Part shown: piece after piece, positions 1-64,000 of the stretch
How the letters are laid out: each line of letters begins with the position of its first letter
How positions within the stretch are numbered: position 1 is the first letter of the stretch
Assembly (NCBI GenBank): GCA_963754885.1
Contig: CAVWHT010000041.1
Location: 24,441-88,440, forward strand
DNA: 64,000 nt
Reading direction: 5' to 3'
Origin: an uncultured Acidobacteriota bacterium
GTDB lineage: Bacteria > Acidobacteriota > Terriglobia > Terriglobales > Acidobacteriaceae
Notes under the pieces: model-generated
The model's database searches: none
The model's input: only the letters and a program-made list of their open reading frames with translations
What the model was told of the DNA's origin: nothing
Position numbers and translations under genes: made by a program

Positions 1-721
1 GCAGCACGCGATCGGAGAAGACGTGCGGATGCGGATTGCAGCGCTCGCCCGAGATGGCATTCACGGCTTCGACATATTCGGATCCAAGGTCGTAGAGAAC
101 TTTGCTGACGAGTCCCACGGCTTCGTTTTCGCGCAGGCCCGGCTTCATGGCGCGATAGAGTTCGTCATAAGCGGCGTCGACCATCATCGCGGAAGTGTTG
201 AGCAGCGCGATTTCGTCTTGGGTCTTGATGACGCGGGCCTCGGACATCAACTGCTGGCCGTCAACGACTTCGATTCCTTCGCGCTGGAGCGCAAACAAGA
301 CCGGCAGTTCGATGATGTCGATGCCGACCGGCTCTTTGTGCAGGCCGCGCTTTTCGAGTTCGATGCGAATCTTTTTGGCGACATCTTCGGCGCGGCCCAT
401 CTCCGGCGTCATCGCGCCACGGAGCATGGAGATGCCCGGGCGCGATCGCTCACCGAGCCACGGACAGTTGAGCTGATGATGTTTGGCGGCGGAGCCGAAG
501 TCCCACAGGATGGGCTCATCATTTTGCGGCAGCAGCGTAAAGCGGTTGGCCTTGTCCTGCGCCCAGGTGCCGATGTGCGTGGCCGTGAGGTAGCGGACGT
601 TGTTCATGTCGAAGCAGAGCAACGAGCCCATTGAGGATTTGGCGAGAAGATCTTTGGCCTTTTGCAGGCGTTCGCGGCGGAGGCGGTCGAAGTCGATTCG
701 TTGCTCCCAATCGACCGCCAT
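1..721 (-). CDS. M24 family metallopeptidase (Xaa-Pro peptidase / creatinase-like), 5' part only; gene continues past window start
   Basis: Absent from the ORF track because it has no stop in the window. Manual - strand translation from ATG 721..719 gives MAVDWEQRIDFDRLRRERLQKAKDLL...IKTQDEIALLNTSAMMVDAAYDELYRAMKPGLRENE. This is the creatinase/prolidase N-domain plus the start of the pita-bread fold. Track ORF 23..634(+) is its antisense shadow. Confidence 0.75.
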   Translation of the reverse strand, partial: MAVDWEQRIDFDRLRRERLQKAKDLLAKSSMGSLLCFDMNNVRYLTATHIGTWAQDKANRFTLLPQNDEPILWDFGSAAKHHQLNCPWLGERSRPGISMLRGAMTPEMGRAEDVAKKIRIELEKRGLHKEPVGIDIIELPVLFALQREGIEVVDGQQLMSEARVIKTQDEIALLNTSAMMVDAAYDELYRAMKPGLRENEAVGLVSKVLYDLGSEYVEAVNAISGERCNPHPHVFSDRVL

Positions 722-772
722 GGTTCCATGAGTTCTTAATGCCATAAATCTGCTCCTAGCTGCTAGCTTCGG

Positions 773-820
773 CCGAGGGCGCGACGCCCTCGGGACAGCC
801 GCCGGGACGGCGGCGCTACA
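773..820. repeat. REP-like GC-rich double hairpin (family CGGGACGGCGGCGCTAC)
   Basis: ccgagggcg-cga-cgccctcgg (773..793, 9 bp) then gccgccg-gga-cggcggc (798..814, 7 bp). Related copies at 45993..46042 and 48581..48607. It lies just past the stop of the - strand E1-beta gene and may also act as its terminator. Confidence 0.7.
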
Positions 821-829
821 TTTACCGCG

Positions 830-1816
830 CTACGATTTGCCGCACATCTTTCTCGCGGCTTCACATATTGTTTCTTCGGTTGGCACCGTCACGTCTTCCA
901 GCGGCGGAGAGAACGGGATTGGAACGTGCATTGCTCCCATCCGCTTCACCGGCGCATCGAGGTCATAGAACGCGCCTTCGGCGATCACTGCTGCTAACTC
1001 GGCAGCGACTCCATACCGGCCATACCCTTCATCCATGACAATGACGCGAGAAGTTTTCTTCGCCGAGTCAATGATAGTCTTCTCGTCGAGCGGCCAGGTA
1101 GTGCGCGGGTCAACGACCTCTGCGCTGATGCCTTCTTTTTCGAGCAGAATCGCGGCTCCCAGAGCAACCTGCACCATGCTGCTGGTCGCGACCAGAGTGA
1201 TGTCTTCGCCTTCGCGCTTCACGTCGGCCACACCCAGTGGAATCGTGTAGTCTTCCGCCGGAACCGGGCCTTTCAGCTTGTACATCATCTTGTCTTCAAA
1301 AAAGATTACCGGGTTCTCGTCGCGGATTGCGGTCTTGAGCAAACCCTTCGCGTCGTAGGGTGTTGAAGGCAGCACGACTTTCAATCCGGGCACGTGGCTG
1401 AACCAGGCATGCAGCGACTGAGAATGCTGAGCCGCGGAGCGACGGGTCGCGCCCAGCGTGGTGCGCATGACCATGGGAACGCTCCAGTGTCCGCCAGACA
1501 TGTAATGCGCTTTCGCGGCCTGGTTGACCATTTGATCCATGGTCAACGTGAGGAAGTCGCCGAACATGATGTCGACGACCGGGCGCAGGCCAGTCATCGC
1601 CGCGCCGACTCCGATTCCGGTGAAGCCGGCTTCCGAGATGGGAGTATCGAGCACGCGTTCGGCGCCAAATTCTTCGACGAGTCCGGAAAGAACTTTGAAG
1701 GGCGTTCCGGCTTCGGCCACGTCTTCGCCGAAGATGCAGACGCTCGAGTCGCGGCGCATTTCTTCCGCGAGCGCCTCGCGGACTGCCTGCGCAAAAGTGA
1801 GTTCGCGTTCAGGCAT
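830..1816 (-). CDS. 2-oxoacid (pyruvate/acetoin-type) dehydrogenase E1 component, beta subunit
   Basis: Track ORF 830..1867. Homology-like sequence starts at MPERELTFAQAVREALAEEM (ATG at 1816), overlapping the alpha-subunit stop. Transketolase-like pyrimidine-binding and C-terminal domains are recognisable. Confidence 0.9.
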   Translation of the reverse strand: MPERELTFAQAVREALAEEMRRDSSVCIFGEDVAEAGTPFKVLSGLVEEFGAERVLDTPISEAGFTGIGVGAAMTGLRPVVDIMFGDFLTLTMDQMVNQAAKAHYMSGGHWSVPMVMRTTLGATRRSAAQHSQSLHAWFSHVPGLKVVLPSTPYDAKGLLKTAIRDENPVIFFEDKMMYKLKGPVPAEDYTIPLGVADVKREGEDITLVATSSMVQVALGAAILLEKEGISAEVVDPRTTWPLDEKTIIDSAKKTSRVIVMDEGYGRYGVAAELAAVIAEGAFYDLDAPVKRMGAMHVPIPFSPPLEDVTVPTEETICEAARKMCGKS

Positions 1817-2819
1817 AGATATCCTCGCTGACTTCTTCCGGAGCGGGATAAGGCGCCTCCACCGCAAACTTCACAGCTGATGCCATCTCTTTGCGAGCTT
1901 CGGCCGTGATCCGATCCAGAGCGACTTCATCGGCGAGTTCGCGAGTCAGCAACCATTTCGCGTGCAGCCTGATGGGATCGCGTTCGGTCTTCCAATACTG
2001 CTCTTCCTGCTTGGAACGGTAATACTCACGATTGATGTCGCCCACGTGATGGCCGCTATAGCGATAAGTATCCGCCTGCAGAAATGCCGGGCCTTCGCCG
2101 GCTCTCGCCCGCTGAACCAAGCGGACCGCGATTTCATTCACCGCGCGTACATCTTGCCCATCGACGGTCGTTGCCTGAATGCCGAAAGCGGTGGCGCGGC
2201 CGAGAATGGTTCCTGCCGTCGTCTCAGAAAAATGGGTGTACTCGTTGTAGAGATTGTTTTCGCAGACGTAGATGACGGGAAGCTTCCACAGCTGCGCCAG
2301 ATTCATTACTTCGTAGAGCGATCCCTGGCCCAGGGCGCCTTCGCCGAAAAAACAGACGGCGACTCTGCCGTTTTTCAGCCGCTTTGAGGCGAATGCCGCG
2401 CCGGTGGCGATTCCGACGCTGCCGCCGACGATTGCGTTTGCGCCCAGGTTGCCAGTCGCGGGATCGGCGATGTGCATGGAGCCGCCTTTGCCGCGGCAAT
2501 ATCCCGCTTCTTTGCCGAGCAGCTCGGCGAACATGCGGTCTGGAGCCGCGCCCTTGGCCAGACAATGTCCGTGGCCGCGATGCGTGCTGGTGATGTAGTC
2601 GTCAAGATTCAAGGCTTCGCAAATGCCGACCGCAACCGCTTCTTCGCCGCTGTACAGGTGCGCCAAGCCCGGCATGAGCGCGCGTGTGTAGAGTTCATTC
2701 ACCTGCTCTTCGAACAGGCGGATGCGCACCATCTGGCGATAGGCGCGCACCCATTTTTCTTTCTCGTTGGCGATCATGCTTTCTCGATCCGCTTCCGGGC
2801 TGGAAGTGGTAGTCGTCAC
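1809..2819 (-). CDS. Thiamine-diphosphate-dependent 2-oxoacid dehydrogenase E1 component, alpha subunit
   Basis: 336 aa with a ...HRGHGHCLAKG...FFGEGALGQG... TPP-binding pattern. GTG start at 2819 overlaps the upstream stop (GTGA). Confidence 0.9.
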   Translation of the reverse strand: MTTTTSSPEADRESMIANEKEKWVRAYRQMVRIRLFEEQVNELYTRALMPGLAHLYSGEEAVAVGICEALNLDDYITSTHRGHGHCLAKGAAPDRMFAELLGKEAGYCRGKGGSMHIADPATGNLGANAIVGGSVGIATGAAFASKRLKNGRVAVCFFGEGALGQGSLYEVMNLAQLWKLPVIYVCENNLYNEYTHFSETTAGTILGRATAFGIQATTVDGQDVRAVNEIAVRLVQRARAGEGPAFLQADTYRYSGHHVGDINREYYRSKQEEQYWKTERDPIRLHAKWLLTRELADEVALDRITAEARKEMASAVKFAVEAPYPAPEEVSEDIYA

Positions 2820-3724
2820 TGCTTTGCTCCTCCGGCGGTTACAGGCGTAGTCACGCCTGACATCTTTGCCAGCACGTCGAATACGCAGGCGAAATCATAT
2901 TTGGTCCAGCCCATGCCGCGAGCCGCGGTCAGGAACTCGTTGCTTACGGCCGTGGTGGGCAGAGGCACGTCGAGTTGGCGGCCGAGATCCATCGCCAGCA
3001 CCATGTCCTTCTGCATCATGTTGACATCGAACCAGGCTTCTTCCGGTTGCTGCAGGACGAAGGGGCCGCGATATTGGATCATGGGTGAAGCGATGGCGCT
3101 GTGGGTAAGAACATCGACAGCGACCTCGCGGGCGATGCCGCTTTTCTCGGCGAGCAATACTCCTTCGGAAAAGGCGAGCATCTGGACGGCGAGGCTCAGG
3201 TTGGTCGCGATCTTCATGGAGAGTGCCAGTCCATTATCGCCGACGTGCGTAACCTTGGGGCCGATGTCGAGCAGCAGCGGCTTGATCTTGTCGAATGTTT
3301 CTTTTCGTCCTCCGACCATGACTGACAGCTTGCCTTCCTGAAGCGTGATGACGCTGCCGGAAACAGGAGAGTCCACCATGTCGGCGCCGAGAGCGCGCAC
3401 TTTCGCAGCCAGGGCGCGACTCACGCCAGGACTCACCGTGCTCATATCGATGAAGGTCTTGCCGGCAGTGAGACCGGCGAGCAGGCCGTCGGGTCCTTCG
3501 GCGATGGATTGGATTGCGGCTGCATTCGTAACCATCGCGAAGGTGTAATCGGAGGCGCTGGCGACGGCGCGCGGCGAGTCGGCCCATTGCATTCCTTTTT
3601 CGACGAGCCACTGGGCCTTGGCGCGCGTGCGGTTGTAACCGGTCACGGAGTGACCCTTACTCAACAGCCGGTTGACCATCTGGCTGCCCATGACTCCAAG
3701 TCCGATGAATCCTACTTTCGCCAT
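2816..3724 (-). CDS. NAD(P)-dependent oxidoreductase, 3-hydroxyisobutyrate / 2-hydroxy-3-oxopropionate reductase family
   Basis: MAKVGFIGLGVMGSQMVNRLL Rossmann N-terminus; 302 aa, typical HIBADH-family length. Confidence 0.9.
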   Translation of the reverse strand: MAKVGFIGLGVMGSQMVNRLLSKGHSVTGYNRTRAKAQWLVEKGMQWADSPRAVASASDYTFAMVTNAAAIQSIAEGPDGLLAGLTAGKTFIDMSTVSPGVSRALAAKVRALGADMVDSPVSGSVITLQEGKLSVMVGGRKETFDKIKPLLLDIGPKVTHVGDNGLALSMKIATNLSLAVQMLAFSEGVLLAEKSGIAREVAVDVLTHSAIASPMIQYRGPFVLQQPEEAWFDVNMMQKDMVLAMDLGRQLDVPLPTTAVSNEFLTAARGMGWTKYDFACVFDVLAKMSGVTTPVTAGGAKQ

Positions 3725-3774
3725 CCGCGACTGCCTCCAAAATTGCTTTACTTCGAAATCTACGTAAGAAACAG

Positions 3775-4497
3775 TTAACTGGACTTCACTCCGGGGATTC
3801 GTTTTGCCGGCTGAGCCTGGCTGTCCTCCTTCACTTGCGTCAGATGGGCGCGCATCGCGTCGCGCGCTTTCTCTGCATCATGATGCTCCACGGCTTCCAG
3901 AATTTTCTTGTGATGAATCTGGCCGCGCTCGGGGCCGCCGGGAACGCGAAAGATGCGAAGGCGCTGCTCGCGCAGAAGCCCGACAATGGAATCGAGCAGT
4001 GAAAGAATAAGGGGATTGTCTGCACCTTCCGCGAGGGCCAGATGAAAATCGAGATCGGCCTCGATATAGGCCTGCGGATCCTGGCCGGCGCGATCCATGA
4101 CCGCGACCGCCTCGCGCATCGTGGTTAATTCTGCGTCCTGAATGCGGAGGGCGGCGAGAGCAGCGATCTCCGGCTCGAGGATCGCGCGAACTTCCGCCAA
4201 GTGCGTGGAGCCCTCCGGTTGACCTATCTTGACCATGAGGTCGAGGGATTGGCGGACGGCCTGCGTGGTTCCGTCCGTGATGAAGGTTCCGCGTCCGGAG
4301 TAAGCTTCGACCAGACCTTTTTCGCGAAGGGCCTTAACGGCTTCGCGCACCGCAGTGCGGCTGACTCCGAAGCGCTGGGCGAGTTCGCGTTCGGCGGGAA
4401 GTTGATCGCCCGGCTTCAGACTGCCTTTGACAATAGAATCCTCGATCTGCTGAACGATCTGTTCGTAAAGACGAGAGGTCCGAACGAGTTTGTACAC
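3775..4497 (-). CDS. GntR family transcriptional regulator (FadR/FCD subfamily)
   Basis: wHTH LPAERELAQRFGVSRTAVREAVKALREKGLV plus a C-terminal FCD-like helical domain. The track ORF extends to 4764, but the first ~89 codons are S/R/P-rich. GTG 4497 (G-rich RBS upstream) gives a family-typical 240 aa; ATG 4611 is the alternative start. Confidence 0.85.
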   Translation of the reverse strand: MYKLVRTSRLYEQIVQQIEDSIVKGSLKPGDQLPAERELAQRFGVSRTAVREAVKALREKGLVEAYSGRGTFITDGTTQAVRQSLDLMVKIGQPEGSTHLAEVRAILEPEIAALAALRIQDAELTTMREAVAVMDRAGQDPQAYIEADLDFHLALAEGADNPLILSLLDSIVGLLREQRLRIFRVPGGPERGQIHHKKILEAVEHHDAEKARDAMRAHLTQVKEDSQAQPAKRIPGVKSS

Positions 4498-4614
4498 TGC
4501 GCAGCCCCCTGCCAGGTCCGACGCGAGGCGGGAGGAACAGGCGCGGACGATGGTCCGACTACTATACCGCAGATCCACAGGGGAGGGCCGGGTTAGTTGG
4601 GGAGAAGGCATGGG

Positions 4615-4643
4615 TTGGTACACTGGTATAGTGGTATGACCAC
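4615..4643. promoter_or_regulatory. Candidate GntR-type operator (TGGT-N3-ACCA palindrome plus TGGTA repeats)
   Basis: ttggtacactggtatagTGGTatgACCAc lies upstream of the GntR gene and in the divergent region toward the TonB receptor. It fits the generic GntR (N)yGT-Nx-AC(N)y operator shape. Confidence 0.4.
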
Positions 4644-4911
4644 AATCGCAATGTAACACAGATGAGCCTTGACCTGCAAATCGTACGGCCTGGGCGACAG
4701 AATTTGGGTAGGGATCCTTCGGCTGCGCAACGCTTCGCCTTCGGCGGAGCGTTACTCCGCTCAAGATGACAAAGCGCTAGTTTTGGGTTGGAGAGTAGAC
4801 TCCGACGCGGCGCCGGAATCAGAATAACACCACTTGCCGAAACTGAATTTGCTTGACACTGTTTCGGCGGAGGTGGTATGGCTGTCGGACCAGAAAGAAC
4901 GGAGGGGTTCT

Positions 4912-7900
4912 ATGCAAACCCGTACGCCGTCCCATGTCGGACGGAGGACTGTAGCTATCCGGTCGTTGCTTGCGCTTGTTACTTTACTGTGGTTTTCCAC
5001 CGCCGCTGTGGGCCAGTCGACGAATGGGCGCATTCTCGGCACGCTTACGGATCAGAGCGGGGCCGCAGTATCGGGAGCCTCCGTGGTTGTTACGGACGTG
5101 CAGCGAGGCACCTCGCGCACGGTGACGACCGACGAATCCGGCAACTACGCCGTGCCGAATCTGCAGCCCGGCAATTACAAGATCCATGCCGAAGCGAAGG
5201 GTTTCAAGAGCGTGGAGCGAGTCAACGTTCTGCTCGAAGTCGCCAGTGACGTGCGCGCGGACTTCTCGTTGCAGCCGGGACAGGTTTCGGAGACGGTGAC
5301 CATCAGTGAAGACGTTCCCCTGGTCAACACGACATCGGCTAGCCTAGGGGGCACGCTGAGCAACAAGGAGATCAACGATCTACCGTTGAACGGCCGGAAC
5401 TACGAAAACCTGCTACAGCTGCGTCCGGGCGTGATGCGTTATCCGGGCGGCGGATTCTCGACCACCAGTTCCGACGGCCTGCGCGCCGAGGACAACGCGT
5501 ATTTCGTGGATGGTTTGTTCAATAGCGAGCCTTACTCCGGCCAGGCCATTATTAACGGAGCGGGGATCGCCGGAGACTCGGCCACAATTCTTCCCATCGA
5601 CGCGATTCAGGAATTCAACATCCAGCAGAATTCGCCGGCAGAATATGGGTGGAAGCCGGGTGCGGTGGTGAACGTCGGATTGAAATCGGGGACCAACGAT
5701 ATCCACGGGACGGCGTTTATCTTCGGGCGAGATGGCGCGATGGATGCGCGCAACTTTTTCAATGCCGACCCGAATCCGAAATTGACGCGCACCCTGGAGC
5801 AGTTTGGCGGGAGTTTTGGGGGGGCGTTTATCAAGGACAAGGCGTTCTTCTTTGGCGCTTATGAAGGCCAGCGCTACAACGTGGGGAATTCGTTCGGGGG
5901 AGTGACGAGCCCTTCGATGGTGCACATGACGCCGAACGGAACGTGCTCATTTGGTTTCGCGGGTGACTGCGCGGACAGCATCCCGGATGCGGTCGCCGAT
6001 CTGCTGGAGCCGGCAGCGGCATCTGCTGGGGCCATCGTGAGTCCCGCCAGCCTGCTGGTTGCCGGATGCGCGCTTTCGGGCGGTTCGGTTACGTGCAATG
6101 GCACAGGATTTCCTACGAACAACGCGCAGAGCATCAACATCACGAACGGGTTTAACAACAACGTTCATGTCGACAACTTCGTCGGCAAAGTGGATTACCG
6201 GCTCAACGAGCGGCACAGCATCAGCGGGATGTATTTTTTCGGCAACAACTCGGGAACGGTAGAGGATTTTCCTGAGCTACAGCAGAAATGGCTCTCCGAC
6301 ATTCACACTCGCGCGCAGGTGGTGGGCGGGAACTGGATTTGGACTCCGGGCGCGAAATGGGTGAATGAAGCGCGCGTGGGTTACAACCGTCTGTACCAGC
6401 CCACGTTGCCGGGCGATCTGAACACGCCGGCGTCAGCTTACGGCTTGGACACTGGCGTGAGCGGGCCCTACACGGGCGGGCTGCCGCGCATCGGTTTCGG
6501 CGGATATTTCTTCCCTGGGCTGGGCGGTTTCAAATGGCCGAAATTCCAGGGGCCGGATTCGATCACGCAATTCGTGGATCACGTGTCCTACACGTCGGGC
6601 AAGCACGCGATCACGGTGGGTGGCGAACTGCACTACAACAAGGTGACGAACGCGGCGTACGGCAATGCCCGTGGCAGCATCAGCTTCCTGGGTGGCGTTG
6701 TGAGCGGGACCCCGGCTCCCAACGGGTCGAGCCCGCTGGAAGACTTCTTTGGCGGAGCGCCGCTGAAGTCGACGGTGGAGGTAGGAAACCCGACGCTGCA
6801 CCTGCACAACTGGGCCTACGGGTTGTTTTTCCAGGATGATTACCGGGCCACCAAGACTTTCACCCTGAACTTTGGTGTGCGCTACGAAAACAGCTCGGTC
6901 CCGCAGGAAGCCAACAATCTGCTCGGCAACTTTGATCCGAATGTCGGCCTGGTGCAGGTGGGACATCAGATCAGCAGCCTGTACAAACCGGATCACGCCA
7001 ACTTCGGTCCACGTGCCGGGTTTGCGTGGGACGTGTGGGGCAATGGCCGCACGGTTCTGCGCGCCGGCGGCGGCTTGACCTACGAAACGGTGAACTGGCA
7101 GTCGTTCGTCGCCTTCAACAACGCTTTTGGTCCGGGCAGCGTGCCCACGGGAGCGCCCATCGACGCCGGCGGCGATACGTCCGGTGGAACGATCACTACC
7201 GGAAACGTCACGGTCAAGAACATTGCAAACTATCCTGCGACTTGGGACGCCGCGAACGGCCCGCTTTACGGCGGAAGCACGGTGAACTGTTTCAAGAGTC
7301 CCTGCCCTGTCATGACGGTCGATCGCGGTCTTACGACTCCGTACGTATGGAACTGGACGTTGAACCTGCAGCACGCCTTTACGCCGAATCTGTCGATCGA
7401 GGCCGCGTATGTGGGGAATCGTGGTTCGAATCTGACGGGCATTCGCGATATTAACCAGCCTCCAGTGGGAGCCGGTTGGGGGACTGGCCCCGGAGGCGAA
7501 CTGACGCTGTGCCTGGCCAGTGCTCCGGCCTACAGCAACTGCTTCGTGGATGCCAACAATGGCGAACAGACGCTTGCGCCGTATTACGGAAAGTTTCCGT
7601 ATCTCGCCAACATCTTTCAGATGGGTAACGTCTACAAGTCCAATTACAACGGCCTGCAAGTTACGTTGAACGCGCGCAATTACCACGGCCTGAGCATGGT
7701 GGCGGGTTACACCTACTCGCACGCTCTCGACGATGTGGGCGCGAACTGGGACTTCGGTTATGGCTCCGGCCTGCCGCAGAACGCTCACAACGTGACGGCG
7801 GAGTACGCGAACAGCGATTTCGATATCCGTCACCGGCTGACGCTCTCGCTCACCTACGCCATTCCCGGCCGCAAGGGGTACGGGCAGATGCTCGATGGCT

Positions 7901-8559
7901 GGGAAATCAACTCAATTACAACTCTGGAAAGCCCGCAGTACTGGGGACCGATGGACGAGGGACCGGCCGACGCGGCTGGACTTGGAGCGTTGCCCGTCAG
8001 CCCTCCGGCGAATACTCCGATTCGCTGGAGCTTCTATCGCGCCGGAACGGCACAGCGCGGCAATCCCTCAGACTTCAAGTCAACCCGCGGGGGGAACGGA
8101 ATTGCCTATTACAAGCCCAGCGCCCTGCCTGCCGGATGTTTGGCTTCGGCAGCGGCGGTGGACGGTAGCGCCGTCGGACCGGAGCAGGCCGCTTTGAACC
8201 TGTTTGGCTGCTATGCGGCGGGTAATTCCGTGATGATGGAGCCCCCGCTCGGGCAGCTTGGAAACATGAGCCGGAATATGTTCCAGGATTCCGGCTTCAA
8301 GAACTTCGATTTCTCTCTGGCCAAGAATTTCCACTTTGGAGAAGTCATGCGGCTGCAGTTCCGGGCCGAGTTCTTCAACATTCTCAACCACCCGAACTTC
8401 GCCAACCCGTACGGCGGGCAGAATGGGTATGGCCTGAATGATCCGTCGGCGCCAAACTTCGGCTGCGGTTGCGCTACGCCGGACATCGCGGCAGCGAACC
8501 CGGCCGTGGGATCGGGAGGGCCACGCTCGATTCAGCTTGGCGCGAAGTTCGTTTTCTAG
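4912..8559 (+). CDS. TonB-dependent receptor with N-terminal carboxypeptidase-regulatory-like domain
   Basis: RBS ggagggg 4901..4907 then ATG 4912. Signal peptide ...LLWFSTAAVGQ, then STNGRILGTLTDQSGAAVSGASVVVTD (CarboxypepD_reg), plug, long barrel, C-terminal ...LGAKFVF. Confidence 0.9.
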   Translation: MQTRTPSHVGRRTVAIRSLLALVTLLWFSTAAVGQSTNGRILGTLTDQSGAAVSGASVVVTDVQRGTSRTVTTDESGNYAVPNLQPGNYKIHAEAKGFKSVERVNVLLEVASDVRADFSLQPGQVSETVTISEDVPLVNTTSASLGGTLSNKEINDLPLNGRNYENLLQLRPGVMRYPGGGFSTTSSDGLRAEDNAYFVDGLFNSEPYSGQAIINGAGIAGDSATILPIDAIQEFNIQQNSPAEYGWKPGAVVNVGLKSGTNDIHGTAFIFGRDGAMDARNFFNADPNPKLTRTLEQFGGSFGGAFIKDKAFFFGAYEGQRYNVGNSFGGVTSPSMVHMTPNGTCSFGFAGDCADSIPDAVADLLEPAAASAGAIVSPASLLVAGCALSGGSVTCNGTGFPTNNAQSINITNGFNNNVHVDNFVGKVDYRLNERHSISGMYFFGNNSGTVEDFPELQQKWLSDIHTRAQVVGGNWIWTPGAKWVNEARVGYNRLYQPTLPGDLNTPASAYGLDTGVSGPYTGGLPRIGFGGYFFPGLGGFKWPKFQGPDSITQFVDHVSYTSGKHAITVGGELHYNKVTNAAYGNARGSISFLGGVVSGTPAPNGSSPLEDFFGGAPLKSTVEVGNPTLHLHNWAYGLFFQDDYRATKTFTLNFGVRYENSSVPQEANNLLGNFDPNVGLVQVGHQISSLYKPDHANFGPRAGFAWDVWGNGRTVLRAGGGLTYETVNWQSFVAFNNAFGPGSVPTGAPIDAGGDTSGGTITTGNVTVKNIANYPATWDAANGPLYGGSTVNCFKSPCPVMTVDRGLTTPYVWNWTLNLQHAFTPNLSIEAAYVGNRGSNLTGIRDINQPPVGAGWGTGPGGELTLCLASAPAYSNCFVDANNGEQTLAPYYGKFPYLANIFQMGNVYKSNYNGLQVTLNARNYHGLSMVAGYTYSHALDDVGANWDFGYGSGLPQNAHNVTAEYANSDFDIRHRLTLSLTYAIPGRKGYGQMLDGWEINSITTLESPQYWGPMDEGPADAAGLGALPVSPPANTPIRWSFYRAGTAQRGNPSDFKSTRGGNGIAYYKPSALPAGCLASAAAVDGSAVGPEQAALNLFGCYAAGNSVMMEPPLGQLGNMSRNMFQDSGFKNFDFSLAKNFHFGEVMRLQFRAEFFNILNHPNFANPYGGQNGYGLNDPSAPNFGCGCATPDIAAANPAVGSGGPRSIQLGAKFVF

Positions 8560-8595
8560 TTTTTGCAGTTTTTCGAATCCAATTTTTAAATTTGG

Positions 8596-8625
8596 GGCCG
8601 GACTTATTTCCGTCCGGCCTTTTTC
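8596..8625 (+). terminator. Rho-independent terminator after TonB receptor
   Basis: ggccggac (8596..8603) / gtccggcc (8612..8619) stem followed by ttttt (8620..8624). Confidence 0.65.
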
Positions 8626-8676
8626 ATCGACTGAAATTCGCCTTCGGGCGAGCCTAACTTAAAGGGATCAAAATTC

Positions 8677-9897
8677 ATGACGAATCCAATGCAATCTATT
8701 TTCTTGGCGCTGATTCTTGCGGCGACCGCTATGCCATTGCTGGCGCAAGCGCAGGAGCGGCGCGAGCGCACGATCGAGGAAATCAAGAAGGAGGCCATTC
8801 ATCGAGCGGAGGTGGGGCAGTATCCGCTGATCGGGCTCGACCCCGCGGACGTTAAAGAAGCGTTTGAGAGCATTCACACAGCGGACAAAGATGAATGGGC
8901 GGCTGGGTTCATGCACGTTGCCGACCGCTATTTCAACGAGGCGAAGTCACTAGAGAAGACCGATCCCGCGAAAGCGAATGCCGACTACATCCGCGCCTGG
9001 CGGCTGTATTCGTTCGGGCGCTGGCCGATTCCATCCTCTCCGGGCAAGCAGCGTTCGTATGAGAAGGCGCTCGAGGCGTTTCTGGATCACGCCAAGTTCT
9101 ACGACCCGCCGCTGGAAGTCGTACACATTCCATTTGAGGGTAAGGAGATCATCGGATACCTGCGGCTGCCGAAGAATGCCGAAGGTCCGGTGCCGCTCGT
9201 GATCGCGGTCAACGGGCTTGATAGCCGCAAGGAAGATTTGACGGAAAGCTTTGGAGCAATCCTACCGTTTGGGATTGGATTTCTCGCGGTGGATGGTCCG
9301 GGCACGGGACAGGCTCCGATCAAAGTCAGCGAGACGTCGGAACGCATGCTGTCGAAGGTCATCGATTATGCGCAGTCGCGTCCGGAAATCGACAAGAACC
9401 GCATCGCGCTGCACGGCGTGAGTTGGGGTGCGTACTGGGCCACGAAAATGGCGATCGTGGAGCGCGGCCGCCTGCGCGGATGCAGCGCGCAATCGCCTCC
9501 GGTGGATGGCTTCTTCCAGAAAGATTTCCTGATGAACCATCTGCTCGGCAACCGCGAATATCTCTTCGATCAGGTGCCGGCGCTGATGAATATTCTCGAA
9601 GGGGTGCACTCGCTGGATGAGATGGCTGAGTATCTGCCGAAAATGTCGCTGGTGCATCAAGGCCTGTTGGGCAAGCCGATGGCGCCGATGTTGGTGATCG
9701 CCGGAGTGCTCGACACGCAGGTTCCGATCGCCGATGAATATCTGCTGCTCAGCAAAGGCGACGTACCCAAGGACGCGTGGGTGAATCCACAAGGCGGACA
9801 CTTGGGACGGCAAGTCGGAGTGTGGCCCGATCCGCTGATCTTCAAGCAGGTCATCATCCCGTGGCTGGTTAAAAAACTGGAAGCCCCGGCCAACTAG
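8677..9897 (+). CDS. Secreted alpha/beta hydrolase (FrsA/dienelactone-hydrolase-like esterase)
   Basis: Signal peptide MTNPMQSIFLALILAATAMPLLAQA. The core contains the nucleophile-elbow-like HGVSWGAYWA motif; 406 aa. Confidence 0.8.
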   Translation: MTNPMQSIFLALILAATAMPLLAQAQERRERTIEEIKKEAIHRAEVGQYPLIGLDPADVKEAFESIHTADKDEWAAGFMHVADRYFNEAKSLEKTDPAKANADYIRAWRLYSFGRWPIPSSPGKQRSYEKALEAFLDHAKFYDPPLEVVHIPFEGKEIIGYLRLPKNAEGPVPLVIAVNGLDSRKEDLTESFGAILPFGIGFLAVDGPGTGQAPIKVSETSERMLSKVIDYAQSRPEIDKNRIALHGVSWGAYWATKMAIVERGRLRGCSAQSPPVDGFFQKDFLMNHLLGNREYLFDQVPALMNILEGVHSLDEMAEYLPKMSLVHQGLLGKPMAPMLVIAGVLDTQVPIADEYLLLSKGDVPKDAWVNPQGGHLGRQVGVWPDPLIFKQVIIPWLVKKLEAPAN

Positions 9898-9988
9898 CAA
9901 CGCCTGTGCAGGGACGGACGCAGCCTGCCCTGAGCGGAGCCGGAGTGCTGGATGTTCTTCCTGTTGTCCAACCTCCGAGTCGTTATTT

Positions 9989-10027
9989 AAAAAAGCTTGG
10001 GGCCACGGTTGTAATCTGAGGCCCCAA
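9989..10027 (-). terminator. Rho-independent terminator of the beta-helix gene
   Basis: ttggggcc (9997..10004) / ggccccaa (10020..10027) stem. On the - strand it is followed by GC-TTTTTT (the + strand A-run 9989..9994). Confidence 0.6.
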
Positions 10028-10077
10028 AATACGCCGCACCTTCCGGCGTCGGTCTTAGTTCCGAATTCTGATTCGAA

Positions 10078-11421
10078 CTAGCGGCCGTCGTCTTCTCCCT
10101 CGTTGCCGATGGAGTGCTTCAGCCATGGAGTGGAACGAATGTCGGAACCGCTGGCCATGGTGCATCCAGAGCCGCCGGGCCCGGCAGCGCATCCCCAATA
10201 ATTTTCGGTAGCGTCGATGCTGCCGGTGCAGATCTTCGCGGCATCGAAGGCACAAACGTCGGCTATCCCTACCTTGCCGCCCCTGAGGTCATTGAGATGG
10301 ATGTCAACTTCGGTCGGGGAGTTAATGGCGATGTCCACATCTTCGTCGCGGATTACGTTCTCGGCAATAATGGTTCCGTAAACGGGCGAGCCGCCATCGC
10401 CGCTGTTGATGTTGATTCCTACCGGGCCGGGAGTAGCCGTGTCGGCTTGGTCCGCGAGATTACCGGCAATGAAGTTGCCGATGATCTTGTTCCCGGACAT
10501 GTTGTCTGCAGGAAGGCCAAAGGCAGGGCCGACATGGGTGTGGAGAGCGACGCCTCCCAATCCATTGTTGGTCAGCGTGTTCCGGACGATTACATTGTCT
10601 GAGACCCGGCCTTGGCCGGCGCCATCGGAAAACATCCCCACGCCCGAGCCTCCAACCGCAACGCCGTTGTCGGTGGAGATGTTCTCGGCCACGGTATTGT
10701 GGTCCACCCCGTTATGGGGAGGAAGGGTTGAGGTCTGGCCTGCGGGCGGATGGGAGGCGAGGACGATGCCGCACTCTTTGGGATTGTCCTTGATGACGTT
10801 CTGGATGACCACATTGTTGCGGCTCTCGCCGGTTTCATCGCTGATCAGGATGCCGTCGGCATTGCCCGTCATGATATTGCCGGACACGAGCGCGTTCACC
10901 GTTCCGACCAGGTGAAGGGCGCCGCCACAGTCATCGGTTTCGTACGTTCCGCTGCCGGGTTGATTCGGGCAACCGGTGAGGGCTCCCGTGAACATCGCAC
11001 CGGGGACGGTGTCGTTGTTCACAATTTTATTGTCGCGGATTACGACATCGTAGGCGCTGACGACCAGAACTCCCTCATATAAGGCGTTCTGCACCCTGAA
11101 GCCGGCAATGGTCACATTGCGAAGGCCGGCGTTGTCGTAGCCGTCGACGAAGATGCCGTGAGCGAGGCTGGTGGCGTCGATGACCGACCCTTTGCTACCT
11201 GAGCCGATCAGTGAAAGCGGCTTGCCGACGACAACTTCCTCTTTGTAGACGCCGGGCGCAACGTCGATGACGTTGTTGGCTGATGCGGCGTTCACCGCGG
11301 CTTGAATCGTTGAGTAGCAGACGGTGGAAGCCCCGGGCGTCACGCAAAGGGTCTTGGCTGTGGCAGTCTCAGAGAATGCCACGAGCAGGACGGTGCACAG
11401 CAGATGCCCAGGCGCGAGCAA
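10078..11421 (-). CDS. Secreted right-handed parallel beta-helix repeat protein (pectate-lyase/NosD-like); start unresolved
   Basis: Repeated ...N.I..N... beta-helix turns (VIRDNKIVNND, VSGNIMTGNADGI, VIQNVIKDNP, VAENISTDNG, IVRNTLTNNG, IIGNFIAGN). Signal-like LLAPGHLLCTVLLVAFSETATA. The only good RBS+ATG (11438) is out of frame (see findings). TTG 11421 is the first in-frame start after it; the track ORF runs to 11655. Confidence 0.75.
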   Translation of the reverse strand: MLAPGHLLCTVLLVAFSETATAKTLCVTPGASTVCYSTIQAAVNAASANNVIDVAPGVYKEEVVVGKPLSLIGSGSKGSVIDATSLAHGIFVDGYDNAGLRNVTIAGFRVQNALYEGVLVVSAYDVVIRDNKIVNNDTVPGAMFTGALTGCPNQPGSGTYETDDCGGALHLVGTVNALVSGNIMTGNADGILISDETGESRNNVVIQNVIKDNPKECGIVLASHPPAGQTSTLPPHNGVDHNTVAENISTDNGVAVGGSGVGMFSDGAGQGRVSDNVIVRNTLTNNGLGGVALHTHVGPAFGLPADNMSGNKIIGNFIAGNLADQADTATPGPVGININSGDGGSPVYGTIIAENVIRDEDVDIAINSPTEVDIHLNDLRGGKVGIADVCAFDAAKICTGSIDATENYWGCAAGPGGSGCTMASGSDIRSTPWLKHSIGNEGEDDGR

Positions 11422-11681
11422 AATTGAACTGGGTGCATGAAGTGTTCTCCTTGTCTCGGTGATATGCGGCCAACACTTTGAGCGTACAAAGCCAGGACAA
11501 AGGATTGAGATTGCGGACGAGGAGACGAAACCGCTGGGCCCAAAACTTGCGGCAAGATTATCCTCACGAATTCTGGCACTGTCAATCTGCAAATTGTTGC
11601 ACTCGGGGTTTGGGGCGAAAAGCAGGGCTGACAGGCAATTTTCTCGGAGGGACATTTATGATGATCTATGGGAGCTGACTT

Positions 11682-12372
11682 ATGACTGGAAAGACTGCCC
11701 TTGTTACCGGAGCCAACGGCGGACTGGGAACGCACGTTACGAAAGCTTTGCTCGACGCCGGTTTCGCGGTAGTTGGCCTCGCACCGAAAATTCAGCAATC
11801 CGACTTTGACCACCCGAACTTCACTGCGCTTCCCGCCTCGCTCGATAGTCTCGACGCGGCGAAAAAGGCAGTGGAAACAGTCATCGCGCGCTGCAGCAAG
11901 ATCGACGTGCTGGCGCACCTGGTTGGCGGATTTGCGGGAGGGCAAACTGTTGCCGAGACCGACGACGCCACCTTCCAGCGCATGTTCGACATGAACGTCA
12001 ACAGCGCGTTTTACATCTTGCGGGCGGTTCTGCCGCAGATGCGCAGGGCCGGTGGCGGACGCATCGTCGCGATCGGCAGCCGCGCTGCCGAAGATCCCAG
12101 CCCGAAGGTCGGAGCCTACAGCGCGTCGAAAGCCGCGCTGGTGTCACTGATGCAAACAGTCGCGCGCGAAAATAAAGATGCCGGCATCACCGCCAACGTG
12201 ATTCTGCCCGGCACCATCGACACTCCCGACTAACCGCAGAGACATGCCCGGTGCCGAACTGTCGCAGTGGGTGCAGCCCGCTTCTATCGCCAGCATGATC
12301 GTGTGGCTTGCCGGAGATGCCGGAAAAGAGGTAACCGGCGCGGTGATCCGGGTGTACGGGCGAGGACTTTGA
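11682..12372 (+). CDS. SDR family oxidoreductase, interrupted by an apparent 1-nt frameshift at ~12231
   Basis: MTGKTALVTGANGGLGTHV (TGxxxGxG), YSASKAAL catalytic motif, ...ILPGTIDTPD then TAA. The family C-terminus NRRDMPGAELSQWVQPASIASMIVWLAGDAGKEVTGAVIRVYGRGL* continues in the +1 frame to 12372. Confidence 0.8.
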
Positions 12373-12605
12373 GGCAGCGCTCCGAAGAGTAGCGACATCC
12401 AAATATGTGTGGTCGCTCACGAAGCGGACCCGTGGGCGTCTGCAGCGGCTCGCCGCACGCCCGTTACATTGGTCCTTCGCTGCGCGCAGGATGACAAATC
12501 TGAGGGGGACGTAACCCTTTCGTAACCCTCTTGGGTGCACAATTTTTGTTGCACTTTAACATTCATGAAATATCTTCCGAGTAACATATTTTCAGGAGGC
12601 CGCTC

Positions 12606-13157
12606 ATGGGTTCAGCCCGGGTCGCGAAGTCCTTACCGTTGCAGGTGGCTGCCGTCTGCTACCGGCGGAAAGGCGCGACGGTCGAGTTCCTGCTGGTGAA
12701 TACCAACGGCGGCAACAAGTGGACGTTCCCCAAGGGATCGACGGACGCGCGGCTGTCGCACAGTCAGGCAGCGGAGCGTGAGGCGGCGGAAGAAGCCGGT
12801 GCCATCGGGACGATTGAGCCGCGGCACTTCCATCTCTATATCCATTCAAAGGGCGTGTTCTGGCAGCCCGGCGGCGTGCAGGAATTTGTGGTCAAGGCCT
12901 TCCTGATGGAGATTCACCAGATGCGCCGTCCCGACGAAGGGAATCGCCGTCCGACGTGGGTGAGCCCGGAAGAGGCCAAGCGCCACCTGGCCAAGCGCCG
13001 CGAAGTGAAATATTTCCGCGAACTCGAAGCGGTCATCGACCGCGCCCTAGAACGCATTCAGTTCCACAACGAACTCTGGGGAGCGTATCCCAGCGCCCGC
13101 AATGCTCGCCCCGTAGCATCGTCCAAAGATCCCATCGCCGAAGTCGTCTGGCCATAA
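12606..13157 (+). CDS. NUDIX hydrolase
   Basis: Nudix box GSTDARLSHSQAAEREAAEEAGA (GX5EX7REUXEEXGU pattern); RBS caggagg upstream. Confidence 0.85.
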   Translation: MGSARVAKSLPLQVAAVCYRRKGATVEFLLVNTNGGNKWTFPKGSTDARLSHSQAAEREAAEEAGAIGTIEPRHFHLYIHSKGVFWQPGGVQEFVVKAFLMEIHQMRRPDEGNRRPTWVSPEEAKRHLAKRREVKYFRELEAVIDRALERIQFHNELWGAYPSARNARPVASSKDPIAEVVWP

Positions 13158-13555
13158 GCCGCGGCTTCAGAGGCGTGCGTCTACCCTCAACGCCCGGGGT
13201 TTTGAGCGTAACTGATTTTTCACCAACTGACTTCGTTAAGCGCCTCGTCCGTATACATTCAGATTCCAATCATCTTCCCCAAAAGAGAGCGACCAAGTGT
13301 TCACGCCAAATTGCGAGGGAGATGAGGACAGCGCCTTTTGCGACCATGCCAATACTGATTGGAACTGTAAGCCAAAGGGGCCGCGCTTTTTATTGCGCCG
13401 ACTCGGTGCGACGAAGCAACCAAGCAATCCTCCCCGTAATCAACAAGACGGGACACATAAAAACGAACAATGGCAGAGCAGCTTCAGACCAACTCACGTC
13501 AGGCGCATCGCTTTACGATCCCCATAGCACACCTGCCAGGCATTACCATGTCCTC

Positions 13556-14774
13556 ATGCCCCCGAGTCTGAAAGCCGCTGAACTCCCGAAAATCAAAGTC
13601 TCCCCCCGTGGCGCCACTCGGCTCAAGTCCGGACACGTCTGGGTCTACCGCTCTGACATTCTCTCGGCTGACAGCGTCGCACCGGGCTCGCTTGTCACAG
13701 TCACCGATCAGCGCAGCAAGCCGCTCGGCACGGCTCTCTATTCCAGCTCTTCGCAGATCGCGATCCGCCTCGTCTCGCACGATCCAGTCCCGGATCTCGC
13801 TGCATTGCTCCGAACTCGCATCGCCGAGGCCGTCGCCTACCGCGAGAAAATCGTCCGCGACACCCACGCCTACCGCGTCATTTTCAGCGAAGCCGACTTC
13901 CTTCCCGGCCTCATCGTCGACCGCTATAACGACATTCTGTCCCTGCAGATTCTCACCCAGGCGATGGACGCCAACCTTGTCCGCGAAACGGTCATCTCTC
14001 AATTGACCCAACAATTGAATCCCGCATCCGTGATCGAGCGCGTCGATCCGCGCGTGCGGGAACTCGAAACCCTTCCAGCCCGCACCTCCGGCCTCCTGCG
14101 CGGAGAGAAGACCGCAACCACCTTCACCATGAATGGCGTGCAGTTCCATTACGACGCGCTCGAAGGCCAGAAGACCGGAGCCTTCCTCGACCAGCGCGAG
14201 AATTACGCGGCCGCCGCGCAGTACGCCAAGGGCGACGCGCTCGAACGTCTTCTGCTACCAGGGAGGCTTCGCGCTCCACCTCGCCCGCGTCTGCGAGCAG
14301 GTCACCGGCGTCGACAGTTCACGTCCCGCGCTCGAAGTCGCCGACCAGAATGCCGCGCTCAATCGGTCGCTGACGGAACGGGGGTTAAAGAAGAACGAAA
14401 TCGAATGGATCGAAGCCAACGCCTTCGATCTGCTGAAGGACTATGCCGCCTCCAACCGCCGCTACGACACGGTCGTGCTCGACCCGCCGGCATTCGCCAA
14501 ATCGAAACGCGACCTGGACGCCGCCCTCCGCGGCTATAAAGAACTCAACCTGCGCGCGCTGAAAATGCTGCGCCCCGGCGGGGTCCTGGTCACTTGCTCG
14601 TGCTCGTATCACGTGAACCAGGCCAGCTTCCTCGAAATGCTGTCGGGCGCAGCCCTCGACGCCCGCCGCAATCTGCGCCTGATCGAGGTTCGCGGCCAGT
14701 CCAAAGACCATCCCGTGCTGCTGAATGTGCCCGAAACCTCCTATCTGAAGTGCGTCATAGCCTCTGCAAGTTAA
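13556..14774 (+). CDS. rlmI: Class I SAM-dependent rRNA (cytosine-C5) methyltransferase, RlmI-like (PUA + MTase), interrupted by a 1-nt frameshift at ~14244
   Basis: MPPSLKAAELPKIKVSPRGATRLKSGHVWVYRSDI (PUA) ...GQKTGAFLDQRENY...GDAL in the frame of track ORF 12956..14539. VFCYQGGFALHLA...VVLDPPAFAKSK...LVTCSCS continues in the frame of track ORF 14133..14774. Confidence 0.85.
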
Positions 14775-14798
14775 TGAAAATAGTAATTTATTTATTAG

Positions 14799-14827
14799 TT
14801 GACAATACTACGCTAAGCTTTTATGCT
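14799..14827 (+). promoter_or_regulatory. Sigma70-like promoter of hsp20 (TTGACA-17-TATGCT)
   Basis: ttgaca 14799..14804, 17-nt spacer, tatgct 14822..14827, in an AT-rich stretch ~130 nt upstream of the hsp20 ATG. Confidence 0.45.
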
Positions 14828-14955
14828 TCTTTTACGCTAACTACGCGTCTAATTGAAGTGACCGCAGCCCAAGCAGAACGCCGGGGCCGGTTTCGAATTT
14901 CAAAAACTTTCAAACCGTTCGAACCAACACACAATTTCCGAAGGAGGATTTAGCC

Positions 14956-15453
14956 ATGACCGTATTAACCCGTTGGGAGCCGTTCCGTGAGTTTGCCACG
15001 CTGCAGGACCGCATCAACCGCGTATTCCGCGATTCCTACACCGCAGACCGGGATGAGTCCCTCACCACCTCGAGCTTTGCCCCCGCCGTTGACGTCTACG
15101 AAGACGAGCACAAAGTCACGTTGAAGATCGAAGTGCCCGGAATCGACGAGAAAGATATCGACGTCCGCGTGGAGAACAACACTCTCACCGTGCACGGCGA
15201 GCGCAAGATCGAAAAGGAAGAGAAAGAAGAGAACTATCGCCGTGTGGAGCGCCAGTACGGCAGCTTCACCCGCACCTTCACCCTGCCCACGACCGTGGAG
15301 ACCGAGAATGTTTCGGCGAACTACGACAAGGGCGTCCTGAAGATCAGCTTGCCCAAAAAGGCCGAAGCCAAGCCGAAGCAGATCAAAGTGCATGTCGGCA
15401 GCGAAAAGGGCGAAAAGACCCTCGAAGCCAAGGGCCCCAGCAAAGCCGCGTAA
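14956..15453 (+). CDS. Hsp20/alpha-crystallin family small heat-shock protein
   Basis: RBS aaggagg 14941..14947. Contains the alpha-crystallin domain ...PAVDVYEDEHKVTLKIEVPGIDEKDIDVRVENNTLTVHGERK...GVLKISLPK. Confidence 0.95.
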   Translation: MTVLTRWEPFREFATLQDRINRVFRDSYTADRDESLTTSSFAPAVDVYEDEHKVTLKIEVPGIDEKDIDVRVENNTLTVHGERKIEKEEKEENYRRVERQYGSFTRTFTLPTTVETENVSANYDKGVLKISLPKKAEAKPKQIKVHVGSEKGEKTLEAKGPSKAA

Positions 15454-15456
15454 AAG

Positions 15457-15482
15457 CAGTGGTCAGTGGCCAGTTGCCAGTG
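15457..15482 (+). repeat. One-armed tandem CAGTGG-word repeat
   Basis: cagtggtcagtggccagttgccagtg immediately after the hsp20 stop. Same word as the hairpins at 44417, 44931 and 49835. Confidence 0.7.
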
Positions 15483-15490
15483 AAACCCAT

Positions 15491-15534
15491 GTGGGGACAG
15501 CCGCCCCCGGCTGTCCGGTCGAGCCAAGCTCGAC
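15491..15534 (+). repeat. REP-like element, family TGTGGGGAC-palindrome-GTCCGG-CGAGC..GCTCG
   Basis: ggacagccg-cccc-cggctgtcc (15495..15516) plus gtcgagc-caa-gctcgac (15518..15534). Copies at 35566..35599, 37239..37283, 38989..39010, 40884..40922 and 54304..54348. Confidence 0.8.
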
Positions 15535-15634
15535 TCGATTTCCAGTCGATAGCGGCAATGATTGGGAAGGGCACGACTTAAAGTCGTGCCGCCAAAGGGC
15601 CCGTTATGACAGGGCTTTAGCCCTTGAGCTCCAA

Positions 15635-15670
15635 GGGAGGCGGCAGAGATGACCGCCTCCCAATTATTTT
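15635..15670 (+). terminator. Terminator-like hairpin in hsp20-clpB spacer
   Basis: gggaggcgg (15635..15643) / ccgcctccc (15653..15661), 9-bp stem, followed by aattatttt. Confidence 0.5.
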
Positions 15671-15756
15671 GTAATTGTGAAATTTGGTAATTTTGTAATT
15701 GTGAAACCGATGCGGCGGTAAGCGCCTCCAATTACTAAATTACAAAATTACTAAAT
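15668..15756 (+). repeat. Stuttered-word hairpin (GTAATT words)
   Basis: Left arm ttttgtaattgtgaaatttggtaattttgtaattg. Right arm caattactaaattacaaaattactaaat, ending 10 nt before the clpB ATG. Confidence 0.7.
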
Positions 15757-15766
15757 CGAGGTTCCC

Positions 15767-18409
15767 ATGCCCATCCGTTGGGACAAATTTACCGTCAAAG
15801 CGCAGGAAGCGGTCCAGCGCGCGAACGAGCTCGCCTCCGAGCACGGCAATCCTGAGTTGCAGCCTGCCCACCTGCTCGCAGCTCTGCTCGAAGATAAAGA
15901 AGGCATCGTTCCGCCCGTGCTCGAAAAAATCGGGATCGGCCCGCAGGCGGTTCTGAGCGAGGTCTATCGCGAGATCGAAAAACTTCCCAAGGTTTCAGGA
16001 CAGGCCGCGCAGGCCACGCTCTCCAATGAAGTCAACCAGCTTCTGGAGGATGCCTTCAAAGAGGCTTCCAATTTCAAGGACGAATACGTTTCCACCGAGC
16101 ACTTGCTGCTCGCCATTACGCACCTCAAGCGCGATGTCGCCCAGCAAATCCTGGCGCGTCACGGAGCGACTTACGACGCGATTCTGAAGGCGCTCACGGT
16201 CGTGCGTGGATCGCAGAAAGTCACCGATCAGAATCCCGAGGCCAAATATCAGGCGCTGGAGCGTTACGCTCGCGACCTGACCGAGCAGGCCCGCCGGGGC
16301 AAGCTCGATCCCGTGATTGGACGCGATGAAGAAATCCGCCGCGTCGTTCAGGTGCTCTCGCGGCGCACGAAGAATAATCCCGTGCTGATCGGGGAGCCCG
16401 GCGTCGGCAAGACCGCCATCGTCGAAGGTCTTGCACAACGCATCATTTCGGGCGACGTTCCTGAAGTTCTGAAGAACAAGCGCGTCGTTGCGCTCGATCT
16501 GGGAGCAATGCTCGCTGGCGCGAAATATCGCGGTGAATTCGAAGACCGCCTCAAAGCGGTTCTAAAGGAAATCGAAGACTCGCAGGGACAGGTCATCCTG
16601 TTCATCGACGAGCTGCACACGCTGGTCGGAGCCGGAGCGGCCGAAGGCGCCATTGACGCCTCCAATATGCTGAAGCCCGCGCTCGCTCGCGGAGAGCTGC
16701 GCGCGATCGGCGCCACCACGCTCAATGAATATCGCAAGTACATCGAAAAAGATGCCGCGCTGGAACGCCGCTTCCAGATCGTCTTTGTCGGCGAGCCGAA
16801 TGTTGAAGACACGATCGCCATTCTCCGCGGCCTGAAAGAAAAATACGAAGTGCATCATGGCGTGCGCATTAAAGACTCAGCGATCGTCGCCGCCGCAACG
16901 CTTTCGCACCGCTACATCTCTGACCGCTTTCTGCCCGACAAGGCCATCGACTTGATCGATGAAGCCGCTGCGTCGCTGCGCATCCAGATCGATTCTCTGC
17001 CAACGGATATCGACCAACTGGAGCGCCGCGCTACACAGCTCGAAATCGAAAAGTCGGCGTTGAAGAAAGAAGACGATCCGAACTCGAAGGAACGGCTAGG
17101 CGTGATCGAAAAAGAGCTTGCCGAGATTCGCGAGCGCTCCAACACGCTGAAGGCGAACTGGAAAAAAGAGAAAGATGCGATCGCCCGCATCCGCGCTCTG
17201 AAAGAGCAGATCGAAAAGCTGAAGGTCGAGGAGCAGGCGGAACTGCGCAAGGGCAACAACGAACGTGTCGCGGAAATCCGCTACGGAAAGATTCCGCAAG
17301 CCGAGCAGGAACTGGCCAAGCTGAGCAAACAGATGGAGAGCCAGAGCGGCAAGCGCATGCTCAAAGAAGAAGTCGACGAAGAGGACGTTGCGCGCATCGT
17401 CTCCAAGTGGACCGGCATTCCCGTCTCGAAGATGCTCGAAGGCGAAGTCAAGAAGCTGGTCACCATGGAAGAGCGCCTGCGCCAGCGCGTCATCGGCCAG
17501 GATCCTGCATTAGAGCGAGTGGCGAATGCAATCCGCCGTTCCCGCGCCGGGCTTAGTGATCCCAAACGTCCGATCGGTTCGTTCATCTTCCTCGGACCAA
17601 CCGGGGTCGGCAAAACCGAACTGGCCCGCGCCCTCGCCGAATTTCTATTCGACGACGAGCACGCCATGATCCGCATCGATATGTCTGAGTACATGGAGAA
17701 GCACTCCGTCGCCCGTCTGATCGGCGCTCCTCCGGGCTACGTCGGCTACGAAGAGGGTGGACAGCTTACCGAGCAAGTCCGGCGGCGCCCGTACGCCGTC
17801 GTGCTCTTTGACGAAATTGAGAAAGCGCATCCTGACGTCTTCAACGTCCTGTTGCAGATGATGGACGACGGCCGCCTGACCGACGGCAAAGGCCGCGTGG
17901 TCGACTTCAAGAACACGATCATCATCATGACGTCGAACATCGGTTCGCAACTCTTGCAGGCAGACAGCCTGAAATCCGATCGCGACTTCGACGAAGCGGC
18001 GCAGCAAGTGCAGAACCTGCTGCACACGCATTTCAAGCCGGAGTTTCTGAACCGCGTGGACGACATCATCGTTTTCCGTCCGCTGGGCAGAGAGCAACTG
18101 GTCAAGATCGTCGAACTGCGTCTGGAAGACGTTCGCCGGCTGCTGGCCGATCGCAAGATTTCGCTCGAACTGACGGACGCAGCCAAGGAACTGATGTTCA
18201 CGCAGGGCTACGATCCGAACTTCGGCGCTCGCCCGTTGAAACGCGCGATCCAGAAACTGATTCAGGACCCGCTGGCGCTGAAGATCCTCGACGGCGAAGT
18301 TCTGCATGGGGATCACGTTATCGTCGATGCCGACAAGAAAGCTGGCAAGATGACCTTCGCAGTCAGCAAGCGGGTGGGCGAGAAAGAACCGGCAAAGGCG
18401 AAACGCTAA
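15767..18409 (+). CDS. clpB: ATP-dependent chaperone ClpB
   Basis: 880 aa. Two AAA+ modules ([15 protein letters not shown]; [15 protein letters not shown]) with a coiled-coil middle domain. Confidence 0.97.
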
Positions 18410-18481
18410 TCACCACGGAGGCGCAGAGACACGGAAGCTACATTTGATTGGATCTGCTCCGTGGCTCAGTGCCTCCGTGGT
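18410..18481. terminator. Long hairpin between convergent clpB and polA (CACGGA words), probable bidirectional terminator
   Basis: caccacggaggc (18410..18421) pairs perfectly with gcctccgtggtg (18470..18481). An inner cacggaagc / gctccgtg pairing also exists. Confidence 0.6.
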
Positions 18482-18496
18482 GAGAACGCGCTTCGT

Positions 18497-21334
18497 TCAA
18501 TCCAAGTCTCTCCAGTTTGGCCCGATGCCCATTTCTACTTGCAGAGGCACGGCCAAGGCGTGCACTTTCTCCATGTGCTCGCGTACCAGCGGCTTCATGG
18601 TTTCGACTTCATTTTCCGGAACTTCGAAGACCAGTTCGTCGTGAACCTGCAGCGTCATTCTAGATTTCAATCCGCGCTCGCGCAGCGCGGCGTCGATACG
18701 AATCATTGCGATCTTGATTAAGTCCGCCGCCGTTCCCTGCAACGGAGTGTTGACCGCGGTACGCTCCGCGAATCCGCGCTGGTTCGCATTCTTGCTGTTG
18801 ATGTCGGGGATCGGGCGCACGCGTCCGAACAGGGTTTTCACTTTCAAATCGCGGCGCGCTTCCTCCAGAGTCCTATCGATGAAGGCGCGCACGCCGCTGT
18901 ACTTCTCGAAATACGCGCTGATGAACTGCTTGGCCTCGCCCGGCTCAATGCTAAGCTGTTGTGACAGGCCAAAGGCAGAGAGCCCGTAGACGATTCCAAA
19001 GTTCACCACCTTCGCCTGGCGACGGTGATCGGGCGTGACCATCAGCGGCGGAACGCCGAACACTTGCGAAGCGGTCAGCGTATGGATATCGTCGCCGCGG
19101 CGGTAAGCTTCGACCAGCAGCGGATCGTGCGAGAAGTGCGCCAGCAGACGTAATTCGATTTGCGAATAATCAGCGGTCAGCAGCACATGGCCCGGCTCCG
19201 CGATGAAGGCGGCGCGAATGCCGCGTCCGAGTTCGGTGCGAATCGGAATGTTCTGCAAGTTCGGATTCGCCGACGACAGCCGCCCCGTCGCCGTTCCGGT
19301 TTGCCCGAAAGTCGTATGCAAACGGCCGGTCGCCGGATTGATCAGCGCAGGCAGCGCGTCCACATACGTTGACTTCAGCTTGGTGAGTTGGCGGTAGTCG
19401 AGCACCATGCGGGCTATGGGATGGTTCTCGGCCAGTTCTTCCAGGACATCGACCGCGGTTGAAATCGTCCGCCCCTTGCCGTATTTCACTGGCTTCGGCA
19501 GATTCATGCGGTTGAACAGCACGTCGCCGAGTTGTTTGGGCGAGCCAACATTGAACTCCATGCCGGCCGCTGCATAGATTTCTCCGGCCTTCGCGGCAAT
19601 TTCGCGCTCAAGTTCTGTCGACATCTTGGAGAGCGCGGCCGTATCGATTTTGACTCCAGCCTGCTCCATGCGAGCCAGCACGGGGACCAGGGGCAAATCC
19701 ATTTCTTCATAAAGAGCAGACAGTCCGGCCTGCTCGACTTCATCGCGGAGCGCCGCCGCCAGCCTGCCCGTAATGTCGGCCGACTCGGCTAGTTCACCCG
19801 CAAGTCTCAGGTTGAAGCGACGCAGCGCCACCTCCGGCAGACTGTGGGAGGAATACGTTGGATTCAGCAGGTACGAGTACAGCGTCGTATCGTGGCGGAT
19901 ATTTTCGAGCTTGACCCCGAGCGGCGCCAGCGCGTGAATCGCGGCCTTGTAATCGTGAATGGCCTTGGTCACTTCACCGTTGGCCAGGGCGGCTCGCAGG
20001 CTTGACGCGGCCTCGGAGGAATCGAGCTTCACAGCAGTTGCGGATCCCGCCTCGGCGGAAATGGCGATGCGTCGCGTAGCCGCTGGGGGAAGCGGCGGTG
20101 CCATCGCGCCGCCCATCATCGCTCCGCCCATAAGAGAAAGCTGGCCTTCCTGCAGTTCTTCCTCTACCTCTTCAGTCCCAGGAGCCGGCTCCTCCTGTTC
20201 GACGGCCACGGCGAGCACGCCGCCCGCGGAAACGGCCTTCAGCACACGCTCCACGTCCTCGGCGGACTTTGCTTCGGAGTAGTGCGTCTCCCGGACCTCG
20301 ACCACCGGCAACAGTTCTTTGAGCAGCGAAGTAAATTCCAGTTCCGTGAAGAGCGCGCGCAACGCATCCACGTCCGGCTCTCCCACGCGCATGGAGCCGA
20401 TATCGAGTTCGACCGGAACATTGGTGTCGATCGTCGCCATGCTCTTGCTGAACAGAATCGTGTCGCGATTGTTCTGCAGGGACTCGCGGTAGGTTTTCCG
20501 TTCGACTTCGGCCGCGCGCTCTAACGCCTGCTCCACCGTGCCGAAGCGCTTGATGATCTCCACCGAGCCTTTATCACCGATTCCGGGAGCGCCGGGGATG
20601 TTGTCGATCGAGTCACCGCGCAGGGCCATCACATCGATCACGCGCTCCGGAGGCACGCCCAGAATCTCCTCCACCTTGGCCGCATCGCAGATCAGATTGT
20701 CCTTGGGCGGGTTCAGGATGTGCACTTGGTCGTTCACCAGCTGCATCATGTCTTTGTCGCTGGAAACGACATATACAGGATGCGAGGCTGCGGCGGCCTT
20801 GCGCGCGAGCGTGCCGATCACGTCGTCCGCCTCGAAGCGTTGCACTCCGATCATCGGAATGCGATACGCCTCCAGCGCGCGCCGTATGTAGGGAACCTGC
20901 TGCGCCAGATCTTCCGGCATAGCCGCGCGGTTGGCTTTGTATCCTTTGTATTCAACCTCAGTGAAGGTTTGCGTCTTGATATCGAATTTGCGGATCTTCG
21001 TTACGGCCTCGGCCTGCTCATCGCGAAAGGTGGGGCCGGCGACATCGAAGACCGCCGCCAGATATTCCGGAGAGAAATCGTCGCGCAGCTTGCGCAGCAT
21101 GTTCACAAAAACATAGATCGCAGCAGTGGGGAGGCCCGTTTTGGTCGACATGGGCCGCTGCCGCGCCATCGCGTGATAGGCGCGGAAGATGAACGACATC
21201 GTATCGATAAGATAAATGCGTCCGTGCCCGGTGGGGCGGTCGGCGGCGGACGCCGGCCGCTTAGACTTCGCCGCTTTTCCTTCGGAGGATGGCTCGGGCG
21301 GCGCGGAGGTCGACGATTTCGTGCGGGGAGACAA
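18497..21334 (-). CDS. polA: DNA polymerase I
   Basis: 945 aa. 5'-nuclease N-domain (IYLIDTMSFIFRAYHA), 3'-5' exo-like region, and a family-A polymerase core (ADYSQIELRLLAH, QVHDELVFEV). Confidence 0.97.
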   Translation of the reverse strand: MSPRTKSSTSAPPEPSSEGKAAKSKRPASAADRPTGHGRIYLIDTMSFIFRAYHAMARQRPMSTKTGLPTAAIYVFVNMLRKLRDDFSPEYLAAVFDVAGPTFRDEQAEAVTKIRKFDIKTQTFTEVEYKGYKANRAAMPEDLAQQVPYIRRALEAYRIPMIGVQRFEADDVIGTLARKAAAASHPVYVVSSDKDMMQLVNDQVHILNPPKDNLICDAAKVEEILGVPPERVIDVMALRGDSIDNIPGAPGIGDKGSVEIIKRFGTVEQALERAAEVERKTYRESLQNNRDTILFSKSMATIDTNVPVELDIGSMRVGEPDVDALRALFTELEFTSLLKELLPVVEVRETHYSEAKSAEDVERVLKAVSAGGVLAVAVEQEEPAPGTEEVEEELQEGQLSLMGGAMMGGAMAPPLPPAATRRIAISAEAGSATAVKLDSSEAASSLRAALANGEVTKAIHDYKAAIHALAPLGVKLENIRHDTTLYSYLLNPTYSSHSLPEVALRRFNLRLAGELAESADITGRLAAALRDEVEQAGLSALYEEMDLPLVPVLARMEQAGVKIDTAALSKMSTELEREIAAKAGEIYAAAGMEFNVGSPKQLGDVLFNRMNLPKPVKYGKGRTISTAVDVLEELAENHPIARMVLDYRQLTKLKSTYVDALPALINPATGRLHTTFGQTGTATGRLSSANPNLQNIPIRTELGRGIRAAFIAEPGHVLLTADYSQIELRLLAHFSHDPLLVEAYRRGDDIHTLTASQVFGVPPLMVTPDHRRQAKVVNFGIVYGLSAFGLSQQLSIEPGEAKQFISAYFEKYSGVRAFIDRTLEEARRDLKVKTLFGRVRPIPDINSKNANQRGFAERTAVNTPLQGTAADLIKIAMIRIDAALRERGLKSRMTLQVHDELVFEVPENEVETMKPLVREHMEKVHALAVPLQVEMGIGPNWRDLD

Positions 21335-21344
21335 CCCTCCTAGT

Positions 21345-22052
21345 TTAGCAGCTTGATGGCGCTAGAATTCCATCCGGAAATCGGCTTGCACGAACTTCCT
21401 TTTGGGGTCCGCGTGAGTTGTTGCGAAAGATCAGGTGGTACTTCGCGGGTCGATCCACGGTAGGGGGAAGGCTCGTGTTCACTTCTTGCGCGTGAGCGTC
21501 TTCGGCGGAAAAAGTCGCTTCGCCGGCGCGTTGTTTCAGGAAATCGGCGAACTGCTGTTCGTTTAGCACCAGGAATTCGATCTCGGCGTCAGTGTCGCTA
21601 TCTTGGCTTCCTGCCTGCCTGAAAGACGATTCGTAGGTTCCCCGCAGCCTGGGAGTCGCAGCATGCGCGGGAACTTCGAAGGCCAACTGCACGGTCGATC
21701 GCACGCGAAACGTCCGATTCAGAATTCGAACGCTGCTGCCGACTACCGATCCGCCGACGTGATCGGAGGCGACCGGGGTGGCCGGAGCGTCCTTCAGCGT
21801 CTCCACTTGAGCACCAGCTTCCGGCGCTTGCGGCGACCCTTCCTGCCGGGCCATGTAATCCGCCAGAGGTCCGGCGAACGTTACCAACTTCTGCGCTTCT
21901 TGCGCCTCGGCGTAGGTAGGCGGAGTCGATTGATCTTTTGCAGGAACCGTGGCCGGCGCGACCAGCGACACCTGACGCATATGCGTCCAGGCAAACGATG
22001 CGGCCAGAATCAGGACAAACAACGTTACCAGAGAGCTGAACAAAGTCCTCAT
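21345..22052 (-). CDS. Hypothetical membrane-anchored/secreted protein
   Basis: N-terminal TM/signal MRTLFSSLVTLFVLILAASFAW, then a P/A/Q-rich linker and a ~120 aa beta-rich domain. No family recognised. Confidence 0.55.
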   Translation of the reverse strand: MRTLFSSLVTLFVLILAASFAWTHMRQVSLVAPATVPAKDQSTPPTYAEAQEAQKLVTFAGPLADYMARQEGSPQAPEAGAQVETLKDAPATPVASDHVGGSVVGSSVRILNRTFRVRSTVQLAFEVPAHAATPRLRGTYESSFRQAGSQDSDTDAEIEFLVLNEQQFADFLKQRAGEATFSAEDAHAQEVNTSLPPTVDRPAKYHLIFRNNSRGPQKEVRASRFPDGILAPSSC

Positions 22053-22129
22053 GACTACCCTTCAGGAAAATGTTACTGACGCATGAGGCGGCCCGCTGCG
22101 GCCCGCTAGAGATCAATGAAGTCCAGGGA

Positions 22130-22705
22130 TCACTTCGGTTTTCCGTATTCGGTATTGAAATGCAGCTGGATCTCGCCGCAGGTGCCTTGGTCCGGGGAAT
22201 AGACCACGCAGGTATCGAAAGGTCGTGAATCAAAGATGCAGGCTGACCGCGCGCTGGTTGAACTCGCGCGGATTCACCACCCATGGACCGGGTCGGCGGG
22301 ATCAACCGCGCAGGGCTCGGAAATGTTCATCTCGACGGTATTCAGAGGCTCCAGACGGGAGCGGCCGCTGGCCAGGTCCTGGTGCACGAGATGAAAATTT
22401 TCCACCTGCAGGCGGCCGATGGGAACCGCCATCCAGCAATTCTGGTCGCGATGGTTGTGCACGGAACTCGACTGCCCCACTTCCCAGCAAATGGCCATCA
22501 GTTCATACAAAGGAGTGCGGTCGATGAGGTTGCGCGTGTAATGCTGACGATCCCAGGTCAGGTATGGGGCGAGGGAGTTGGCTTCGACTGGAGTCTGCTG
22601 CAGAAAACGGCGGTGGGGCTCAGTCTGGTCGAAGGCCGATGCGGGCTTCCGTCGCAATTCCTCTACGAGCGTTTGGATTGGAACGGCTTTCCTCGTGGTA
22701 AACAT
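22130..22705 (-). CDS. Cysteine-dioxygenase-like cupin, disrupted by two compensating 1-nt indels
   Basis: MFTTRKAV...SSSVHNHRDQNCWMAV...DPADPVHGW* in track ORF 22274..22771. The conserved VVNPREFNQRAVSLHL is in another frame (22280..22230). The original frame resumes with SRPFDTCVVYSPDQGTCGEIQLHFNTEYGKPK* (stop 22130..22132). Confidence 0.6.
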
Positions 22706-22792
22706 CGTGTGCTCCGGCGATCGAGTATAGGATGAGATCCTGCGTGCTGTTTGGTGCCGCTCGTACGGCAATATTCCAAGAGCAAATTCTGC

Positions 22793-23227
22793 TCAGGTTC
22801 GTAGCAGAGCGATGCCAGCATTCGTCGCAGCTCGACGCAGGCTGTCATCCAGTGTGGCTAACGGCAAGCTTTCTCGTAAGGCCAGTTCGAGATAAGCAGC
22901 GTCGTACTCACTCAGTTGTTCTTGCCGCGCAAAAGAGAGGATCTGATCGAACGCACGATCGACTCGACCCGAGTCCAGGGAGATAGGCAGTGCGGCCATT
23001 CGCTGCAGGACGGAAGTTGTTTGGGCCACGGTTATACGCTTCCGTCGTTCTCCGACAAGCAAAGCATTCGCCACTTCGAACGGCCAGATGCCGGGCGCCA
23101 GGGCTTCAGTTCCGTTTGCCAGAGAGTCGAGAATGGCTTCTGTGCCGTTCGTGCCCTCATCGGGGAAGCACCAGGCCAGCGCGACCGAAGCGTCGAGCAC
23201 AAACCGTTTAATAGCGGCGACCTTCAT
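22793..23227 (-). CDS. vapC: Type II toxin, PIN-domain VapC family
   Basis: 144 aa. FVLDASVALAW... and ...SEYDAAYLELA acidic PIN residues. Overlaps the upstream antitoxin by 20 nt. Confidence 0.9.
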   Translation of the reverse strand: MKVAAIKRFVLDASVALAWCFPDEGTNGTEAILDSLANGTEALAPGIWPFEVANALLVGERRKRITVAQTTSVLQRMAALPISLDSGRVDRAFDQILSFARQEQLSEYDAAYLELALRESLPLATLDDSLRRAATNAGIALLRT

Positions 23228-23450
23228 TGATCAGTTCCCGTAAAGTGCTCCCGCCCAGGCTCGCCCCCTGCCGGATCTCGCGGATTTCTCGAACGACCTT
23301 TTTCAAATCTTTCGCTTCAGCTTCGCCAGAAGGAACTAACTTGGCAATGGGAATTCCACGGCGTGTGATCCGGATGGTCTCCCCCTTCGATACGCGGTTC
23401 AACAATTCGTTCAAATGCGTCTTTGCCTCAAAGGCTCCTACGGTTTTCAT
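23208..23450 (-). CDS. Type II antitoxin, Phd/YefM family
   Basis: MKTVGAFEAKTHLNELLNRVSKGETIRITRRGIPIAKLVP is a typical Phd/YefM N-terminus; 80 aa. Confidence 0.85.
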   Translation of the reverse strand: MKTVGAFEAKTHLNELLNRVSKGETIRITRRGIPIAKLVPSGEAEAKDLKKVVREIREIRQGASLGGSTLRELINEGRRY

Positions 23451-23502
23451 CCTACTAGTCTATCAACTAGTTGGTTCAACCTGCAACCAGCAATGCATCG
23501 AT

Positions 23503-25131
23503 CTATCTTCCGGCTCCTAAGATCTCTCTGCTCTGGCCTTGCGCCACGGCGGGATAGGCGGCTCTCCTGCGGTTGCGCAGGTCTCGGGGCAATTCCGAAC
23601 GTAGCAGCCATAATCCTGCGGCTACGGCGGCCGCCCACGTGACCGATACCAGCCCAAGTTGCAAAAAATCCGCCACCCGGCTGCCCTGGCCAGTGGTCGC
23701 CAGCGGGATCGCCTTCGCTACTTCGAAGCTTATTGCGCCGGCTACGGCCGCCGTGAGCGCCGCTTTGCCCAGTTCATCCCAACGTAAATCTCCGAGCGCC
23801 ACCAACTTGCGGTAGTGCAGCAGTCCCGCCAGCGCGAATAGATTGATTCCAATCCCGATGTCTGAAGCCCAGGCCAGCCCCACCACTCCGAACGTATGAA
23901 ACAGGATCGAATAGATTGGCAGGGACGCCAGAGTGATGATGCTGACGGCCAACATGGGGGTGAGCGTGTCTCCGGCCGCATAGAAAGCACGCGCATAGAG
24001 TCCCTGGGCGGACCATAACACCAGCGACAGCGAGAACCAGAAAAAATAGACGGAACTGGTCTGCGCGTCGGCAAAAGAAAACTTGCCGCGGCGGTATACG
24101 AGATCGATCAGCGGAAGCGCCGCGACCATCATCCATCCTGTGGCTAGCACCGATGCAGCCGATACGCGATAAACCGAATCATTCACGGTGGCGGCAAATT
24201 CCTTCAGCTTCTTTTCGTTGAACAGGCGGGCAAAAAAAGGTAATGAAGCCTGCCCGGTCGCTTGTCCCAGCACCGCAATCGGCACAGCGAACAAGCGCTT
24301 CGCGAAAGTCAGGCGCGTGATATCGCCGACCCCGCTCGCCGCATAGTGACGCAGGATCCAATCATCGGCCGTTACCAGCGACACGCCCAGCATCAGCGGC
24401 ACAGAGAGTTTCACCCACTCCCGAAAGGCGGGATTCATCACATCGAACGAAGGTTTATAGCCTGTCCCGATGCGCGCCGCCCCGATCACGCTGGCCAGAA
24501 ACGGCCCGGCGAAGCTGCCGATCAGCGCTCCATAGGCCAGGGACTGAATCCCAAAGTGGCGTCCGCCGATCACTCCTCCCAAAATAATGAACAGGTTGTA
24601 GATCAGCGGCCCAAACGCAGGGAACAGAAAAAGCCGGTGCGAGAGCAGCACGGCCGAGACCACTCCGCCAACATAAAAGAAGATCTGCGCCGGCAGCAGA
24701 ATGCGGGTGAGGTGAACGCACAGATCCACCTTCTCCGGGGTGAATCCTTTCACAAACCAGCGGACAAACTGCGGCGCGAAAATTTCCGTGAGAATCGTGC
24801 CCACGATCATGACCGCCGTCATGACTGTGATGATGATGGAAAAAGTTTTTTGCGCGTCCTCCTCGCGCTTCTCCGCGAGAAATCGTGTGTAGATCGAAAT
24901 AAACGTGATGGAGGCCGCGCCGCCGGCGACGATGTAGTTGAGAAAATCGGGCAGGGTAAAAGCGGCGACGTAGGCGTCCGTCGATCCGCCCGCGCCATAG
25001 GCCCAGGCAATGTAGGCGTCGCGCGCGTAGCCGATGACGCGCGACAGCATCACGGCCGAGATCAGCAACATCGTTGCCGAGAATGCCGTGTGCTGGTGCG
25101 AGGGCCGGAAGAAGCGCAGCAGTTTCGTCAT
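23503..25131 (-). CDS. murJ: Lipid II flippase MurJ
   Basis: 542 aa polytopic protein; N-terminus ...MLLISAVMLSRVIGYARDAYIAWAYGAGGSTDAYVAAFTLPDFL. Confidence 0.95.
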   Translation of the reverse strand: MTKLLRFFRPSHQHTAFSATMLLISAVMLSRVIGYARDAYIAWAYGAGGSTDAYVAAFTLPDFLNYIVAGGAASITFISIYTRFLAEKREEDAQKTFSIIITVMTAVMIVGTILTEIFAPQFVRWFVKGFTPEKVDLCVHLTRILLPAQIFFYVGGVVSAVLLSHRLFLFPAFGPLIYNLFIILGGVIGGRHFGIQSLAYGALIGSFAGPFLASVIGAARIGTGYKPSFDVMNPAFREWVKLSVPLMLGVSLVTADDWILRHYAASGVGDITRLTFAKRLFAVPIAVLGQATGQASLPFFARLFNEKKLKEFAATVNDSVYRVSAASVLATGWMMVAALPLIDLVYRRGKFSFADAQTSSVYFFWFSLSLVLWSAQGLYARAFYAAGDTLTPMLAVSIITLASLPIYSILFHTFGVVGLAWASDIGIGINLFALAGLLHYRKLVALGDLRWDELGKAALTAAVAGAISFEVAKAIPLATTGQGSRVADFLQLGLVSVTWAAAVAAGLWLLRSELPRDLRNRRRAAYPAVAQGQSREILGAGR

Positions 25132-25265
25132 CGAGACCCGATCCGATGTTCAATCTTATCGGAATCTCAATGCGTCAGGCAGTTGTGCGGCGAACACTCC
25201 CTGCGTCTAGACTGATAGCAGGATCGGCTCGCCGCACTTCTGCTCTCCGAAGCAAGAATCTTGCG

Positions 25266-26207
25266 TCACTTTGCTGGAGGCGCAACATAAACCTCCTGCG
25301 CCGATATCAGATCCACATTCTGGATTTCAGTCCTGACTCTCACTCTCTGCAATCCCGGCTTCTTGGGCGGCTTGGCCAAAAACGTCAGGAAATACTGGTG
25401 GCTGAGTCGTTGCGAGAACTCCTCCAGGTAAGGTGTAAACGAAACTGGAGGCCCGCTAAACCCGATGTAATAGGCTTCGCCTCCTGTTTTGTCCGCAAGG
25501 TCGGCGAGATATAGCTGGCCCCAGTATGCCTGCCAATAGCTATGGCCGAAATGGCCCACCCCGGGCGTGTAAATCGCAGATACGAGAATGCCAGCGCGCT
25601 GAGCATTGTCGATGGCCTCATCCAGATACGGATCCAGCATATCGCCCACGCCGTAATAACGGTCGATTCCGTCCGACGCCATAAAAATCTCCCGGCGGGC
25701 CGTGGTTTCCGGCCAACGTTTGATCAGATCGGTCAGTGAGAAATAAGGACTGCCGTTAATGCCCCGCATTCCCATGGGCAGACGTATCGCCTTGGCGGCC
25801 AGGGCATGGTCGGTTGTCGGATTCTGTTCGACCTTGGCGATCCCATTCTGCATGTACGCAACCCCGACTGCGGTAGACGAGGGCTGGTCGTTGATGAACT
25901 TCTTAATGTCCTCGATTTGCGTGCCCAAGGTGCTGTTGGAACCATCGTCCAGCATCACGAACAATTCGAGAGCTGCGTGATCCCCTTGTGCCGGGACCCA
26001 ATCGATCACCTGGTCGCGATCCTTTCCCTCAAACACCATCACATCTTCGCGATTGATGACCGGCACTTCAGATCCCTTATGCGGTTCGGCTGTGACAACC
26101 AGGTGCGCGGGAACACCTGCGGGTGGAGCTTGTTGTGCCCAGGAAGTCCCTGCTGCCATCATTCCAAGTAATGCAACTGCTACTGCAGTGAAGAAACTCT
26201 TGCTCAT
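25266..26207 (-). CDS. Secreted VWA-domain protein (acidobacterial VWFA-related type)
   Basis: Signal peptide MSKSFFTAVAVALLGMMAAGTSWAQ. Core ...ELFVMLDDGSNST... and ...IFMASDGIDRY... match the VWFA-related pattern. Confidence 0.75.
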   Translation of the reverse strand: MSKSFFTAVAVALLGMMAAGTSWAQQAPPAGVPAHLVVTAEPHKGSEVPVINREDVMVFEGKDRDQVIDWVPAQGDHAALELFVMLDDGSNSTLGTQIEDIKKFINDQPSSTAVGVAYMQNGIAKVEQNPTTDHALAAKAIRLPMGMRGINGSPYFSLTDLIKRWPETTARREIFMASDGIDRYYGVGDMLDPYLDEAIDNAQRAGILVSAIYTPGVGHFGHSYWQAYWGQLYLADLADKTGGEAYYIGFSGPPVSFTPYLEEFSQRLSHQYFLTFLAKPPKKPGLQRVRVRTEIQNVDLISAQEVYVAPPAK

Positions 26208-26301
26208 CTTGCCTCCTTGCAGTGCGGCTACGGATCCATAATTCTGCTTTGGACACTGTAACGTGCACGTTCTAATTCGGTTAGATGATGCGAACTAGAG
26301 A

Positions 26302-26316
26302 TTTGGATGATCCAAA
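26302..26316. promoter_or_regulatory. Perfect 7-1-7 palindrome TTTGGAT-G-ATCCAAA upstream of aminotransferase
   Basis: Seen directly; a further half-site GATCCAAAT lies at 26379..26387, 14 nt before the GTG start at 26401. Confidence 0.35.
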
Positions 26317-26400
26317 GTGCAGAAAAGGTGAAACCTATCGCAAAATCCACCCTGAACATGGCCAGATGCTGCGCCTGAGATCCAAATGCGATAATCAGGC

Positions 26401-27768
26401 GTGAATTCTTCCACCCCAGTCCGGAACACTTCCGCCGTCTTCCACCGATCTTTCCGCAAACAGTTTCCGACAGCCGTTCGCGGCGACGGTGTCTACCTCT
26501 GGGACGATGCGGGCAAGCGATACCTCGATCTCGCCGGCTCGGCTGCGGTGAACTTCATCGGACATGGCGTGCCGGAGATCTCCGCAGCCATGGCGGAGCA
26601 GGCGGCGAAGCTCGAATTCGCGCACACCAGCCAGTTCACTACCCCGGTTGCCGAAGAGTTTGCCGAGGAACTGCTCGCCTTCGCCGGAGAACACTTCCGC
26701 GGCGGCGCCGTCTACTTCACCTCCGGCGGATCGGAATCGATTGAGACGGCGCTGAAACTCGCGCGCCAGTATCAGGTTGAGATCGGACAATCCCGCCGAT
26801 ATCAGATTCTCAGCCGCCAGCAGAGCTATCACGGCGCGACTCTGGGAGCGTTATCGGTTTCCGGGAATAAGCGCCGGCGCGAAATCTATGTGCCGATGGT
26901 GCGCGAATTTCCGCATATCGGCATGCCGTATTGCTATCGATGCGCCTTCGATTGCACCGACGGATGCCGCAACTGCGGCCAGCAATATGCCGCCGAACTC
27001 GATCCGGCCATCGCAGCGACGAACGGCGAAGCCGCCGGCTTTATCTTTGAGCCGGTCAGCGGAGCGACGCTGGGTGCAGTTGTTCCCCCGCCGGGGTATT
27101 TGCAATCCGTCGCGGAGATCTGCCGTCGCGACGAAATTCTCCTCATTGCCGACGAGGTAATGACCGGCATGGGCCGCACCGGCCGCAATTTTGCCGTTGA
27201 GCATTGGGATGTCGTGCCAGATATTCTGGTCACCGCGAAAGGGCTGTCCAGCGGATACGCTCCGCTCGGAGCCGTGATCGCCAGCAAGAAAGTTGTGGAC
27301 GCCATTGCCGCCGGTTCAGGCGCGTTCCTGCATGGCTTCACTTATAATGCGCATCCCATTTCGCTGGCCGCCGGTCGCGCGGTTTTACGTCACCTCCAAA
27401 CGAAGAAATTAGTGGAAGCCGCCGACTCCAATCGCGCCGGCACGGCAGCTGCCCATTTCAAACACCAGCTCGACAATCTGCGGAACGAGGACACTGTGGG
27501 CGATGTCCGTGGCCTCGGCCTGCTCTGGGGCGTCGAGTTTGTCGCCGACAAGAAAAGCAAGCGGCCATTTCCCTCCGACGAAAATTTTGCCGGACGCGTC
27601 GCGTCTGCTTCCCTCCAGCGCGGCCTGCTGGTCTATCCCATGCAGGGCAGCGTTGACGGCGTCTCGGGCGATCACCTTCTCCTAGCTCCCCCAGCTGTGA
27701 TCACGGAAGAACAGGCCACCTGGTCGATAGAGCAGTTAGCCGCCGCTATTCGCGAAGCGAACCAGTAG
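26401..27768 (+). CDS. Class III (omega) aminotransferase, PLP-dependent
   Basis: 455 aa. ...GDGVYLWDDAGKRYLDLAGSAAVNFIGHG... and ...LLIADEVMTGMGRTG...DILVTAKGLSSGY (PLP lysine motif). Confidence 0.9.
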   Translation: MNSSTPVRNTSAVFHRSFRKQFPTAVRGDGVYLWDDAGKRYLDLAGSAAVNFIGHGVPEISAAMAEQAAKLEFAHTSQFTTPVAEEFAEELLAFAGEHFRGGAVYFTSGGSESIETALKLARQYQVEIGQSRRYQILSRQQSYHGATLGALSVSGNKRRREIYVPMVREFPHIGMPYCYRCAFDCTDGCRNCGQQYAAELDPAIAATNGEAAGFIFEPVSGATLGAVVPPPGYLQSVAEICRRDEILLIADEVMTGMGRTGRNFAVEHWDVVPDILVTAKGLSSGYAPLGAVIASKKVVDAIAAGSGAFLHGFTYNAHPISLAAGRAVLRHLQTKKLVEAADSNRAGTAAAHFKHQLDNLRNEDTVGDVRGLGLLWGVEFVADKKSKRPFPSDENFAGRVASASLQRGLLVYPMQGSVDGVSGDHLLLAPPAVITEEQATWSIEQLAAAIREANQ

Positions 27769-27769
27769 C

Positions 27770-27809
27770 GCCGGCCTCCGGCCGGCTGTCGCGGGGGCGT
27801 CCCGCCCGC
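27770..27809 (+). terminator. REP-like GC hairpins acting as terminator after aminotransferase
   Basis: gccggcc-tcc-ggccggc (27770..27786) and gcggg...cccgc (27791..27809), followed by the T-rich ttgtttgctccatcttttt. Confidence 0.55.
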
Positions 27810-27909
27810 GCATTGTTTGCTCCATCTTTTTCCATGTCAACAAAATTGACTTGCCCCCGCTATCCCCTTCGTTTCAGCAACTTACCTGCTGACCATCGTT
27901 TGAGCGCCA

Positions 27910-28743
27910 ATGCATTGTCCTAAACCGCGGCGTGCGCGAAATTCATCGTGGCATCAAGACGCGACGATGAAATCGAATCACCCGGAGGCCGCAATGGCAA
28001 GCCCTGGATCTCAAACCATGACGGAATTCTGTGAGCAGGTAAATCCGCGGGTACTGCTGGAAATGCGGCGCACGCGTCCCTTTCCCGACATGCTGCGCGT
28101 GCAGGAAAGCTGGGTCGCGGCGGCTGAGAAACGCGCACTCCTCTGGCTGGCCGCGCACACTCCCGAAGCCATCGGTCCCGACCACTTGACCGCGTTAGGC
28201 CTTGTCGCGCAGATAGGCGCCGGAGCCTGCTATGCCCTGGCATCCAGAAACCGCCTGTGGTTGCTGGGCGTAATCGCCTGCCTCGTACTCAACTGGCTCG
28301 GCGACTCTCTCGATGGAACGCTGGCCCGTGTGCGTCAGCGGCTGCGCCCGCGCTACGGCTTCTACGTCGACCACATGGTTGACAGCTTCGGCGCCCTTGC
28401 CCTGATGGGCGGTCTCGCCCTGTCTGGCTACATGCAGCCGCAGATCGCAATCGGCCTGCTTATCGCGTTTCTCATGCTCTCAATCCAGTCGTATCTGGCG
28501 ACGCACGCCTTGGGGGAGTTTCGGTTGTCGTTCTGGCGCTTCGGACCGACCGAACTGCGCATCCTGCTCGCAATTGGAAATCTCGCCCTGTTGTGGAAGC
28601 CGATCGTGCATCTATTCGGAGGGCAGTACCGCCTCTTTGACATAGGAGGCACGATCGGCCTTGCCGGCATGAGTTTGATGGTCGTTGTCTTCACTGTGCA
28701 GAACACGCTGCGGCTTTATCGCGAAGAAAGGATCGCGCAATGA
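27910..28743 (+). CDS. CDP-alcohol phosphatidyltransferase family protein (start uncertain)
   Basis: NWLGDSLDGTLARVRQRLRPRYGFYVDHMVDSFG matches the D-G-x2-A-R-x8-G-x3-D-x3-D motif. Several in-frame ATGs lie between 27910 and 28020. Confidence 0.8.
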   Translation: MHCPKPRRARNSSWHQDATMKSNHPEAAMASPGSQTMTEFCEQVNPRVLLEMRRTRPFPDMLRVQESWVAAAEKRALLWLAAHTPEAIGPDHLTALGLVAQIGAGACYALASRNRLWLLGVIACLVLNWLGDSLDGTLARVRQRLRPRYGFYVDHMVDSFGALALMGGLALSGYMQPQIAIGLLIAFLMLSIQSYLATHALGEFRLSFWRFGPTELRILLAIGNLALLWKPIVHLFGGQYRLFDIGGTIGLAGMSLMVVVFTVQNTLRLYREERIAQ

Positions 28744-29183
28744 CTCGGAACGCCCGCCAAACTCCCGCGCCGCCTTCCACGTTCGTGCGCTGGTGGAAAT
28801 TTAATTTTGTAGGCGCGATCGGCATCGGCGTGCAATTTGCCGCGCTGTTTCTGTTGAAGAGTGTGCTGGGTTTCAATTACTTATTTGCCACCGCATTCGC
28901 GGTCGAGGCCGCGGTGGTCCATAACTTCGTCTGGCACGAACAATTCACCTGGGTGGACCGAGTTAGGCTGCAAGGGCTGCAGCCTTCGTGGCGCCGGTCG
29001 CTGCCGCGATTCCTGCGTTTCAATCTCACCACCGGAGCCGTCTCAATCGTCGGCAATCTCGCGTTGATGAAAATCATGGTCGGCCAGGGACACATGAATT
29101 ATCTGCTGGCCAACGCAATCGCAATCGCGCTGTGCTCCGTTGCGAATTTTCTGGTGAGCGACGAATGGGTCTTCGAAGGGTAA
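28740..29183 (+). CDS. GtrA family membrane protein
   Basis: ATGA overlap with the upstream stop. FVRWWKFNFVGAIGIGVQFAALFLL...AVVHNFVWHEQFTW is typical of GtrA. Confidence 0.85.
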   Translation: MTRNARQTPAPPSTFVRWWKFNFVGAIGIGVQFAALFLLKSVLGFNYLFATAFAVEAAVVHNFVWHEQFTWVDRVRLQGLQPSWRRSLPRFLRFNLTTGAVSIVGNLALMKIMVGQGHMNYLLANAIAIALCSVANFLVSDEWVFEG

Positions 29184-29222
29184 GGTTTGTCGATGATGAG
29201 TGTGATCAGGATTTTACGACAG

Positions 29223-29666
29223 CTATGAGGCCGCAAGTCTGGAGGCAGCGGAGCGTCTGATCCACCAAATGCCTACAACAAGACACACCAGCACCGGGAT
29301 GATTGCCTGTGCCAATATTCCAACATAATCGGCTCGACTTGGGGATGTTATCCATCCGCGCCTAATCCATTTCCAAGCATTGAGGCTTCCACTGTACAAA
29401 AATAACGCGGCAAGAACGCCGACCCAGACCAGCGGCTTCTTCGTTTCTGTCACCCACACCAATACGATGGATGCAACAGCGGCAACCAGCGCATCGGGGA
29501 ACCCTTGCCACAGCCACATTGCCACGTTGCCTGAATCACCTGTAAAGATCAGCCGATTACTGAGAGGAATGAACAAGACGCGGAATAGCATTGCCACGAG
29601 ACTTGAAGCCTCCCAGACTCCAATAACAAGTAGTGCGTTTCTCGTTGTAAGCCGAGCCATTCGCAT
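29223..29666 (-). CDS. Hypothetical integral membrane protein (about 4 TM)
   Basis: 147 aa, hydrophobic, W-rich; first gene of the AT-richer island. Confidence 0.5.
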   Translation of the reverse strand: MRMARLTTRNALLVIGVWEASSLVAMLFRVLFIPLSNRLIFTGDSGNVAMWLWQGFPDALVAAVASIVLVWVTETKKPLVWVGVLAALFLYSGSLNAWKWIRRGWITSPSRADYVGILAQAIIPVLVCLVVGIWWIRRSAASRLAAS

Positions 29667-29872
29667 CTTCCTAGGACTCCATGCTCCTCAATGCTAAAGA
29701 GCGAAGTCAGGGTTTCCAAGTTACCTCGGGTACTTGGTCAAGGCATGGTTGACGAAATCAGGCCATAGCACAGGATTATGCATTTGACGCAGCACCAAAA
29801 TGGGAACGAAAATGACTAACAGCCGCGACAGGGAAGAGAAACGGGCCGGAGAGGAATCCCCGGCCCCAGATC

Positions 29873-30106
29873 TTACAGATGCTGAAGTTGTTGCACGAGT
29901 TGACGAAGTTTGTCAGATAGTGCGTCAACAGAATAGGCAGTTGAGCGAACGGTTGAGGCAGCAGCAAGAATTGCTTCTGTCGATACTCCAGACCGGACGC
30001 ATTCAATGAACAGCAGATCGTTTCGGGCAAGTTCGCCGATGCGATTTTGTTGCTCTAGCGTCACATCGGCTAGTTGCGTTAGGATGCGCTTAACGTCAGT
30101 TTCCAT
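29873..30106 (-). CDS. Hypothetical small helical protein (77 aa); competing antisense ORF 29800..30009(+)
   Basis: METDVKRILTQLADVTLEQQNRIGELARN... from ATG 30106, with AAGGA ~13 nt upstream. The first 36 codons of track ORF 29873..30214 are just the tRNA read as protein. Confidence 0.3.
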   Translation of the reverse strand: METDVKRILTQLADVTLEQQNRIGELARNDLLFIECVRSGVSTEAILAAASTVRSTAYSVDALSDKLRQLVQQLQHL

Positions 30107-30131
30107 GCGAGGATATTTTCCTTTCGTGGTG

Positions 30132-30221
30132 CGGCGGAGGTGGGAGTCGAACCCACAAAGCCCTGTCGGGGACTTGACGGCTTTTAAGGCCGTTGAGCCT
30201 AGCGGTTTGCTCATCTCCGCC
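30132..30221 (-). tRNA. tRNA-Leu(UAA)-like, type II (long variable arm), atypical
   Basis: - strand sequence: GGCGGAG-AU-GAGC..GCUC-A-ACGGC-CUUAAAA-GCCGU-[CAAGUCCCCGACAGGGCUUU]-GUGGG-UUCGACU-CCCAC-CUCCGCC-G. The cloverleaf folds, but it has A8 instead of U8, no GG in the D-loop, G73, and GCACCA instead of NCCA downstream. Confidence 0.6.
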
Positions 30222-30352
30222 GATTATTTGATTATGCTGACTGGATTGGCAGCCATCCTCAAACGAAACACCAGACGGCGGCAAGTGCCACGGAAGTGAA
30301 GTGGCACGCGAGTTAACGGGCTAACGTCACCTTTCTCTGGCTGAGGCTGCGC

Positions 30353-30547
30353 ATGATATCGAAAGGGAAAAAATTGTCAACAAGTGAAAAACCAGGACAC
30401 GGTGGAAATCTGCCGGAAACACTGAAGGTGGACCGCTCGAAATTCGAGGGAATCGTGCAGCGCCTGATTCACGCCGATCCTGTCAAGCGCGATGACGTGA
30501 AGGTATCGAAGAAAAAGCCTGAGAAGTTAATCCCGCCGCAGAAGTGA
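30353..30547 (+). CDS. Hypothetical small Lys-rich protein (64 aa)
   Basis: Track ORF only; no recognisable family. Confidence 0.35.
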   Translation: MISKGKKLSTSEKPGHGGNLPETLKVDRSKFEGIVQRLIHADPVKRDDVKVSKKKPEKLIPPQK

Positions 30548-30552
30548 TCCGT

Positions 30553-31224
30553 TTACTTTCGCCGAATGTCGGCAAAACCGCTCAAACCTTCGCCTTCGTA
30601 GAGCGCTTCATCTAATGCCTTAACCATCGCGGGGTTTGGAGAGATGGAATACGTGAATTCGCTGTGTCCAAGATTTGCAGTGCGCGTGACAATGCCAAGG
30701 CTCAAACAGTGGTTATATACCCAGAATATCTGATCACGCGTCATTCCGACAGGAAGCTGCGGATCGTAGGTGCCGAACGTTAGAGTTCCATGATTCTTTA
30801 AGTGGCGAAGTGCCGTCAGGCCGTCGCGCTTTGTCGTATCCAGTGCGCTTTTCAGAGTGTCATATGCATGTTGCTCTGCTGGCGTTCGTTTCGGCGGTTG
30901 GAGGTCGAGGATTGTTTGGTCGCGCTGCTTGATTACGCTATGCAGTTCTGTTTCTTTTGTGGCGAAGGAGGCACCCTGCTCTTCGTGGAGCAGCCTAGGC
31001 ACGCGAAGCAACTGGTACAGGATAAAAAGAAAAATCAATGCTACGTATGGCAGAATCGTAGCGGCAACCGAAGGCCAAAAATCGCCAGGACGGAGAACCC
31101 CATATTTAATTTGCAAAGCCAGGGTGACGATCGCAACAACGATAACAATCATCTGCGCGATTCCGAATTGCAAAAATTCTGCACCGACACGTCGAGCGAG
31201 TGTGGGATAATACCTCTGAGACAA
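30553..31224 (-). CDS. Hypothetical membrane-anchored protein (2 TM + ~140 aa soluble domain)
   Basis: IAQMIVIVVAIVTLAL and ILPYVALIFLFILYQLL hydrophobic segments. No family recognised; AT-richer codon usage than the flanks. Confidence 0.55.
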   Translation of the reverse strand: MSQRYYPTLARRVGAEFLQFGIAQMIVIVVAIVTLALQIKYGVLRPGDFWPSVAATILPYVALIFLFILYQLLRVPRLLHEEQGASFATKETELHSVIKQRDQTILDLQPPKRTPAEQHAYDTLKSALDTTKRDGLTALRHLKNHGTLTFGTYDPQLPVGMTRDQIFWVYNHCLSLGIVTRTANLGHSEFTYSISPNPAMVKALDEALYEGEGLSGFADIRRK

Positions 31225-31263
31225 GAAGTATGCCTTTCCAAGCCCCGACTGCGAATCGGGGCT

Positions 31264-32226
31264 TTAGCTTTTCCGAACGAACGGCGTGAACGCATTCTCT
31301 TCCACTAGCTTGGCATACGGCAAGTTCCCTGCCAGCGCCATTCTCAGCACCGTCATCCCGAATAGATCAGCATTCTTCCGATTGTTGAACCGGAACGAGA
31401 ACTCATTCAAGTAGCGTTGCAGGTGCTTTAACGAAACCTTGTGGAAGGCTCCGGTCAGGCCGCGCTTGAACAGCGAGAATGCGGATTCCACGGTGTTCGT
31501 GTGGACATTGCCGCGAACGTAGATTTTGTCCCGGTGCCGGATCGTTTCATGCTTTGATCCGTGGATGCCAGCGCCGATCATGGCGGAAGGATAGGCTTGC
31601 CATTCATCCGTGACCACCATTTTCACGGCTGGATCGATGTGCTCTTTGATCTGCTCGCTAAGATTTTTGGCGGTCGGGCTTTCGATGTGGATCAGCCGCA
31701 GATCGCCACCGCGCTCGCGGATACCCATCACCACTTCTTTATTCAGTTGCTTGCGGTAGTTGCCGCGCTGCTTCCCGCCGACGTAGGTTTCGTCCACTTC
31801 CACTGTGCCCTTCAATTTTGGCGGATTCGCTTCCACCATGGCCTTGCGGATGCGGTGCGCGAGATACCACGCAGTCCGGTATTGCACGCCCAGAGCGCGG
31901 GCGAGTTGACTGGCGGAGATTCCCTTTTTCGATTCGGTAATCAGCGCAATGGCGAGGAACCATTTCGCCAGGGGCAGGTGGGTGTCATGGTAGACGGTGC
32001 CCGTGGTGGCGGTGAACTGGAAGCGGCATTCGTTGCACTGGTAGAGCGAGCGGTCGGGGCTGCGCTTGCCCGTCTTTTTGTTGAGCTTCCCTTTTGCGGT
32101 GATGCGGGTGATTTTCGGGGAGTTACATCCGAGGCACTTTACACCGTCCGGCCAGCGCATATGCTCTAAAAAGGTGTGGCACTTTTCATCGGTGTTCAGT
32201 TCCTTGTAAATGTCTAACAGGTTCAT
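31264..32226 (-). CDS. IS1595 family transposase (ISXO2-like)
   Basis: N-terminal zinc ribbon (CLGCNSPKI...YQCNECRFQF), then VEVDETYVGGK and TDEWQAYPS DDE-type motifs; 320 aa. Terminal inverted repeats could not be identified by eye. Confidence 0.9.
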   Translation of the reverse strand: MNLLDIYKELNTDEKCHTFLEHMRWPDGVKCLGCNSPKITRITAKGKLNKKTGKRSPDRSLYQCNECRFQFTATTGTVYHDTHLPLAKWFLAIALITESKKGISASQLARALGVQYRTAWYLAHRIRKAMVEANPPKLKGTVEVDETYVGGKQRGNYRKQLNKEVVMGIRERGGDLRLIHIESPTAKNLSEQIKEHIDPAVKMVVTDEWQAYPSAMIGAGIHGSKHETIRHRDKIYVRGNVHTNTVESAFSLFKRGLTGAFHKVSLKHLQRYLNEFSFRFNNRKNADLFGMTVLRMALAGNLPYAKLVEENAFTPFVRKS

Positions 32227-32347
32227 GGTGGGCGCTCCGAACTGACCCCATGATGACAGAAAAGGGATGCTGTGTCAAGTGCATAATCATCCCATAGCAC
32301 AAGCATGCGCCGTCTGTTCGCCCCCAGCAGGGAGATTTGTAGATTGT

Positions 32348-32581
32348 TTACTTTCGCAATTTAAAAAGGCCGAGACGTGCAGTGATGATCAACGCCGCTG
32401 TCCAGCAAGAAATGGCCAGAAACGAGAGTTCGCGACCTGCCCTCGCTTTCGCCTCAGTCCAGAACAGAGAGTAGTAAAGAAAGCTTGAATACAGAAAACA
32501 CAGCAATCCCAGAATCATCAGCGACCGTGCCACAAACAGCCACCGCCTTGGGTTCCGCTTGATAAAATTAGTATCGCTCAT
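32348..32581 (-). CDS. Hypothetical small membrane protein (77 aa)
   Basis: Two to three hydrophobic segments; track ORF only. Confidence 0.4.
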   Translation of the reverse strand: MSDTNFIKRNPRRWLFVARSLMILGLLCFLYSSFLYYSLFWTEAKARAGRELSFLAISCWTAALIITARLGLFKLRK

Positions 32582-32729
32582 CCCTGCTGGTCCAAGATCT
32601 GCGGTTTCTGAAATGCTAAACGCTCTGACCTTCGCGCGGCTCCCATTATGCGCTCTACGATCAACTGTTGCTATCAGGCCATAGCGCTTATTGACCTGTT
32701 CTGCACGACATCACGGCAGTAGGAACCGC

Positions 32730-33092
32730 CTACGTGATCCCCAGCTTCTCCAGATTCTCGACCGGCCTGGCCAAGACCGCCTTGCCGCCTCGTGCCACGA
32801 TCGGCCGCTGCAGCAGCTCCGGATGAGCCGCCATGATATTGAGAAGCGCATCGTCACTTAGATCCTTACCCGCCACGAACTCTCGATAGGCAGATTCTTT
32901 CGTTCGCAGAACGTCATGCGGCTTCAACCCCGCGCGCCGCAGCAAGCCTTTCAACGCCTCCGCTGACAACGGATGCTCGATGTAATTCACGGTCTCAAAT
33001 TCCACGCCCTGTGCAGTCAAGACACGCTTGACCTCCCGGCAAGTGCTTCATGTCGGCTTCTCGTACAGCGTTACCGCTTCGTTTTTCTTCAT
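32730..33092 (-). CDS. ArsC/Spx/YffB-family thiol-redox protein with in-frame UGA (putative selenocysteine, UxxC)
   Basis: GGAGGA (33106..33101), 8 nt, ATG 33092. MKKNEAVTLYEKPT, then TGA (33050..33048), then STCREVKRVLTAQGVEFETVNY... in the same frame as track ORF 32730..33020. The total of 120 aa fits the family. Confidence 0.75.
33015..33033 (-). promoter_or_regulatory. Candidate bacterial SECIS hairpin
   Basis: GGUCAAG-CGUGU-CUUGACU (6 WC + 1 G.U) begins 14 nt after the UGA; the apical loop contains GU. Confidence 0.45.
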
Positions 33093-33127
33093 CAGAAGCA
33101 TCCTCCGATTCAGTCGATGTTCCCGGG

Positions 33128-34156
33128 CTACGAAATCTTCAGCACTACCTTCCCGTAGTTCTTCCCTTCTTCGAGCAGCTTGTAAGCTTCAACCGCCCGA
33201 TCCAGCGGGTATACGTGCCCGATCTGCGGAACCAGTTTGCCCTGCTCTATCCACTGGGAAAGCTGCTGCCACGCCGGTTCCATGATCTCGCGCTTATGGG
33301 AAAGGTAAGACAGCCATAGCCCCTGCACCATTCCCGATTTCGCGTACATCGCCCGCAGATCCAGCTTCGGAGACTTCCCGGTCGCCGTGCCGTACTGAAT
33401 GACGCGTCCGAAATCGCGCAGGCAGCGCAGGCTCTTGGCCGTGTGCTCGCCGCCCAGCATTTCGAAAACGGCGTCCACGCCTTCGCCGCGCGTGAGATTC
33501 TTGACCACCTCTTCGTAGTCGTGCTGTTTGTAGTTGATGCCATGCTGCAGGCCCAGCTTTTTCACCCGATCCAGCTTGTCATCCGACGACGACGTGCCGT
33601 ACATCTCCACCCCCAGCAAATGCCCGATCTGTACTGCTGCAGTGCCGACCCCGCCGGCCACGGCATGGATGAGCACGCGGGGAGTGCGGCCGGACTCGGC
33701 GGAATCAAAATCCCCACCCTGTCGCGAAGAACGCGACAAGGATGGGGCACCCGATTGTGATGCAGGCTGTGGCGTCATTCCCGCTTGCCAGTAGCCGAGA
33801 TAGGCCGTGAAATAGTTCACCGGAAAGGCGGCGGCCTGCTCGTCAGTCCAGCGGTCAGGAATAGGCCACAGCATGTGGGAATATGCCGCGGTCTTTTCCG
33901 CGAAGGCGGCCCACTGCGCGTAGCCCATCACCCGGCGGCCGCTGCTTTCTTCCACTCCGGCAAATTCGCGTCCTGCAATTAATGGCGGCGGGGGCGTCCC
34001 CGGATACCCGCCTTGCGCAGTCATGAAATCGGCAAAATTCAGACCTCCAGCGGTCACACGGACAATCGTCTGCCCTGGTTTCGCGGTCGGTTCGGGGGCA
34101 TCCTGAATGGCAAGCCCATCTGGCCCAGAGAGGCTGGTGATCATCAGAGCTTTCAT
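33128..34156 (-). CDS. NADPH:quinone oxidoreductase / zeta-crystallin-like MDR family
   Basis: MKALMITSLSGPDGLAIQDAPEP...IHAVAGGVGTAAVQI...GKVVLKIS; 342 aa including a REP-derived insert. Confidence 0.9.
   Translation of the reverse strand: MKALMITSLSGPDGLAIQDAPEPTAKPGQTIVRVTAGGLNFADFMTAQGGYPGTPPPPLIAGREFAGVEESSGRRVMGYAQWAAFAEKTAAYSHMLWPIPDRWTDEQAAAFPVNYFTAYLGYWQAGMTPQPASQSGAPSLSRSSRQGGDFDSAESGRTPRVLIHAVAGGVGTAAVQIGHLLGVEMYGTSSSDDKLDRVKKLGLQHGINYKQHDYEEVVKNLTRGEGVDAVFEMLGGEHTAKSLRCLRDFGRVIQYGTATGKSPKLDLRAMYAKSGMVQGLWLSYLSHKREIMEPAWQQLSQWIEQGKLVPQIGHVYPLDRAVEAYKLLEEGKNYGKVVLKIS
33712..33747. repeat. Intragenic REP-like palindrome (family CGCGACAAGGATGGGGCAC)
   Basis: ccccaccctgtcgcg-aagaa-cgcgacaaggatgggg inside the oxidoreductase CDS. 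Confidence 0.7.
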
Positions 34157-34423
34157 GCGGAAAGTCTAACAGGCGCGATTCGGGACCGTGGAGCGTAGCT
34201 TCCACCCAGCCCTCTCCCAAGGACTAACCCCGAGGTATATACTCTTGGCGTTGGCTTACTGTTCTTCCGGCTGGGCCCCTTCCAGCCGGGCCGGGGCGTA
34301 CATTCATCCCCTAATTCATGCGCCCCGCATCTGAGAGGCCGGTCCCCACCGGGGGCGATGAGGACGGGCACGGGTGCAACACCCAGTGGCACGGGGAAAG
34401 CTGCATCCGCGGGGAGGTTTACC

Positions 34424-35524
34424 GTGGATCTTATTCTTGTACGTCTTTTTTTCATCATTGTTGTAGCCGCCACCTGCTTCATCATTGAACCTTTCAATCT
34501 GCCTCGAACCTACGATGCGGGCGTGGGCGCGATTATTGGCGCGGCTATTGTCCTGTTCGAATGGAAGCTGCGCACCGTCAGCCTGAAACGCCTGATCGGA
34601 GCAGCGATCGGCAGCATCCTCGGCATTTGCGGCGCTTACCTGTTCGCTCTGGTCATCCGCAACAGTGTCCCCGCGGGGCGTACGCAGAGCTTCCTGCAGA
34701 TTATGGTCATGCTGCTGATGGCCTACGTCGGCCTGATCGTTGGGGCCAACAAGGGCGATGTGCTGAACCTGGCGGCTCTAGGCGGGATTTTTGGCGGCGA
34801 GAAGCAGAGCAAGAAGAGCTACAAAATTCTCGACACCAGCGTCATCATCGACGGGCGGATCGCTGACATCGCCGAAACCGGCTTTCTCGACGGCGTCATC
34901 GTGACTCCGCAGTTCGTGCTGCGCGAGCTGCAACTGGTCGCCGACTCGGCCGACTCTCTGAAGCGCAATCGCGGACGCCGCGGCCTTGACATCCTGCAGC
35001 GCCTGCAGAAAGTCGCCAATCTTCAGATCCAGATCGTGGAAGACGATTTCCCGGCGGTCCGTGAAGTCGACCTGAAGCTGATCGAACTAGCCAAGCTTTA
35101 CGAAGGCAAAATCATCACCAACGACTTCAACCTGAACAAGGTTGCGCAGTTGCAGGGGGTCGAGGTCTTGAATATCAACGAACTGGCCAATTCGCTCAAG
35201 CCGATCGTGCTGCCCGGCGAGGCCATGCGCGTCTTCATCCTGAAAGAAGGCAAGGAATACAACCAGGGAGTCGCCTATCTCGACGACGGGACGATGGTGG
35301 TGGTCGACAATGCGCGCAAGATGATCGGCAAGACCATCGACGTGTCGGTCACCTCGGTGCTGCAGACCACGGCGGGAAAAATGATTTTCGGCAAGTGGGA
35401 CGAGCGCGCCTCTTATTCGCGACAGACGCCATCCGCTGTGCCAGTGACGCCAGCTGTCGTGCCGGCGCCCGGTCCGACGGCAGTGCCGGCGGCGCAGGTC
35501 GATACGAAACAAGGCGCGTCGTAG
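34424..35524 (+). CDS. PIN/TRAM domain membrane protein (YacL-like)
   Basis: RBS ggggagg 34411..34417 then GTG 34424. About 4 TM, PIN domain ([17 protein letters not shown]...), C-terminal TRAM ([23 protein letters not shown]). Confidence 0.85.
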
Positions 35525-35565
35525 CCGGATGGCGTCCTAGAGAGGCCAGGATTCTGCGGACAGAG

Positions 35566-35599
35566 ATTTTGTGGGGACAGCCGCCATCGGCTGTCCGGC
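35566..35599 (+). repeat. REP-like element (TGTGGGGACAGCCG family)
   Basis: ttttgtggggacagccg-ccat-cggctgtccggcc; 9-bp stem 35574..35595. Confidence 0.8.
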
Positions 35600-35683
35600 C
35601 GCCATGCGGCGTATGGCTGTGCCCCGCACACAAGCCTCGCATTTGAACTTGCCGCCTTCCCACTCGTATACTGACAGCCCGCC

Positions 35684-36421
35684 ATGAAGGTTCTCGTCAT
35701 CATCCCGGCCGCTGGTCTTGGAACGCGCATGGCCCCCGTCCCCAGCGCCATGGATCCCAAGTCGAAGAAGGCTCATCCGACCAAGCAGTTCACAGAGCTT
35801 GCGGGCACTCCGATCTTGATTCACACGCTGCGCAAATTTGCCGCCATCGATGAAATCAGCGAGATCTGGATCGCTCTCCGCGAAAACGAAATTGAGGGAT
35901 TCCGCGAACGGCTGGAAACCGAAGCGAAAGATGTTCTTGGGAAGAAGATCGAGCTGGTCGTGGGCGGCGAGCACCGCCAGCAGTCGGTCGAGCACGCTCT
36001 GAATGCAGTCACGGCAGCCCCGGACGACATCGTGCTTGTGCACGACGCCGTGCGTCCTCTGGTGACCACTGAAATCATTCGCGAAGTCATTGAGGCCGCC
36101 AGGAAATACGGCGCGGCCATTGCCGGGCTTCCCGCCGTAGACACGGTGAAGCAGGTGGAGCGCACCTCCGAGGGCGCCATCATCAAAGCGACGATTCCGC
36201 GCGCTGGCATCGTGCTGGCGCAAACGCCCCAGGGCTTCCGCTACGACGTCATCAAGAAAGCCTTCGACGAAGCCACCGCTGACGGCTTCATGGGCACCGA
36301 CGAAGCCTCGCTCGCCGAGCGCTCCGGCCACGAGGTCGCCGTGGTGATGGGCTCGCCGCGAAATATCAAGATCACGACTCCCGGAGACATGGAACTGGCG
36401 GAGTTCTATCTGAAGAAGTAG
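35684..36421 (+). CDS. ispD: 2-C-methyl-D-erythritol 4-phosphate cytidylyltransferase
   Basis: MKVLVIIPAAGLGTRM...VLVHDAVRPLV...AQTPQGFRY. Confidence 0.95.
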   Translation: MKVLVIIPAAGLGTRMAPVPSAMDPKSKKAHPTKQFTELAGTPILIHTLRKFAAIDEISEIWIALRENEIEGFRERLETEAKDVLGKKIELVVGGEHRQQSVEHALNAVTAAPDDIVLVHDAVRPLVTTEIIREVIEAARKYGAAIAGLPAVDTVKQVERTSEGAIIKATIPRAGIVLAQTPQGFRYDVIKKAFDEATADGFMGTDEASLAERSGHEVAVVMGSPRNIKITTPGDMELAEFYLKK

Positions 36422-36430
36422 CGGGATCGA

Positions 36431-36472
36431 AAATCAAAGAACTTGAAACCTGAAACTCGAAACTCGAAACCT
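36431..36472 (+). repeat. One-armed tandem GAAAC(C/T) word array
   Basis: aaatcaaagaacttgaaacctgaaactcgaaactcgaaacctg between ispD and ispF, covering the only available ispF start (TTG 36443). Confidence 0.7.
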
Positions 36473-36970
36473 GCGGTCAGAATCGGCTACGGCTTTGACT
36501 CGCACGAATTCCGTCCCGGCATTCCGCTGAAGATTGGCGGGATTACGCTGGCTCACGATAGAGGACTCGGCGGGCACTCGGATGGAGACGTGCTGCTCCA
36601 TGCCATCACAGATGCTCTGCTGGGATCCGTAGCCGCGTCCGATATCGGAGCGCTGTTCCCGCCTTCCGATCCGAAATGGAAGGGCGCGGATTCGGTGATC
36701 TTTCTGCGCGAAGCACTCAAACACGTGCGGGAAGCGGGATACGTCGTCGCCAATGTCGACGCCAGCCTGATCCTGGCGGCACCGAAGATCGGCCCGCACG
36801 CGGCCGCGATCCGGACGCGGGTTGCCGAACTTCTAGGCGTGTCGTCCGACTGCGTCGGTCTCAAGGCCAAGACTCCGGAAGGATTAAATCTGGATAACGC
36901 CGCGATCGCGCACGTAGCCGTCCTGCTGGAGAAGGCGCCGAAAAAGGCAAAGAGGGGGAAAGCCAGGTAG
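36443..36970 (+). CDS. ispF: 2-C-methyl-D-erythritol 2,4-cyclodiphosphate synthase
   Basis: ...VRIGYGFDSHEF...GHSDGDVLLHAITDALLG... The TTG start at 36443 is inferred; the first 11 codons are the repeat array. Confidence 0.92.
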   Translation: MKPETRNSKPAVRIGYGFDSHEFRPGIPLKIGGITLAHDRGLGGHSDGDVLLHAITDALLGSVAASDIGALFPPSDPKWKGADSVIFLREALKHVREAGYVVANVDASLILAAPKIGPHAAAIRTRVAELLGVSSDCVGLKAKTPEGLNLDNAAIAHVAVLLEKAPKKAKRGKAR

Positions 36971-36989
36971 CGCGACTTCGGCACTCGTC

Positions 36990-37775
36990 TTAAATCTCAC
37001 TTCTCTTAGCCGCCTCAACCAGCGCCTCGAAGATTGCGCGCGACGCTGCGTCTTCTTCCACCGACCGCTCGGGATGCCATTGCACCGCCAGCACAAAATG
37101 ATCTGGCGCGGTTCCTTCCAGGGCTTCAATGATGCCGTCATCGGGACAGCGGGCGACGATGCGCAGACCTTCGCCGATCGCGTCTGCCGATTGATGATGA
37201 GAAGAATTCACGGGGAGGATTAGGCTGCCAGCATCGCCGAACTGCGCTCGGCCCGACAGCCGGGGGCGGCTGTCGCCACACACAATCTGCGCCAGCACCG
37301 AGCCTCGATCGATTTCGACTTTGTGCGCGACTGCGACTTTCTTTCCTGCCTCGTGATTCACTTTCGCGCGTGTCACTTCCGGCAGGAAATCCGGGATGTG
37401 CTGCACCAGCGATCCACTGCGATGCACGTTCAGACTCTGCAGGCCGTAGCAGATGCCGAGCACGGGCTTGCGCTGGGCATAAGCGTCGTCGAGAAGAAGA
37501 TCGTCGACTTCATCGCGGCGCGGGTCGGCTTTGGCGGTGTGCGGTGACGGCGCTTGCTTAAATCTCGCGGGATCGACGTTGGCATTGCTGCCGGGCAGCA
37601 GCACTCCCTGACAGCTTGCCATCAAGCTTCGAACTACGGCCGGCGTTTGATCAAGCGGAATGCGAACCGGCTCTCCGCCTGCCAGCGCGACCGCGCGCTC
37701 ATATTGCGGAATCGCTCGCTCGCCGTACTCGCGGTCGGTGGAATGCGGCATCGGGATGGCGATCCGTGGCGGCAT
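36990..37775 (-). CDS. Class I glutamine amidotransferase, peptidase C26 (gamma-glutamyl-GABA hydrolase-like)
   Basis: Start taken at MPPRIAIPMPHS (ATG 37775, 8 nt after the upstream stop). GICYGLQSLNV (nucleophile Cys), ...VNSSHHQ..., ...VQWHPE. Confidence 0.85.
   Translation of the reverse strand: MPPRIAIPMPHSTDREYGERAIPQYERAVALAGGEPVRIPLDQTPAVVRSLMASCQGVLLPGSNANVDPARFKQAPSPHTAKADPRRDEVDDLLLDDAYAQRKPVLGICYGLQSLNVHRSGSLVQHIPDFLPEVTRAKVNHEAGKKVAVAHKVEIDRGSVLAQIVCGDSRPRLSGRAQFGDAGSLILPVNSSHHQSADAIGEGLRIVARCPDDGIIEALEGTAPDHFVLAVQWHPERSVEEDAASRAIFEALVEAAKRSEI
37239..37283. repeat. Intragenic REP-like element (CGACAGCCG-GGGG-CGGCTGTCG)
   Basis: 9-bp stem 37254..37275 plus the conserved flank actgcgctcggcc. 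Translated in frame as CGDSRPRLSGRAQ within the GATase. Confidence 0.8.
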
Positions 37776-37783
37776 CGGCAGAG

Positions 37784-38077
37784 TCAGTTCATCTTCTCGA
37801 TCGCCGACAGCGTTTTCATCTGCCGGTAATGGCGCCGTTCCAGAGAGATCGAGAAGACGAGAATGATGCCGCCCGCGAACAGAGCCATAGGCATCGCGAT
37901 GTAGCGGTAGGCGATGCGCATGTCGGGGTGAACGCCGCGCAGCTTGGACGCGATCACCGTTCCCACGATGGCCAGCAGCAAAGTGACGGCGAAACACAGC
38001 AGCGTTCCGATAAAAGTCATCAGGGCCACGCGCAGCGGAATACCGTACCAGCGTGGAGTTCGGGATGCTCTAGGCAT
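37784..38077 (-). CDS. Hypothetical small membrane protein (2 TM)
   Basis: 97 aa, packed between the neighbouring - strand genes (21-nt and 8-nt gaps). Confidence 0.5.
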   Translation of the reverse strand: MPRASRTPRWYGIPLRVALMTFIGTLLCFAVTLLLAIVGTVIASKLRGVHPDMRIAYRYIAMPMALFAGGIILVFSISLERRHYRQMKTLSAIEKMN

Positions 38078-38098
38078 ATCGTGAGGCTCGTTGCACGT

Positions 38099-38857
38099 TC
38101 AGCCGCGGCGCTTGTACAGGATCGCGAACTCGAATCCGGAATTCGCGGGAAACAGTTCGGCAACTTTTCGCAGACGCTCGGCCAGCGCGGAAGGAGCGAG
38201 CAGTGGATAATCGCGCTCGCGGAGATCGTAGTAATCAACGTCAAGATAAAGCGAGAGCAAGTAGATCGAAATCGTGTCGGAGAAAGTCGCTTCCAGATAT
38301 TCGGTCTTGTAGCGTTCGGCATCGGGGCCGTGGGCGGTGGCGAGCTTGCGGGCCTCCCAGGCATCGAGCGAAGTCTCGCCGCGCACTCCGGCTTCGACCT
38401 GGCTCCACGCCAACTCGCTGAATTCGCGGGAGACTCCAGCACGCTCGACCAGCGCGTGTCCGACGTTGATATAGAACTCAAAGGCGACAGAAAACTTGTC
38501 GTCCATCAAGCGAGTGGAAATGAATACGCACTGCGAGTCGCCGAGGTTGAGGTTGCGATGGCAGACGGCGTTATCGCTGAGAGCAACATCGTAACGGTCG
38601 GCGATCAGGGTGTCGTCCCCTTGGCTGACAGTAAGAGGGACGAAGTAGTAGGCTTTGCGCTCCAGCGCGGAGGCGACTCGGGTCGGAACGGCGGCGACCA
38701 TGCGTTCGAGATCGAAGGAGTTGACGGCCACTTCGCCCGCGCTGGCGTAACAGATGCCGTTGGGAGCTTGCGCGACCGGCGTGAGCCGAACTACTTCGGC
38801 GGGGCTGCGTGTGATGGCTGGGGCTGCCTGTGACATTCCAGTTTTCATTCTACACAC
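38099..38857 (-). CDS. Hypothetical protein (252 aa), no recognisable family
   Basis: Long ORF with balanced composition. The overlapping + strand 405-aa ORF is R/G/A-rich antisense noise. Confidence 0.6.
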   Translation of the reverse strand: MCRMKTGMSQAAPAITRSPAEVVRLTPVAQAPNGICYASAGEVAVNSFDLERMVAAVPTRVASALERKAYYFVPLTVSQGDDTLIADRYDVALSDNAVCHRNLNLGDSQCVFISTRLMDDKFSVAFEFYINVGHALVERAGVSREFSELAWSQVEAGVRGETSLDAWEARKLATAHGPDAERYKTEYLEATFSDTISIYLLSLYLDVDYYDLRERDYPLLAPSALAERLRKVAELFPANSGFEFAILYKRRG

Positions 38858-38988
38858 AGCCTGCGCTTCGGGAGTAGGAGGCCTCAGCGGCTTGAGGCCG
38901 CACTTCTTTGCGCTTCATATGGCCCAACTGTACGTCGGGCCCGTCCCGGTATTCTTCCCCGGGATGCGTTGTTCCCACGGCGCTCGCC

Positions 38989-39010
38989 GGACAGCCGATG
39001 GCGGCTGTCC
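38989..39010. repeat. REP-like hairpin (GGACAGCCG-ATGG-CGGCTGTCC)
   Basis: Perfect 9-bp stem, intergenic. Confidence 0.8.
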
Positions 39011-39056
39011 CTACATGCGCGCCCTCGCTGTCACTTCGTGAGCATAGGCGCGGACA

Positions 39057-39869
39057 TTATTTATTCGAGAGCACGAAGTCGACTCTGGAAACTCCGTTGC
39101 CGCTTACGGTTACCGATTTTTCCCAGGTTCTGGGTTCGGTGAAGATGGGGCGCTGGACGCTGTGTTCGGTGAGCACATCATAGGCCTGCTCTTTGCCGGC
39201 CAGACCCCAGCCTTCGTGCCAGGCGACGATCTGGTAGGTTCCGGGCGGGACCTCGGTGAACTCGAAGCGTCCGCTCTCGTCAGTCACGGCGTAGTAAGGA
39301 TGAGGAGCGACGAACATCTCGGCGTTCATCCAGACATGGCCGCCATTGCAGCGCAAATTGACCAGGCCAGGGGTCTGCATGGTGCGGGAAGTCACGCGGC
39401 CGGTGAAAGGAAAGGGAAGATTGAAGGTGGCTGCTCCGTCCATGTGAATGGTGTGCAGAGTGGCATCAGAGCTGACCATGTCGAGCGCACCGTTTTCCGG
39501 GACAAGAAGAATGTGAGGGATGTAGTGGCAGTGTTTCTGATCGAGGTGGCGGCGCTGCTCGGGCAAATCCATGGCTTTGCCGCTGGTGATGTTCTTCAGG
39601 TAGACCACGGTGTTGGCGACGCCGCCCTGGGGGCCAATGATGAGGCGCTCGAGATCGACGCTCTTCTTAGATTCGGGATCGCAGATCTGCGGATCCTTGG
39701 TGACCGGAAAGTTCAAGGTGCGAGGGACCGGCCCGGACCATTTAACCGCACCAGAAATGGTGCCTCCGTCCGTGACAGTGATGACTGTATATTCGCTTTG
39801 CGAGAATGCCACGGCGGTGGCAGCCAGGAAGAACGAAACGAGGAAGCAGTGTGAAAAGATTCGGCGCAT
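39057..39869 (-). CDS. Secreted cupredoxin-like / carboxypeptidase-regulatory-like domain protein
   Basis: Signal peptide MRRIFSHCFLVSFFLAATAVAFSQ. HTIH ... CNGGHVWM (C-x3-H-x2-M, type-1-copper-like spacing). C-terminal YYAVTDESGRFEFTEVPPGTYQIVAWHE beta-sandwich. Confidence 0.65.
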   Translation of the reverse strand: MRRIFSHCFLVSFFLAATAVAFSQSEYTVITVTDGGTISGAVKWSGPVPRTLNFPVTKDPQICDPESKKSVDLERLIIGPQGGVANTVVYLKNITSGKAMDLPEQRRHLDQKHCHYIPHILLVPENGALDMVSSDATLHTIHMDGAATFNLPFPFTGRVTSRTMQTPGLVNLRCNGGHVWMNAEMFVAPHPYYAVTDESGRFEFTEVPPGTYQIVAWHEGWGLAGKEQAYDVLTEHSVQRPIFTEPRTWEKSVTVSGNGVSRVDFVLSNK

Positions 39870-40222
39870 ACCCGTCCCCTTATCCCCCTGGCGGCCCGCA
39901 CAGTATCCGCAGGGTTGAGATTTGGCCGTACAAAAGTCCCGCTTACCGTTTCACATCCCAACTTGCGGGAAGCATGCTGCACAGGGGCCCGGATCAATCT
40001 CCGGGGCAGCATTCAAGTTTGCGGTCGTTCTATGCTTTCAACGTGGAAGGCGGTGCCATATGCACGGTCTTGTGATTGAAATCACACCAAGGATGCGCCG
40101 CCGAGGGTAAGCAGGAAAGATTACCGAGGTCACAAAAGTGAGCGGCGGGCGCGGCGGTCAGTAGCCACGCGTTTGAGCGAAGCATCGTAAATTCCGGAAC
40201 GAGACTTTACAATCATTCCTCC

Positions 40223-41404
40223 ATGACGGTGACGGTGCGATCATTCGCCAAGATTAACCTTGGGCTGCGGATTGGAGCGGCGCGGGAAGACGGGTTTCAC
40301 GACCTGCTGACCGTGTACCAGATGATCGGGCTGCACGATGTGATTCGGGTGAGCGTGGCTCGTGGGACGGGGATTGAGATTCGATGCGAGGATCCTCAGG
40401 TTCCGCGGGATGAGTCGAATACTTGTTTCCGCATCGTCGAGCGGGCGATGGCGGCATTAAGGGCGAAGGGGCGAGTAGTCATCGAGATAGAGAAGCGGTT
40501 GCCGGTGCAAGGTGGGTTAGGCGGGGCATCGGCGAATGCGGTCGCAACTTTGCTGGGGTTAGAGCGGGTGGTTCGAAAAACTCTGCCCGCGGTGGAGAGG
40601 TTGAGGATTGCGGCGGAGGTGGGATCGGATCTGCCGCTGTTTCTGGTCGGCGGAATGGTGCTGGGGGTAGGACGAGGGGAGCAAGTGTATCCCTTGCCGG
40701 ATTTGCCTGCGATGGCTTGCGTGGTGGTGATGCCGGAGGTGGGGGTCTCGACCCCGAAGGCGTTTGCGGAATGGGATCGGTTGTGTGGCTCGTCTGGCGC
40801 GGGCACGCCCTTCGACAAGCTCAGGGCAGGCTCTGCCCGCGAGCCTGCGCCTCTGCTGTCGAGTTCTGAAGAGCAACAGCCAGCCGAGCTGCGCTCGGCC
40901 GGACAGCCGAAGGCGGCTGTCCCCACAAAACCTGGGACGGACGAATGCGTCCGTCCCCACGTGAGTAGTCCCCGCATGAGCAGTGCCAATCCAAGCAGTC
41001 ATCATCCCACGGCGAAATTGACGGTGGCCTCTGCGTCCGATAGAATGAATGAGCTTGGCCGCGAGTTGTCGGCGTGGCTGAGCGAGCCTTACTCCAGTGC
41101 TCCTTTTCGAAGGGGCCGGGCCGAGAATCCGCTTCTCTGGCTTGTCCGGGCTGGGATTAAAAACGACTTCGAAGAAGTCGTCTTTCCTGAGTATCCCGAA
41201 CTGCGTGAGGGGAAGCGTGTGCTTGAGCGCGCAGGCGCGAAATATGCGTCGTTGTCGGGGTCCGGATCGACGCTGTACGGGCTGTTTGGATCGAACGATG
41301 CGGCGGCGAGGGCAGTGAGCAGGCTTCGGAAGCAAGGTTGGGCGGCGCAGGCGACTTCGACGCTGACGCGGAGGGGATACTGGCGAAGAGTGCTGCTGGA
41401 TTAG
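40223..41404 (+). CDS. ispE: 4-diphosphocytidyl-2-C-methyl-D-erythritol kinase with ~100-codon in-frame repeat-derived insert
   Basis: MTVTVRSFAKINLGLRIG...KRLPVQGGLGGASANAVATLL...SLSGSGSTLYGLF GHMP-kinase motifs. 393 aa versus roughly 280-300 aa typical for IspE. Confidence 0.9.
   Translation: MTVTVRSFAKINLGLRIGAAREDGFHDLLTVYQMIGLHDVIRVSVARGTGIEIRCEDPQVPRDESNTCFRIVERAMAALRAKGRVVIEIEKRLPVQGGLGGASANAVATLLGLERVVRKTLPAVERLRIAAEVGSDLPLFLVGGMVLGVGRGEQVYPLPDLPAMACVVVMPEVGVSTPKAFAEWDRLCGSSGAGTPFDKLRAGSAREPAPLLSSSEEQQPAELRSAGQPKAAVPTKPGTDECVRPHVSSPRMSSANPSSHHPTAKLTVASASDRMNELGRELSAWLSEPYSSAPFRRGRAENPLLWLVRAGIKNDFEEVVFPEYPELREGKRVLERAGAKYASLSGSGSTLYGLFGSNDAAARAVSRLRKQGWAAQATSTLTRRGYWRRVLLD
40808..40957. 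repeat. Cluster of four perfect REP-type hairpins inside ispE
   Basis: gggcag-gct-ctgccc (40824..40838); ccgagc-tgc-gctcgg (40884..40898); ggacagccg-aagg-cggctgtcc (40901..40922); gggacggacg-aatg-cgtccgtccc (40934..40957). Confidence 0.85.
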
Positions 41405-41516
41405 GGGGCGAGAGGCTTGCCCCTGGGGCGCTCGGCTTCGCCTTCGCTTGGACCCTTCGACTGCGCTCAGGGCAGGCTAACGAGGCGGCCGTCGCCACAG
41501 GGCCAGGCTGGGTCAG
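41404..41516. repeat. REP-like GC-rich repeat block (includes the CGCTCAGGGCAGGCT motif)
   Basis: gacccttcgactgcgctcagggcaggctaac resembles 40808..40838 and, inverted, 9922..9936. Confidence 0.65.
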
Positions 41517-41517
41517 C

Positions 41518-41613
41518 GAATTTTGATTGTTGAATTTTGATTGTTGAATGACAATAATTGTGGACCCCAAGCGGGGTTCATTCAACCATCAACATTCGAC
41601 CATCAACGATTGG
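41518..41613 (+). repeat. Stuttered-word hairpin (TTGATTGTTGAAT words)
   Basis: Left arm gaattttgattgttgaattttgattgttgaatga. Inner stem acccc-aagc-ggggt. Right arm tcattcaaccatcaacattcgaccatcaacgattgg, ending 5 nt before tRNA-Gln. Confidence 0.75.
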
Positions 41614-41618
41614 CTTAC

Positions 41619-41692
41619 TGGGCCGTCGACTAATGGTAGGTCAAGTGCCTTTGGAGCACTTTGTCTAGGTTCGAATCCTAGCGGCCCAGCCA
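41619..41692 (+). tRNA. tRNA-Gln(UUG)
   Basis: UGGGCCG-UC-GAC..GUC-A-AGUGC-CUUUGGA-GCACU-UUGU-CUAGG-UUCGAAU-CCUAG-CGGCCCA-G-CCA; canonical 74-nt cloverleaf with encoded CCA. Confidence 0.9.
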
Positions 41693-41713
41693 GAAGAACC
41701 GCGATGAGTTTTC

Positions 41714-41777
41714 GAGCGGGTGAGCAATGAGCAACCTCGATTCTGACTTTGCTCACCACCTCATTGCTCACGGCTCA
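41714..41777 (+). repeat. Stuttered-word hairpin (GTGAGC/ATGAGC words)
   Basis: gtgagcaatga (left) pairs perfectly with tcattgctcac (right); additional tgagcaa/ttgctca register. Confidence 0.7.
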
Positions 41778-41800
41778 ACGCATAAGAGCGAAGCGAAACT

Positions 41801-42859
41801 ATGGCCACCTTAGTCACGCCGACCGACAAGACGACCGACAAGGTTGAGAAGAAGAGTCCGCCTGTGCCCGACGAGAAGCAGGAGCGGAAGCAGCGTCCGC
41901 GAGTGGACGAGAAGTTCAAGATCTTCAGCGGTACGGCGAATGAGCCGTTGGCCGACGAAGTTTGCCATTTTCTCGGGATGCCGCGCGGGCAGGCGCAGGT
42001 GACGCGCTTTGCCGATGGCGAGTGCTACGTGCAGATCCAGGAGAATGTGCGGGGCTCCGATGTGTTCGTGCTGCAGCCGACCTGCCATCCGGTGGATGGG
42101 CACTTGATGGAGTTGCTGCTGATGATCGATGCGCTGAAGCGCGCGTCGGCGCGGCGCATCACGGCGGTGATTCCGTACTTCGGATATGCGCGGCAGGACC
42201 GGAAAGATAAGCCGCGGAGTCCGATCTCGTCGAAGCTGGTGGCGGATTTGCTGACGACCGCAGGGGCGCACCGGGCGCTGATTGTAGATTTGCATACGCC
42301 GCAGTTGCAAGGATTTTTCAACATCCCGGTCGATCATCTGTTTGCGTCGCCGGTGCTGGTGGATCACTTCCGCAAGCTGGCGTTGCCGAACTTGACCATT
42401 GTTTCGCCGGATGCGGGCGGCGTGGAGCGGGCGCGGTTTTTCGCGAAGAAAGTGGACGCGGCGCTGGCGATCGTCGACAAGCGGCGCGTGGAGATGAACG
42501 TCGCGGAAGTGATGCACGTGATCGGCGACGTCAAAGAGCGGACCTGCCTGATCATCGACGATTTGATCGATACGGCCGGGACGCTGGTGAAGACGGCGGC
42601 TGCGTTGAAAGACAATGGCGCAACCGAGGTTTACGCCTGCGCTTCGCATGCAGTGCTGTCGGGGCCGGCGGTGGAGAACATCCGGAATTCTGTGATCAAG
42701 GAAGTCGTAGTCACGAACACGATTCCGCTGAGTCCGGAGGCCGACGCAGCTCGAACCGAAAAGGGAGGAAAGATTTCCGTCCTCTCGATTGCAGGATTGA
42801 TTGGCCGGGCGATTCAGGCGAATCACGAAGAAACCTCGGTCAGTAAGTTGTTTATCTAG
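41801..42859 (+). CDS. prs: Ribose-phosphate pyrophosphokinase
   Basis: ...FKIFSGTANEPLADEVC...VIPYFGYARQDRK...IIDDLIDTAGTL..., with a ~35-aa K/E/P-rich N-terminal extension. Confidence 0.95.
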   Translation: MATLVTPTDKTTDKVEKKSPPVPDEKQERKQRPRVDEKFKIFSGTANEPLADEVCHFLGMPRGQAQVTRFADGECYVQIQENVRGSDVFVLQPTCHPVDGHLMELLLMIDALKRASARRITAVIPYFGYARQDRKDKPRSPISSKLVADLLTTAGAHRALIVDLHTPQLQGFFNIPVDHLFASPVLVDHFRKLALPNLTIVSPDAGGVERARFFAKKVDAALAIVDKRRVEMNVAEVMHVIGDVKERTCLIIDDLIDTAGTLVKTAAALKDNGATEVYACASHAVLSGPAVENIRNSVIKEVVVTNTIPLSPEADAARTEKGGKISVLSIAGLIGRAIQANHEETSVSKLFI

Positions 42860-42860
42860 C

Positions 42861-42943
42861 GGTGAGCGGTGAGCGGTGAGCAGTGAGCCATGAGCACATG
42901 CAGGTTTTGCTCGCGGCTCATGGCTCGCAGCTCATCGCTGATT
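42861..42943 (+). repeat. Stuttered-word hairpin (GGTGAGC words)
   Basis: ggtgagcggtgagcggtgagcagtgagccatgagc versus gctcatggctcgcagctcatcgctgatt. Over 28 positions: 22 WC + 4 G.U + 2 mismatches. Confidence 0.8.
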
Positions 42944-42965
42944 TCTCAGATAGGAATTGACATTT

Positions 42966-43691
42966 ATGGCGACTGCATTGGAAACGAACGTACTGGAAGG
43001 GCAACCGAGGGAAGCTGGGACGAAGAACGATGCCAAGCGCGTGCGCCGCGACGGAAAGATTCCGGCGGTGGTGTATGGAGCGGGGAAAGAGTCGCTCTCG
43101 ATCAGCGTCGACCCGCGCGTGGTGACCCGGATTCTGAATTCGGAGACCGGCCACAACACGATTTTCGATCTGGCGATGGGCGGCGAGAAGACCAAGACCA
43201 TGATCGTTGACTGGCAATACGAACCAATCAAGGGCAAGCTGCTGCACATCGATTTGAAGCGGATCGCCCTCGACAAGGTGCTGAAGGTCAGCGTGCCGAT
43301 CTTCCTGGTCGGCGAAGCCGCGGGCGTGAAGCAGGAGGGCGGCATCATGGAGCAGATGCTGCGCGAAGTCGAGATCGAGTGCTTACCGGCGGATATTCCG
43401 AGCCACATCGATGCCGACGTCAGCCATTTGACCTTTGGCAAGGTGCTGCGCGTTTCCGATTTGCCGCACTCGGACAAGCTGAAGTTCATGACCGACGCCA
43501 ATCAGCCGGTTGCGCACGTGACCTCGGTCAAGGAAGAAGTTGTGGTCACGCCGGAAGCCGTGGCGGCAGAGGCGGGAGCTGCTCCAGCCGAGCCCGAAGT
43601 CATCAAGAAGGGCAAGCAGGAGACCGAAGAAGAGGGCGCCGAAGCTGCGGCCGAGAAGCCGGAGAAGGCCGAGAAGAAAGAAAAGAAGTAA
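42966..43691 (+). CDS. rplY: 50S ribosomal protein L25 / general stress protein Ctc
   Basis: MATALETNVLEGQPREAGTKNDAKRVRRDGKIPAVVYG...; C-terminal E/K/A-rich tail. The track start TTG 42957 is less likely than ATG 42966. Confidence 0.92.
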   Translation: MATALETNVLEGQPREAGTKNDAKRVRRDGKIPAVVYGAGKESLSISVDPRVVTRILNSETGHNTIFDLAMGGEKTKTMIVDWQYEPIKGKLLHIDLKRIALDKVLKVSVPIFLVGEAAGVKQEGGIMEQMLREVEIECLPADIPSHIDADVSHLTFGKVLRVSDLPHSDKLKFMTDANQPVAHVTSVKEEVVVTPEAVAAEAGAAPAEPEVIKKGKQETEEEGAEAAAEKPEKAEKKEKK

Positions 43692-43695
43692 GGAA

Positions 43696-43800
43696 GCGAG
43701 CCGAACGCGCGGTAATTGCGTCGCAAAAAGCGCGACGCTTCGTGCGGCTCGCCCAGGTCCTTCGCGAGACAAAGAGCGTCTCGCTCAGGATGACAAATCG
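43696..43800. repeat. REP-like hairpins plus the CTCAGGATGACAAA motif
   Basis: Nested gcgagccg..cggctcgc (43696..43752) with inner gcgtcgc/gcgacgc; gcgagac-aaagagc-gtctcgc (43764..43784). The motif recurs at 12473..12500. Confidence 0.7.
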
Positions 43801-43825
43801 TCTGAACTGAGGAAGCGAATCAGGC

Positions 43826-44428
43826 GTGAAACTGATTGTGGGTCTCGGCAATCCCGGAATCGAATATCAGTTCACGCCGCATAACCTGGGATTCCTGGCG
43901 ATCGATCGCATCGCGGGGAACCTGGGAGTGGAAGTGAGAAACCGGCAGTGCCGGGCGCTGACGGCGCGCACCGTGATCGCCGATCAGATGGTGCTGCTGG
44001 CCAAGCCTGAGACGTTCATGAATTTGAGTGGCGTTTCGGTGCGGGAGCTGGTGAGAGAGTACGAAGCAAATCCGGAATCGGATCTGATTGTGATTCAGGA
44101 CGAACTGGATTTTCCGCTGGGCACGCTGCGCATTCATACGCGGCGCAGCTCGGCGGGGCATAACGGCATCGAGTCGATCATCGATGCGCTGGGCACGCAG
44201 GATTTCCTGCGGATCCGGATTGGCGTGGCGCCGGAGCGGCCAGTACAGGTCATCAGCGCCGCGGTTGCCGCCGGGAAAGATTACCTCCTGGCTCCGATGC
44301 GCAAGGCGGATCTGAAAGTCGTGGATGGGATGCTCGACACCGCCGAAGAAGCGGTGAAGGTCATTCTGAAAGAGGGTCCGGCGGCGGCGATGAATCGCTT
44401 TAACCGGAAAGAAGAAAGTGGCCAGTGA
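43826..44428 (+). CDS. pth: Peptidyl-tRNA hydrolase
   Basis: GTG start; (M)KLIVGLGNPGIEYQFTPHNLGF...AGHNGIESI. Confidence 0.95.
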   Translation: MKLIVGLGNPGIEYQFTPHNLGFLAIDRIAGNLGVEVRNRQCRALTARTVIADQMVLLAKPETFMNLSGVSVRELVREYEANPESDLIVIQDELDFPLGTLRIHTRRSSAGHNGIESIIDALGTQDFLRIRIGVAPERPVQVISAAVAAGKDYLLAPMRKADLKVVDGMLDTAEEAVKVILKEGPAAAMNRFNRKEESGQ

Positions 44429-44497
44429 TGAGTGGTCAGTGGCCAGGCCGACAAGATTTTGCTGATCACTGATCACTAATCACTGACCACTAGCCAC
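44417..44497 (+). repeat. Stuttered-word hairpin (CAGTGG / CACTGA words)
   Basis: The left arm agtggccagtgatgagtggtcagtggccagg begins in the last pth codons. The right arm ctgatcactgatcactaatcactgaccactagccac ends 7 nt before the rpsF RBS. Confidence 0.75.
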
Positions 44498-44514
44498 AGG
44501 ATTTGGAGAAACGA

Positions 44515-44928
44515 ATGAATCGTACTTATGAGCTGATGTTTATCGTCCGGCCGGATATGACGGACGAGGATCTGGACAAACTGATTTCGACGCTGCAGTC
44601 GGTTGTGCCCCCCTCGGGCGGCACAGTGGTGCGGGTCGACAAGATGGGCAAGAGACGCCTGGCCTACACCGTGCGGCGGTTTCATGACGGCATTTACGTC
44701 CTCATGGTCGTCGAGGGCGGAGGGCCGGTTATGCACGAACTGGAGCGCCGGTTGCGCGTGACCGAGCCGGTGATCAAGTTCCTGACCGTGCGCGTGGACG
44801 AAGAGCAGAAGCGGCTCGCCAAGATCAAGGCGCTGCGTGATGCGAAAAAGAAAGTAAGCGCGCAGCCGGCAGCAGCGGCTCCGGAAGAGGCGGCAGCGCC
44901 TGCCGCGGAAGCTCCAGCGACAGCGTAG
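44515..44928 (+). CDS. rpsF: 30S ribosomal protein S6
   Basis: GGAG 44505..44508 then ATG 44515; MNRTYELMFIVRPDMTDEDLDKLI...GKRRLAY. Confidence 0.95.
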   Translation: MNRTYELMFIVRPDMTDEDLDKLISTLQSVVPPSGGTVVRVDKMGKRRLAYTVRRFHDGIYVLMVVEGGGPVMHELERRLRVTEPVIKFLTVRVDEEQKRLAKIKALRDAKKKVSAQPAAAAPEEAAAPAAEAPATA

Positions 44929-44930
44929 AG

Positions 44931-45019
44931 CGAGTGGTCAGTGGCTAGTGGCCAGTGACCCGGGCTCGTTCCCTACTGCGATTTTTGACTGGCCACTGAT
45001 CACCGATCCCTGGCCACTG
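44931..45019 (+). repeat. Stuttered-word hairpin (CAGTGG words)
   Basis: 10-bp perfect core agtggccagt / actggccact (44945..44954 with 44986..44995), extended to 24 positions (18 WC, 3 G.U, 3 mismatches). Ends 4 nt before the rpsR RBS. Confidence 0.8.
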
Positions 45020-45033
45020 ACTTAAGGAGAATT

Positions 45034-45412
45034 ATGGCTGACGAAACAAAAGCACCGGAGCAACAAGCGGCACCGGCCCCCAGCGAGCGTCCGCGGTCGG
45101 ACGGGCCTCGGCCCGGGCGGAGATCGTCCGCGATTTGGTGGCGGCGGGCGCGGTCCCGGAGGGCCTCCGCGCGAAGGCGGCGGCGGACGGAAATTTTTCC
45201 GGCGCAAGAAAGTGTGCAAGTTCTGCACCGAGAAAATCGAAGACATCAATTACAAGGACTACCGGCTGCTCGGGCAGTTCGTGGCCGAGAGCGGCAAGAT
45301 CGTGCCGCGGCGGCTGACCGGCGTCTGCGCGCCCCACCAGCACCGGCTGTCATCGGCCATCAAGCAGGCGCGGAACATCGCGCTGCTGCCGTTCGCGGGA
45401 AGAGCGTCGTAA
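45034..45412 (+). CDS. rpsR: 30S ribosomal protein S18, apparent 1-nt frame disruption in the G/R-rich N-terminal extension
   Basis: AAGGAGA 45024..45030 + ATG 45034 opens one frame ([20 protein letters not shown]...). The conserved core [65 protein letters not shown] is in the frame of track ORF 45212..45412. The span is 379 nt = 3n+1. Confidence 0.85.
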
Positions 45413-45423
45413 AAAACCATTAG

Positions 45424-45504
45424 CCACGGATTTGCACGGATCCCCACGGATAAGGCTTTTTCAACGATTTTGGTTTATCCGTGATGATCCGCGTGAATCC
45501 GTGG
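45424..45504 (+). repeat. Stuttered-word hairpin (CACGGA words)
   Basis: 30-nt arms ccacggatttgcacggatccccacggataa / ttatccgtgatgatccgcgtgaatccgtgg: 25 WC + 2 G.U + 3 mismatches, 21-nt loop. Confidence 0.85.
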
Positions 45505-45530
45505 CAAAGAATTCTGAAACGGAGTCATCC

Positions 45531-45986
45531 ATGGAAGTCATTCTGAAAGAAGATGTAGCGAAGCTGGGATCGCGCGGCGATGTGGTGAAGGTCGCGGAAG
45601 GATACGGGCGGAATTATCTTCTGCCGCGCAAGCTGGCCATCCAGGCCAATGAGAGCAACAAGGCCGTCATCGTGCAGATGAAGGCCGCCGCGGTGCGGCG
45701 TTCGGCCAAAGAGAAGGCCCAGGCCGAGGAACTGGCCAAGCAGTTCGAAGGCGCGTCGGTGTCGTTCACACGCAAGTCGGGCGAGCACGATCAGCTGTTC
45801 GGATCGGTCACCTCGGGCGACCTAGCCGATGCACTGACCAAGAAGGGCTTCAACGTGGACCGCCGCAAGATCCAACTGCACGAGCCGCTGAAGACCGTGG
45901 GCGAGTTCACCGTGCCGGTCAAGCTGCACAAGGACGTAACCGCGCACCTGAAGGTCGTAATCGAGAAGGAAGCGGTTACAGAGTAG
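45531..45986 (+). CDS. rplI: 50S ribosomal protein L9
   Basis: GGAG 45521..45524 then ATG 45531; MEVILKEDVAKLGSRGDVVKVAEGYGRNYLLPRKLA. The upstream 33 codons of the track ORF are the hairpin read as protein. Confidence 0.95.
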   Translation: MEVILKEDVAKLGSRGDVVKVAEGYGRNYLLPRKLAIQANESNKAVIVQMKAAAVRRSAKEKAQAEELAKQFEGASVSFTRKSGEHDQLFGSVTSGDLADALTKKGFNVDRRKIQLHEPLKTVGEFTVPVKLHKDVTAHLKVVIEKEAVTE

Positions 45987-45992
45987 TCGTAG

Positions 45993-46042
45993 CGCCGCCG
46001 TCCCGGCGGCTGTCCCGGCGGGCGTCTCGCCCGCCGCTGTGC
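45993..46042. repeat. REP-like double hairpin flanked by the 9-bp direct repeat TAGTCGTAG
   Basis: gccgccg-tcc-cggcggc (45994..46010) and cggcgggcg-tct-cgcccgccg (46016..46036). Direct repeats at 45984..45992 and 46043..46051. Confidence 0.75.
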
Positions 46043-46302
46043 TAGTCGTAGACTCTGCTGCGATGGGCAATGCGCGTTATACTCACGCGCCGAGCTGTAT
46101 CGTCGACAATGTATACAACGCGCCAGTCGCCGATGCGGATCCGCCACTGATCTCTATAGCCCTTCAGCTTTTTGCATCCTGCGGGTCGTGGATCTTCCGT
46201 CAGAGATTCGATTTTCCTGACTACACGCGCCAGCACCGTGTCAGGTAAAGTTTCCAGTTCTTTTCGCGCTGAAGTCTTGAACTCGACGGCATAGCTATCC
46301 AC
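46042..46302 (-). CDS. relE: Type II toxin, RelE/ParE family mRNA interferase
   Basis: 86 aa; ...LPDTVLARVVRKIESLTEDPRPAGCKKLKGYRDQWRIRIGDWRVVYIVDD... is a typical RelE/StbE fold pattern. Confidence 0.85.
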   Translation of the reverse strand: MDSYAVEFKTSARKELETLPDTVLARVVRKIESLTEDPRPAGCKKLKGYRDQWRIRIGDWRVVYIVDDTARRVSITRIAHRSRVYD

Positions 46303-46486
46303 GAAGCCGCCCGCGCTTCACGAGGTCTGCCTTCACCTTTTGCAACGATGTTCCTGATTCTTTGCGACGGGATTCAGAGATCAGGCCGTCCCAAAAATCT
46401 CGAAGACGGGATCCGTGCTTCTTCAGGTCGATAAGAACGGCGACCTTGCGGCCTTTGCCATCGGTGACGAATTGCACTCCGGTCAT
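46295..46486 (-). CDS. Putative cognate antitoxin (63 aa), family not recognised
   Basis: 8-nt overlap with the relE start; small and charged. The position is typical of an antitoxin. Confidence 0.55.
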   Translation of the reverse strand: MTGVQFVTDGKGRKVAVLIDLKKHGSRLRDFWDGLISESRRKESGTSLQKVKADLVKRGRLRG

Positions 46487-46936
46487 GACCCTATTTTCCC
46501 ATATGCACCTGAACTACTTCTAGGTACGGTCCACCGTGCGGGCCGCTCGTCTCAAGTTGTGTGTTCTCAGCGACGGACAAAACGGGCACTTTCCTTGCCA
46601 AATCACCTGCCCATCCTTGTCCCCCAATGTTCTGTTTCCCCCTAACTCCCTGCCCGAGAATCACCTAGGCCCCCACAAAATCCCTGTAACGCCTATAATT
46701 TCTGCTCACGGATCGGGGGATTCTCCGTCTATTCCTGTGCAAGCCCGGAAGACATCAAAGCCGGGCAGGTAGAGGACATAGCCGAAATGCCGGCCGATGC
46801 TTGGTGTATATCACTTGCGGTTGGCGGACAGGCCCACTCGAGAGAGAGTGAGTTAACGGAGAGAGTTGGTAGTCGAGCAGCTCGGGAACTTCACGAAAAC
46901 GAAGCTCGAGAAAACCAGGACCCCGCGCGGGGCCGC

Positions 46937-47530
46937 ATGGCTGGGCAAGAACGCCGTATCGATGACACGATGTTGATCCGCGAAGCGCAGCGGGGAAACC
47001 GCGCCGCCTTCGAGGAACTTGTGCGCCACTACGACCAGGCGGTGCTGCGGCTCGCTCTTCATCTCACCGGAACTGAACACGACGCGCAGGACGTGTATCA
47101 GGACGCCTTTCTCAAGGCCTATAAGAACATCGGTAATTTCCGGTTCGAGTGTTCCTTCTACACATGGATTTACCGGATCGTGACCAATTTGTGTCTCGAT
47201 CACCTGCGCAAAAAGACCGTGCGCAAAGAAGATGCGCCGGTGGCGAAGGATCCTGACGGCGGCGAGTACGACCTGCTCGATCAGGTGCCGGATGGACGGG
47301 CGGGGGCGAATCCGGAGCGCGATTTGATGCGGCGGCAGTTGGGCGCGCGGATTGCCGGAGCGCTGGAGAAGCTTACGCCGCGCGAACGGATGGTGTTCGA
47401 GCTGAAGCATTATCACGGATTGAAGCTGCGCACCGTGGGTGAGATTTTGCATACGACGGAAGAGACCGCCAAGAATACGCTCTTCCGGGCCACGCAGAAA
47501 TTGCGCGGAGCGCTGGCGGATATGAGATAG
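46937..47530 (+). CDS. ECF-type RNA polymerase sigma-70 family factor
   Basis: Start taken at MAGQERRIDDTMLIREAQRGNRAAFEELVRHY. Region 2 (DVYQDAFLKAY) and region 4 (LTPRERMVFELKHYHGLKLRTVGEIL). Confidence 0.9.
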   Translation: MAGQERRIDDTMLIREAQRGNRAAFEELVRHYDQAVLRLALHLTGTEHDAQDVYQDAFLKAYKNIGNFRFECSFYTWIYRIVTNLCLDHLRKKTVRKEDAPVAKDPDGGEYDLLDQVPDGRAGANPERDLMRRQLGARIAGALEKLTPRERMVFELKHYHGLKLRTVGEILHTTEETAKNTLFRATQKLRGALADMR

Positions 47531-47614
47531 CAATGAGTTATGAGCTATGAGCTATCAACCCGAAGACTCCGGGATTGGATCGCTCGCTGCTCATCGCTCG
47601 GAGCTCACAGCTCG
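47522..47614 (+). repeat. Stuttered-word hairpin (ATGAGC / GCTCA words)
   Basis: The left arm atgagatagcaatgagttatgagctatgagctat spans the sigma stop codon. The right arm gatcgctcgctgctcatcgctcggagctcacagctcg ends 11 nt before the anti-sigma ATG. Confidence 0.75.
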
Positions 47615-47625
47615 AAGGTGCAACT

Positions 47626-48573
47626 ATGAAGTGTGAATGGGTTCGAGAAAATATTGTGCTCCACGTTTACGGCGAACTGGCTGACGATGTCCGCCACGAA
47701 CTGGAGCAGCATGTGTCCCGCTGCGCGGACTGCGCAGCCGAACTGAAGGCGGAGCAGGATTTTCATACTCTGCTGCTCGAGGATCGCGCGGGCGATCCAT
47801 TGCTCAACGATCCGGCGCCGAATCTGCTGGCGTCTTCGCGCATGCGCCTGCAGGAGGCGCTGGAGACCGCGCCGCAGGGTACCTTCTGGAGCCGGCTGCC
47901 CTTCGATCCGGTGGATTGGCTGCGGCAGGTACGGTTCTCGCCGGCACTGGCCTCGGTCATTCTGATTCTCGGCTTCGCCGGCGGAGTTGGGACAGCCTAC
48001 AAAATCTACGGGGCGCACCCAATCACCATCGCCGGCACTCCGATTGTCACACCTGTTCCCGCTTCCATTTCCGGCATTGATTCGGTAACTCCACTCCCCG
48101 GCACCGACCAGGTCAGCATCAAGTACAACACGGTTTCGACACAGGAAGCGCAGGGATCGCTGAACGATCAGAAGATCCAGCAACTGCTGCTGTACGCGGC
48201 CCGCAATAACTACAATTCTGGCGTGCGCGTGGATTCGGTCGACTTGCTGGCACAGCGATCGGGCGACATGCAGGTGCGGGAAGCGTTGATCTATGCGCTG
48301 CAGAACGACACTAATCCGGGCGTGCGGCTGAAATCGCTGACCGCGCTGGGCAATTATGTGAAGACCGACACCAATGTGCGCGATGCCGTGCTGCGGGCGC
48401 TGGTGAACGATACGAATTCGGGAGTACGCATTGAAGCGCTGCGTTTGATCGAGCCGGCGAAAGCCGATGGCAGCGTGCGCGGCGTGCTGATGGCGCTGGC
48501 GGCGAAGGACCAGAGCACGTACATCAAGTCGCAGGCCCGCACCATGCTGGCGCAGTTGCCGGAGATTGATTAA
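47626..48573 (+). CDS. Anti-sigma factor (zf-HC2) with TM segment and C-terminal HEAT-like repeats
   Basis: MKCEWVRENIVLHVYGEL...HVSRCADCAAEL; TM ALASVILILGFAGGVG; repeats NSGVRVDSVDLL / NPGVRLKSLTAL / NSGVRIEALRLI. Confidence 0.8.
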   Translation: MKCEWVRENIVLHVYGELADDVRHELEQHVSRCADCAAELKAEQDFHTLLLEDRAGDPLLNDPAPNLLASSRMRLQEALETAPQGTFWSRLPFDPVDWLRQVRFSPALASVILILGFAGGVGTAYKIYGAHPITIAGTPIVTPVPASISGIDSVTPLPGTDQVSIKYNTVSTQEAQGSLNDQKIQQLLLYAARNNYNSGVRVDSVDLLAQRSGDMQVREALIYALQNDTNPGVRLKSLTALGNYVKTDTNVRDAVLRALVNDTNSGVRIEALRLIEPAKADGSVRGVLMALAAKDQSTYIKSQARTMLAQLPEID

Positions 48574-48580
48574 GAAAGTT

Positions 48581-48607
48581 CGGCGAGGGCGGGACGCCGG
48601 CGCTACG
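48581..48607. repeat. REP-like short hairpin (GGGACGCCGGCGCTAC family)
   Basis: cggcg-agggcggga-cgccg then gcgctac. Confidence 0.6.
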
Positions 48608-48630
48608 AAGTGAGAAATGAGGTGGATCAT

Positions 48631-49830
48631 TTGAAACGCGCGCTACAGATCGTTGGTCTGGCTGGAGTACTGGCCCTCCTGGCGCCGCTGGCCGTGGCGC
48701 AGGACATTCATGTGTCCCGCGAAGGCGGAACCTGGGGACAGGAGATTACAGGCTCACTGGCTGCGGTAAAGAACTTAAGAGTGAAAGTCGATATGGGCTC
48801 GGTCGTGGTGCGAGGCGGGCAAGAGCAGGGCATCCATTATGTGGTTCATACGCATTTCGATAATTCGTCGGAGGAAGAAGCCCGCCGCCAGTTCGACAAG
48901 TTCAAAATCAGCGCCTATGTGAAAGGCGACACGGCGTGGATCGTGGGCGATTGGCAGGGAGGGCACCGTCCGCGACATTTTTCGGGCGAATTCTCCATCA
49001 ACGTTCCCCGCGAGATTGCGCTGGTGAAACTCGAGACCGAAGGCGGCAACGTTGACGCGTCAGGTCTGGCCGGGCGGGTGGAAGCCGAAAGCGGTGGCGG
49101 CAGCCTGAAACTTGACGACATCGGCGCTGGCGCATACGCCGAAACCGGGGGCGGCTCGATCGAAGTTGGAACCGTGGGCGGCGATCTGGGACTGCACACC
49201 GGCGGTGGTTCGATCGAAGTGCGCCACGCCAATGGTAAAGTCGTGGCGGAAACCGGCGGCGGCAGCGTGCGCATCTTTGCGGGCGCGCAGGGTGCAACCG
49301 TGGAAACTGGTGGCGGCAGCATTGAAGTGCATCGGTGCTCCGGTACGGTCAAGGCGTCCACCGGCGGCGGCAGCGTAGATCTAAGCGATCTCGACGGTCC
49401 CGTGGATATTTCGACCGGAGGCGGCAGCATCCGGCTGACTTCCGCCAAGGGTCATGTCCATGCGGAGACCGGCGGAGGAGGAATTGAACTTTACGGCGTC
49501 CCGTCGGCGCGGGCAGAAACCGGCGCGGGCGGGATCACGGTGAAGCTGGTGAACACGGGTAGCGAGCGGCATGATTCGGATCTTGAAACCGGCGCGGGCG
49601 ACATCACCGTTTACATCGCTGCAGATGTAGCCATCAACGTTCGCGCCAGCGTCGATATGGGGAACGGGCATCGCATCACATCGGACTTCCCCGACATACA
49701 CGTTCACAGCGAAGGCGATCAGTGGGGGCCGAAGACGCTGACTGCCGAAGGTGCGCTGAACGGCGGCGGACCTACGCTGAAAGTTCACACTTCGACCGGA
49801 GATATCTGTATCAGGCGGGCCAGCCGGTAA
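48631..49830 (+). CDS. DUF4097-type beta-strand repeat protein (putative adhesin)
   Basis: GAGGTGG then TTG 48631; signal (M)KRALQIVGLAGVLALLAPLAVAQ. About 10 periodic ETGGGSI(E/R)V units. Confidence 0.8.
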   Translation: MKRALQIVGLAGVLALLAPLAVAQDIHVSREGGTWGQEITGSLAAVKNLRVKVDMGSVVVRGGQEQGIHYVVHTHFDNSSEEEARRQFDKFKISAYVKGDTAWIVGDWQGGHRPRHFSGEFSINVPREIALVKLETEGGNVDASGLAGRVEAESGGGSLKLDDIGAGAYAETGGGSIEVGTVGGDLGLHTGGGSIEVRHANGKVVAETGGGSVRIFAGAQGATVETGGGSIEVHRCSGTVKASTGGGSVDLSDLDGPVDISTGGGSIRLTSAKGHVHAETGGGGIELYGVPSARAETGAGGITVKLVNTGSERHDSDLETGAGDITVYIAADVAINVRASVDMGNGHRITSDFPDIHVHSEGDQWGPKTLTAEGALNGGGPTLKVHTSTGDICIRRASR

Positions 49831-49834
49831 AAGA

Positions 49835-49904
49835 AGTGGTCAGTGGCTAGTGGTCAGTGGCAGACTGACTACTGCTTGCTGACCGCTGGCCACTGGCTAC
49901 TGCC
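49835..49904 (+). repeat. Stuttered-word hairpin (CAGTGG words)
   Basis: agtggtcagtggctagtggtcagtggcag ... ctgaccgctggccactggctactgcc, ending 3 nt before the next RBS. Confidence 0.7.
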
Positions 49905-49912
49905 AACGAGGA

Positions 49913-51035
49913 ATGAAAATGCGCAACTACATTCTGATCAGCATCGCGGTGGTGCCGTTGCTTCTCACCTTTTCGCACGCCGCGCAGAACTCGACCTCGG
50001 GCCCGCCGGGACAGAATTGGATATTCTCCAGCGAGGACAGCGGCACCAGTTCGTACCTCGGCGTCGACATCGCTGACGTCACGAGCGAGCGGCTGGGCGC
50101 GTTAAAGTTGAAAGAAGAAAAGGGCGTGGAAGTGACGATGGTTGACCAGGACGCTCCGGCGGGCAAGGCCGGCATCAAGGAGCACGAACGTCATTCTCAC
50201 CATGAACGGAACGTCGATCGAGAGCGAAGCGCAACTGCGGCGGATGATTCACGAAACGCCGCCGGGGCGCATCGTGACCCTGGGCCTGAGCCGCGATGGG
50301 CAGCCCATGTCAGTGAAGGTACAGCTCGCGGACAAGCACAAGGAATTTGCTTGGGACGGTCCCAAGCCGGGCGACATCCACGTGCACATTCCCGAGGTCC
50401 ATGTGCCCGATATCGACATTCCTTCGATCAACATGGTCGTGGTCACGTCTTCGGCACGCAGCGGATTGATGGTGGAAAACATCACGCCGCAGCTGGGTGA
50501 ATTTTTTGGCGTAAAGAATGGCACGGGCGTGCTGGTACGCTCCGTGGAAAAAGGCAGCCGGGCCGAGAAGGCGGGCTTTCGCGCCGGCGATGTCATCGTC
50601 AAAGTGAACGATCAACTGGTGCACGATACTAGCGACTTCGCGCACGGGGTGCGATCGCGCAACACAAACTCCGTCAACGTTCTCGTAATGCGCGACCGAA
50701 AAGAGCAGACCCTTACGCTCTCTCTGCCGGATCGAAGCGATTCCAGCAAGCTCCTCGACATCGAAGACGATGAAGATGCGCTGGCGGACGCCGAGGCTTA
50801 TTACGACATCGCTGAAATGCAGAAGGAAATAGCAAAGGTTCGGCCTGATATGGAAATTGCCGTCCAAGAGGCTGGCAAGGCCGAGCAGGCAGTTCGCGAA
50901 TCTCTCTGTCAGGCGCAAAAGGAAATTAAGCATCCGTCCGAACGCCAGCGAAAGCAGTTCAAGAAGCAGCAGGAAGAGTTGATGAAGCAACTGGAACAGA
51001 TGCGCCAGGTGCGCGGATTTCCTCTGGATCTGTAA
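49913..51035 (+). CDS. Secreted double-PDZ-domain protein, interrupted by a 1-nt frameshift at ~50187
   Basis: Signal MKMRNYILISIAVVPLLLTFSHA. PDZ-1 ...VEVTMVDQDAPAGKAGIKEH | (D)VILTMNGTSIESEAQL continues in the frame of track ORF 50142..51035. PDZ-2 GVLVRSVEKGSRAEKAGFRAGDVIVKVN. Confidence 0.75.
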
Positions 51036-51052
51036 GGCGGCGAGCGAGCCGG

Positions 51053-52540
51053 CTATTGGCCGGCGGAAGCACTACGTGAGCGGCTATTGAGGCAGGAACG
51101 GTTTCTTCCCAGTTGCTTGGCGGCGTACAGAGCATTGTCAGCGGCGCGAACCAGTTCATCGCGGCTCGACCCGTGATCCGGACAAGCTGCAACGCCCACG
51201 CTGATAGTTACAGTGCGGGGCACACCCGGGAATTGCCAGGCCTCGACGTGACAACGTAATTTTTCGGCAATGGCGAGGGCCTGCTGCGCGTTGACTTGGC
51301 TCAGCAGAATGGCGAACTCCTCTCCGCCATACCGGCAGACAACGTCGATCTTGCGCAGCTGCTGGTGGAACAGCGAAGAAACCTGCCGCAGCACTTCATC
51401 TCCGAGCAAGTGCCCAAACTCATCGTTCAAGCTCTTGAACTGATCGATATCGGCAATAATGACGGCCATTCCCGTGCCATAACGGCGGGCGCGCTCCAGT
51501 TCCTCCCCGATCCGCAGTTCGAAAAATCGCCGGTTGAAGATGCCGGTCAGCCCATCCAGATATGCCAGCTGCTTAACGCGCTCCACGTAGTGAGCGTTCT
51601 GGATAGCATTGGCGCAGATATCCGCCACCGATTCCAGCGACTGCAGCTCGCTTTGTCGAAAAGCGTTAATGCGCGAGCTGTGCAGCGTCAGCACCCCAAG
51701 CGTCTGCCCGAAGGAAATCAGCGGGATGCTCATGCGCGATCCCGTCTCCTTGAACAGGTGCAGCGACTCGGGAGCCCCGCTCAGATCTTTTTCAACGACC
51801 GCGCCATGGCTCGCGATTACCTCGGACCAAGGCTCGTCGACAGCCGAGATGCGCTGGCCGGGCGGCAAACACGGCGTGAGGACGCCCTGATGTGCTCGCA
51901 TCACCAGGTCGCCTTCCTCCCGGAGTAGCAGCGCCACGTGCGAAACCTGAAACGCCTGCTGAATGACCGAACAGGCACGGACCAGCAGGTCCTCGAGTTC
52001 CATCACCGCGGTGCTCTCTTGCGCGATCTTGTTGATGGCTTCCAGTTGACGCGCGCGTTGCCGCTCCAGCGAGTACAACCGCGCGTTCTGCAGTGCGATC
52101 GACGCCTGAGTGGAGAACAGAGTCAGTAAATCGATGGTCTCGCGGTCGAAGTGATCGATGCGATCGCTCTGGCAGTCGAGCACCCCAACCACCTCATCGC
52201 ACACCTTCAGGGGAACGGCCAATTCGGAGCGGGTAGATTGCGCGGAGCAAACATAGCGAGGATCGAGGGTCACATCAGGCGCGTAGACCAGCTGTTTCGT
52301 CGAAGCCGAGGCTCCGGTAATGCCTTGGTCGAGGGCGAGGCTCGCATCCTTGCCGGCGTCCCACCCAATCTGCGACCGCACGCAAAGCTGCCGCGTCTCC
52401 GGATCGAGCAGGAGAATGGCGACATTTCGTAAGTGGAAATGGTCGCGGGCGATCGCCAGGATTCGCTGTAACACTTCGTCCAGATCGAACGTCGACAGCA
52501 CGGCCTGGCCGGCTTCATATAAGACGGCAATGTCCGGCAT
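51053..52540 (-). CDS. GAF-GAF-GGDEF diguanylate cyclase
   Basis: Two GAF-like modules, then ...DGLTGIFNRRFF...RYGGEEFAILL... (intact GGEEF). Confidence 0.9.
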   Translation of the reverse strand: MPDIAVLYEAGQAVLSTFDLDEVLQRILAIARDHFHLRNVAILLLDPETRQLCVRSQIGWDAGKDASLALDQGITGASASTKQLVYAPDVTLDPRYVCSAQSTRSELAVPLKVCDEVVGVLDCQSDRIDHFDRETIDLLTLFSTQASIALQNARLYSLERQRARQLEAINKIAQESTAVMELEDLLVRACSVIQQAFQVSHVALLLREEGDLVMRAHQGVLTPCLPPGQRISAVDEPWSEVIASHGAVVEKDLSGAPESLHLFKETGSRMSIPLISFGQTLGVLTLHSSRINAFRQSELQSLESVADICANAIQNAHYVERVKQLAYLDGLTGIFNRRFFELRIGEELERARRYGTGMAVIIADIDQFKSLNDEFGHLLGDEVLRQVSSLFHQQLRKIDVVCRYGGEEFAILLSQVNAQQALAIAEKLRCHVEAWQFPGVPRTVTISVGVAACPDHGSSRDELVRAADNALYAAKQLGRNRSCLNSRSRSASAGQ

Positions 52541-52623
52541 TCCAAAGGGATTCTATCTTTGAAACTCGCGAAAACGAGGTTCCGAAAGTACCCGGCCTTC
52601 CGCGAGAAGGGTTTGCCTTCGAA

Positions 52624-52830
52624 TCAACGCCATCGTCTGGCGGTGCGGATCAGCCCGTAGGCCACCAGGCAAAACCAGAAGTCAATCACCATGCCCAGGT
52701 CGAACCGAAAGGGACGGTGTCGCGCGGCCATCGGAAGCGAGGGGGCGAGCGCGAAATACACGACATTGCCCAAAATAACGGCCAGCAGGGCCTGTAGAAA
52801 ATTGACCAGCACTGATGTCTTAGACACCAT
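52624..52830 (-). CDS. Hypothetical small membrane protein (68 aa)
   Basis: Two hydrophobic segments; track ORF only. Confidence 0.4.
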   Translation of the reverse strand: MVSKTSVLVNFLQALLAVILGNVVYFALAPSLPMAARHRPFRFDLGMVIDFWFCLVAYGLIRTARRWR

Positions 52831-52990
52831 AGGAGCCTCGGCGGGTTGGCGACAACCAATAGGCGCTCAACGCATCACCCTTGGAAGAGAAGCGCGACAG
52901 CGGCCGTGAGCGAGGCGCGCTCCTGATATTCTTGCGGGGACGCATGCCTTCAGGTTAGAGCAAGGGCATGGACTTCGAGAAATCCTGCGC

Positions 52991-55210
52991 ATGCTTGAAC
53001 TCTCCACGCCGGTGCAGTATGTGAAAGGCGTTGGTCCGCGGATCGCGGAACTGCTGGCCGGCAAGGGCATCCACACGGTCGGCGACCTGCTCCATTATCT
53101 TCCCTTTCGCTACGAAGACCGGCTGAATCCTCGCGGCATTGCAGAGTTGCGCGCGGGCGAGATGGCCACGGTGGTTGCCGAGGTTCGCAACTCCGGATTG
53201 TTTCGCACCCGCCGCATGCCCATCTTTCAGCTCACGGTGGGACAAGGCCGCACCCGGCTGCGCTGCCTGTGGTTCAACGCGACTTATCTGCAAGACAAGT
53301 TTGTGCCGGGGCACATGATCGCGCTCTACGGCAAGGTCGAAGAGGATCCGCGCAGCCGCGAATTGCAGATCATGCAGCCGCAGTTCGAGATTCTGGGCGA
53401 GGCCGGCGACTCCGGGAATGGCGCCGATAAGAAAGCCACCGAGTCGCTGGAAATTGGGCGCATTGTTCCGATCTATGAGGCCATCGGACGCCTTACCCCG
53501 CGCTGGTTCCGGCGGATCATTCACACTGCTCTCGACAATCTGACGCCCGATTTGCCGGAAGCGATTCCAGCCGCGGTGCGATCGCACCTGGGATTGATTT
53601 CTCCGCGCGCCGCTTTGTGGAACGTTCACTGGCCCGAGCCCGGCGAAAGCCTGGAACAACTGCAGTCGTCGCGCACGCCGGCGCACATCCGTATGATCTT
53701 CGACGAACTTTTCTTTGTGGAGTTGGGCCTGGAGTTGAAACGGCGCCAGCAGAAGGCACAGACGGGAATCGCGTTTCGCCTGGACGATCGGGCGCGGGCG
53801 GCGATCAAGAAGATTTTGCCCTTTCATCCCACGGCCGCTCAGAAGCGGGTGCTCAAAGAAATCGCTGCCGACATGGAGAAGCCTTATCCCATGCGGCGTT
53901 TGCTGCAAGGCGATGTGGGTTCGGGAAAAACAATTGTGGCTTTTGAGGCGGCGATTATCGCGATCGAAAACGGCTGCCAGGTGGCATTGATGGCGCCGAC
54001 CGAAATCCTGGCGCAACAGCATTATTTTTCGGCGCGGCGCATTCTGGAGAATGCCGGATATCGCATCGTGCTGCTGACGGGCTCACTCGAAAGCGATCGC
54101 AAGCGGGAAATTCGCAGGCACATCGCGCAGGGGAATGCGCAACTGGTGATTGGTACCCATGCCCTGCTGGAAGAAAAAGTGGAGTTTGCCAAGCTTGGGC
54201 TGGTGATTGTGGACGAGCAACATCGCTTCGGCGTGATGCAGCGGCTGAAGCTGATGAAGAAGTCAGGCGAGAGCGGTGAAGACAGTGGTGTGGGACATAG
54301 TTATGTGGGGACGGGCGCTCCCGCCCGTCCAGCCGAGCGAAGCTCGGCAGTTGCCGGCGAACCCGACGTCCTGGTCATGACCGCGACCCCCATCCCACGC
54401 ACTCTCGCGCTCACCCTTTACGGCGATCTCGATTTGAGCGTGCTCGACGAATTGCCGCCGGGGCGCACGCCCATCGTTACCAAATGCGTCTCCGACGAGG
54501 AATCGCCGAAAGTGTGGGAGTTCGTTCGCAAGCAAGTGACGGCGGGACATCAGGCGTACGTGGTCTATCCCGTGATCGCCGAAAATGAGGAGAGCGAACT
54601 CAAGGCGGCGATCAAGATGTACCGCGAACTGAGCGGCAAGATTTTCTCCGACCTAAAGGTTGGCCTGCTGCACGGGCGCCTCGACGCCGAGCTGAAAGAT
54701 CAGGTCATGCGCATGTTCCAGCGTGGCGAATTGCAGATTCTGGTGGCGACCACGGTCATCGAAGTTGGCGTCGACGTGCCCAATGCGACGGTCATGGTGA
54801 TCGAGCATGCCGAGCGCTTTGGCCTGGCGCAGCTTCATCAACTGCGTGGGCGGATCGGGCGCGGCGCCGCGAAATCGTATTGCGTCCTGATGACGGGAGG
54901 AAAGGTCTCCGAAGACGGACAAAAGCGCCTGGACGCCATGGCGCGCACGAATGACGGGTTCAAAATCGCCGAACTCGATCTTGAGCTGCGCGGTCCGGGA
55001 GAATTCTTTGGCACGCGCCAGGCCGGGCTGCCCAGCTTTCGCGTGGCCAACATTATTCGCGACGCGCAGTTGCTGGAAGCCGCGAAGCGCGAAGCCGCCG
55101 CGGTACTGGTGGGACCCAATACGGAAATCTCCGCGGAAGAGATCAGCCGCGCGCTGGTGCACATGCGGACGCGCTGGCAGCATACGTACGGACTGGTCGA
55201 GGTAGGCTAA
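52991..55210 (+). CDS. recG: ATP-dependent DNA helicase RecG (with in-frame REP-derived insert)
   Basis: Wedge domain, LQGDVGSGKT (motif I), VIVDEQHRFGV (motif II), MTATPIPRTLAL, QLHQLRGRIGRG. Confidence 0.95.
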   Translation: MLELSTPVQYVKGVGPRIAELLAGKGIHTVGDLLHYLPFRYEDRLNPRGIAELRAGEMATVVAEVRNSGLFRTRRMPIFQLTVGQGRTRLRCLWFNATYLQDKFVPGHMIALYGKVEEDPRSRELQIMQPQFEILGEAGDSGNGADKKATESLEIGRIVPIYEAIGRLTPRWFRRIIHTALDNLTPDLPEAIPAAVRSHLGLISPRAALWNVHWPEPGESLEQLQSSRTPAHIRMIFDELFFVELGLELKRRQQKAQTGIAFRLDDRARAAIKKILPFHPTAAQKRVLKEIAADMEKPYPMRRLLQGDVGSGKTIVAFEAAIIAIENGCQVALMAPTEILAQQHYFSARRILENAGYRIVLLTGSLESDRKREIRRHIAQGNAQLVIGTHALLEEKVEFAKLGLVIVDEQHRFGVMQRLKLMKKSGESGEDSGVGHSYVGTGAPARPAERSSAVAGEPDVLVMTATPIPRTLALTLYGDLDLSVLDELPPGRTPIVTKCVSDEESPKVWEFVRKQVTAGHQAYVVYPVIAENEESELKAAIKMYRELSGKIFSDLKVGLLHGRLDAELKDQVMRMFQRGELQILVATTVIEVGVDVPNATVMVIEHAERFGLAQLHQLRGRIGRGAAKSYCVLMTGGKVSEDGQKRLDAMARTNDGFKIAELDLELRGPGEFFGTRQAGLPSFRVANIIRDAQLLEAAKREAAAVLVGPNTEISAEEISRALVHMRTRWQHTYGLVEVG
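54304..54348 (+). repeat. Intragenic REP-like element in recG
   Basis: tgtggggac scaffold; ggacgggcg-ctcc-cgcccgtcc (54309..54330) and gccgagc-gaa-gctcggc (54332..54348). Same scaffold as 15491..15534. Confidence 0.8.
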
Positions 55211-55236
55211 GCAAGACGTTTGATAAAATCAAAAGG

Positions 55237-56151
55237 ATGGCCGGAACTTCCCAGCTGATTCAGATCGAGCTTGCGCCGCCGGTGCGGGCGCCGAAACCCC
55301 GCTGGCTGCGGGCGAAAGCTCCGGTCGGCGAAAATTTCCATAACCTGAAGAAACTGGCTCGTGGCATGGGGCTGCACACGGTATGCGAGTCAGCACAGTG
55401 CCCGAATATCGGCGAATGCTGGAACCATAAGACCGCGACCTTCATGCTGCTGGGGGACATCTGCACGCGCCGCTGTGGATTTTGCGCGGTGCCCAAGGGA
55501 CGTCCGCAGCCGATTGATTGGGAAGAGCCACGGCGGGTCGCAGAAGCCGTCGCCACGCTCGGACTGAAGCATGCCGTGGTGACGAGCGTGAACCGCGACG
55601 ACGATAACATCGGCAGTGCCCGCGTTTTTGCCGAGACGATTCGCGAGATTCGCGAACTCACGCCGAATTGCCGCGTCGAAGTACTCATCCCCGATTTTCA
55701 AGGGCTGGAAGAGTCGTTGCGCATCGTGCTCGATGCCCGGCCGGACGTGCTCAACCACAACACGGAAACGGTGCCGCGCCTGTACCGAGCGGTGCGATCG
55801 GGTGCGCGCTACGAACGGACGCTTACGCTCCTCGAGAACGCCAAGAAATTTTCGCCCGGCATGGTCACAAAAAGCGGAGTCATGGTGGGGCTGGGCGAGT
55901 CGTCGGAAGAATTAATCGAAGTTTTTCGCGATCTCGGCGGCCGCGGCGTCGACATTCTTACGGTCGGTCAATACCTGCGCCCTTCCAAGGATCATCTTCC
56001 CATCGCTCGCTTCTACGAGCCCGAAGAGTTCACTTACTTGCGGGAGCAGGCTCTGCGCTTCGGTTTCCGCCACGTCGAATCGGGACCGATGGTGCGCTCG
56101 AGTTATCACGCGCACGAGCACGCCGACGCCGCTGCTGGCCCGAGGCCCTGA
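55237..56151 (+). CDS. lipA: Lipoyl synthase
   Basis: CESAQCPNIGECW and CTRRCGFCAV radical-SAM cluster motifs. Confidence 0.95.
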   Translation: MAGTSQLIQIELAPPVRAPKPRWLRAKAPVGENFHNLKKLARGMGLHTVCESAQCPNIGECWNHKTATFMLLGDICTRRCGFCAVPKGRPQPIDWEEPRRVAEAVATLGLKHAVVTSVNRDDDNIGSARVFAETIREIRELTPNCRVEVLIPDFQGLEESLRIVLDARPDVLNHNTETVPRLYRAVRSGARYERTLTLLENAKKFSPGMVTKSGVMVGLGESSEELIEVFRDLGGRGVDILTVGQYLRPSKDHLPIARFYEPEEFTYLREQALRFGFRHVESGPMVRSSYHAHEHADAAAGPRP

Positions 56152-56243
56152 TTCTATTCGTCTTCCCCTCGTCAATAATCCCGGGCGAAACATTCCCGCC
56201 AGTGGTCGACTCTGAAAACTGGCATGGCCGAGCAGGAAAAATC

Positions 56244-57317
56244 TCAGAAGATGTGCAGCTTGATGCTCAAGTACTTCTTCGGATTCTCACGCACGGCTTT
56301 TACCAGGCCCCGCGTCTCCACCAGCATCTCATTGGCGTTGTTATAGAGAGTCTCGTCTTTGAAGAGCTTGCCCACCGTCCCCTGTCCGGCTTCCAGTTCC
56401 GTCGTGAGTTGCGAGAGCTTGGTGATGGTTGTATCCAGCTTCTTGGCCAACTCTTCGTCCTTGGTCAGCCTGCCCAGCGTCCCCCTGCCGGCGTTGATGT
56501 CGTCGGTCACTTTCTTCAGATTGGCAATGGTGTCGTTAGCGTTGTTGTAGAGCGAGGGATCCTTCAGGATCTTGCCGGCCGTGCCCTTGCCCTGCTGCAT
56601 GTCGTCGATCACGGCATTCATCTTGTCGAGGGTAGACAAGAATTTATCGTAGGCATCATTGCGGTTGATGAGCGCGCCCAGGCTGCCCTGACCGTTCGCC
56701 ACCTCCTCAACGATCTTCTGGAGATCCGCGACCGTGACCGACAAGCGGTTGTACAGGGTGGGATCGTAGATCAGTTTGCCGAGTGATCCTTTACCGCTTT
56801 CGGCGAAGGCCAGAATGCGGTCGGCACGCTTCAACAGCGCGTCCATGTTCTGCAGCGTGCTCTGGCTGGCGCGGACGACCTGGTTGAAGTCGGGGTGCAC
56901 TTGCGTGGGCAGCGTGTCTCCATCGTGGACGGGACCGCCTACCGCCTGCGAACTGTCAATATCGAGATAAGTCTCGCCCAGTACGCCTGCGGTTTCCAGC
57001 GACGTGACGGAATCGCTGCGCAGGCCGTAGTCATATTTCGTGCTGATCTTCATCGTGACTTCGACGGGAGTCAGAGGCTTGCCTCGAACGATCGCGATGT
57101 GGGTAACGTTTCCGATATCGACGCCGCTCAGCCGCACCGGGGCTCCCGGGCGCAATCCCTCAGCATTGTCGAAATATGATTTGACGGCGATGCGGGTAGT
57201 GAAGAGGTTGTTTGTTCCCGACATGAGGAGCAGGAGCAATCCCAGCGTCAAGCTCGCGACGATCACCGTGATCCCAACGCGCAGTTGCGACCACTTGAGC
57301 TGCTTCTGGCTAGGCAA
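56244..57317 (-). CDS. MlaD/MCE family protein
   Basis: N-terminal TM, MCE domain (...LRPGAPVRLSGVDIGNVTHI...), then five G(K/Q/R)G(S/T)xGxL...LYN repeats. Confidence 0.85.
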   Translation of the reverse strand: MPSQKQLKWSQLRVGITVIVASLTLGLLLLLMSGTNNLFTTRIAVKSYFDNAEGLRPGAPVRLSGVDIGNVTHIAIVRGKPLTPVEVTMKISTKYDYGLRSDSVTSLETAGVLGETYLDIDSSQAVGGPVHDGDTLPTQVHPDFNQVVRASQSTLQNMDALLKRADRILAFAESGKGSLGKLIYDPTLYNRLSVTVADLQKIVEEVANGQGSLGALINRNDAYDKFLSTLDKMNAVIDDMQQGKGTAGKILKDPSLYNNANDTIANLKKVTDDINAGRGTLGRLTKDEELAKKLDTTITKLSQLTTELEAGQGTVGKLFKDETLYNNANEMLVETRGLVKAVRENPKKYLSIKLHIF

Positions 57318-57436
57318 ATGATTCCCTCATGAGGCCAGCAAGGACGAGATTCGCCAGCCGCGGAAACAGCTTCCGATCGCGGTCGGCTCCCCGGGACACG
57401 TCCATCGCAGCATGATAACAAACTCGGAGACGATGG

Positions 57437-59866
57437 CTAAGCGGCTTTGGTTTGCAAAACTGGCACCACGATGAGGGCCAGCAGGTATGCGGCGGCGCCG
57501 CAGGCCAGGGTCACCGTCAGCCCAAACTGAATGGCAATGACCATGGCCAGCACCGAGCCCAGAACGCTGGCAGCCGCGTTCATCGACCATGCCCATTCCA
57601 CCCCGTTATCGAGCGCGGATTGATCGGCAGAAATCTCACGCCTGCGAGATGCGGCAAGCGCGCGCAGGCCCGTCGGAAACGGCATTCCCATGACGAAGCC
57701 TAGCGGGATCAGAAGCACTCCGCTGACCAGTAACCGATATTGAAATCCCATCCCCACCAGCGCCGCCAGACGGCTGGGCAGAAAAAGACGTTGGCCACGA
57801 GGGTGACGATGACCAGCAGGAGCGGAATCCAGACCATCTCTGCGCGCGGCAGCCACAGCCGCGAGAACAGGCTTCCGGCGCCGCTCGAAAGCATCAGCAG
57901 AAAAATCACCACGGTGAGCGCGTACGTAGGATGTCCCAAAAACAGCACGAACCGCTGGATGAACGCGATCTCCACCAGAATGTAGCCCAGGCCGACGGCA
58001 ACGAAATAGACCAGTGGAAAGGCCGACTGGCGCCGCTCCCCTCCGGCCAGCACTAAAGGCAAAATCAGGAACACCAGCACGGCGATGAGAGAAATCACCA
58101 GCACGAGCAACAGCACCAGAACCCCCAGATTTACCTTCCAGTCGATGCCATGGCGCAGGCTGTGCTCTCCCAGGATTTGTCCGGGCTTCAGGGTGAAGAA
58201 AAAGAAAGGCGTATTGTCGCTCACCGGAGTGACGTTGTAGGCGTAGCTGCGAGCGAAGGCGTAGGGATCATTGCTCGCAATCAGCGCGGAGAACGGATTC
58301 TGACCGGATCGCGAAAGAAGCTGCGAAGAAAGCCCGGCTTGCGAAGGGAGATAGAGCGCGTCCAACTCGGAATATCGATTCAGATGCGCGCTCACGGCGG
58401 CTTCTTCAGCGGGAGTGAAAGCTGTTTTCTTGGCCAGAACGACGACCGGGATTCCGTCTTCGTCGAGCGCCCCTTGCGAAGCCACGATGAAATTGCGCGC
58501 CGGATTCGCGACGCCCAGGCGATGCAGCGCTTCCATCGCGACCGCTACCACCCGCAGGGCTTCTCGCGGCTGGCGGAACTCCCAGCGCGTGATGGCGATC
58601 ATGCCGTCGGGGTTGAGGTGGTCGAAATATTCCCGGAAAGCCTCTACCGTATAGAGATTATTTTCGCTGAGCGCGAAGGCCCCGGCCGCAGTTGAAGCCC
58701 AGGTATCGACCAGTGTCATCTGCACTACATCGAAATGTTGCTGCCGTAGAGCGGAGAAACGACCGGCCGTCGCTGACATGAATGTGAACATCGGGACGCT
58801 GGTACAAATGCTGCGAGTAATCGGCATAGCGTCCCTGCATGATCGTGCTGGCAATAATCGGATTGATTTCAATTCCCGTAACACTGGGGCTGCCATTGGC
58901 CACCGCGCGCAGAATGTCAACTCCTCCGCCGGGCCCGATGATGGCGAATTCTCCGTGCGGCCGCAGGACGTTGGCCAGAGCAGGTGGTGCCGACATGAGC
59001 GCGTCCTCCCAGGCCGTTTCGTGCCAGCGTGCCACCTCCGCGTTCATGATGTAGGTGGACGCGTCGGCGTCGATCACGATGGTTTTGGCCTGTCCCTGGC
59101 GGTCGACTTCCACGCGCGAGAGCGCATTCCAGCGCGCGAATTCTACCCACGCCGGATCGCGAAACATGCCCTTCGCGTACACCACATCGATCAGGCGTCC
59201 GGAGTAATTCGCGCCCGTCAGCACAACCAGCGTGAGCGCCAGCACCGCCGCATTTCTTCGCGCTGCGCCGCTCTCCGCCCATACGCCAGCCGCTGCGGCC
59301 AATGCGATGGCAGACGTCAGAATCGCATTGGGACCACCCAGCCAGTTCAACAGCGGAACCACCGCCAGGCACGCGAGCGCGCCTCCGCAGAGGTCGGCGC
59401 CGTACATGCGCGGGATGCGACTGGTCTCGCGCGCGAAGACCACCGAGAACAAAAGGCCGGTCAGGAAAAAGGGAACGGCCGCAGTCAGGTAGAGAATGGT
59501 CAGCCGGAGAAAATTCTTCCCCGTAACGTCGAGCGCAACCGGGACGTGGAGAACGATCTCGAGGACTACCACTACCAGCAGCGCATTGGCGGCGCAGAGA
59601 CGAGTTGCGAGGACACGGGTGTCGAATATCCGCAGGCGGCGCTTCAGCAAGTACGCGAACACTCCACCTGCGCCCAGTCCAAGCAACGCGATGGAAATTG
59701 CGAGAAACGCAAAATGATAAAAGAGAACAACGGAAAACAGCCGGGTCAACGAAAGTTCGAGCAGCAACGCCGCGAAGCTGGTCAGGCCAAGGCCCGTCAG
59801 CAGCGTGCTTTCGGGGATTTCAACCCGGCTCGCGACTGGAATAGGTATAGGAGCGATGACGGCCAT
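57437..59866 (-). CDS. Spermidine-synthase-like (class I SAM-MTase fold) protein fused to N- and C-terminal polytopic membrane domains; two apparent frameshifts
   Basis: Read across track ORFs 58658..59866, 57709..58920 and 57437..57856. ...IIGPGGGVDILRAV...IEINP...HVSDGRSFL | FDVVQMTLVDTWASTAAGAFALSENNLYT... | LPSRLAALVGMGFQYRLLVSGVLLIPLGFVMGMPFPTG. Confidence 0.75.
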
Positions 59867-59936
59867 AAAGGAATTGAGGCGTCAGTCTAGCAGATGGTTG
59901 GCACAGGGTTCCGTGACGCAGTTCGCGGGAGCGCAG

Positions 59937-60314
59937 TCAACTCTCGAGGATGACCTGAGCGATCGCCTGATCCACGGTGTGCGAAATCGAAAGCGCAGCA
60001 TTCTTCACGCCCAGCTTGGCGGCAAACTCTCCCGCCTTGCCGTGGAACGCGATCGTAGGCCGGCCTCCGGGCATGCGGATGACTTCGCAATCGCACCAGC
60101 GCACTCCGTGGTTCCATCCGGTGCCGAGCGCCTTCATCGCCGCTTCCTTGGCGGCGAAGCGGGCCGCGTAGCGCTCCTCACGATTCACCTTGGAGTCGCA
60201 ATAGCGCTGCTCGCCGGCGGTGTAGATGCGATCGAGAAACCGCTGCCCGAAGCGCTGAATCGATTCGCGAATGCGGGGAACTTCCGCGATGTCGATGCCT
60301 GTGCCTACGATCAT
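59937..60314 (-). CDS. acpS: Holo-[acyl-carrier-protein] synthase
   Basis: MIVGTGIDIAEVPRIRESIQRFGQRFLDRIYT...; 125 aa. Confidence 0.9.
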   Translation of the reverse strand: MIVGTGIDIAEVPRIRESIQRFGQRFLDRIYTAGEQRYCDSKVNREERYAARFAAKEAAMKALGTGWNHGVRWCDCEVIRMPGGRPTIAFHGKAGEFAAKLGVKNAALSISHTVDQAIAQVILES

Positions 60315-60348
60315 GTGCTTTCAGTCCTATTTGATCTGGCACAGAATT

Positions 60349-60879
60349 TTACAGCAACCGGTCCCCGCGGTAGAGCAAACGGCCATCGATCATGCGGGCT
60401 TCGGCAGTGAGCTTATGCGGTTTCGCGGGTCTGGCGTCGTCGATATGCAGGACTTCGTGCCCGTGTGCCACCAGCCAGTCGGAAACCAGCATCCGATGGC
60501 AGCGGAAGTAGACGCGCTCGGCGCACATATAAGCCGTGCGGGAGTTCTCGGCCAAGCTCAACAGTTCGGACATGGCCTTCTCGAACTCGGCGGTGAGCAT
60601 GTAGTCCGCATAGTTGCGAAAGCTGTCATTGCGCAGGGCGATGTTTGGTGAATCCTCCATCATTCGCTTGCGATATCCGCCGAGAGATTTCATCCAAACG
60701 TAATGAATGCCTGCCGCCGGCAGCGTCTGTTCGAGCGAATCTCGATTGAATTGCGGCAAACGGCGCGACATGGGGAAGGCACGAATATCGACGAGAGTCG
60801 CGATCTGATGCGCCTGCAACGCACTCGTCAGCTGGTCGAACGACCGGGTCGAGTGTCCGACAGTGTAGAGCGTTGCCAA
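60349..60879 (-). CDS. DUF488 domain protein
   Basis: MATLYTVGHSTRSFDQLTSALQAHQIATLVDIRAFPMSRRLPQFN is a typical DUF488 N-terminus. Confidence 0.8.
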   Translation of the reverse strand: MATLYTVGHSTRSFDQLTSALQAHQIATLVDIRAFPMSRRLPQFNRDSLEQTLPAAGIHYVWMKSLGGYRKRMMEDSPNIALRNDSFRNYADYMLTAEFEKAMSELLSLAENSRTAYMCAERVYFRCHRMLVSDWLVAHGHEVLHIDDARPAKPHKLTAEARMIDGRLLYRGDRLL

Positions 60880-60903
60880 CGAAGATTCGATGCTGCGCAG
60901 GAC

Positions 60904-62337
60904 TTATGCGATGCGCTGGAGCGCCTGCGCGATAAGCGCATCCTGCTCGGGAGCAACCGTGCGCAGATCCAGCAGAACCCTGCCATCTTCGACGCGAGCG
61001 ATAATTGGGGGATCGGAGTTGCGCAGGCGGGCGCACAGCGCGTCCGCGGTCAAATCGGCGCAACTTACCGCCAGCAGCCGCGTGGGAAGCACCGAAGATG
61101 GGGCCGCGCCGCCGCCGATGACCGATTCGCCGTCAATGATTTCGACCTTCATTTTTGATAGCTGCTGGGACTCAGCTCGCGTCTTCGAGATCTGCGCCAC
61201 ACTGTTTGCCAAGGCCTGGGCGCGGGTCCCGATTTCATCCTTGCTCAAGCGCATCATCCGCAACGTGGGGATCGCGCCGTGATCGCCTTTGACATAAGCG
61301 AGCAGCGTGGCTTCAAGTGCCGCATAAGTAAGTTTGTCCACGCGCAAGGCGCGAAAGAGAGAATTCGAGCGCATGCGGGCTACCAGGTCGGCGCGGCCGG
61401 TGATCAGCCCAGCCTGTGGACCGCCCAGCAGCTTGTCTCCGCTGTAGGTGACGATGTCGACGCCGGCGCGCAGGCTATCGAGCACGCTGGCTTCGCCATG
61501 GATGCCGAAATTCTGCAGGTCAACCAGCGCCCCGCTTCCCAGATCTTCCACCAGGGGCAAGTCGCGCGCTTGCGCAAGATTCACAAGCTCCGCGGTGGAA
61601 GGCTGCTCGGTGAATCCGCTGATTTCGAAATTGGATCGGTGCACCCGCAACAGCAGCCGCGTGCGCTCGTGGATCGCGTCCTCATAGTCGGCGATCCGCG
61701 TGCGATTGGTGGTGCCCACTTCGCGCAGGATCGCCCCCGACTTCGTCATCACGTCGGGGATGCGAAACGATCCGCCAATCTCGACCAGTTCCCCGCGCGA
61801 GACGATCACCTCACCCGCTTCCGCCAGGGTATTCAATGCCAACAGAACTGCGGCGGCATTGTTGTTGACTACGATGGTGGCGATGCGGTCGTCGCCCAGC
61901 GCCTTGCGGAACAGGCGGTCGACATGCACGTCGCGCTTGCCGCGTTCCCCGGCTTCCACGTCGAATTCAAGATTGGAATAGCCACCGCTGGTTTCGCGGA
62001 TGTGATCCAGCGCCGACTCCGCTAACGGGGCGCGTCCGAGATTGGTGTGCAGAATGACTCCGGTTGCGTTGATGACCGCGCGCAGCGAGTAGGCCAGCGA
62101 CTGGCGGAGATGTCCCTCGACGGCATTGGACAGGCCGCCCAGAGCAAGCCGTAGCCTGCGCTCATCCAGCGATCCGGAGGCAATCTCGTCGCGGAGACGG
62201 CCGAGCACCGCGCGCGCAGCATCGGTGACCGCGGCGGCGCCATGAACCGCAGCGAGCGAAGCGACAGCCTCAGTCCGGAGCAATTCATCGACCGCCGGCA
62301 ATTCGCGGAAGAGTTCCGATCTCGCGGTAGCTTTCAT
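60904..62337 (-). CDS. selA: L-seryl-tRNA(Sec) selenium transferase
   Basis: ...AVINATGVILHTNLGRAPL... and ...YSGDKLLGGPQAGLITG (PLP-lysine motif); 477 aa. Confidence 0.93.
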   Translation of the reverse strand: MKATARSELFRELPAVDELLRTEAVASLAAVHGAAAVTDAARAVLGRLRDEIASGSLDERRLRLALGGLSNAVEGHLRQSLAYSLRAVINATGVILHTNLGRAPLAESALDHIRETSGGYSNLEFDVEAGERGKRDVHVDRLFRKALGDDRIATIVVNNNAAAVLLALNTLAEAGEVIVSRGELVEIGGSFRIPDVMTKSGAILREVGTTNRTRIADYEDAIHERTRLLLRVHRSNFEISGFTEQPSTAELVNLAQARDLPLVEDLGSGALVDLQNFGIHGEASVLDSLRAGVDIVTYSGDKLLGGPQAGLITGRADLVARMRSNSLFRALRVDKLTYAALEATLLAYVKGDHGAIPTLRMMRLSKDEIGTRAQALANSVAQISKTRAESQQLSKMKVEIIDGESVIGGGAAPSSVLPTRLLAVSCADLTADALCARLRNSDPPIIARVEDGRVLLDLRTVAPEQDALIAQALQRIA

Positions 62338-62383
62338 TTTCCGGATTATCCCATGAAACCGCGCCCCGCCCGCGCATTCGCGC

Positions 62384-62827
62384 TTACAACGTGTGCAGGT
62401 ATGCCAGCAGATCCTGGATATCTTGCGGGCTCAGCTTCTGGCTATAGGCCGGCATTTCATTGCGGCCCAGCCGGATGATGTCGGTGACGCGCTCGTCATT
62501 GGCCGGCAACCCGCTCAGGGGAAGATATTTGTGCTGGAAGATTCCCTTTAGCCCCGGTCCTTTTTTCCCTCTTGTGGAATACGGCCGGTGACAGCGGTCG
62601 CATTCGGAGTCGTAGATCTTGCGGCCAGCCGACTGCTGAGGGTTCAGGCCGAGTTCGGCGTCCGACTTGCGGCGCTCGACGTCGCAGGCCAACGCGGATG
62701 CCAACACCGCGCCCGCCAGCAAGATTCCGAATAAAGAAGTGTAAGTAGTTCTGCCAGAGATGAATCCGCCGTCTCGCTCTCGCAATCGAATGAACCGTCC
62801 TTGCTGCCGTGATACGCGGCGCTGCAC
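62384..62827 (-). CDS. Membrane-anchored/secreted class I c-type cytochrome
   Basis: Single CDRCH haem-binding motif with a distal ...NEMPAY... Met; N-terminal hydrophobic anchor. Confidence 0.8.
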   Translation of the reverse strand: MQRRVSRQQGRFIRLRERDGGFISGRTTYTSLFGILLAGAVLASALACDVERRKSDAELGLNPQQSAGRKIYDSECDRCHRPYSTRGKKGPGLKGIFQHKYLPLSGLPANDERVTDIIRLGRNEMPAYSQKLSPQDIQDLLAYLHTL

Positions 62828-62869
62828 GCCGCCTTACAATGATAAAGTATCCGGACCGGGTTGCTATTG

Positions 62870-63304
62870 ATGATGACCATCGCGATCAAACGAGTGTACG
62901 AACCGGTCACGCGCACCGACGGCGCCCGTGTGCTGGTGGATCGTCTGTGGCCGCGCGGTCTCACCAAGGCAAAAGCCGCCATTGACGAGTGGTTGCGCGA
63001 CCTTGCCCCCTCCGATGAATTGCGCCGCTGGTACCATGCGCGGCCGGACGAGTGGCCAGCATTCCGCCAAAAGTATTTGAAAGAACTGGCGCGGCCTGAT
63101 TGCGAATCCGGCCTGCAGAGGCTTTACGAACTGGCCCACAAAAAGAAACGCCTGACCCTGCTTTTCGCTTCGAAGAACGAATCGCACAATAACGCGCTTG
63201 TGCTCAAGGAATTGCTGGAAGGAATTCGCAAACCTCCGACTGGAACCGGCCCCGGCGCCATTACCGCGCAAAGGCAGCGCCGGGCAGCGGTACGGCGCAG
63301 GTAA
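62870..63304 (+). CDS. DUF488 family protein (YeaO-like)
   Basis: ...IAIKRVYEPVTRTDGARVLVDRLWPRGLTKAKAAIDEWLRDLAPSDELRRWY...; start ATG 62870/62873 preferred over track TTG 62861. Confidence 0.8.
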   Translation: MMTIAIKRVYEPVTRTDGARVLVDRLWPRGLTKAKAAIDEWLRDLAPSDELRRWYHARPDEWPAFRQKYLKELARPDCESGLQRLYELAHKKKRLTLLFASKNESHNNALVLKELLEGIRKPPTGTGPGAITAQRQRRAAVRRR

Positions 63305-63390
63305 GCGAGCACGCATATTTCACTCGTGCAAACATCGCCTCGCCCGGTGGTTCCTCGAAAGGCCCTGATCTCATTTAGAATCGTGCGCGC

Positions 63391-64000
63391 ATGCGGTCTG
63401 TCTTCCAGTGGAATCTTGGCTCGCGTTCGCTCGAACTGGGCAAGCGCACGCTGATCATGGGCGTGCTCAATGTCACGCCGGATTCCTTTTCCGACGGCGG
63501 CCAGTTTTTCGATCCCGAGAAAGCTCTGGAACACGCGGAGCATCTGCTCGAGCAAGGCGCCGACATCATTGACGTGGGAGGAGAATCCACGCGTCCGGGA
63601 GCGCGAGTCGAGGCCGGAGCGCCCCGGCAAACCGAATCAAAAAAAACTTCTGCCGCTTCTACGAAGGCCCCGCCGGTAACGGCGGAAGAGGAACTCAAGC
63701 GCATCCTCCCCGCCATCGCGCAATTGAAGAAGAAGCATCCGAAGACCGTCATTTCCGTCGATACCTACAAAGCCAGCGTGGCCCGGGCCGCGGTCGGCGC
63801 GGGCGCTGAAATTGTGAACGACGTGAGCGGATTCCGCTGGGATCCTCTGATGGCAAAAACAGTCGCGGATCTCAAATGCGGGGCCGTGTTGATGCATATG
63901 CGCGGGCGTCCTGAAGAATGGCGCACCCTGCCACCGCCGGGCGACATCGTGCTGCTGGTCAAGCGAGAATTGAAAGAATGGGCCGAGAAAGCGGTGCTCG
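63391..64000 (+). CDS. folP: Dihydropteroate synthase, 5' part (runs off window end)
   Basis: Not in the track (no stop). Manual translation from ATG 63391: MRSVFQWNLGSRSLELGKRTLIMGVLNVTPDSFSDGG...IIDVGGESTRPGA...ISVDTYKASVARAAVGAGAEIVNDVSG. Confidence 0.9.
   Translation, partial: MRSVFQWNLGSRSLELGKRTLIMGVLNVTPDSFSDGGQFFDPEKALEHAEHLLEQGADIIDVGGESTRPGARVEAGAPRQTESKKTSAASTKAPPVTAEEELKRILPAIAQLKKKHPKTVISVDTYKASVARAAVGAGAEIVNDVSGFRWDPLMAKTVADLKCGAVLMHMRGRPEEWRTLPPPGDIVLLVKRELKEWAEKAVL

Follow-up and report, generated by a model that had tools for sequence, protein, structure and literature searches.

Selenoproteins of the ArsC family have been established computationally since 2005 (PMC1088965, PMC2398784, PMC1794560, PMC13188914). 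An 'arsenate reductase' with a UxxS motif was described from 14 Sargasso Sea sequences (PMC1088965), and the GOS data contained both 'ArsC 1' (UxxS) and 'Arsenate reductase 2' or 'ArsC 2' (cd03032, UxxC) (PMC2398784). ArsC-like selenoproteins were also found in Desulfotalea and Desulfuromonas (PMC1794560), and a 2026 review lists both types, with the models TIGR00014 and NF041106 (PMC13188914). Acidobacteria are known users of selenocysteine (Sec) (PMC1794560; Occallatibacter riparius in PMC12013277), and the O. riparius test genome contained three selenoproteins, none of them ArsC (PMC12013277).

Here we analysed a 64-kb stretch of acidobacterial DNA, referred to as a whole as the window, for which a preliminary description had proposed an overlooked selenoprotein gene. 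Positions 33092..32730 of the minus strand very probably form one gene, in which a UGA codon is recoded to Sec and whose product is a selenoprotein of 120 residues with the glutaredoxin-type ArsC fold. The proposal is borne out by alternation of TGA and Cys codons among related loci, translation of the codons upstream of the UGA, a conserved hairpin, and alignment of the UGA position with Cys12 of a characterized ArsC. Judged from its sequence, the protein is a separate lineage of the known ArsC-selenoprotein kind, nearest to the TIGR00014/YfgD branch and carrying a U-x-x-C motif, since it shares 24–29% identity with the published representatives and fails the NF041106 model.

Gene structure

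The features of the locus are collected in Table 1. Read on the minus strand from the Shine-Dalgarno side, the sequence runs ...AATCGGAGGATGCTTCTG and then ATG AAG AAA AAC GAA GCG GTA ACG, followed by CTG TAC GAG AAG CCG ACA TGA AGC ACT TGC CGG and by GAG GTC AAG CGT GTC TTG ACT.... This rereading reproduced the ribosome-binding site that the preliminary description had placed ahead of the ATG, and translation returned the 14 sense codons, MKKNEAVTLYEKPT, that it had counted before the TGA. The same frame continues past the TGA as STCREVKRVL..., enters the 96-aa ORF listed for this position and reaches the TAG, again as described before; the interval 33092..32727 translates as MKKNEAVTLYEKPT*STCREVKRVLTAQGVEF...KLGIT*. 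The mechanical ORF list holds only this N-terminally truncated 96-aa ORF (32730..33020) at the locus, as had been stated, with TTG as its start. The TTG at 33020 encodes Leu and belongs to the 3' arm of the hairpin described below; the ORF called from it is an artefact. A total of 120 aa had been said to suit the family, and Cys homologues of 117–121 aa align with the product from end to end.

Table 1. Features of the predicted selenoprotein gene and of associated genes, in window coordinates.
Feature	Coordinates	Strand	Basis or remark
Predicted ArsC-family selenoprotein, complete CDS	32730..33092	-	120 codons + TAG, Sec = codon 15
Shine-Dalgarno GGAGGA	33101..33106	-	8-nt spacer before ATG; read from sequence
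ATG start codon	33092..33090	-	
UGA codon 15, very probably read as selenocysteine	33048..33050	-	Codon alternation in 81 loci and PDB alignment
TGC codon 18, second Cys of U-S-T-C	33039..33041	-	Invariant C18 in 27 full-length homologues
Hairpin	33015..33033	-	RNAalifold consensus, synonymous-site constraint, invariant loop G
Hairpin 5' arm GGUCAAG	33033..33027	-	
Hairpin loop CGUGU	33026..33022	-	Starts 21 nt after UGA
Hairpin 3' arm CUUGACU	33021..33015	-	
Codon Arg63 (Arg60 of R773 ArsC)	32904..32906	-	PDB alignment; invariant in alignments A1 and A4
Codon Arg96 (Arg94 of R773 ArsC)	32805..32807	-	PDB alignment; invariant in alignments A1 and A4
Codon Arg109 (Arg107 of R773 ArsC)	32766..32768	-	PDB alignment; invariant in alignments A1 and A4
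TAG stop codon of the 120-codon frame	32732..32730	-	
Zinc-type/PIG3-family NAD(P)H quinone oxidoreductase	33128..34156	-	TIGR02824 2.9e-59; Pfam ADH_zinc_N
selA, L-seryl-tRNA(Sec) selenium transferase	60904..62337	-	TIGR00474 549 bits (cutoff 267.9)

Protein family, predicted structure and comparison with known ArsC-type proteins

Family scores were computed on the 120-aa product with U replaced by C. The product matched the Pfam ArsC family PF03960 (56.7 bits, cutoff 24; 3e-15) and came close to the threshold of TIGR00014, the model for glutaredoxin-type arsC (96.3 bits, cutoff 106.05). It scored 66.7 bits with the Spx/MgsR model TIGR01617 (cutoff 75.05) and 16.1 bits with NF041106, 'ArsC family (seleno)protein' (cutoff 85); membership was rejected on score in both families, and for Spx/MgsR also on a weaker structural match. 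The best sequence matches in the PDB were the YfgD-like arsenate reductases 3f0i (5e-19) and 3rdw (1e-18), with R773 ArsC (1i9d, 7e-12) behind them. In the alignment with E. coli R773 ArsC, U15 falls on the catalytic Cys12, in agreement with the earlier placement of the UGA on the first redox Cys to give U-S-T-C, and R63, R96 and R109 correspond to R60, R94 and R107. In ArsC, three arginines hold the oxyanion; Arg63, Arg96 and Arg109 are invariant in two homologue alignments.

The AlphaFold model of a Cys homologue with 78% identity (P0001; pLDDT 92.7) has strand 1 at residues 7–11 and the C-x-x-C motif (15–18) at the N-terminus of a helix spanning residues 16–27, so that the 96-aa ORF lacks both strand 1 and the catalytic residue. 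Superposition of this model gave TM values of 0.85–0.89 and rmsd values of 1.4–1.5 Å with 3rdw, 3f0i and 1i9d, and a TM of ~0.73 with Spx. Together with the family scores and the PDB matches, these values indicate that the protein resembles ArsC/YfgD and not Spx, both in sequence and in predicted structure; the initial label 'ArsC/Spx-family' thus stands in its ArsC part and is given up in its Spx part. Cys18 is likely the resolving cysteine.

Among the described selenoproteins, the UxxS type (MBT3519430.1; TIGR00014 in PMC13188914) resembles the window protein in its ArsC fold, in having Sec at the Cys12 position, in a SECIS located within the coding region just past the UGA (a putative one in the window), and in having TIGR00014 as its best-scoring model. 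The two differ in that the identity to MBT3519430.1 is 29% over 109 residues, and the UxxS proteins come from marine bacteria and carry U-x-x-S, whereas the window protein comes from soil Acidobacteriota and carries U-x-x-C. The UxxC type (NF041106, ArsC_rel_Se_1; MDE3003982.1) likewise places U-x-x-C on an ArsC/Spx-superfamily scaffold, but its two published sequences share 24–25% identity with the window protein, which falls far below the cutoff of the corresponding model, retains the arginine triad of ArsC and in its structure lies nearer to ArsC/YfgD than to Spx. In comparison with the cd03032 'ArsC 2' group, the U-S-T-C motif is present, and scores with the related Spx-type models fall short of the cutoffs.

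The non-selenium relatives R773 ArsC and YfgD-like proteins (1i9d, 3f0i, 3rdw) share with the window protein the fold, the position of the nucleophile and the arginines equivalent to Arg60/94/107. R773 ArsC has a Cys nucleophile and Ser15, whereas the window protein would use a Sec nucleophile and has, at the Ser15 position, a Cys as a possible resolving residue; its gene also lies outside an ars operon, and its TIGR00014 score is just below the cutoff. The redox-sensing transcription regulators Spx/MgsR share the superfamily fold and carry a CxxC-type motif at the corresponding place, but differ in the TIGR01617 score and the TM value given above. To our knowledge, Spx has no equivalent of Arg107.

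Codon alternation among related loci

The comparison comprised 81 loci, namely the window and 80 loci from a scan of named genomes. The 80 loci are almost all from Acidobacteriota MAGs (Terriglobia and Pyrinomonadaceae), and Cys forms were also found in Melainabacteria, Gemmatimonadota and others. Translation of each locus through the stop gave the pattern ...VT.YEKPT*S/T..CRE..., with VT.YEKPT before the UGA and STCREVKR after it conserved in one frame. The aligned codon was TGA in 59 loci (window included), TGC in 20 and TGT in one, and TAA or TAG occurred in none of the 81. The TGA/TGC alternation anticipated in the preliminary description is therefore present in the related loci.

A conserved hairpin downstream of the UGA

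The hairpin GGUCAAG-CGUGU-CUUGACU, which starts 14 nt past the UGA, had been reported with the right coordinates. RNAalifold, applied to 44 Terriglobia sequences aligned from the UGA, returned exactly this 7-bp stem as the consensus, with 99.7% of cells paired, as against 14–58% when the 3' arm was slid by 1–3 columns. A degenerate pattern of TGA, 14 nt and hairpin had one match in the window and none in 100 shuffles. When folded alone, the hairpin region was no more stable than shuffled sequences (z-scores −0.16 to +0.80), and of the four segments folded (32990..33055 and sub-segments), two had an MFE fold without the hairpin. As the single-sequence z is near zero, the lone hairpin is no evidence by itself, and its support is comparative.

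The stem codons are nearly frozen at synonymous sites. In the Terriglobia set, they read GUC (44/44), AAG (39/39), GUC (26/26) and UUG (42/44), while 5–6 codons occur at the other Leu columns of this gene. The mean normalised codon entropy was 0.15 for the six stem codons versus 0.79 for the 85 other columns (Mann-Whitney p = 5e-5), none of which had a value below 0.31. A compensatory change from AAG/UUG to AGG/CUG (A-U to G-C) was seen in two of the 44 sequences (L013 and L044) and also in L051. This double change affects one of the seven stem pairs, and three pairs show G-U or other single-sided changes only; covariation is thin because the stem is nearly invariant. The loop varies (CGUGU, CGGGU, AGGAU and others) around a G at loop position 2 that is invariant in the 44 sequences.

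The bSECIS model specifies a loop of 3–9 nt, an upper stem of 4–16 bp, a G in the first two loop positions, a UGA-to-loop distance of 16–37 nt and an MFE of −7.5 kcal/mol or lower (PMC13188914). The window element has a loop of 5 nt with G as its second nucleotide, a stem of 7 bp and a UGA-to-loop distance of 21 nt, all within these geometric limits. Its energy is borderline: about −6.1 kcal/mol for the bare hairpin, short of the −7.5 kcal/mol of the model, −7.4 kcal/mol for a 31-nt segment, and −14.1 kcal/mol for a 51-nt segment, the threshold being passed only with the extra, non-conserved lower stem that this last segment includes. The position and size that were called compatible with a bacterial SECIS at the outset thus agree with the model. 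On the aligned sequences, the hairpin is a conserved RNA element with SECIS geometry.

The best-hairpin energy differed weakly between Sec and Cys forms (p = 0.03), since hairpins arise by chance in GC-rich Cys forms. No hairpin was found at the same position in the distant Cys forms L022, L033, L038 and L055–L072. The closest Cys form, L003, retains the hairpin GGUCAAG-CGCGU-CUUGACU, which fits a recent switch from Sec to Cys. A scan of the window at Rfam gathering thresholds yielded two tRNAs only, and no RNA family matching the hairpin.

Selenocysteine machinery and decoding of the UGA

The selA gene previously noted in the window scored at about twice the cutoff of its family model (Table 1), and its presence implies that the organism makes Sec-tRNA(Sec); we know of no role of selA beyond Sec synthesis. 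No selB, selD or tRNA-Sec was found within the 64-kb window, nor did a tRNA-Sec lie near the gene here or at any of 60 related loci. A search of the window for further ORFs that are split by a UGA and carry redox motifs gave 37 candidates, mostly shadow ORFs, and was uninformative.

The UGA might be read through other than as Sec, by a suppressor or irregular tRNA or by a near-cognate Trp or Cys tRNA, with the hairpin merely slowing termination. We consider this very unlikely. Irregular tRNAs that are possible nonsense suppressors have been reported in Acidobacteria (PMC5389517), and neither tRNA-Sec nor selB is visible in the window, as stated above; however, specific alternation with Cys at a catalytic nucleophile is a signature of Sec, the hairpin fits SelB-type bSECIS geometry with its invariant loop G, and selA is present. 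In addition, 12 of the window's 38 long ORFs end in TGA. The genetic code is therefore standard, reassignment of TGA was rejected, and ordinary termination at TGA in a third of these ORFs speaks against an efficient general suppressor.

Still less probable is a true stop at the TGA, with a 14-residue leader peptide and the 96-aa protein from TTG 33020 as the functional product. The short product is what gene callers have chosen in most public assemblies: a protein database search gave 923 relatives, and among the best 120 of these, 90 are 86–101 aa long and start just past the motif, the other 30 being full length (117–183 aa) and reading YEKPTC[ST][TK]CR. An SD-like GGGAGG (33037..33032) also lies 11 nt upstream of the TTG. 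Such a product, however, would be without strand 1, the catalytic residue and the start of helix 1; the stop is TGA throughout, with no TAA or TAG among the 81 loci; and the TTG is fixed by the hairpin, the codon not being a possible start in the same way in other loci. The supposed leader also matches the N-terminus of the Cys homologues residue for residue and is under selection at the amino-acid level. Within the 44 Sec-type Terriglobia sequences (window included), each residue of Y-E-K-P-T is kept in 41–44, with 2–4 synonymous codons each, and the upstream codons are therefore translated in the same frame. The concern that these codons might lie outside the protein is removed by the same conservation.

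A nonsense change from TGC to TGA, or a sequencing error, confined to this genome has a negligible probability, for although a single change would suffice and isolated defects do occur among the relatives (TTA in L081, frameshifts in L020 and L051), the same TGA is found in 58 other loci from independent assemblies at protein divergences of up to ~50%, and the frame is undisturbed to either side of it. Collectively, the codon alternation, the upstream conservation and the standard code lead us to exclude the pseudogene, sequencing-error and leader-plus-short-protein models.

With the UGA decoded as Sec, and by analogy with the bacterial SECIS paradigm, the 7-bp/5-nt hairpin would be bound by SelB-GTP-Sec-tRNA(Sec) as the ribosome nears the UGA, and the SelB complex would bring Sec into the A site, competing there with release factor 2.

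A second hairpin type and the origin of the Sec state

The Terriglobia hairpin, with the consensus GGUCAAG-NGNNN-CUUGACY and its loop 21 nt past the UGA, was missing from the 13 Pyrinomonadaceae-type Sec forms. These share the hairpin GCUGCUC-CGUGA-GAGCGGC, located 9 nt further downstream, with its loop 30 nt past the UGA. In a neighbour-joining tree (without support values), the Pyrinomonadaceae Sec clade was sister to Cys forms from Melainabacteria/Obscuribacterales, and the Terriglobia clade was separate, with a few Cys forms nested in it. We take this pattern as a lead. It suggests either that the Sec state arose twice, Cys having been converted to Sec independently in two branches of one small gene family, or that a SECIS moved to a new place inside the coding region. 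The family would also include nested reversions from Sec to Cys in which the hairpin survives as a relic (L003).

We tentatively propose, and regard as possible though rather doubtful, that these proteins form a distinct, uncatalogued Sec lineage of the ArsC superfamily, common in soil Acidobacteriota, which would combine the arginine triad with a U-x-x-C selenenylsulfide couple. For the evolution of a putative SECIS inside a coding sequence, the loci offer a compact natural data set: synonymous sites that are frozen, a single compensatory pair, hairpins at two positions and, in Cys revertants, hairpins kept as relics.

Consequences for annotation

With an in-frame UGA read as Sec at the catalytic site, gene callers cut the gene to a 96-residue fragment. 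The gene is called, or would be called, as a ~96-residue 5'-truncated 'arsenate reductase' without its catalytic residue in 59 of the 81 loci, and presumably so in 90 of the best 120 database relatives. Correction of the call alters the proteome predicted for many MAGs of soil Acidobacteriota and very probably adds one more selenoprotein for a phylum with few listed, which suggests that selenium use in this dominant soil phylum may exceed its annotation. Nothing in known Sec decoding or ArsC enzymology is overturned, and a specialist would not be surprised by the finding; its value lies in a useful correction of annotation and in a neat case of SECIS constraint within coding sequence.

Proposed role and gene neighbourhood

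Sec15 would take the nucleophile position where helix 1 begins, with Cys18 three residues further on. Judged by homology, its selenolate may attack an oxyanion or an oxidised substrate, arsenate being the model substrate of the ArsC family. Cys18 could then resolve the adduct to an intramolecular selenenylsulfide, which the thioredoxin or glutaredoxin system would reduce.

The quinone oxidoreductase gene upstream is co-directional and ends 35 nt before the ATG. The same neighbour was present in the 13 closest loci, and it is a probable operon partner. No ars genes (arsR, arsB/acr3) recurred beside the gene in the window or in related loci. Given this lack of an ars operon and the quinone oxidoreductase neighbour in the closest clade, a role in general redox or electrophile defence, like that of a YfgD-type paralogue, is more likely than dedicated arsenic resistance. 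The neighbours in the Pyrinomonadaceae clade, which recur in 8–10 loci and were named by eye from their sequences, are genes that we take to be glutamate-dehydrogenase-like and radA-like.

Variation at the Sec codon and its hairpin

Comparison of the selenoprotein gene with homologous loci from other assemblies revealed Cys forms that still carry the hairpin. In locus L003 (CAVSER010000005.1, about 3043..3080), which has the same quinone-oxidoreductase neighbour as the gene in the window, the aligned codon is TGC, and the hairpin GGUCAAG-CGCGU-CUUGACU is intact despite this Cys codon. L003 looks like a recent Sec-to-Cys switch in which the SECIS is now a relic. A second TGC locus, L016, retained six of the seven hairpin pairs.

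Three other relatives appeared defective. The 599-nt metagenome contig k141_430599 from ENA (L081) has TTA (Leu) at 134..136, the position of the relatives' TGA, and the hairpin is still present (GGUCAAG-CGUGU-CUUGGCC). Here the allele has been inactivated or else the contig was misassembled. In L020 and L051, the frame is disrupted shortly upstream of the Sec codon TGA and the downstream sequence is conserved; these breaks are likely assembly indel errors rather than real pseudogenes.

The Pyrinomonadaceae-type Sec forms (among L053-L080) carry a different hairpin, GCUGCUC-CGUGA-GAGCGGC, located 26-44 nt after the TGA; relative to the hairpin of the Terriglobia, it is shifted 9 nt in the 3' direction. 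In a neighbour-joining tree without support values, they cluster with Melainabacteria Cys forms. Possible explanations are that the Sec state arose independently in this clade or that the SECIS was relocated.

A probable mobile-element insertion downstream of the selenoprotein gene

Shortly past the 3' end of the selenoprotein gene, a segment of ~3.4 kb (29231..32660) has no counterpart in two relatives that are ~89% identical (L002 and L020), where its flanks lie only ~0.4-0.5 kb apart. The segment contains a transposase gene, two further ORFs and an odd tRNA (table), and is probably a mobile-element insertion.

The tRNA was called as Leu(UAA) by ARAGORN, and its Rfam score of 30.9 bits is only slightly above the gathering score of 29. 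Position 8 is A, not U, the D-loop (AAACCGCTAG) lacks the usual GG, and the base after the acceptor stem is G, not A. 'Allo-tRNAs' with an 8/4 or 9/3 fold, adjoining mobile elements, have been reported from Acidobacteria (PMC5389517). We rejected an assignment to these classes, since the tRNA has a 7/5 fold and therefore falls outside them.

Features in the extra segment and next to selA
Feature	Position	Strand	Remarks
Odd type-II tRNA, 91 nt	30131..30221	-	ARAGORN and Rfam; inside segment 29231..32660
223-aa ORF	30553..31224	-	No family match; inside segment 29231..32660
IS1595-family transposase gene	31264..32226	-	Inside segment 29231..32660
77-aa hydrophobic ORF	32348..32581	-	Inside segment 29231..32660
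Cytochrome c gene, CxxCH motif	62387..62833	-	Pfam Cytochrome_CBB3 at 2.5e-12

Surroundings of selA

In the common selAB gene arrangement, selB comes after selA; by contrast, no selB follows selA in the window. Immediately upstream of selA, and co-directional with it, lies the cytochrome c gene.

Follow-up and report, generated by a model that had tools for sequence, protein, structure and literature searches.

The ispE gene and its product

The locus lies in a 64-kb stretch of DNA from a soil acidobacterium, the whole of which is referred to here as the window. An ispE ORF in this window carries a cluster of palindromes in frame, and related palindromes lie between and within other genes (Table 1). 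The ORF matches the TIGR00154 ispE model at 159.5 bits (cutoff 138.7), with residues 1-184 and approximately 311-370 aligned, and Pfam recognises GHMP_kinases_N (PF00288) at residues 71-144 and GHMP_kinases_C (PF08544) at residues 314-371. E. coli IspE uses Lys10, Asp141 and glycine-rich motif 2 in catalysis and ATP binding. Across an 83-sequence alignment (A4) the residues K10, D136, K91, P94, G98 and G134 are invariant, as is the GHMP glycine-rich motif, which reads PVQGGLGGASANA in the window. Identity in the IspE domains at codon positions 1, 2 and 3 is 0.94, 0.96 and 0.73, a pattern that points to purifying selection on both domains. The ORF encodes a bona fide IspE, a predicted CDP-ME kinase, and the presence of ispD and ispF near ispE indicates a working MEP pathway.

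Table 1. Features of the ispE ORF and related repeat copies elsewhere in the window
Feature	Coordinates	Strand	Evidence or reading
ispE, predicted 4-diphosphocytidyl-2-C-methyl-D-erythritol kinase, 393 aa	40223..41404	+	TIGR00154, Pfam, AF2 model
Hypervariable linker, residues 187-264, between helix STPKAFAEWDRL and KLT..SDRM	40781..41014	+	orthologue alignment
Outer hairpin GCGGGCA.../...TGCCCGC, reads GAGTP..AREP, nested unit in loop	40796..40850	+	perfect 8-bp arms
24-nt "PFD" unit CCCTTCGACAAGCTCAGGGCAGGC, reads PFDKLRAG	40808..40832	+	precise 24-bp indel
REP module B	40883..40927	+	9 family matches vs 0.8 expected; covariation
REP module C, hairpin GGGACGGACG-AATG-CGTCCGTCCC + CAC, reads PGTDECVRPH	40931..40962	+	perfect 10-bp stem
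Lineage-conserved extension, residues 265-300, KLT..SDRMNELGRELSAWLSEPYSSAP..RGRAE, non-REP	41015..41122	+	Terriglobales alignment
Intergenic REP, PFD unit + partial hairpin 2, ispE stop to tRNA-Gln	41451..41499	+	motif match
Intergenic REP, hairpin 2 type, between two minus-strand ORFs	38986..39015	+	motif match
Intergenic REP between PIN-TRAM gene and ispD	35570..35601	-	motif match
Intergenic REP in mosaic hairpin cluster, hsp20-clpB gap	15490..15521	-	motif match
Intergenic PFD core + C-like arm, between convergent genes	9900..9950	-	motif match
Module B copy in peptidase C26 gene (ORF 36990..37997, minus)	37236..37280	+	antisense reading CGDSRPRLSGRAQFG
Module B copy in recG (ORF 52991..55210, plus)	54304..54348	-	antisense reading VGTGAPARPAERSSA

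The original prediction, made from the letters of the window, held that this ORF is longer than its family by an in-frame insert of about 100 codons made of REP-type palindromes. The excess length is real: most outgroup IspE representatives, at approximately 40% identity, measure 290-330 aa, and the outgroups do not have the segment. The palindromes are also in frame, but their share is smaller than predicted, as recognisable REP modules occupy only about 55 codons (40796-40962). The excess is composite, with the REP modules inside a hypervariable segment of about 78 codons, plus a lineage-conserved extension. Among 62 orthologues the hypervariable linker ranges from 17 to 97 aa; it is missing from the 329-aa P0021 sequence and from the outgroups, and within it all three codon positions diverge equally. 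The extension, which accounts for approximately 30 residues of the excess, is kept across Terriglobales orthologues, is missing from outgroups of about 300 aa, and includes a helix predicted at 272-287 with moderate pLDDT.

An AF2 model based on the 83-sequence alignment, which includes outgroups, has a pLDDT of 81, with values above 90 in the core (an input of 29 close relatives, which gave a pLDDT of only 55, was superseded by it). Target-normalised TM scores to solved IspE structures are 0.82-0.86, and the best PDB matches are the IspE proteins of M. abscessus, M. tuberculosis, T. thermophilus, A. aeolicus and E. coli. The pLDDT drops below 50 at residues 205-271, between helices 177-189 and 272-287. 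In the model, the variable segment is thus a disordered loop that joins two helices, while the rest of the IspE fold is intact. The palindromes had been placed in a surface linker; the position of the segment, in frame within a low-confidence inter-helix loop, agrees with this, and the alignment and pLDDT values suggest that the loop is surface-exposed and distant from the active site.

Palindromes within ispE

An inverted-repeat search recovered all four of the perfect hairpins that had been predicted in ispE, each within 1 nt of its predicted position. The arms are 40824-29/40833-38 (6 bp), 40883-89/40893-99 (7 bp; 10 nt at 90%), 40901-09/40914-22 (9 bp) and 40934-43/40948-57 (10 bp), and an additional outer pair of perfect 8-bp arms lies at 40798-805/40834-841. 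Hairpins cover 17.7% of the bases in the variable segment versus 1.3% in the remainder of ispE, and the RNA fold of 40790-40965 has a z score of -4.9 relative to 200 shuffles. Three parts make up the cluster: an outer hairpin whose loop holds a 24-nt unit, a module of two hairpins, and one more single hairpin.

The nested unit, designated PFD after its reading, is found in the window and in the orthologous locus L001 and is missing in loci L002 and L003, where the outer hairpin is present without it. Terminal inverted repeats and target-site duplications would mark a MITE; no target-site duplication was unambiguously readable at this 24-bp indel. The PFD core, GCTCAGGGCAGGC, occurs exactly at 9923(-), 40819 and 41465(+), and the 21 PFD copies found across loci usually lie between the arms of a REP hairpin. 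The outer hairpin is a doubtful dispersed repeat, because the window contains a single copy and the 80 loci contain one extragenic copy (L011:556-573). Module B comprises hairpin 1, GCCGAGC-TGC-GCTCGGC, followed by hairpin 2, GGACAGCCG-AAGG-CGGCTGTCC, and the tail CCACA; in ispE it reads as AELRSAGQPKAAVPT. Module C is built like hairpin 2 of module B and is almost invariant among the window, L001, L002 and L003.

As predicted, the insert reads through without a stop. The window ORF is uninterrupted, and modules B and C have zero stop codons in six of six frames, a property that would make residence within genes possible and would keep an ORF open whenever the length is divisible by three. The encoded peptides include AELRSAGQPK and AAVPTKPGTDECVRPH.

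Copies elsewhere in the window

The motif GGCGGCTGTCCCCACA, at three or fewer mismatches, has 9 matches in the 64-kb window versus 0.80 expected, and none of 100 shuffles reached 9. Over 45 nt, the segments 40883-40927 and 37236-37280 share 89% identity, and 40883-40927 further matches the copies at 15490, 35570, 38986 and 54304. Motif or alignment matches were found at the five intergenic sites with which the insert had been predicted to share its family, and these sites lie between Pfam-supported genes. Comparison of the copies indicates that the insert DNA in ispE is dispersed-repeat DNA of a REP-like family; the elements agree with the generic description of a REP, an imperfect palindrome of 20-45 nt with many dispersed copies per genome. 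Generic REPs also lie predominantly outside genes, typically a short way downstream of them. Seven family hairpins occur in the 64 kb, three of them intergenic and four intragenic (in three genes), and 63 copies of hairpin 1 lie outside ispE in the 80 loci. The intergenic REP downstream of ispE, which precedes tRNA-Gln (41619-41692), is syntenic in L001 and L002.

The same elements occur in other genes. The recG copy sits between helicase motifs II and III, at a spacer that is hypervariable among 120 orthologues (27-55 aa); the spacer at the REP site of peptidase C26 orthologues is 24-79 aa, some of them without any REP; and mnmE of relatives carries the same REP elements in frame. The copies in recG, peptidase C26 and mnmE have the opposite orientation and other frames than those in ispE. 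As a host of in-frame elements, ispE is therefore not special. Copies were counted as intragenic only where this was Pfam-verified: an ORF (at least 80 codons each side) spans 23 of 59 flanking REPs, versus 43% at random, a proxy that is confounded by the many antisense shadow ORFs that overlie REPs between genes, as they do upstream of pth.

Distribution across Terriglobales

Orthologues were sampled from 80 species-level genomes of Terriglobales / Ca. Sulfotelmatobacter (the best 80 loci), 62 of which were parsed for modules. The length of ispE ranges from 324 to 448 aa, and the same REP module is present in the ispE gene of 42 of the 62 genomes. The occurrence of the insert in related genomes, which the original prediction had left to be checked, indicates that it is clade-wide and old and not the oddity of one strain. 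Nearly all of the hairpin-1 copies detected in ispE at the DNA level (43 of 44) share one orientation and reading frame, and B-type hairpin-2 copies in ispE are on the plus strand without exception. Vertical inheritance is suggested, because orientation and frame are alike almost everywhere.

Could ispE be a pseudogene or a split gene whose insert is not translated within one polypeptide, with function supplied by another copy or by two separate halves? Two of the 80 genes (L026 and L071) are frameshifted, which may reflect assembly error, and the break in L026 falls within the insert and yields separate ORFs for the N-terminal and C-terminal halves; the view of the source genome is also confined to 64 kb. 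Against this, the window ORF is uninterrupted, and 78 of 80 genomes have a single intact ispE ORF despite very different insert lengths. Both domains bear the signature of strong purifying selection, ispD and ispF are close by, and each of the 80 assemblies contributes one ispE locus, with no second ispE among the 80 best loci. We regard a pseudogene or split gene as very improbable; a pseudogene with an intact second copy elsewhere had been named in advance as an outcome that would overturn the prediction. An intein, which would show Hint/splicing motifs, or an intron, which would show a characteristic RNA structure and could do without an open frame, was also considered and rejected: Pfam reports only GHMP domains, Rfam matched only the tRNA in 40000-42000 and no family for the hairpins there, 78 of 80 genomes keep the frame, and the shortest segment is 17 aa.

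Nucleotide-level conservation of the hairpins

Third codon positions in the REP modules are identical at 77 of 78 sites, compared to 724 of 945 in the IspE domains (Fisher p = 8.6e-8). Across 38 orthologous copies 96.7% of cells pair, and the stem of hairpin 2 has compensatory, double-sided changes at five of its nine pairs; the observed values were reached by 0 of 500 shuffles. The peptide encoded by the REP meanwhile switches completely, for example among GQPKAAVPT, WTGEGARPHT and WPGQRPGPT. These patterns indicate that the conserved entity is a DNA or RNA hairpin and not the amino acids. Within-genome concerted evolution of the copies is without support in this small sample: the ispE stem type matched flanking REPs of the same genome in 10 of 49 cases, versus 10.5 expected by permutation.

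Conservation of pairing but not of peptide bears on the idea that the segment is an ordinary lineage-specific domain or low-complexity linker that resembles intergenic repeats by coincidence. Residues 265-300, the conserved non-REP extension with its predicted helix, do fit that description. The rest of the segment does not: it is hypervariable in length and sequence, contains no Pfam domain, and matches dispersed copies, intergenic ones included, over 45 nt at 89-93%. A conserved domain unrelated to REPs, the other outcome that had been expected to contradict the prediction, is refuted for residues 192-246, and the probability that we assign to coincidence is next to nil.

The interpretation that we favour, and consider probable, is that REP palindromes lie as a cluster in a permissive loop between two helices of IspE and are read through in translation. 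The elements are assumed, by analogy, to be mobile. The encoded peptide would be an unconstrained, disordered spacer that leaves the enzyme fold untouched. The site would be an old hot spot that the elements reached early in the sampled Terriglobales / Ca. Sulfotelmatobacter clade, close to its base, and in which modules were later added, nested, exchanged and lost. Either selection acting on the element or its repeated overwriting by copies from elsewhere in the genome would account for the conservation of the hairpins. From sequence we infer the actual translation of the segment, the mode of mobilisation and neutrality for IspE activity. The near-invariance of the hairpins exceeds what pure neutrality predicts, and to call the insert merely tolerated may therefore understate the case.

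A stronger statement would be that the hairpins are kept in ispE for a function, making the insert adaptive: as a translation pause between the GHMP domains, as a control on mRNA decay, or as a site of gyrase/IHF-like binding of the kind attributed to E. coli REP/BIME. The excess conservation relative to synonymous sites, the compensatory stem changes over 38 species, the strong fold and the persistence of the module, with a single frame and orientation, throughout a clade of order rank are all consistent with it. However, about 20 of the 62 orthologues lack module B, and 15 have no perfect hairpin of at least 7 bp in the variable segment. REP-less ispE genes are scattered over the tree, and module content shifts between close clades. 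The elements are moreover conserved at intergenic sites and, in opposite orientation, in unrelated genes, as would be expected of a trait that belongs to the element family and not to ispE. A function within ispE therefore seems quite unlikely to us.

Returning to the translated cluster in a permissive loop, a more speculative extension is that the loops of IspE, RecG, peptidase C26 and MnmE are long-lived "safe havens" for a REP family in Terriglobales, in which hairpins are actively maintained over order-level timescales. We put this forward tentatively and think it unlikely. If true, upkeep would proceed by selection on DNA or RNA structure or by copy-to-copy conversion seeded by the invariant hairpin 1, and hairpin loops would be the specific insertion target of the 24-nt unit. 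The elements would then belong inside genes as much as between them, and might act in translation or mRNA processing of their host genes.

Relation to known palindromic elements

Short, dispersed, imperfect palindromes are well known from the REP, BIME and REPIN-RAYT systems of E. coli and Pseudomonas, which are 20-40 bp long, often form mosaic clusters, and are long-persistent, vertically inherited and conserved at the nucleotide level (PMC2817692, PMC3116915, PMC3337134). The elements described here are likewise short, dispersed palindromes, partly in mosaic clusters. REP and REPIN-RAYT elements are GTAG-tagged, RAYT-associated and essentially extragenic (PMC2817692, PMC3116915, PMC3337134), whereas GTAG is absent next to the stems in our 38-copy alignment and several copies are intragenic.

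A close comparison is with the GTAG/CGTC REPs surveyed by Di Nocera, De Gregorio & Rocco (2013, BMC Genomics 14:522, PMC3733652), which are mostly extragenic stem-loops, with a subset that lies wholly inside ORFs of known proteins, either singly or as clusters that encode 20-82 aa. Many of the intragenic copies hit DNA repair genes, and the proposal was that insertion into flexible linkers or loops is neutral (PMC3733652). Flexible loops as sites of intragenic REPs thus have precedent (PMC3733652, PMC10969869). In the CGTC type an 8-9 bp stem encloses a loop of 4-5 nt, the end is CGTC/TGTC, the 3-nt tail is near CCA, and there is no dedicated transposase (PMC3733652). Compared by these Table 1 features of the survey, hairpin 2 is similar, having a 9-bp stem, a 4-nt loop and the end ...C(G/T)GTCC followed by CCACA; it differs in an extra C after the tag, and the A/T pairs stated for stem positions 1-2 are not evident. 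A DNA repair gene, recG, is also a host here. The Terriglobales elements differ further in that they form a two-hairpin module with a nearly invariant hairpin 1, that clusters are arranged head-to-tail and not as head-to-head dimers, and that they fill one and the same gene site throughout an order-level clade. In Acidobacteria the survey reported no REP family, only TIR-flanked tyrosine transposases, and its supplements hold no entries for ispE or recG (PMC3733652). We found no prior description in the literature of Acidobacteria with REP or intragenic repeats. Intragenic REPs as such are already known (Ogata 2000; Di Nocera 2013), and the Terriglobales case extends them. A free-living, abundant soil and peat lineage thereby joins the short list of those with translated palindromes in housekeeping proteins, and the hosts include an essential MEP-pathway kinase.

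Rickettsia palindromic elements (RPEs) were reportedly described by Ogata et al. in 2000 (Science 290:347) and 2002 (Genome Res 12:808). As summarised through PMC10969869 and PMC3733652, RPEs are palindromic selfish DNA that lies in frame in unrelated housekeeping genes and is translated, compatibly with protein fold and function, and RPE-4 and RPE-6 are CGTC-type REPs. The same summaries give classic RPEs as approximately 100-150 bp, with a conserved peptide and a reduced intracellular alphaproteobacterium as host. The in-frame palindromic DNA in housekeeping genes described here resembles RPEs, as they appear in these accounts, in its mode of working. It is set apart from them by units of only 25-45 bp, an unconserved peptide, the mixing and nesting of several families, and hosts that live free in soil and have large genomes. 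Membership among the RPEs was rejected on unit length and the unconserved peptide, so far as the summarised descriptions go.

One gene site can be traced here over dozens of species through gain, nesting, exchange and loss of modules, and this orthologue series permits tests of three views of intragenic REPs: as junk, as replicators that maintain themselves, or as RNA or DNA structures with a function. The elements also explain recurrent "nonsense" peptides in acidobacterial metagenome proteins, such as FDKLRAG, AELRSAGQP..AAVPT, TGEGARPHT, ALKGRSST and GHDFSRA, a warning for annotators and structure predictors that such stretches are repeat DNA and not domains.

The ispE product and its additions

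The ORF at 40223..41404 (+) encodes 393 aa and is identified as IspE by TIGR00154 (score 159.5 bits, above the curated cutoff of 138.7), with the match split between residues 1-184 and ~311-370. Solved IspE structures align only to two domain blocks of this protein, which are separated by ~132 residues versus ~30 in Thermus IspE (1UEK). Outgroup IspE representatives (~40% identity) are mostly 290-330 aa, in agreement with the original prediction that the protein is longer than its family, and relative to them it has two additions, a hypervariable segment and a conserved extension. All four hairpins predicted in the gene are present, and the minimum-energy RNA structure of 40790-40965, which is more stable than dinucleotide shuffles by 4.9 standard deviations, retains them together with the outer pair. 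The predicted REP insert of ~100 codons held only in part: REP modules are there, but recognisable REP (40796-40850, 40883-40927 and 40931-40962) accounts for ~55 codons, the remainder being hypervariable linker and lineage-conserved extension.

An AlphaFold model, made from an 83-sequence alignment that included outgroups, has a pLDDT of 81 (core >90) and a pTM of 0.77; IspE crystal structures match it with target-normalised TM scores of 0.82-0.86. The pLDDT is <50 at residues 205-271 and 288-300, and the variable segment spans the gap from helix 177-189 to helix 272-287. The equivalents of K10 and D136 and the glycine-rich motif are invariant. These results support reading the segment as a tolerated loop in an intact enzyme; the loop would be exposed and distant from the active site.

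Features of the window ispE, its repeat modules and related sites
Feature	Position	Description
Hairpin, 6 bp	40824-38	within ispE
Hairpin, 7 bp, perfect	40883-99	within ispE
Hairpin, 9 bp	40901-22	within ispE
Hairpin, 10 bp	40934-57	within ispE
Outer 8-bp pair	40798-805/40834-841	surrounds 40824-38 hairpin
GHMP_kinases_N	residues 71-144	Pfam
GHMP_kinases_C	residues 314-371	Pfam
Hypervariable segment	residues 187-264	40781-41014
Lineage-conserved non-repetitive extension	residues ~265-300	predicted helix 272-287
Module B		hairpin 1 (GCCGAGC-TKC-GCTCGGC), hairpin 2 (e.g. GGACAGCCG-NNNN-CGGCTGTCC), CCACA tail
Module C		single hairpin, hairpin-2 type
Intergenic REP site		between hsp20 and clpB
Intergenic REP site		between PIN-TRAM gene and ispD
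Intergenic REP site		3' of CarboxypepD_reg protein gene
Intergenic REP site		between ispE and tRNA-Gln
Intergenic REP site	9.9 kb	between convergent genes
Orthologue module peptide		AGTP[FDKLRAGS]AREA
Orthologue module peptide		QGLKP...DAALKGRSST
Orthologue module peptide		QGLKP..GTAEAVPF
Orthologue module peptide		REGHDFSRA
Orthologue module peptide		AELRSA then GQPxAAVPT / WTGEGARPHT / RTAEGGRPH / WPGQRPGPT
Orthologue module peptide		GTDECVRPH

The REP family

Judged from its sequence, the insert DNA in ispE is dispersed-repeat DNA. The window holds 9 hits to the 16-mer GGCGGCTGTCCCCACA (<=3 mismatches) where 0.8 would be expected, a number matched by no shuffle. Over 45 nt, 40883-40927 shares 89% identity with 37236-37280, and over 30-32 nt it shares 91-93% with the copies at 38986, 15490 and 35570; a copy at 54304 is more diverged. 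Exact copies of GCTCAGGGCAGGC lie at 9923, 40819 and 41465. The aligned copies show a modular family, and the original prediction was right that the families in ispE are those of the cited sites between genes, which are confirmed as intergenic.

Intragenic, translated palindromic repeats are already an established phenomenon. The RPEs of Rickettsia are of this kind according to the summary of Ogata 2000 and 2002 in PMC10969869, and ORFs of Opitutus, Thauera, Rickettsia and others contain GTAG- and CGTC-tagged REPs, frequently within DNA repair genes, with clusters encoding up to 82 aa (PMC3733652). The ispE elements are like CGTC-type REPs, by description and not by consensus sequence, in their 9-bp stem, 4-nt loop, C(G/T)GTC motif close to the 3' end, CCA-like tail and lack of a known transposase. 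Their tag does not fit the definition of GTAG/RAYT-type REPs, and in element size and peptide conservation they differ from RPEs. Our literature searches turned up no description of elements of this kind for either Acidobacteria or ispE, and the clade-wide series of ispE orthologues makes evolutionary questions testable.

Variation among orthologues

Every one of the best 120 protein matches is a Ca. Sulfotelmatobacter-like IspE, 329-436 aa long. Scanning species-representative genomes yielded 80 loci, each from a separate Terriglobales assembly (55-89% identity), 78 of which have a single intact ispE ORF of 324-448 aa; the insert is free of stops in the window, as predicted, and the ORF is intact. 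The gene is frameshifted in the other two, L026 (L026:3922-5250) and L071 (near 4207). The L026 break falls inside a REP-rich insert with several ALKGRSST-type units, so that the N-terminal half and the C-terminal half lie on different ORFs; this may be an assembly artefact or a genuinely split gene.

The segment from GVSTP..F..WD to SDRM varies from 17 to 97 aa and is a mosaic of repeat modules read in frame across Terriglobales ispE. Perfect hairpins of at least 7 bp make up 17.7% of variable-segment bases, versus 1.3% elsewhere in ispE and 1.6% in flanking DNA. Residues 187-264 are hypervariable among the orthologues and not a conserved domain, and some orthologues are repeat-free, for example L028 (17-aa segment) and the 329-aa P0021. 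When loci are ordered by neighbour-joining of the core protein, module sets are common to clade members and REP-less genes are scattered among REP-bearing ones, a pattern that indicates inheritance with turnover and loss.

The PFD unit, ~24 nt of the form CCCTTCGAC(N3-4)GCTCAGGGCAGGC, lies at 40808-40832 in the window. A clean 24-bp indel here, CCCTTCGACAAGCTCAGGGCAGGC, separates the window and L001 from L002 and L003; it falls within the outer hairpin's loop (GCGGGCA.../...TGCCCGC), and in L007, L016, L043 and L058 (near 4680-4720) the unit occupies the hairpin 2 loop of module B. Its 21 copies in the window and loci are mostly flanked by REP hairpin arms, of two types, which suggests either loop-targeted nesting or a long-loop REP subfamily.

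Other host genes and reading frame

The ispE gene is not unique as a REP host. In recG (52991..55210; Pfam RecG_wedge, DEAD, Helicase_C, RecG_dom3_C) an antisense module B copy at 54304-54348 is read in frame as ...VGTGAPARPAERSSA..., flanked by DEQHRFGV and MTATPIPRT and hence between helicase motifs II (DEQH) and III (TATPIPRT). This spacer is hypervariable in 120 orthologues (27-55 aa), with REP peptides of both orientations; recG spacers also hold nested PFD-unit readings (ALSLSKG, PERSRRG). In the gene for a peptidase C26 (glutamine amidotransferase-like; 36990..37997, minus strand), module B at 37236-37280 is read antisense as CGDSRPRLSGRAQFG, directly before the VNSSHHQ motif. In syntenic orthologues the spacer measures 24-79 aa and may or may not contain REP modules; those seen include CGDSRPRLSGRAQ and REGHGFSRA, and L031, L061 and L066 have none. 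By eye, a 483-aa MnmE/TrmE-like GTPase ORF (L044:2483-3931; also L080, near 3566) was recognised, which in L044 carries two REP copies in frame (HVGTAAPGCPAEQSSA and HVGTAAFGCPAEQSSA); the N-terminal domain holds one of them, and the other lies near the C-terminus.

Frame and orientation are nearly constant in ispE. Hairpin 1, detected at the DNA level blind to frame, has 44 copies in the variable segments of 42 loci, 43 of them at the same codon offset, and every B-type hairpin-2 copy lies on the coding strand. Modules B and C are stop-free in all six frames, and in recG and peptidase C26 the same family is read antisense, using two further frames; the genetic code therefore does not impose the constancy seen in ispE. 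This favours either a single colonisation in an ancestor or strictly site-directed replacement.

Conservation of the hairpins

Between the window and its three closest relatives (84-89% protein identity), codon positions 1/2/3 of the enzyme domains are ~0.93/0.96/0.77 identical, as is usual for a protein under purifying selection. Non-REP linker parts diverge to the same degree at each of the three positions. Third positions are identical at 77 of 78 sites in modules B and C, versus 724 of 945 in the domains (Fisher p = 8.6e-8). When 38 orthologous module-B copies are compared, 96.7% of cells are paired, versus 33-43% with slid partners; hairpin 2 has double-sided changes in 5 of 9 pairs, and the observed covariation was reached by 0 of 500 shuffles. 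The peptide from module B changes completely between orthologues. The conserved feature is the hairpin and not the peptide, which could reflect selection on structure or replacement by ready-made REP copies. Stem-type matching within genomes gave no signal (10 of 49 versus 10.5 expected).

A passive mechanism is, in our judgement, the most probable: stop-free palindromic elements would have colonised a permissive IspE loop early in the clade, would be read through as a disordered spacer, and would go on evolving as repeat DNA. The main live alternative, that the hairpins play a role of their own in ispE, seems improbable. The striking nucleotide conservation is the sole observation that pure neutrality leaves unexplained. 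The original observation is confirmed, and its reading as REP palindromes read through in an intact IspE is supported, with the corrections that the REP part is shorter than predicted and that other genes carry the same family.

Other repeats in the window

The hsp20/clpB gap (15440-15610) holds a mosaic, BIME-like cluster of several hairpin families: GGCACGAC-TTTAA-GTCGTGCC ('GHDFSRA' type), a GGGCTAAAGCCC-type hairpin and the GGACAGCCG REP. It is adjoined by a GTGGTCAGTGGCCAGT-type repeat found again at 44416, 44923 and 49825 (families D3, D8). At locus positions ~2770 and ~7100-7470, syntenic intergenic sites carry REP hairpins whose stem subtype varies by species (e.g. window 38989, L003:2777, L017:2770, L005:2772), which suggests that hot spots are reused, or copies replaced, between genes as well. 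A long AT-rich inverted repeat (TTTTGATTGTTGAA... / ...TTCAACCATCAAC...) at 41522-41607, directly 5' of tRNA-Gln (41619-41692), had only weak, sub-threshold Rfam matches, to miRNA-precursor models. A direct repeat at 49072-49484 (family D2; four copies at 108-nt spacing, 69-100% identity) suggests a tandem-repeat protein-coding region.

Follow-up and report, generated by a model that had tools for sequence, protein, structure and literature searches.

Why should most spacers of one gene block fold into long hairpins whose arms stutter a short word, and a different word from locus to locus? The question is raised by the 64 kb stretch of DNA analysed here (the window), in which hairpins of 60-100 nt, with arms of tandem words and complement words, occupy eight of the 11 spacers that lie between ispE and the PDZ gene. 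The first-pass annotation had read this pattern as selection on structure rather than on sequence. The host is a Terriglobia acidobacterium, to which Candidatus Sulfotelmatobacter is a near relation.

Anatomy of the word-array hairpins

The eight hairpins, the further copies and the tRNA gene are listed below in window coordinates; z is the fold z-score against 200 dinucleotide shuffles.

15457..15482, +: half-site, 3.7 copies of CAGTGGC directly 3' of the hsp20 stop; no inverted partner in the spacer
15666..15756, +: A+T-rich hairpin, period 8, ATTTTGTA/ATTGTGAA; ends 11 nt 5' of clpB; z -3.9
18410..18483, +: hairpin immediately 3' of the clpB stop; polA is convergent; CACGGAGN words, period ~8; z -8.1
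36440..36470, +: half-site, 4.4 copies of AACTTGA, ispD/ispF; no inverted partner; possible overlap with the ispF start
41518..41611, +: hairpin ispE/tRNA-Gln, 5' of tRNA-Gln; TTGATTG/TTGAATT, period 7/14; arms 41523-41551 and 41578-41606, GC-rich apical stem 41563-41580; ~29 bp; z -5.5
41619..41692, +: tRNA-Gln (UUG), context, with a word-array hairpin on either side
41716..41775, +: hairpin tRNA-Gln/prs; GGTGAGC AATGAGC / GCTCACC..CATTGCTCAC; ~15-18 bp only; z -3.7
42857..42942, +: hairpin prs/ctc; five GGTGAGC-type words from within the TAG stop, right arm of GCTCAYN words; 29 bp; z -6.7
44417..44497, +: hairpin pth/rpsF; left-arm AGTGGYC words across the pth TGA stop, right arm of CTGATCA/CTGACCA words; 27 bp; z -6.4
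44928..45024, +: hairpin rpsF/rpsR; CAGTGGY words, arms 74-77% complementary; z -3.5
45420..45508, +: hairpin rpsR/rplI; CACGGATnnn words, period 10; 29 bp; z -11.2
47528..47612, +: hairpin ECF sigma/anti-sigma; TATGAGC words from within the TAG stop; ~19-25 bp; z -3.5
49832..49904, +: hairpin DUF4097/PDZ; CAGTGGY words; ~29 bp; z -9.0

The z-scores of the eight ispE-to-PDZ hairpins lay between -3.5 and -11.2, and for each of them 0 of 200 shuffles matched the native fold. No word-array hairpin was present in the ctc/pth spacer (a different palindromic repeat; control z -2.8), the anti-sigma/DUF4097 spacer (39 nt; control z -1.3) or the rplI-to-sigma spacer, which holds a minus-strand ParE pair. 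The seven top-scoring ungapped inverted repeats of the window were all of the word-array type. We also scanned the window and its 80 orthologous loci (1.51 Mb) for inverted repeats with periodic arms; 210-238 were found, compared with none in 0.44 Mb of dinucleotide-shuffled sequence. The z-scores and the empty shuffles confirm that the architecture shared by eight of 11 spacers is not due to chance. Period 7 accounted for 205 of the 238 repeats, and 209 (88%) were intergenic, though ~82% of the sequence is coding.

As had been annotated, the words differ by locus (TTGATTG, GGTGAGC, AGTGGYC, CAGTGGY, CACGGATnnn and TATGAGC). They are in tandem, with a length of 7 nt in most window hairpins, 14 nt (2 x 7) in some, and 10 and 8 nt in two families, rather than spread over 6-9 nt. 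The stems are imperfect, but measure 15-30 bp instead of 24-35 bp. The right arm does end close to the next gene, over a range of 3-29 nt ahead of the start codon and not 3-11 nt before the ribosome-binding site or gene; the rpsF/rpsR hairpin, whose minimum-energy fold consists of a pair of local stems instead of a single long one, stops 4 nt short of its AAGGAG ribosome-binding site. Other window copies adjoin hsp20 and clpB. Those proposed at 15668 and 18410 are hairpins, while those at 15457 and 36431 turned out to be tandem arrays lacking a partner. A U-tract had been said to be missing downstream, and indeed no T-tract lies 3' of any window copy and just 5 of the 238 copies in related loci are followed by one.

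A search of Rfam with the hairpins gave no family match. In the literature searched, the hairpin words occurred in no paper, and the nearest reports cover direct heptamer repeats only. The class, which the annotation had taken to be new, is thus without a description in Rfam or in the literature searched, and we regard its role at the RNA level as putative.

Turnover in related genomes

The same spacers were compared in 80 related genomes, with some per-spacer counts made on 77. Such hairpins were again present, with the word family changed. The tRNA-Gln/prs spacer of other genomes holds CAGTTCT, TCAGCTN, TTGGCTN or CTAGCTN hairpins; in relative L003, a CACGGAT hairpin occupies the pth/rpsF spacer, and in L001 and L003 a GC-rich palindrome stands between sigma and anti-sigma. 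The DUF4097/PDZ hairpin is cleanly deleted in L002, and at prs/ctc close relatives have gained or lost words, with length changes of 7 and 14 nt. Such 7/14-nt indels, clean deletion and family replacement were all seen between genomes in which the flanking proteins are 91-100% identical, and replacement of the whole hairpin was observed even where these proteins are 91-99% identical. The differences in word between loci arise because whole hairpins get replaced. Loops are unrelated among copies that share one word family; the TTGATTG copies have a GC-rich apical stem in common. Some orthologous spacers are empty (17-20 nt) and others are filled by unrelated repeats. Since this holds for many of them, most sites can do without the hairpin.

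Other sites remain filled. In almost all genomes tRNA-Gln is bracketed by hairpins on both sides, and the rpsR/rplI spacer is occupied in 62 of 77, with families changing in both cases; this occupancy persists across Pth identities of 72-93%. The hairpin 5' of tRNA-Gln has an orthologous copy in most of 77 genomes. Its left arm is nearly invariant among relatives, which, judged from sequence conservation, points to a sequence-specific constraint at that site. The enrichment in same-strand spacers anticipated by the first-pass annotation was also found: among co-directional spacers of at least 60 nt, 76/317 carried a hairpin in the ispE-PDZ block versus 1/149 in the flanks, these being orthologous, non-independent spacers of one lineage.

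Distribution in metagenomes

A metagenome scan seeded by the CAGTGGY-type hairpin located this type in unrelated contigs, at least 120 in number; their GC content spans 50-75%, and one is Rhodothermales-like. The seeded contigs contained 79 further hairpins in 705 kb (~112 per Mb), and 63 copies comprised 49 different heptamers. The family of the hairpin following clpB was likewise present in three unrelated metagenome contigs (L114, L115 and L181). The repeat type is common among soil bacteria.

In classifiable cases, 62/80 metagenome hairpins lay between co-directional genes and 9/80 between convergent genes. The hairpin core started at a median of 9.5 nt past the stop codon and ended at a median of 21 nt before the start codon. 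The hairpins are not specific to the translation-gene block: elsewhere the same type sits between very diverse genes; the upstream gene was a ribosomal-protein gene or rpoA in ~6/62 metagenome cases.

Tests of selection on structure

Stem sequence was conserved in the orthologous family that aligned best, and covariation was no higher than in a shuffle control. The rpsR/rplI alignment had 92.8% of cells paired and little covariation. Chimeras combining the 5' arm of one genome with the 3' arm of another folded as well as the native hairpins in most families, so pairing is explained by the two arms being built from a single word. Sense-strand G:U pairs were not in excess in two independent samples (50 versus 45 and 54 versus 48); a wobble preference was seen only in non-independent orthologous sets (215 versus 159 and 54 versus 16). 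With weak covariation, swappable arms and no independent G:U excess, neither selection on structure over sequence nor the compensatory changes expected from it were borne out.

Comparison with known repeats

The closest known systems are the REP/BIME elements of Enterobacteria and Pseudomonas. These too are high-copy imperfect palindromes that are exclusively intergenic and variable between strains, often placed between co-transcribed genes or at 3' ends and transcribed as stem-loops. REPs protect mRNA 3' ends and give differential stability within operons. However, they are single palindromes of 20-40 nt with a family-specific conserved sequence, a GTAG/CGTC terminal tag and a link to RAYTs, whereas word-array hairpins are 60-100 nt long with tandem 7-nt arms, arbitrary words and no tags.

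MITE-like repeats (Correia/NEMIS, ERIC, BOX, RUP) resemble the present class in being intergenic, co-transcribed long hairpins of 60-150 nt, and BOX likewise holds a tandemly repeated module. They are marked by a consensus conserved over the full length, by terminal inverted repeats and by duplicated targets, whereas copies here have only the word in common, carry unrelated loops and showed no duplication. Inverted pairs of DNA uptake sequences (Neisseria DUS or Haemophilus USS) are also over-represented short words forming hairpins 3' of genes, but with one fixed, competence-linked word per species, once per arm, in place of many words in tandem. Intrinsic terminators, including the proposed type without a U-tract, share a stable hairpin near the stop codon. 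The present hairpins differ in their lack of a T-tract, their far longer stems and their location, mostly inside operons right before the next ribosome-binding site.

Direct TAACTGA heptamer repeats are known from Beggiatoaceae, Cyanobacteria and Bacteroidetes, and in a Beggiatoa genome 1 of 170 heptamer repeat sets is inverted (PMC4679880). Nostoc has STRR and heptamer repeats (bioRxiv 10.1101/2022.06.06.494920), and long simple sequence repeats of heptanucleotides are in excess in prokaryotes, as cited in the heptamer-repeat literature. Direct repeats and word-array hairpins have in common the period of 7, an intergenic position that overlaps upstream stops and ends a few nt before the next start, and occurrence in ribosomal-protein operons; the right-arm word CCACTGA is similar to TAACTGA. 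Unlike the direct arrays, 71-83% of the period-7 arrays here are matched by an inverted partner no more than 160 nt away, with which they make up a long hairpin.

Proposed mechanism and alternatives

These comparisons demonstrate that the class exists, and they show its anatomy, how abundant it is, where it is distributed and how it changes. We believe, with somewhat better than even confidence, that the elements are REP-like intergenic palindromes of heptamer repeats which probably act as intercistronic RNA stem-loops. They form an abundant, sequence-diverse class in which an array of one word faces its reverse-complement array, and the stutter would mirror how elements are built and change: arrays slip by one word, palindromes lose their centre and whole hairpins are exchanged for others. 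As any word array pairs with any complement array, a stem would survive word indels and register shifts, and its upkeep should need no position-by-position compensation. Elements would persist only where genes stay unbroken and so come to fill the space from stop codon to next start, mostly inside operons. Once transcribed, they are predicted to fold as stems 15-30 bp long in which roughly every seventh pair is mismatched. By analogy, the known roles of REPs are the most plausible model: the stem-loops would most likely stop 3' exonucleases and set processing boundaries, and those flanking tRNA-Gln may shield the mRNA ends left by tRNA excision. The REP-like account does not explain why period 7 is so strictly preferred.

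Terminator action is not part of the proposed role. That the hairpins are U-tract-less terminators or attenuators grading transcription along operons is very improbable, even with stable, G+C-rich hairpins directly past stop codons and some that truly close an operon, as at clpB/polA: T-tracts are as scarce as reported above, a consensus terminator scan misses the hairpins, and most separate cistrons with equally needed products (rpsF, rpsR, rplI) or flank a tRNA in a gene row. That the hairpins travel as ordinary mobile elements, whether as REPs dependent on a Y1 transposase or in the manner of MITEs, seems quite improbable. One word family is dispersed over different spacers and genomes, whole elements are replaced, the TTGATTG copies share their apical stem, and Acidobacteria encode their own distinct group of Y1 transposases (PMC3733652). 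Yet GTAG or CGTC tags occur in 8 and 13 of 238 copies, at or below chance, the surroundings of the window copies contain no transposase gene, loops are unrelated within a word family, no target-site duplication was seen, and the heptamer diversity argues against a single recognizing enzyme. Translational coupling is improbable. A stem joining upstream stop and downstream start would enable re-initiation, since a terminating ribosome that melts the first left-arm words would free the last right-arm words by the start codon. This accords with hairpin ends that abut stop and start, with occurrence in ribosomal-protein operons, with many downstream ATGs 2-10 nt past the last word and lacking a Shine-Dalgarno motif, and with the rplI GGAG of relatives, which belongs to the final CTAGGAG word and is paired to CTCC close to the rpsR stop codon. 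However, Shine-Dalgarno-like motifs were not rarer at hairpin-adjacent starts (15/62 versus a 21% background, with crude start calls), ribosome-binding sites in the window are outside the stems, and copies also flank tRNA, separate convergent genes and trail last genes.

That the hairpins are by-products without a role, neutral or selfish, is rather unlikely, though a serious alternative. Heptamer slippage with fold-back or template-switch copying would keep making palindromes, which are confined to spacers because insertions in genes get removed, and a self-folding insert between stop and start would be tolerated because it is looped out. Hairpins that are quickly gained, lost or replaced from one near-identical genome to another, spacers that are sometimes empty, interchangeable arms with covariation at control level, symmetric G:T and A:C mismatches in independent copies, and arbitrary, highly diverse heptamers all favour it, and the half-sites could be precursors or remnants. 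It does not account for the refilling of the same spacers; against it stand the about 47-fold enrichment of the ispE-to-PDZ block over its immediate flanks and the tRNA-Gln flanks and rpsR/rplI spacer, which are kept occupied despite family turnover.

Heptamer-word hairpins in the window

The window has a G+C content of ~59%, and its Pth is matched best, at 93% identity, in genomes of uncultured Acidobacteriota, Terriglobia and Candidatus Sulfotelmatobacter. Translation and Pfam searches gave the plus-strand gene order ispE, tRNA-Gln, prs, ctc, pth, rpsF, rpsR and rplI, followed by a minus-strand ParE pair and then by genes for an ECF sigma factor, a zf-HC2/HEAT anti-sigma factor, a DUF4097 protein and a PDZ protein. 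In eight of the 11 spacers in this block, tandem words are followed by a loop and then by tandem copies of the reverse-complement words, just as the first-pass annotation had described them. The elements are 60-100 nt long, with two to five words in each arm. Tandem Repeats Finder assigned a period of 7 or 14 to seven of the eight hairpins and a period of 10 to that at rpsR/rplI. The fold z-scores of the eight ranged from -3.5 to -11.2, and none of 200 dinucleotide shuffles folded as well; two ordinary spacers gave -2.8 and -1.3 in the same test. When the whole window was scanned for ungapped inverted repeats, the strict threshold left seven matches, all of the tandem-word type. Only two tRNAs passed the Rfam gathering threshold in the window, leaving the hairpins without a family, and in a sensitive Rfam scan the long stems gave only microRNA-precursor-like matches far below threshold.

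Four further copies had been proposed outside the block. Two are true hairpins and two are arrays that have no inverted partner:

Word repeats outside the ispE-to-PDZ block
15457, word array without inverted partner, after hsp20
15666-15756, hairpin, ends 11 nt before clpB
18410-18483, hairpin, directly 3' of the clpB stop codon
36440, word array without inverted partner, ispD/ispF

Repeats of the tandem-word type thus flank the heat-shock genes hsp20 and clpB (14956-18483). The hairpin 5' of clpB is unusually rich in A+T (predicted ΔG -25 kcal/mol for 95 nt), and it might in principle respond to temperature by melting.

Abundance and placement in related genomes

From each of 80 species-level genomes (loci L001-L080; Pth identity 72-93%), the orthologous locus was taken together with 10 kb of flanking sequence at either end, and the genes were mapped. 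Inverted repeats with periodic arms were counted at a score of at least 11. The window and the 80 loci, 1.51 Mb in all, contain 238 such repeats, and dinucleotide shuffles totaling 0.44 Mb contain none. By period, 205 copies are of 7 nt, 17 of 10, 13 of 8 and three of 5. Of these 238 copies, 209 are intergenic, compared with ~82% of the DNA being called coding. About 225 lie in the ispE-to-PDZ block versus ~11 in the flanks. Same-strand spacers of the block are also enriched: counting co-directional spacers of 60 nt or longer, a hairpin is present in 76 of 317 within the block and in 1 of 149 within the flanks, the spacers being orthologous and hence non-independent. Such hairpins stand on both sides of tRNA-Gln in nearly all genomes examined. 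An inverted partner lies within 160 nt of 71% of the period-7 arrays in the orthologous set. No T-tract is present in the sequence 3' of the window hairpins, and only 5 of the 238 copies in the related loci have one, which agrees with the earlier statement that a downstream U-tract is lacking.

Turnover of words within the same spacer

Spacer lengths are bimodal among the related genomes, prs/ctc for example being either 17-20 nt or 90-186 nt. In filled orthologous spacers the word family varies by genome, the families being CAGTGGY; GTGAGCN; CACGGATnnn; CTAGCTN, TCAGCTN and TTGGCTN; TTGATTG; CAGTTCT; and GTCGTTG. Some spacers are filled by other repeats, either a GTCATTCCGAGCG...GGAATGACAA element or GC-rich palindromes. 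The flanking proteins of the four closest genomes are 91-100% identical, yet their hairpins differ, by indels of 7 and 14 nt. The whole palindrome has been cleanly lost from the duf/pdz spacer of L002, a CACGGAT hairpin is the replacement in pth/rpsF of L003, and a GC-rich palindrome is the replacement in the sigma/anti-sigma spacer of L001 and L003. Since many orthologous spacers are empty or differently filled, any single copy appears dispensable. On the other hand, the tRNA-Gln flanks and rpsR/rplI stay occupied despite changes of family and the block is enriched, both of which argue for some benefit from the hairpins.

The hairpin upstream of tRNA-Gln differs between its arms. The left arm (TTTTTGATTGTTGATTTTTGATTGTTGATTGACAAT; 41518-41558 in the window) is nearly invariant in the 37-45 genomes of its alignment, whereas indels of words make the right arm variable. 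A promoter-like TTGAAT-17-AATAAT is found at 41530-41558 of the window (9 of 12 positions match); relatives do not conserve its -10 part. The invariant left arm may represent a promoter for the tRNA, an UP element or an array of protein-binding sites.

Complementarity of the arms

The first-pass annotation had suggested selection on structure rather than sequence. In the cleanest orthologous alignment, that of the CACGGAT family at rpsR/rplI (20 genomes), 92.8% of cells are paired and the stem sequence itself is conserved, and covariation, which had been proposed as a check on orthologous spacers, did not exceed that of the shuffle control. For the hairpin upstream of tRNA-Gln (37 orthologues), RNAalifold gave no consensus structure, as indels of words throw the alignment columns out of register; this set was uninformative for covariation but brought out the invariant left arm. 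Chimeras joining the 5' half from one genome to the 3' half from another were as stable as the natives in most families, and natives were better only where an apical GC stem had been split. This result indicates that complementarity arises because both arms are arrays of one word, and not from site-by-site compensation. On the sense RNA, G:U mismatches outnumbered A:C mismatches in the orthologous, non-independent sets (215 versus 159 and 54 versus 16), but no G:U excess was found in two independent samples (50 versus 45 and 54 versus 48). Consequently, the hairpins are about equally good on both strands, as DNA palindromes would be. Taken with the covariation and chimera results, selection on structure is not demonstrated, the data being compatible with RNA-level selection as well as with its absence.

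The loops show a weak asymmetry, with an A-rich 5' end and a T-rich 3' end (P = 0.045). A role as a three-frame stop cassette, in which a period of 7 (1 mod 3) would carry the TGA/TAG of the words through all frames, was rejected: the stop content of the words was 0.59 compared with 0.54 for letter-shuffled words (P = 0.22). No loss of Shine-Dalgarno motifs was seen at hairpin-adjacent starts; 15 of 62 have one versus a background of 21%, or 34% with lenient start choice, the start calls being crude.

Hairpins on metagenome and viral contigs

One metagenome scan with the pattern CAGTGGYCAGTGG-N15-45-CCACTGRCCACTG matched at least 120 contigs of 50-75% G+C (loci L081-L200). Among the matches listed, only one or two are orthologous to the ispE-to-PDZ block. 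Co-directional genes flank 62 of them, convergent genes nine and divergent genes nine; 20 copies were scored as genic by a crude gene caller. The listed hairpins span the gap from stop to next start, often with TAG or TGA as the first word. Neighboring genes in this set are varied, including nuo subunits, lon, metK, ispF and transporters, and ~6 of 62 upstream genes encode ribosomal proteins or are rpoA. Another 79 periodic hairpins lie on the same listed contigs, a density of 112 per Mb over 705 kb; 63 of them have period 7, with 49 different heptamers, and 83% of the period-7 arrays on these contigs have an inverted partner within 160 nt. As in the orthologous set, many words occur within a single genome. 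One listed contig of 75% G+C carries a hairpin 3' of a TonB receptor gene; the named organisms nearest to it, at 66% identity, are Rubrivirga and Rubricoccaceae (Rhodothermales). The hairpin class therefore crosses phyla, with the architecture present in at least one other phylum. A phage feature was rejected, since only five matches were obtained in 2.9 million viral contigs.

Right-arm words CCACTGA/CCACTGG in L081-L200 frequently stop 2-10 nt short of an ATG that has no Shine-Dalgarno motif. They have ACTGA in common with the TAACTGA repeats of Beggiatoaceae, which end 1 nt before start codons. On either strand, the 5' arms are G+T-rich (58-60%).

Comparison with known repeat classes

The hairpin feature is real and abundant, and we compared it with the intergenic repeats that it most resembles. 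REPs are single imperfect palindromes of 20-40 nt with a conserved family sequence and a terminal GTAG or CGTC tag, and they are associated with a RAYT/Y1 transposase gene that they flank. In contrast, the hairpins are 60-100 nt long and built of tandem, arbitrary heptamers; GTAG/CTAC lies at the outer end of 8 of 238 and CGTC/GACG of 13 of 238 (chance ~8%). No RAYT/Y1 transposase gene was present near them among the window ORFs searched. Since they lack the tag, are not single short palindromes and use arbitrary words, they are not REPs in the defined sense. Neither are they MITEs, which have a full-length consensus conserved also in its internal part, because loops within one word family are unrelated. 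No clear target-site duplication emerged when empty prs/ctc, pth/rpsF and duf/pdz spacers were set against filled ones, the ancestral state being uncertain. The hairpins also resemble direct heptamer arrays (TAACTGA, STRR and heptanucleotide repeats), which are likewise intergenic with a tandem 7-nt unit; the Beggiatoaceae and cyanobacterial repeats also lie close to start codons, as the hairpins do (PMC4679880; bioRxiv 10.1101/2022.06.06.494920). Direct arrays, however, stand alone with one dominant word per genome, whereas 71-83% of the period-7 arrays here have an inverted partner within 160 nt and many words are used. In Beggiatoa, 1 of 170 heptamer-repeat sets is inverted (PMC4679880).

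The literature searched yielded no paper on paired inverted heptamer arrays, only papers on direct repeats. Together with the lack of an Rfam match, this upholds the earlier impression that no such element class has been described. The architecture, which combines intergenic palindromic repeats with heptamer simple repeats, is apparently undescribed and is ignored by annotation pipelines and Rfam. Extrapolation from ~110-140 copies per Mb gives hundreds per genome, and if the class holds genome-wide, a sizeable share of Terriglobia intergenic DNA is of one simple architecture. An excess of heptanucleotide repeats in prokaryotes has long been noted and is unexplained. The class, if it holds, would link this excess, the pre-start arrays of Beggiatoaceae and cyanobacteria and REP-like stem-loops inside operons, and would provide a concrete setting in which to study the choice of a seven-base unit. 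The hairpins mark boundaries inside operons and are hot spots for indels and for assembly problems in metagenome-assembled genomes; since they turn over fast, they are candidate strain-typing markers for uncultured Acidobacteriota.

Proposed origin and function

The elements may be heptamer slippage arrays with an inverted copy. Change would proceed in word units, with loss or replacement as whole units, and a periodic arm would let the stem tolerate indels and register shifts. Elements would be seen only where harmless, in the interval between a stop codon and the following start site. Their transcription inside operons would make the formation of long imperfect stems inevitable. REPs and other intercistronic stem-loops protect upstream segments against 3' exonucleases and define processing boundaries. 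The hairpin stems could do the same for upstream mRNA, and we consider these the likeliest effects; such a role would particularly suit both sides of an mRNA-embedded tRNA.

Termination would be another use for a stem-loop between genes. Intrinsic terminators have an immediate U-tract, whereas T-tracts are all but absent here, a consensus terminator scan did not report the hairpins, and copies lie inside ribosomal-protein operons, making a terminator role unlikely. Coupling by juxtaposition of stop and start is possible for some copies and cannot be general. At rpsR/rplI in the CTAGCTN family (L005, L011, L012, L026, L030 and others), the right-arm words AGCTAGGAGCT hold the rplI Shine-Dalgarno GGAG, which pairs with a left-arm CTCC ~15 nt after the rpsR stop; this predicted geometry would suit translational coupling.

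Beyond exonuclease protection and processing, we regard a broader proposal as rather improbable: a 'heptad zipper', in which arrays of any heptamer are favored between cistrons and around embedded tRNAs as a cross-phylum device of soil bacteria. Here a periodic stem would re-pair in any register, surviving slippage and partial melting by ribosomes, and would insulate, stabilize or couple adjacent cistrons. The 7-nt unit would come from a property of the replication/repair machinery or of an RNA-binding machine, and that property would also explain the prokaryotic heptanucleotide excess and TAACTGA-type arrays.

Other repeats and features of the window

Two further repeat classes and a toxin segment were found:

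Other features of the window
790-820, GC-rich palindrome, (T)GTGGGGACAGCCGCC...GGCGGCTGTCCC
15487-15520, GC-rich palindrome, same class
35569-35600, GC-rich palindrome, same class
38986-39015, GC-rich palindrome, same class
45990-46040, GC-rich palindrome, same class
43692-43800, third repeat, ctc/pth spacer; part one GGAAGCGAGCC..CGCG..GGCTCGCC, part two GTCCTTCG-hairpin-CGCTCAGGATGACAA
near 41450-41480, third repeat, partial copy
near 12470-12500, third repeat, partial copy
near 9910-9935, third repeat, partial copy
46042-46486, minus strand, ParE toxin ORF and small upstream ORF, between rplI and the sigma gene

Inverted repeats with the motif GGGGWSAS are reported to flank acidobacterial Y1 transposase genes (PMC3733652), and the GGGGACAG start of the GC-rich palindromes fits this motif. 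In L001 and L003, the palindrome standing in for the stuttered hairpin between the sigma and anti-sigma genes is of this type. The third repeat occupies prs/ctc or pth/rpsF in L012, L021, L029, L031, L058, L063 and L066, and a related GTCATTCCGAGCGAAGCGAGGAATC...GGAATGACAA element is found in rpsR/rplI of ~10 genomes.

Both rpsR (45036-45412) and the PDZ gene (49913-51035) are split over two reading frames. The window reads GGCCCGGGCGG in rpsR where L001 reads GGCCGGGTGG, the window's C/G run near 45105-45110 being longer by one base. In relatives rpsR is a single intact ORF, and the split is probably an assembly or homopolymer error. The frame shift in the PDZ gene lies between 50142 and 50500. 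The small ORF upstream of ParE is likely an antitoxin. The ParE-bearing segment ranges from ~0.3 to 5 kb among relatives and is a variable insertion spot within an otherwise syntenic row.
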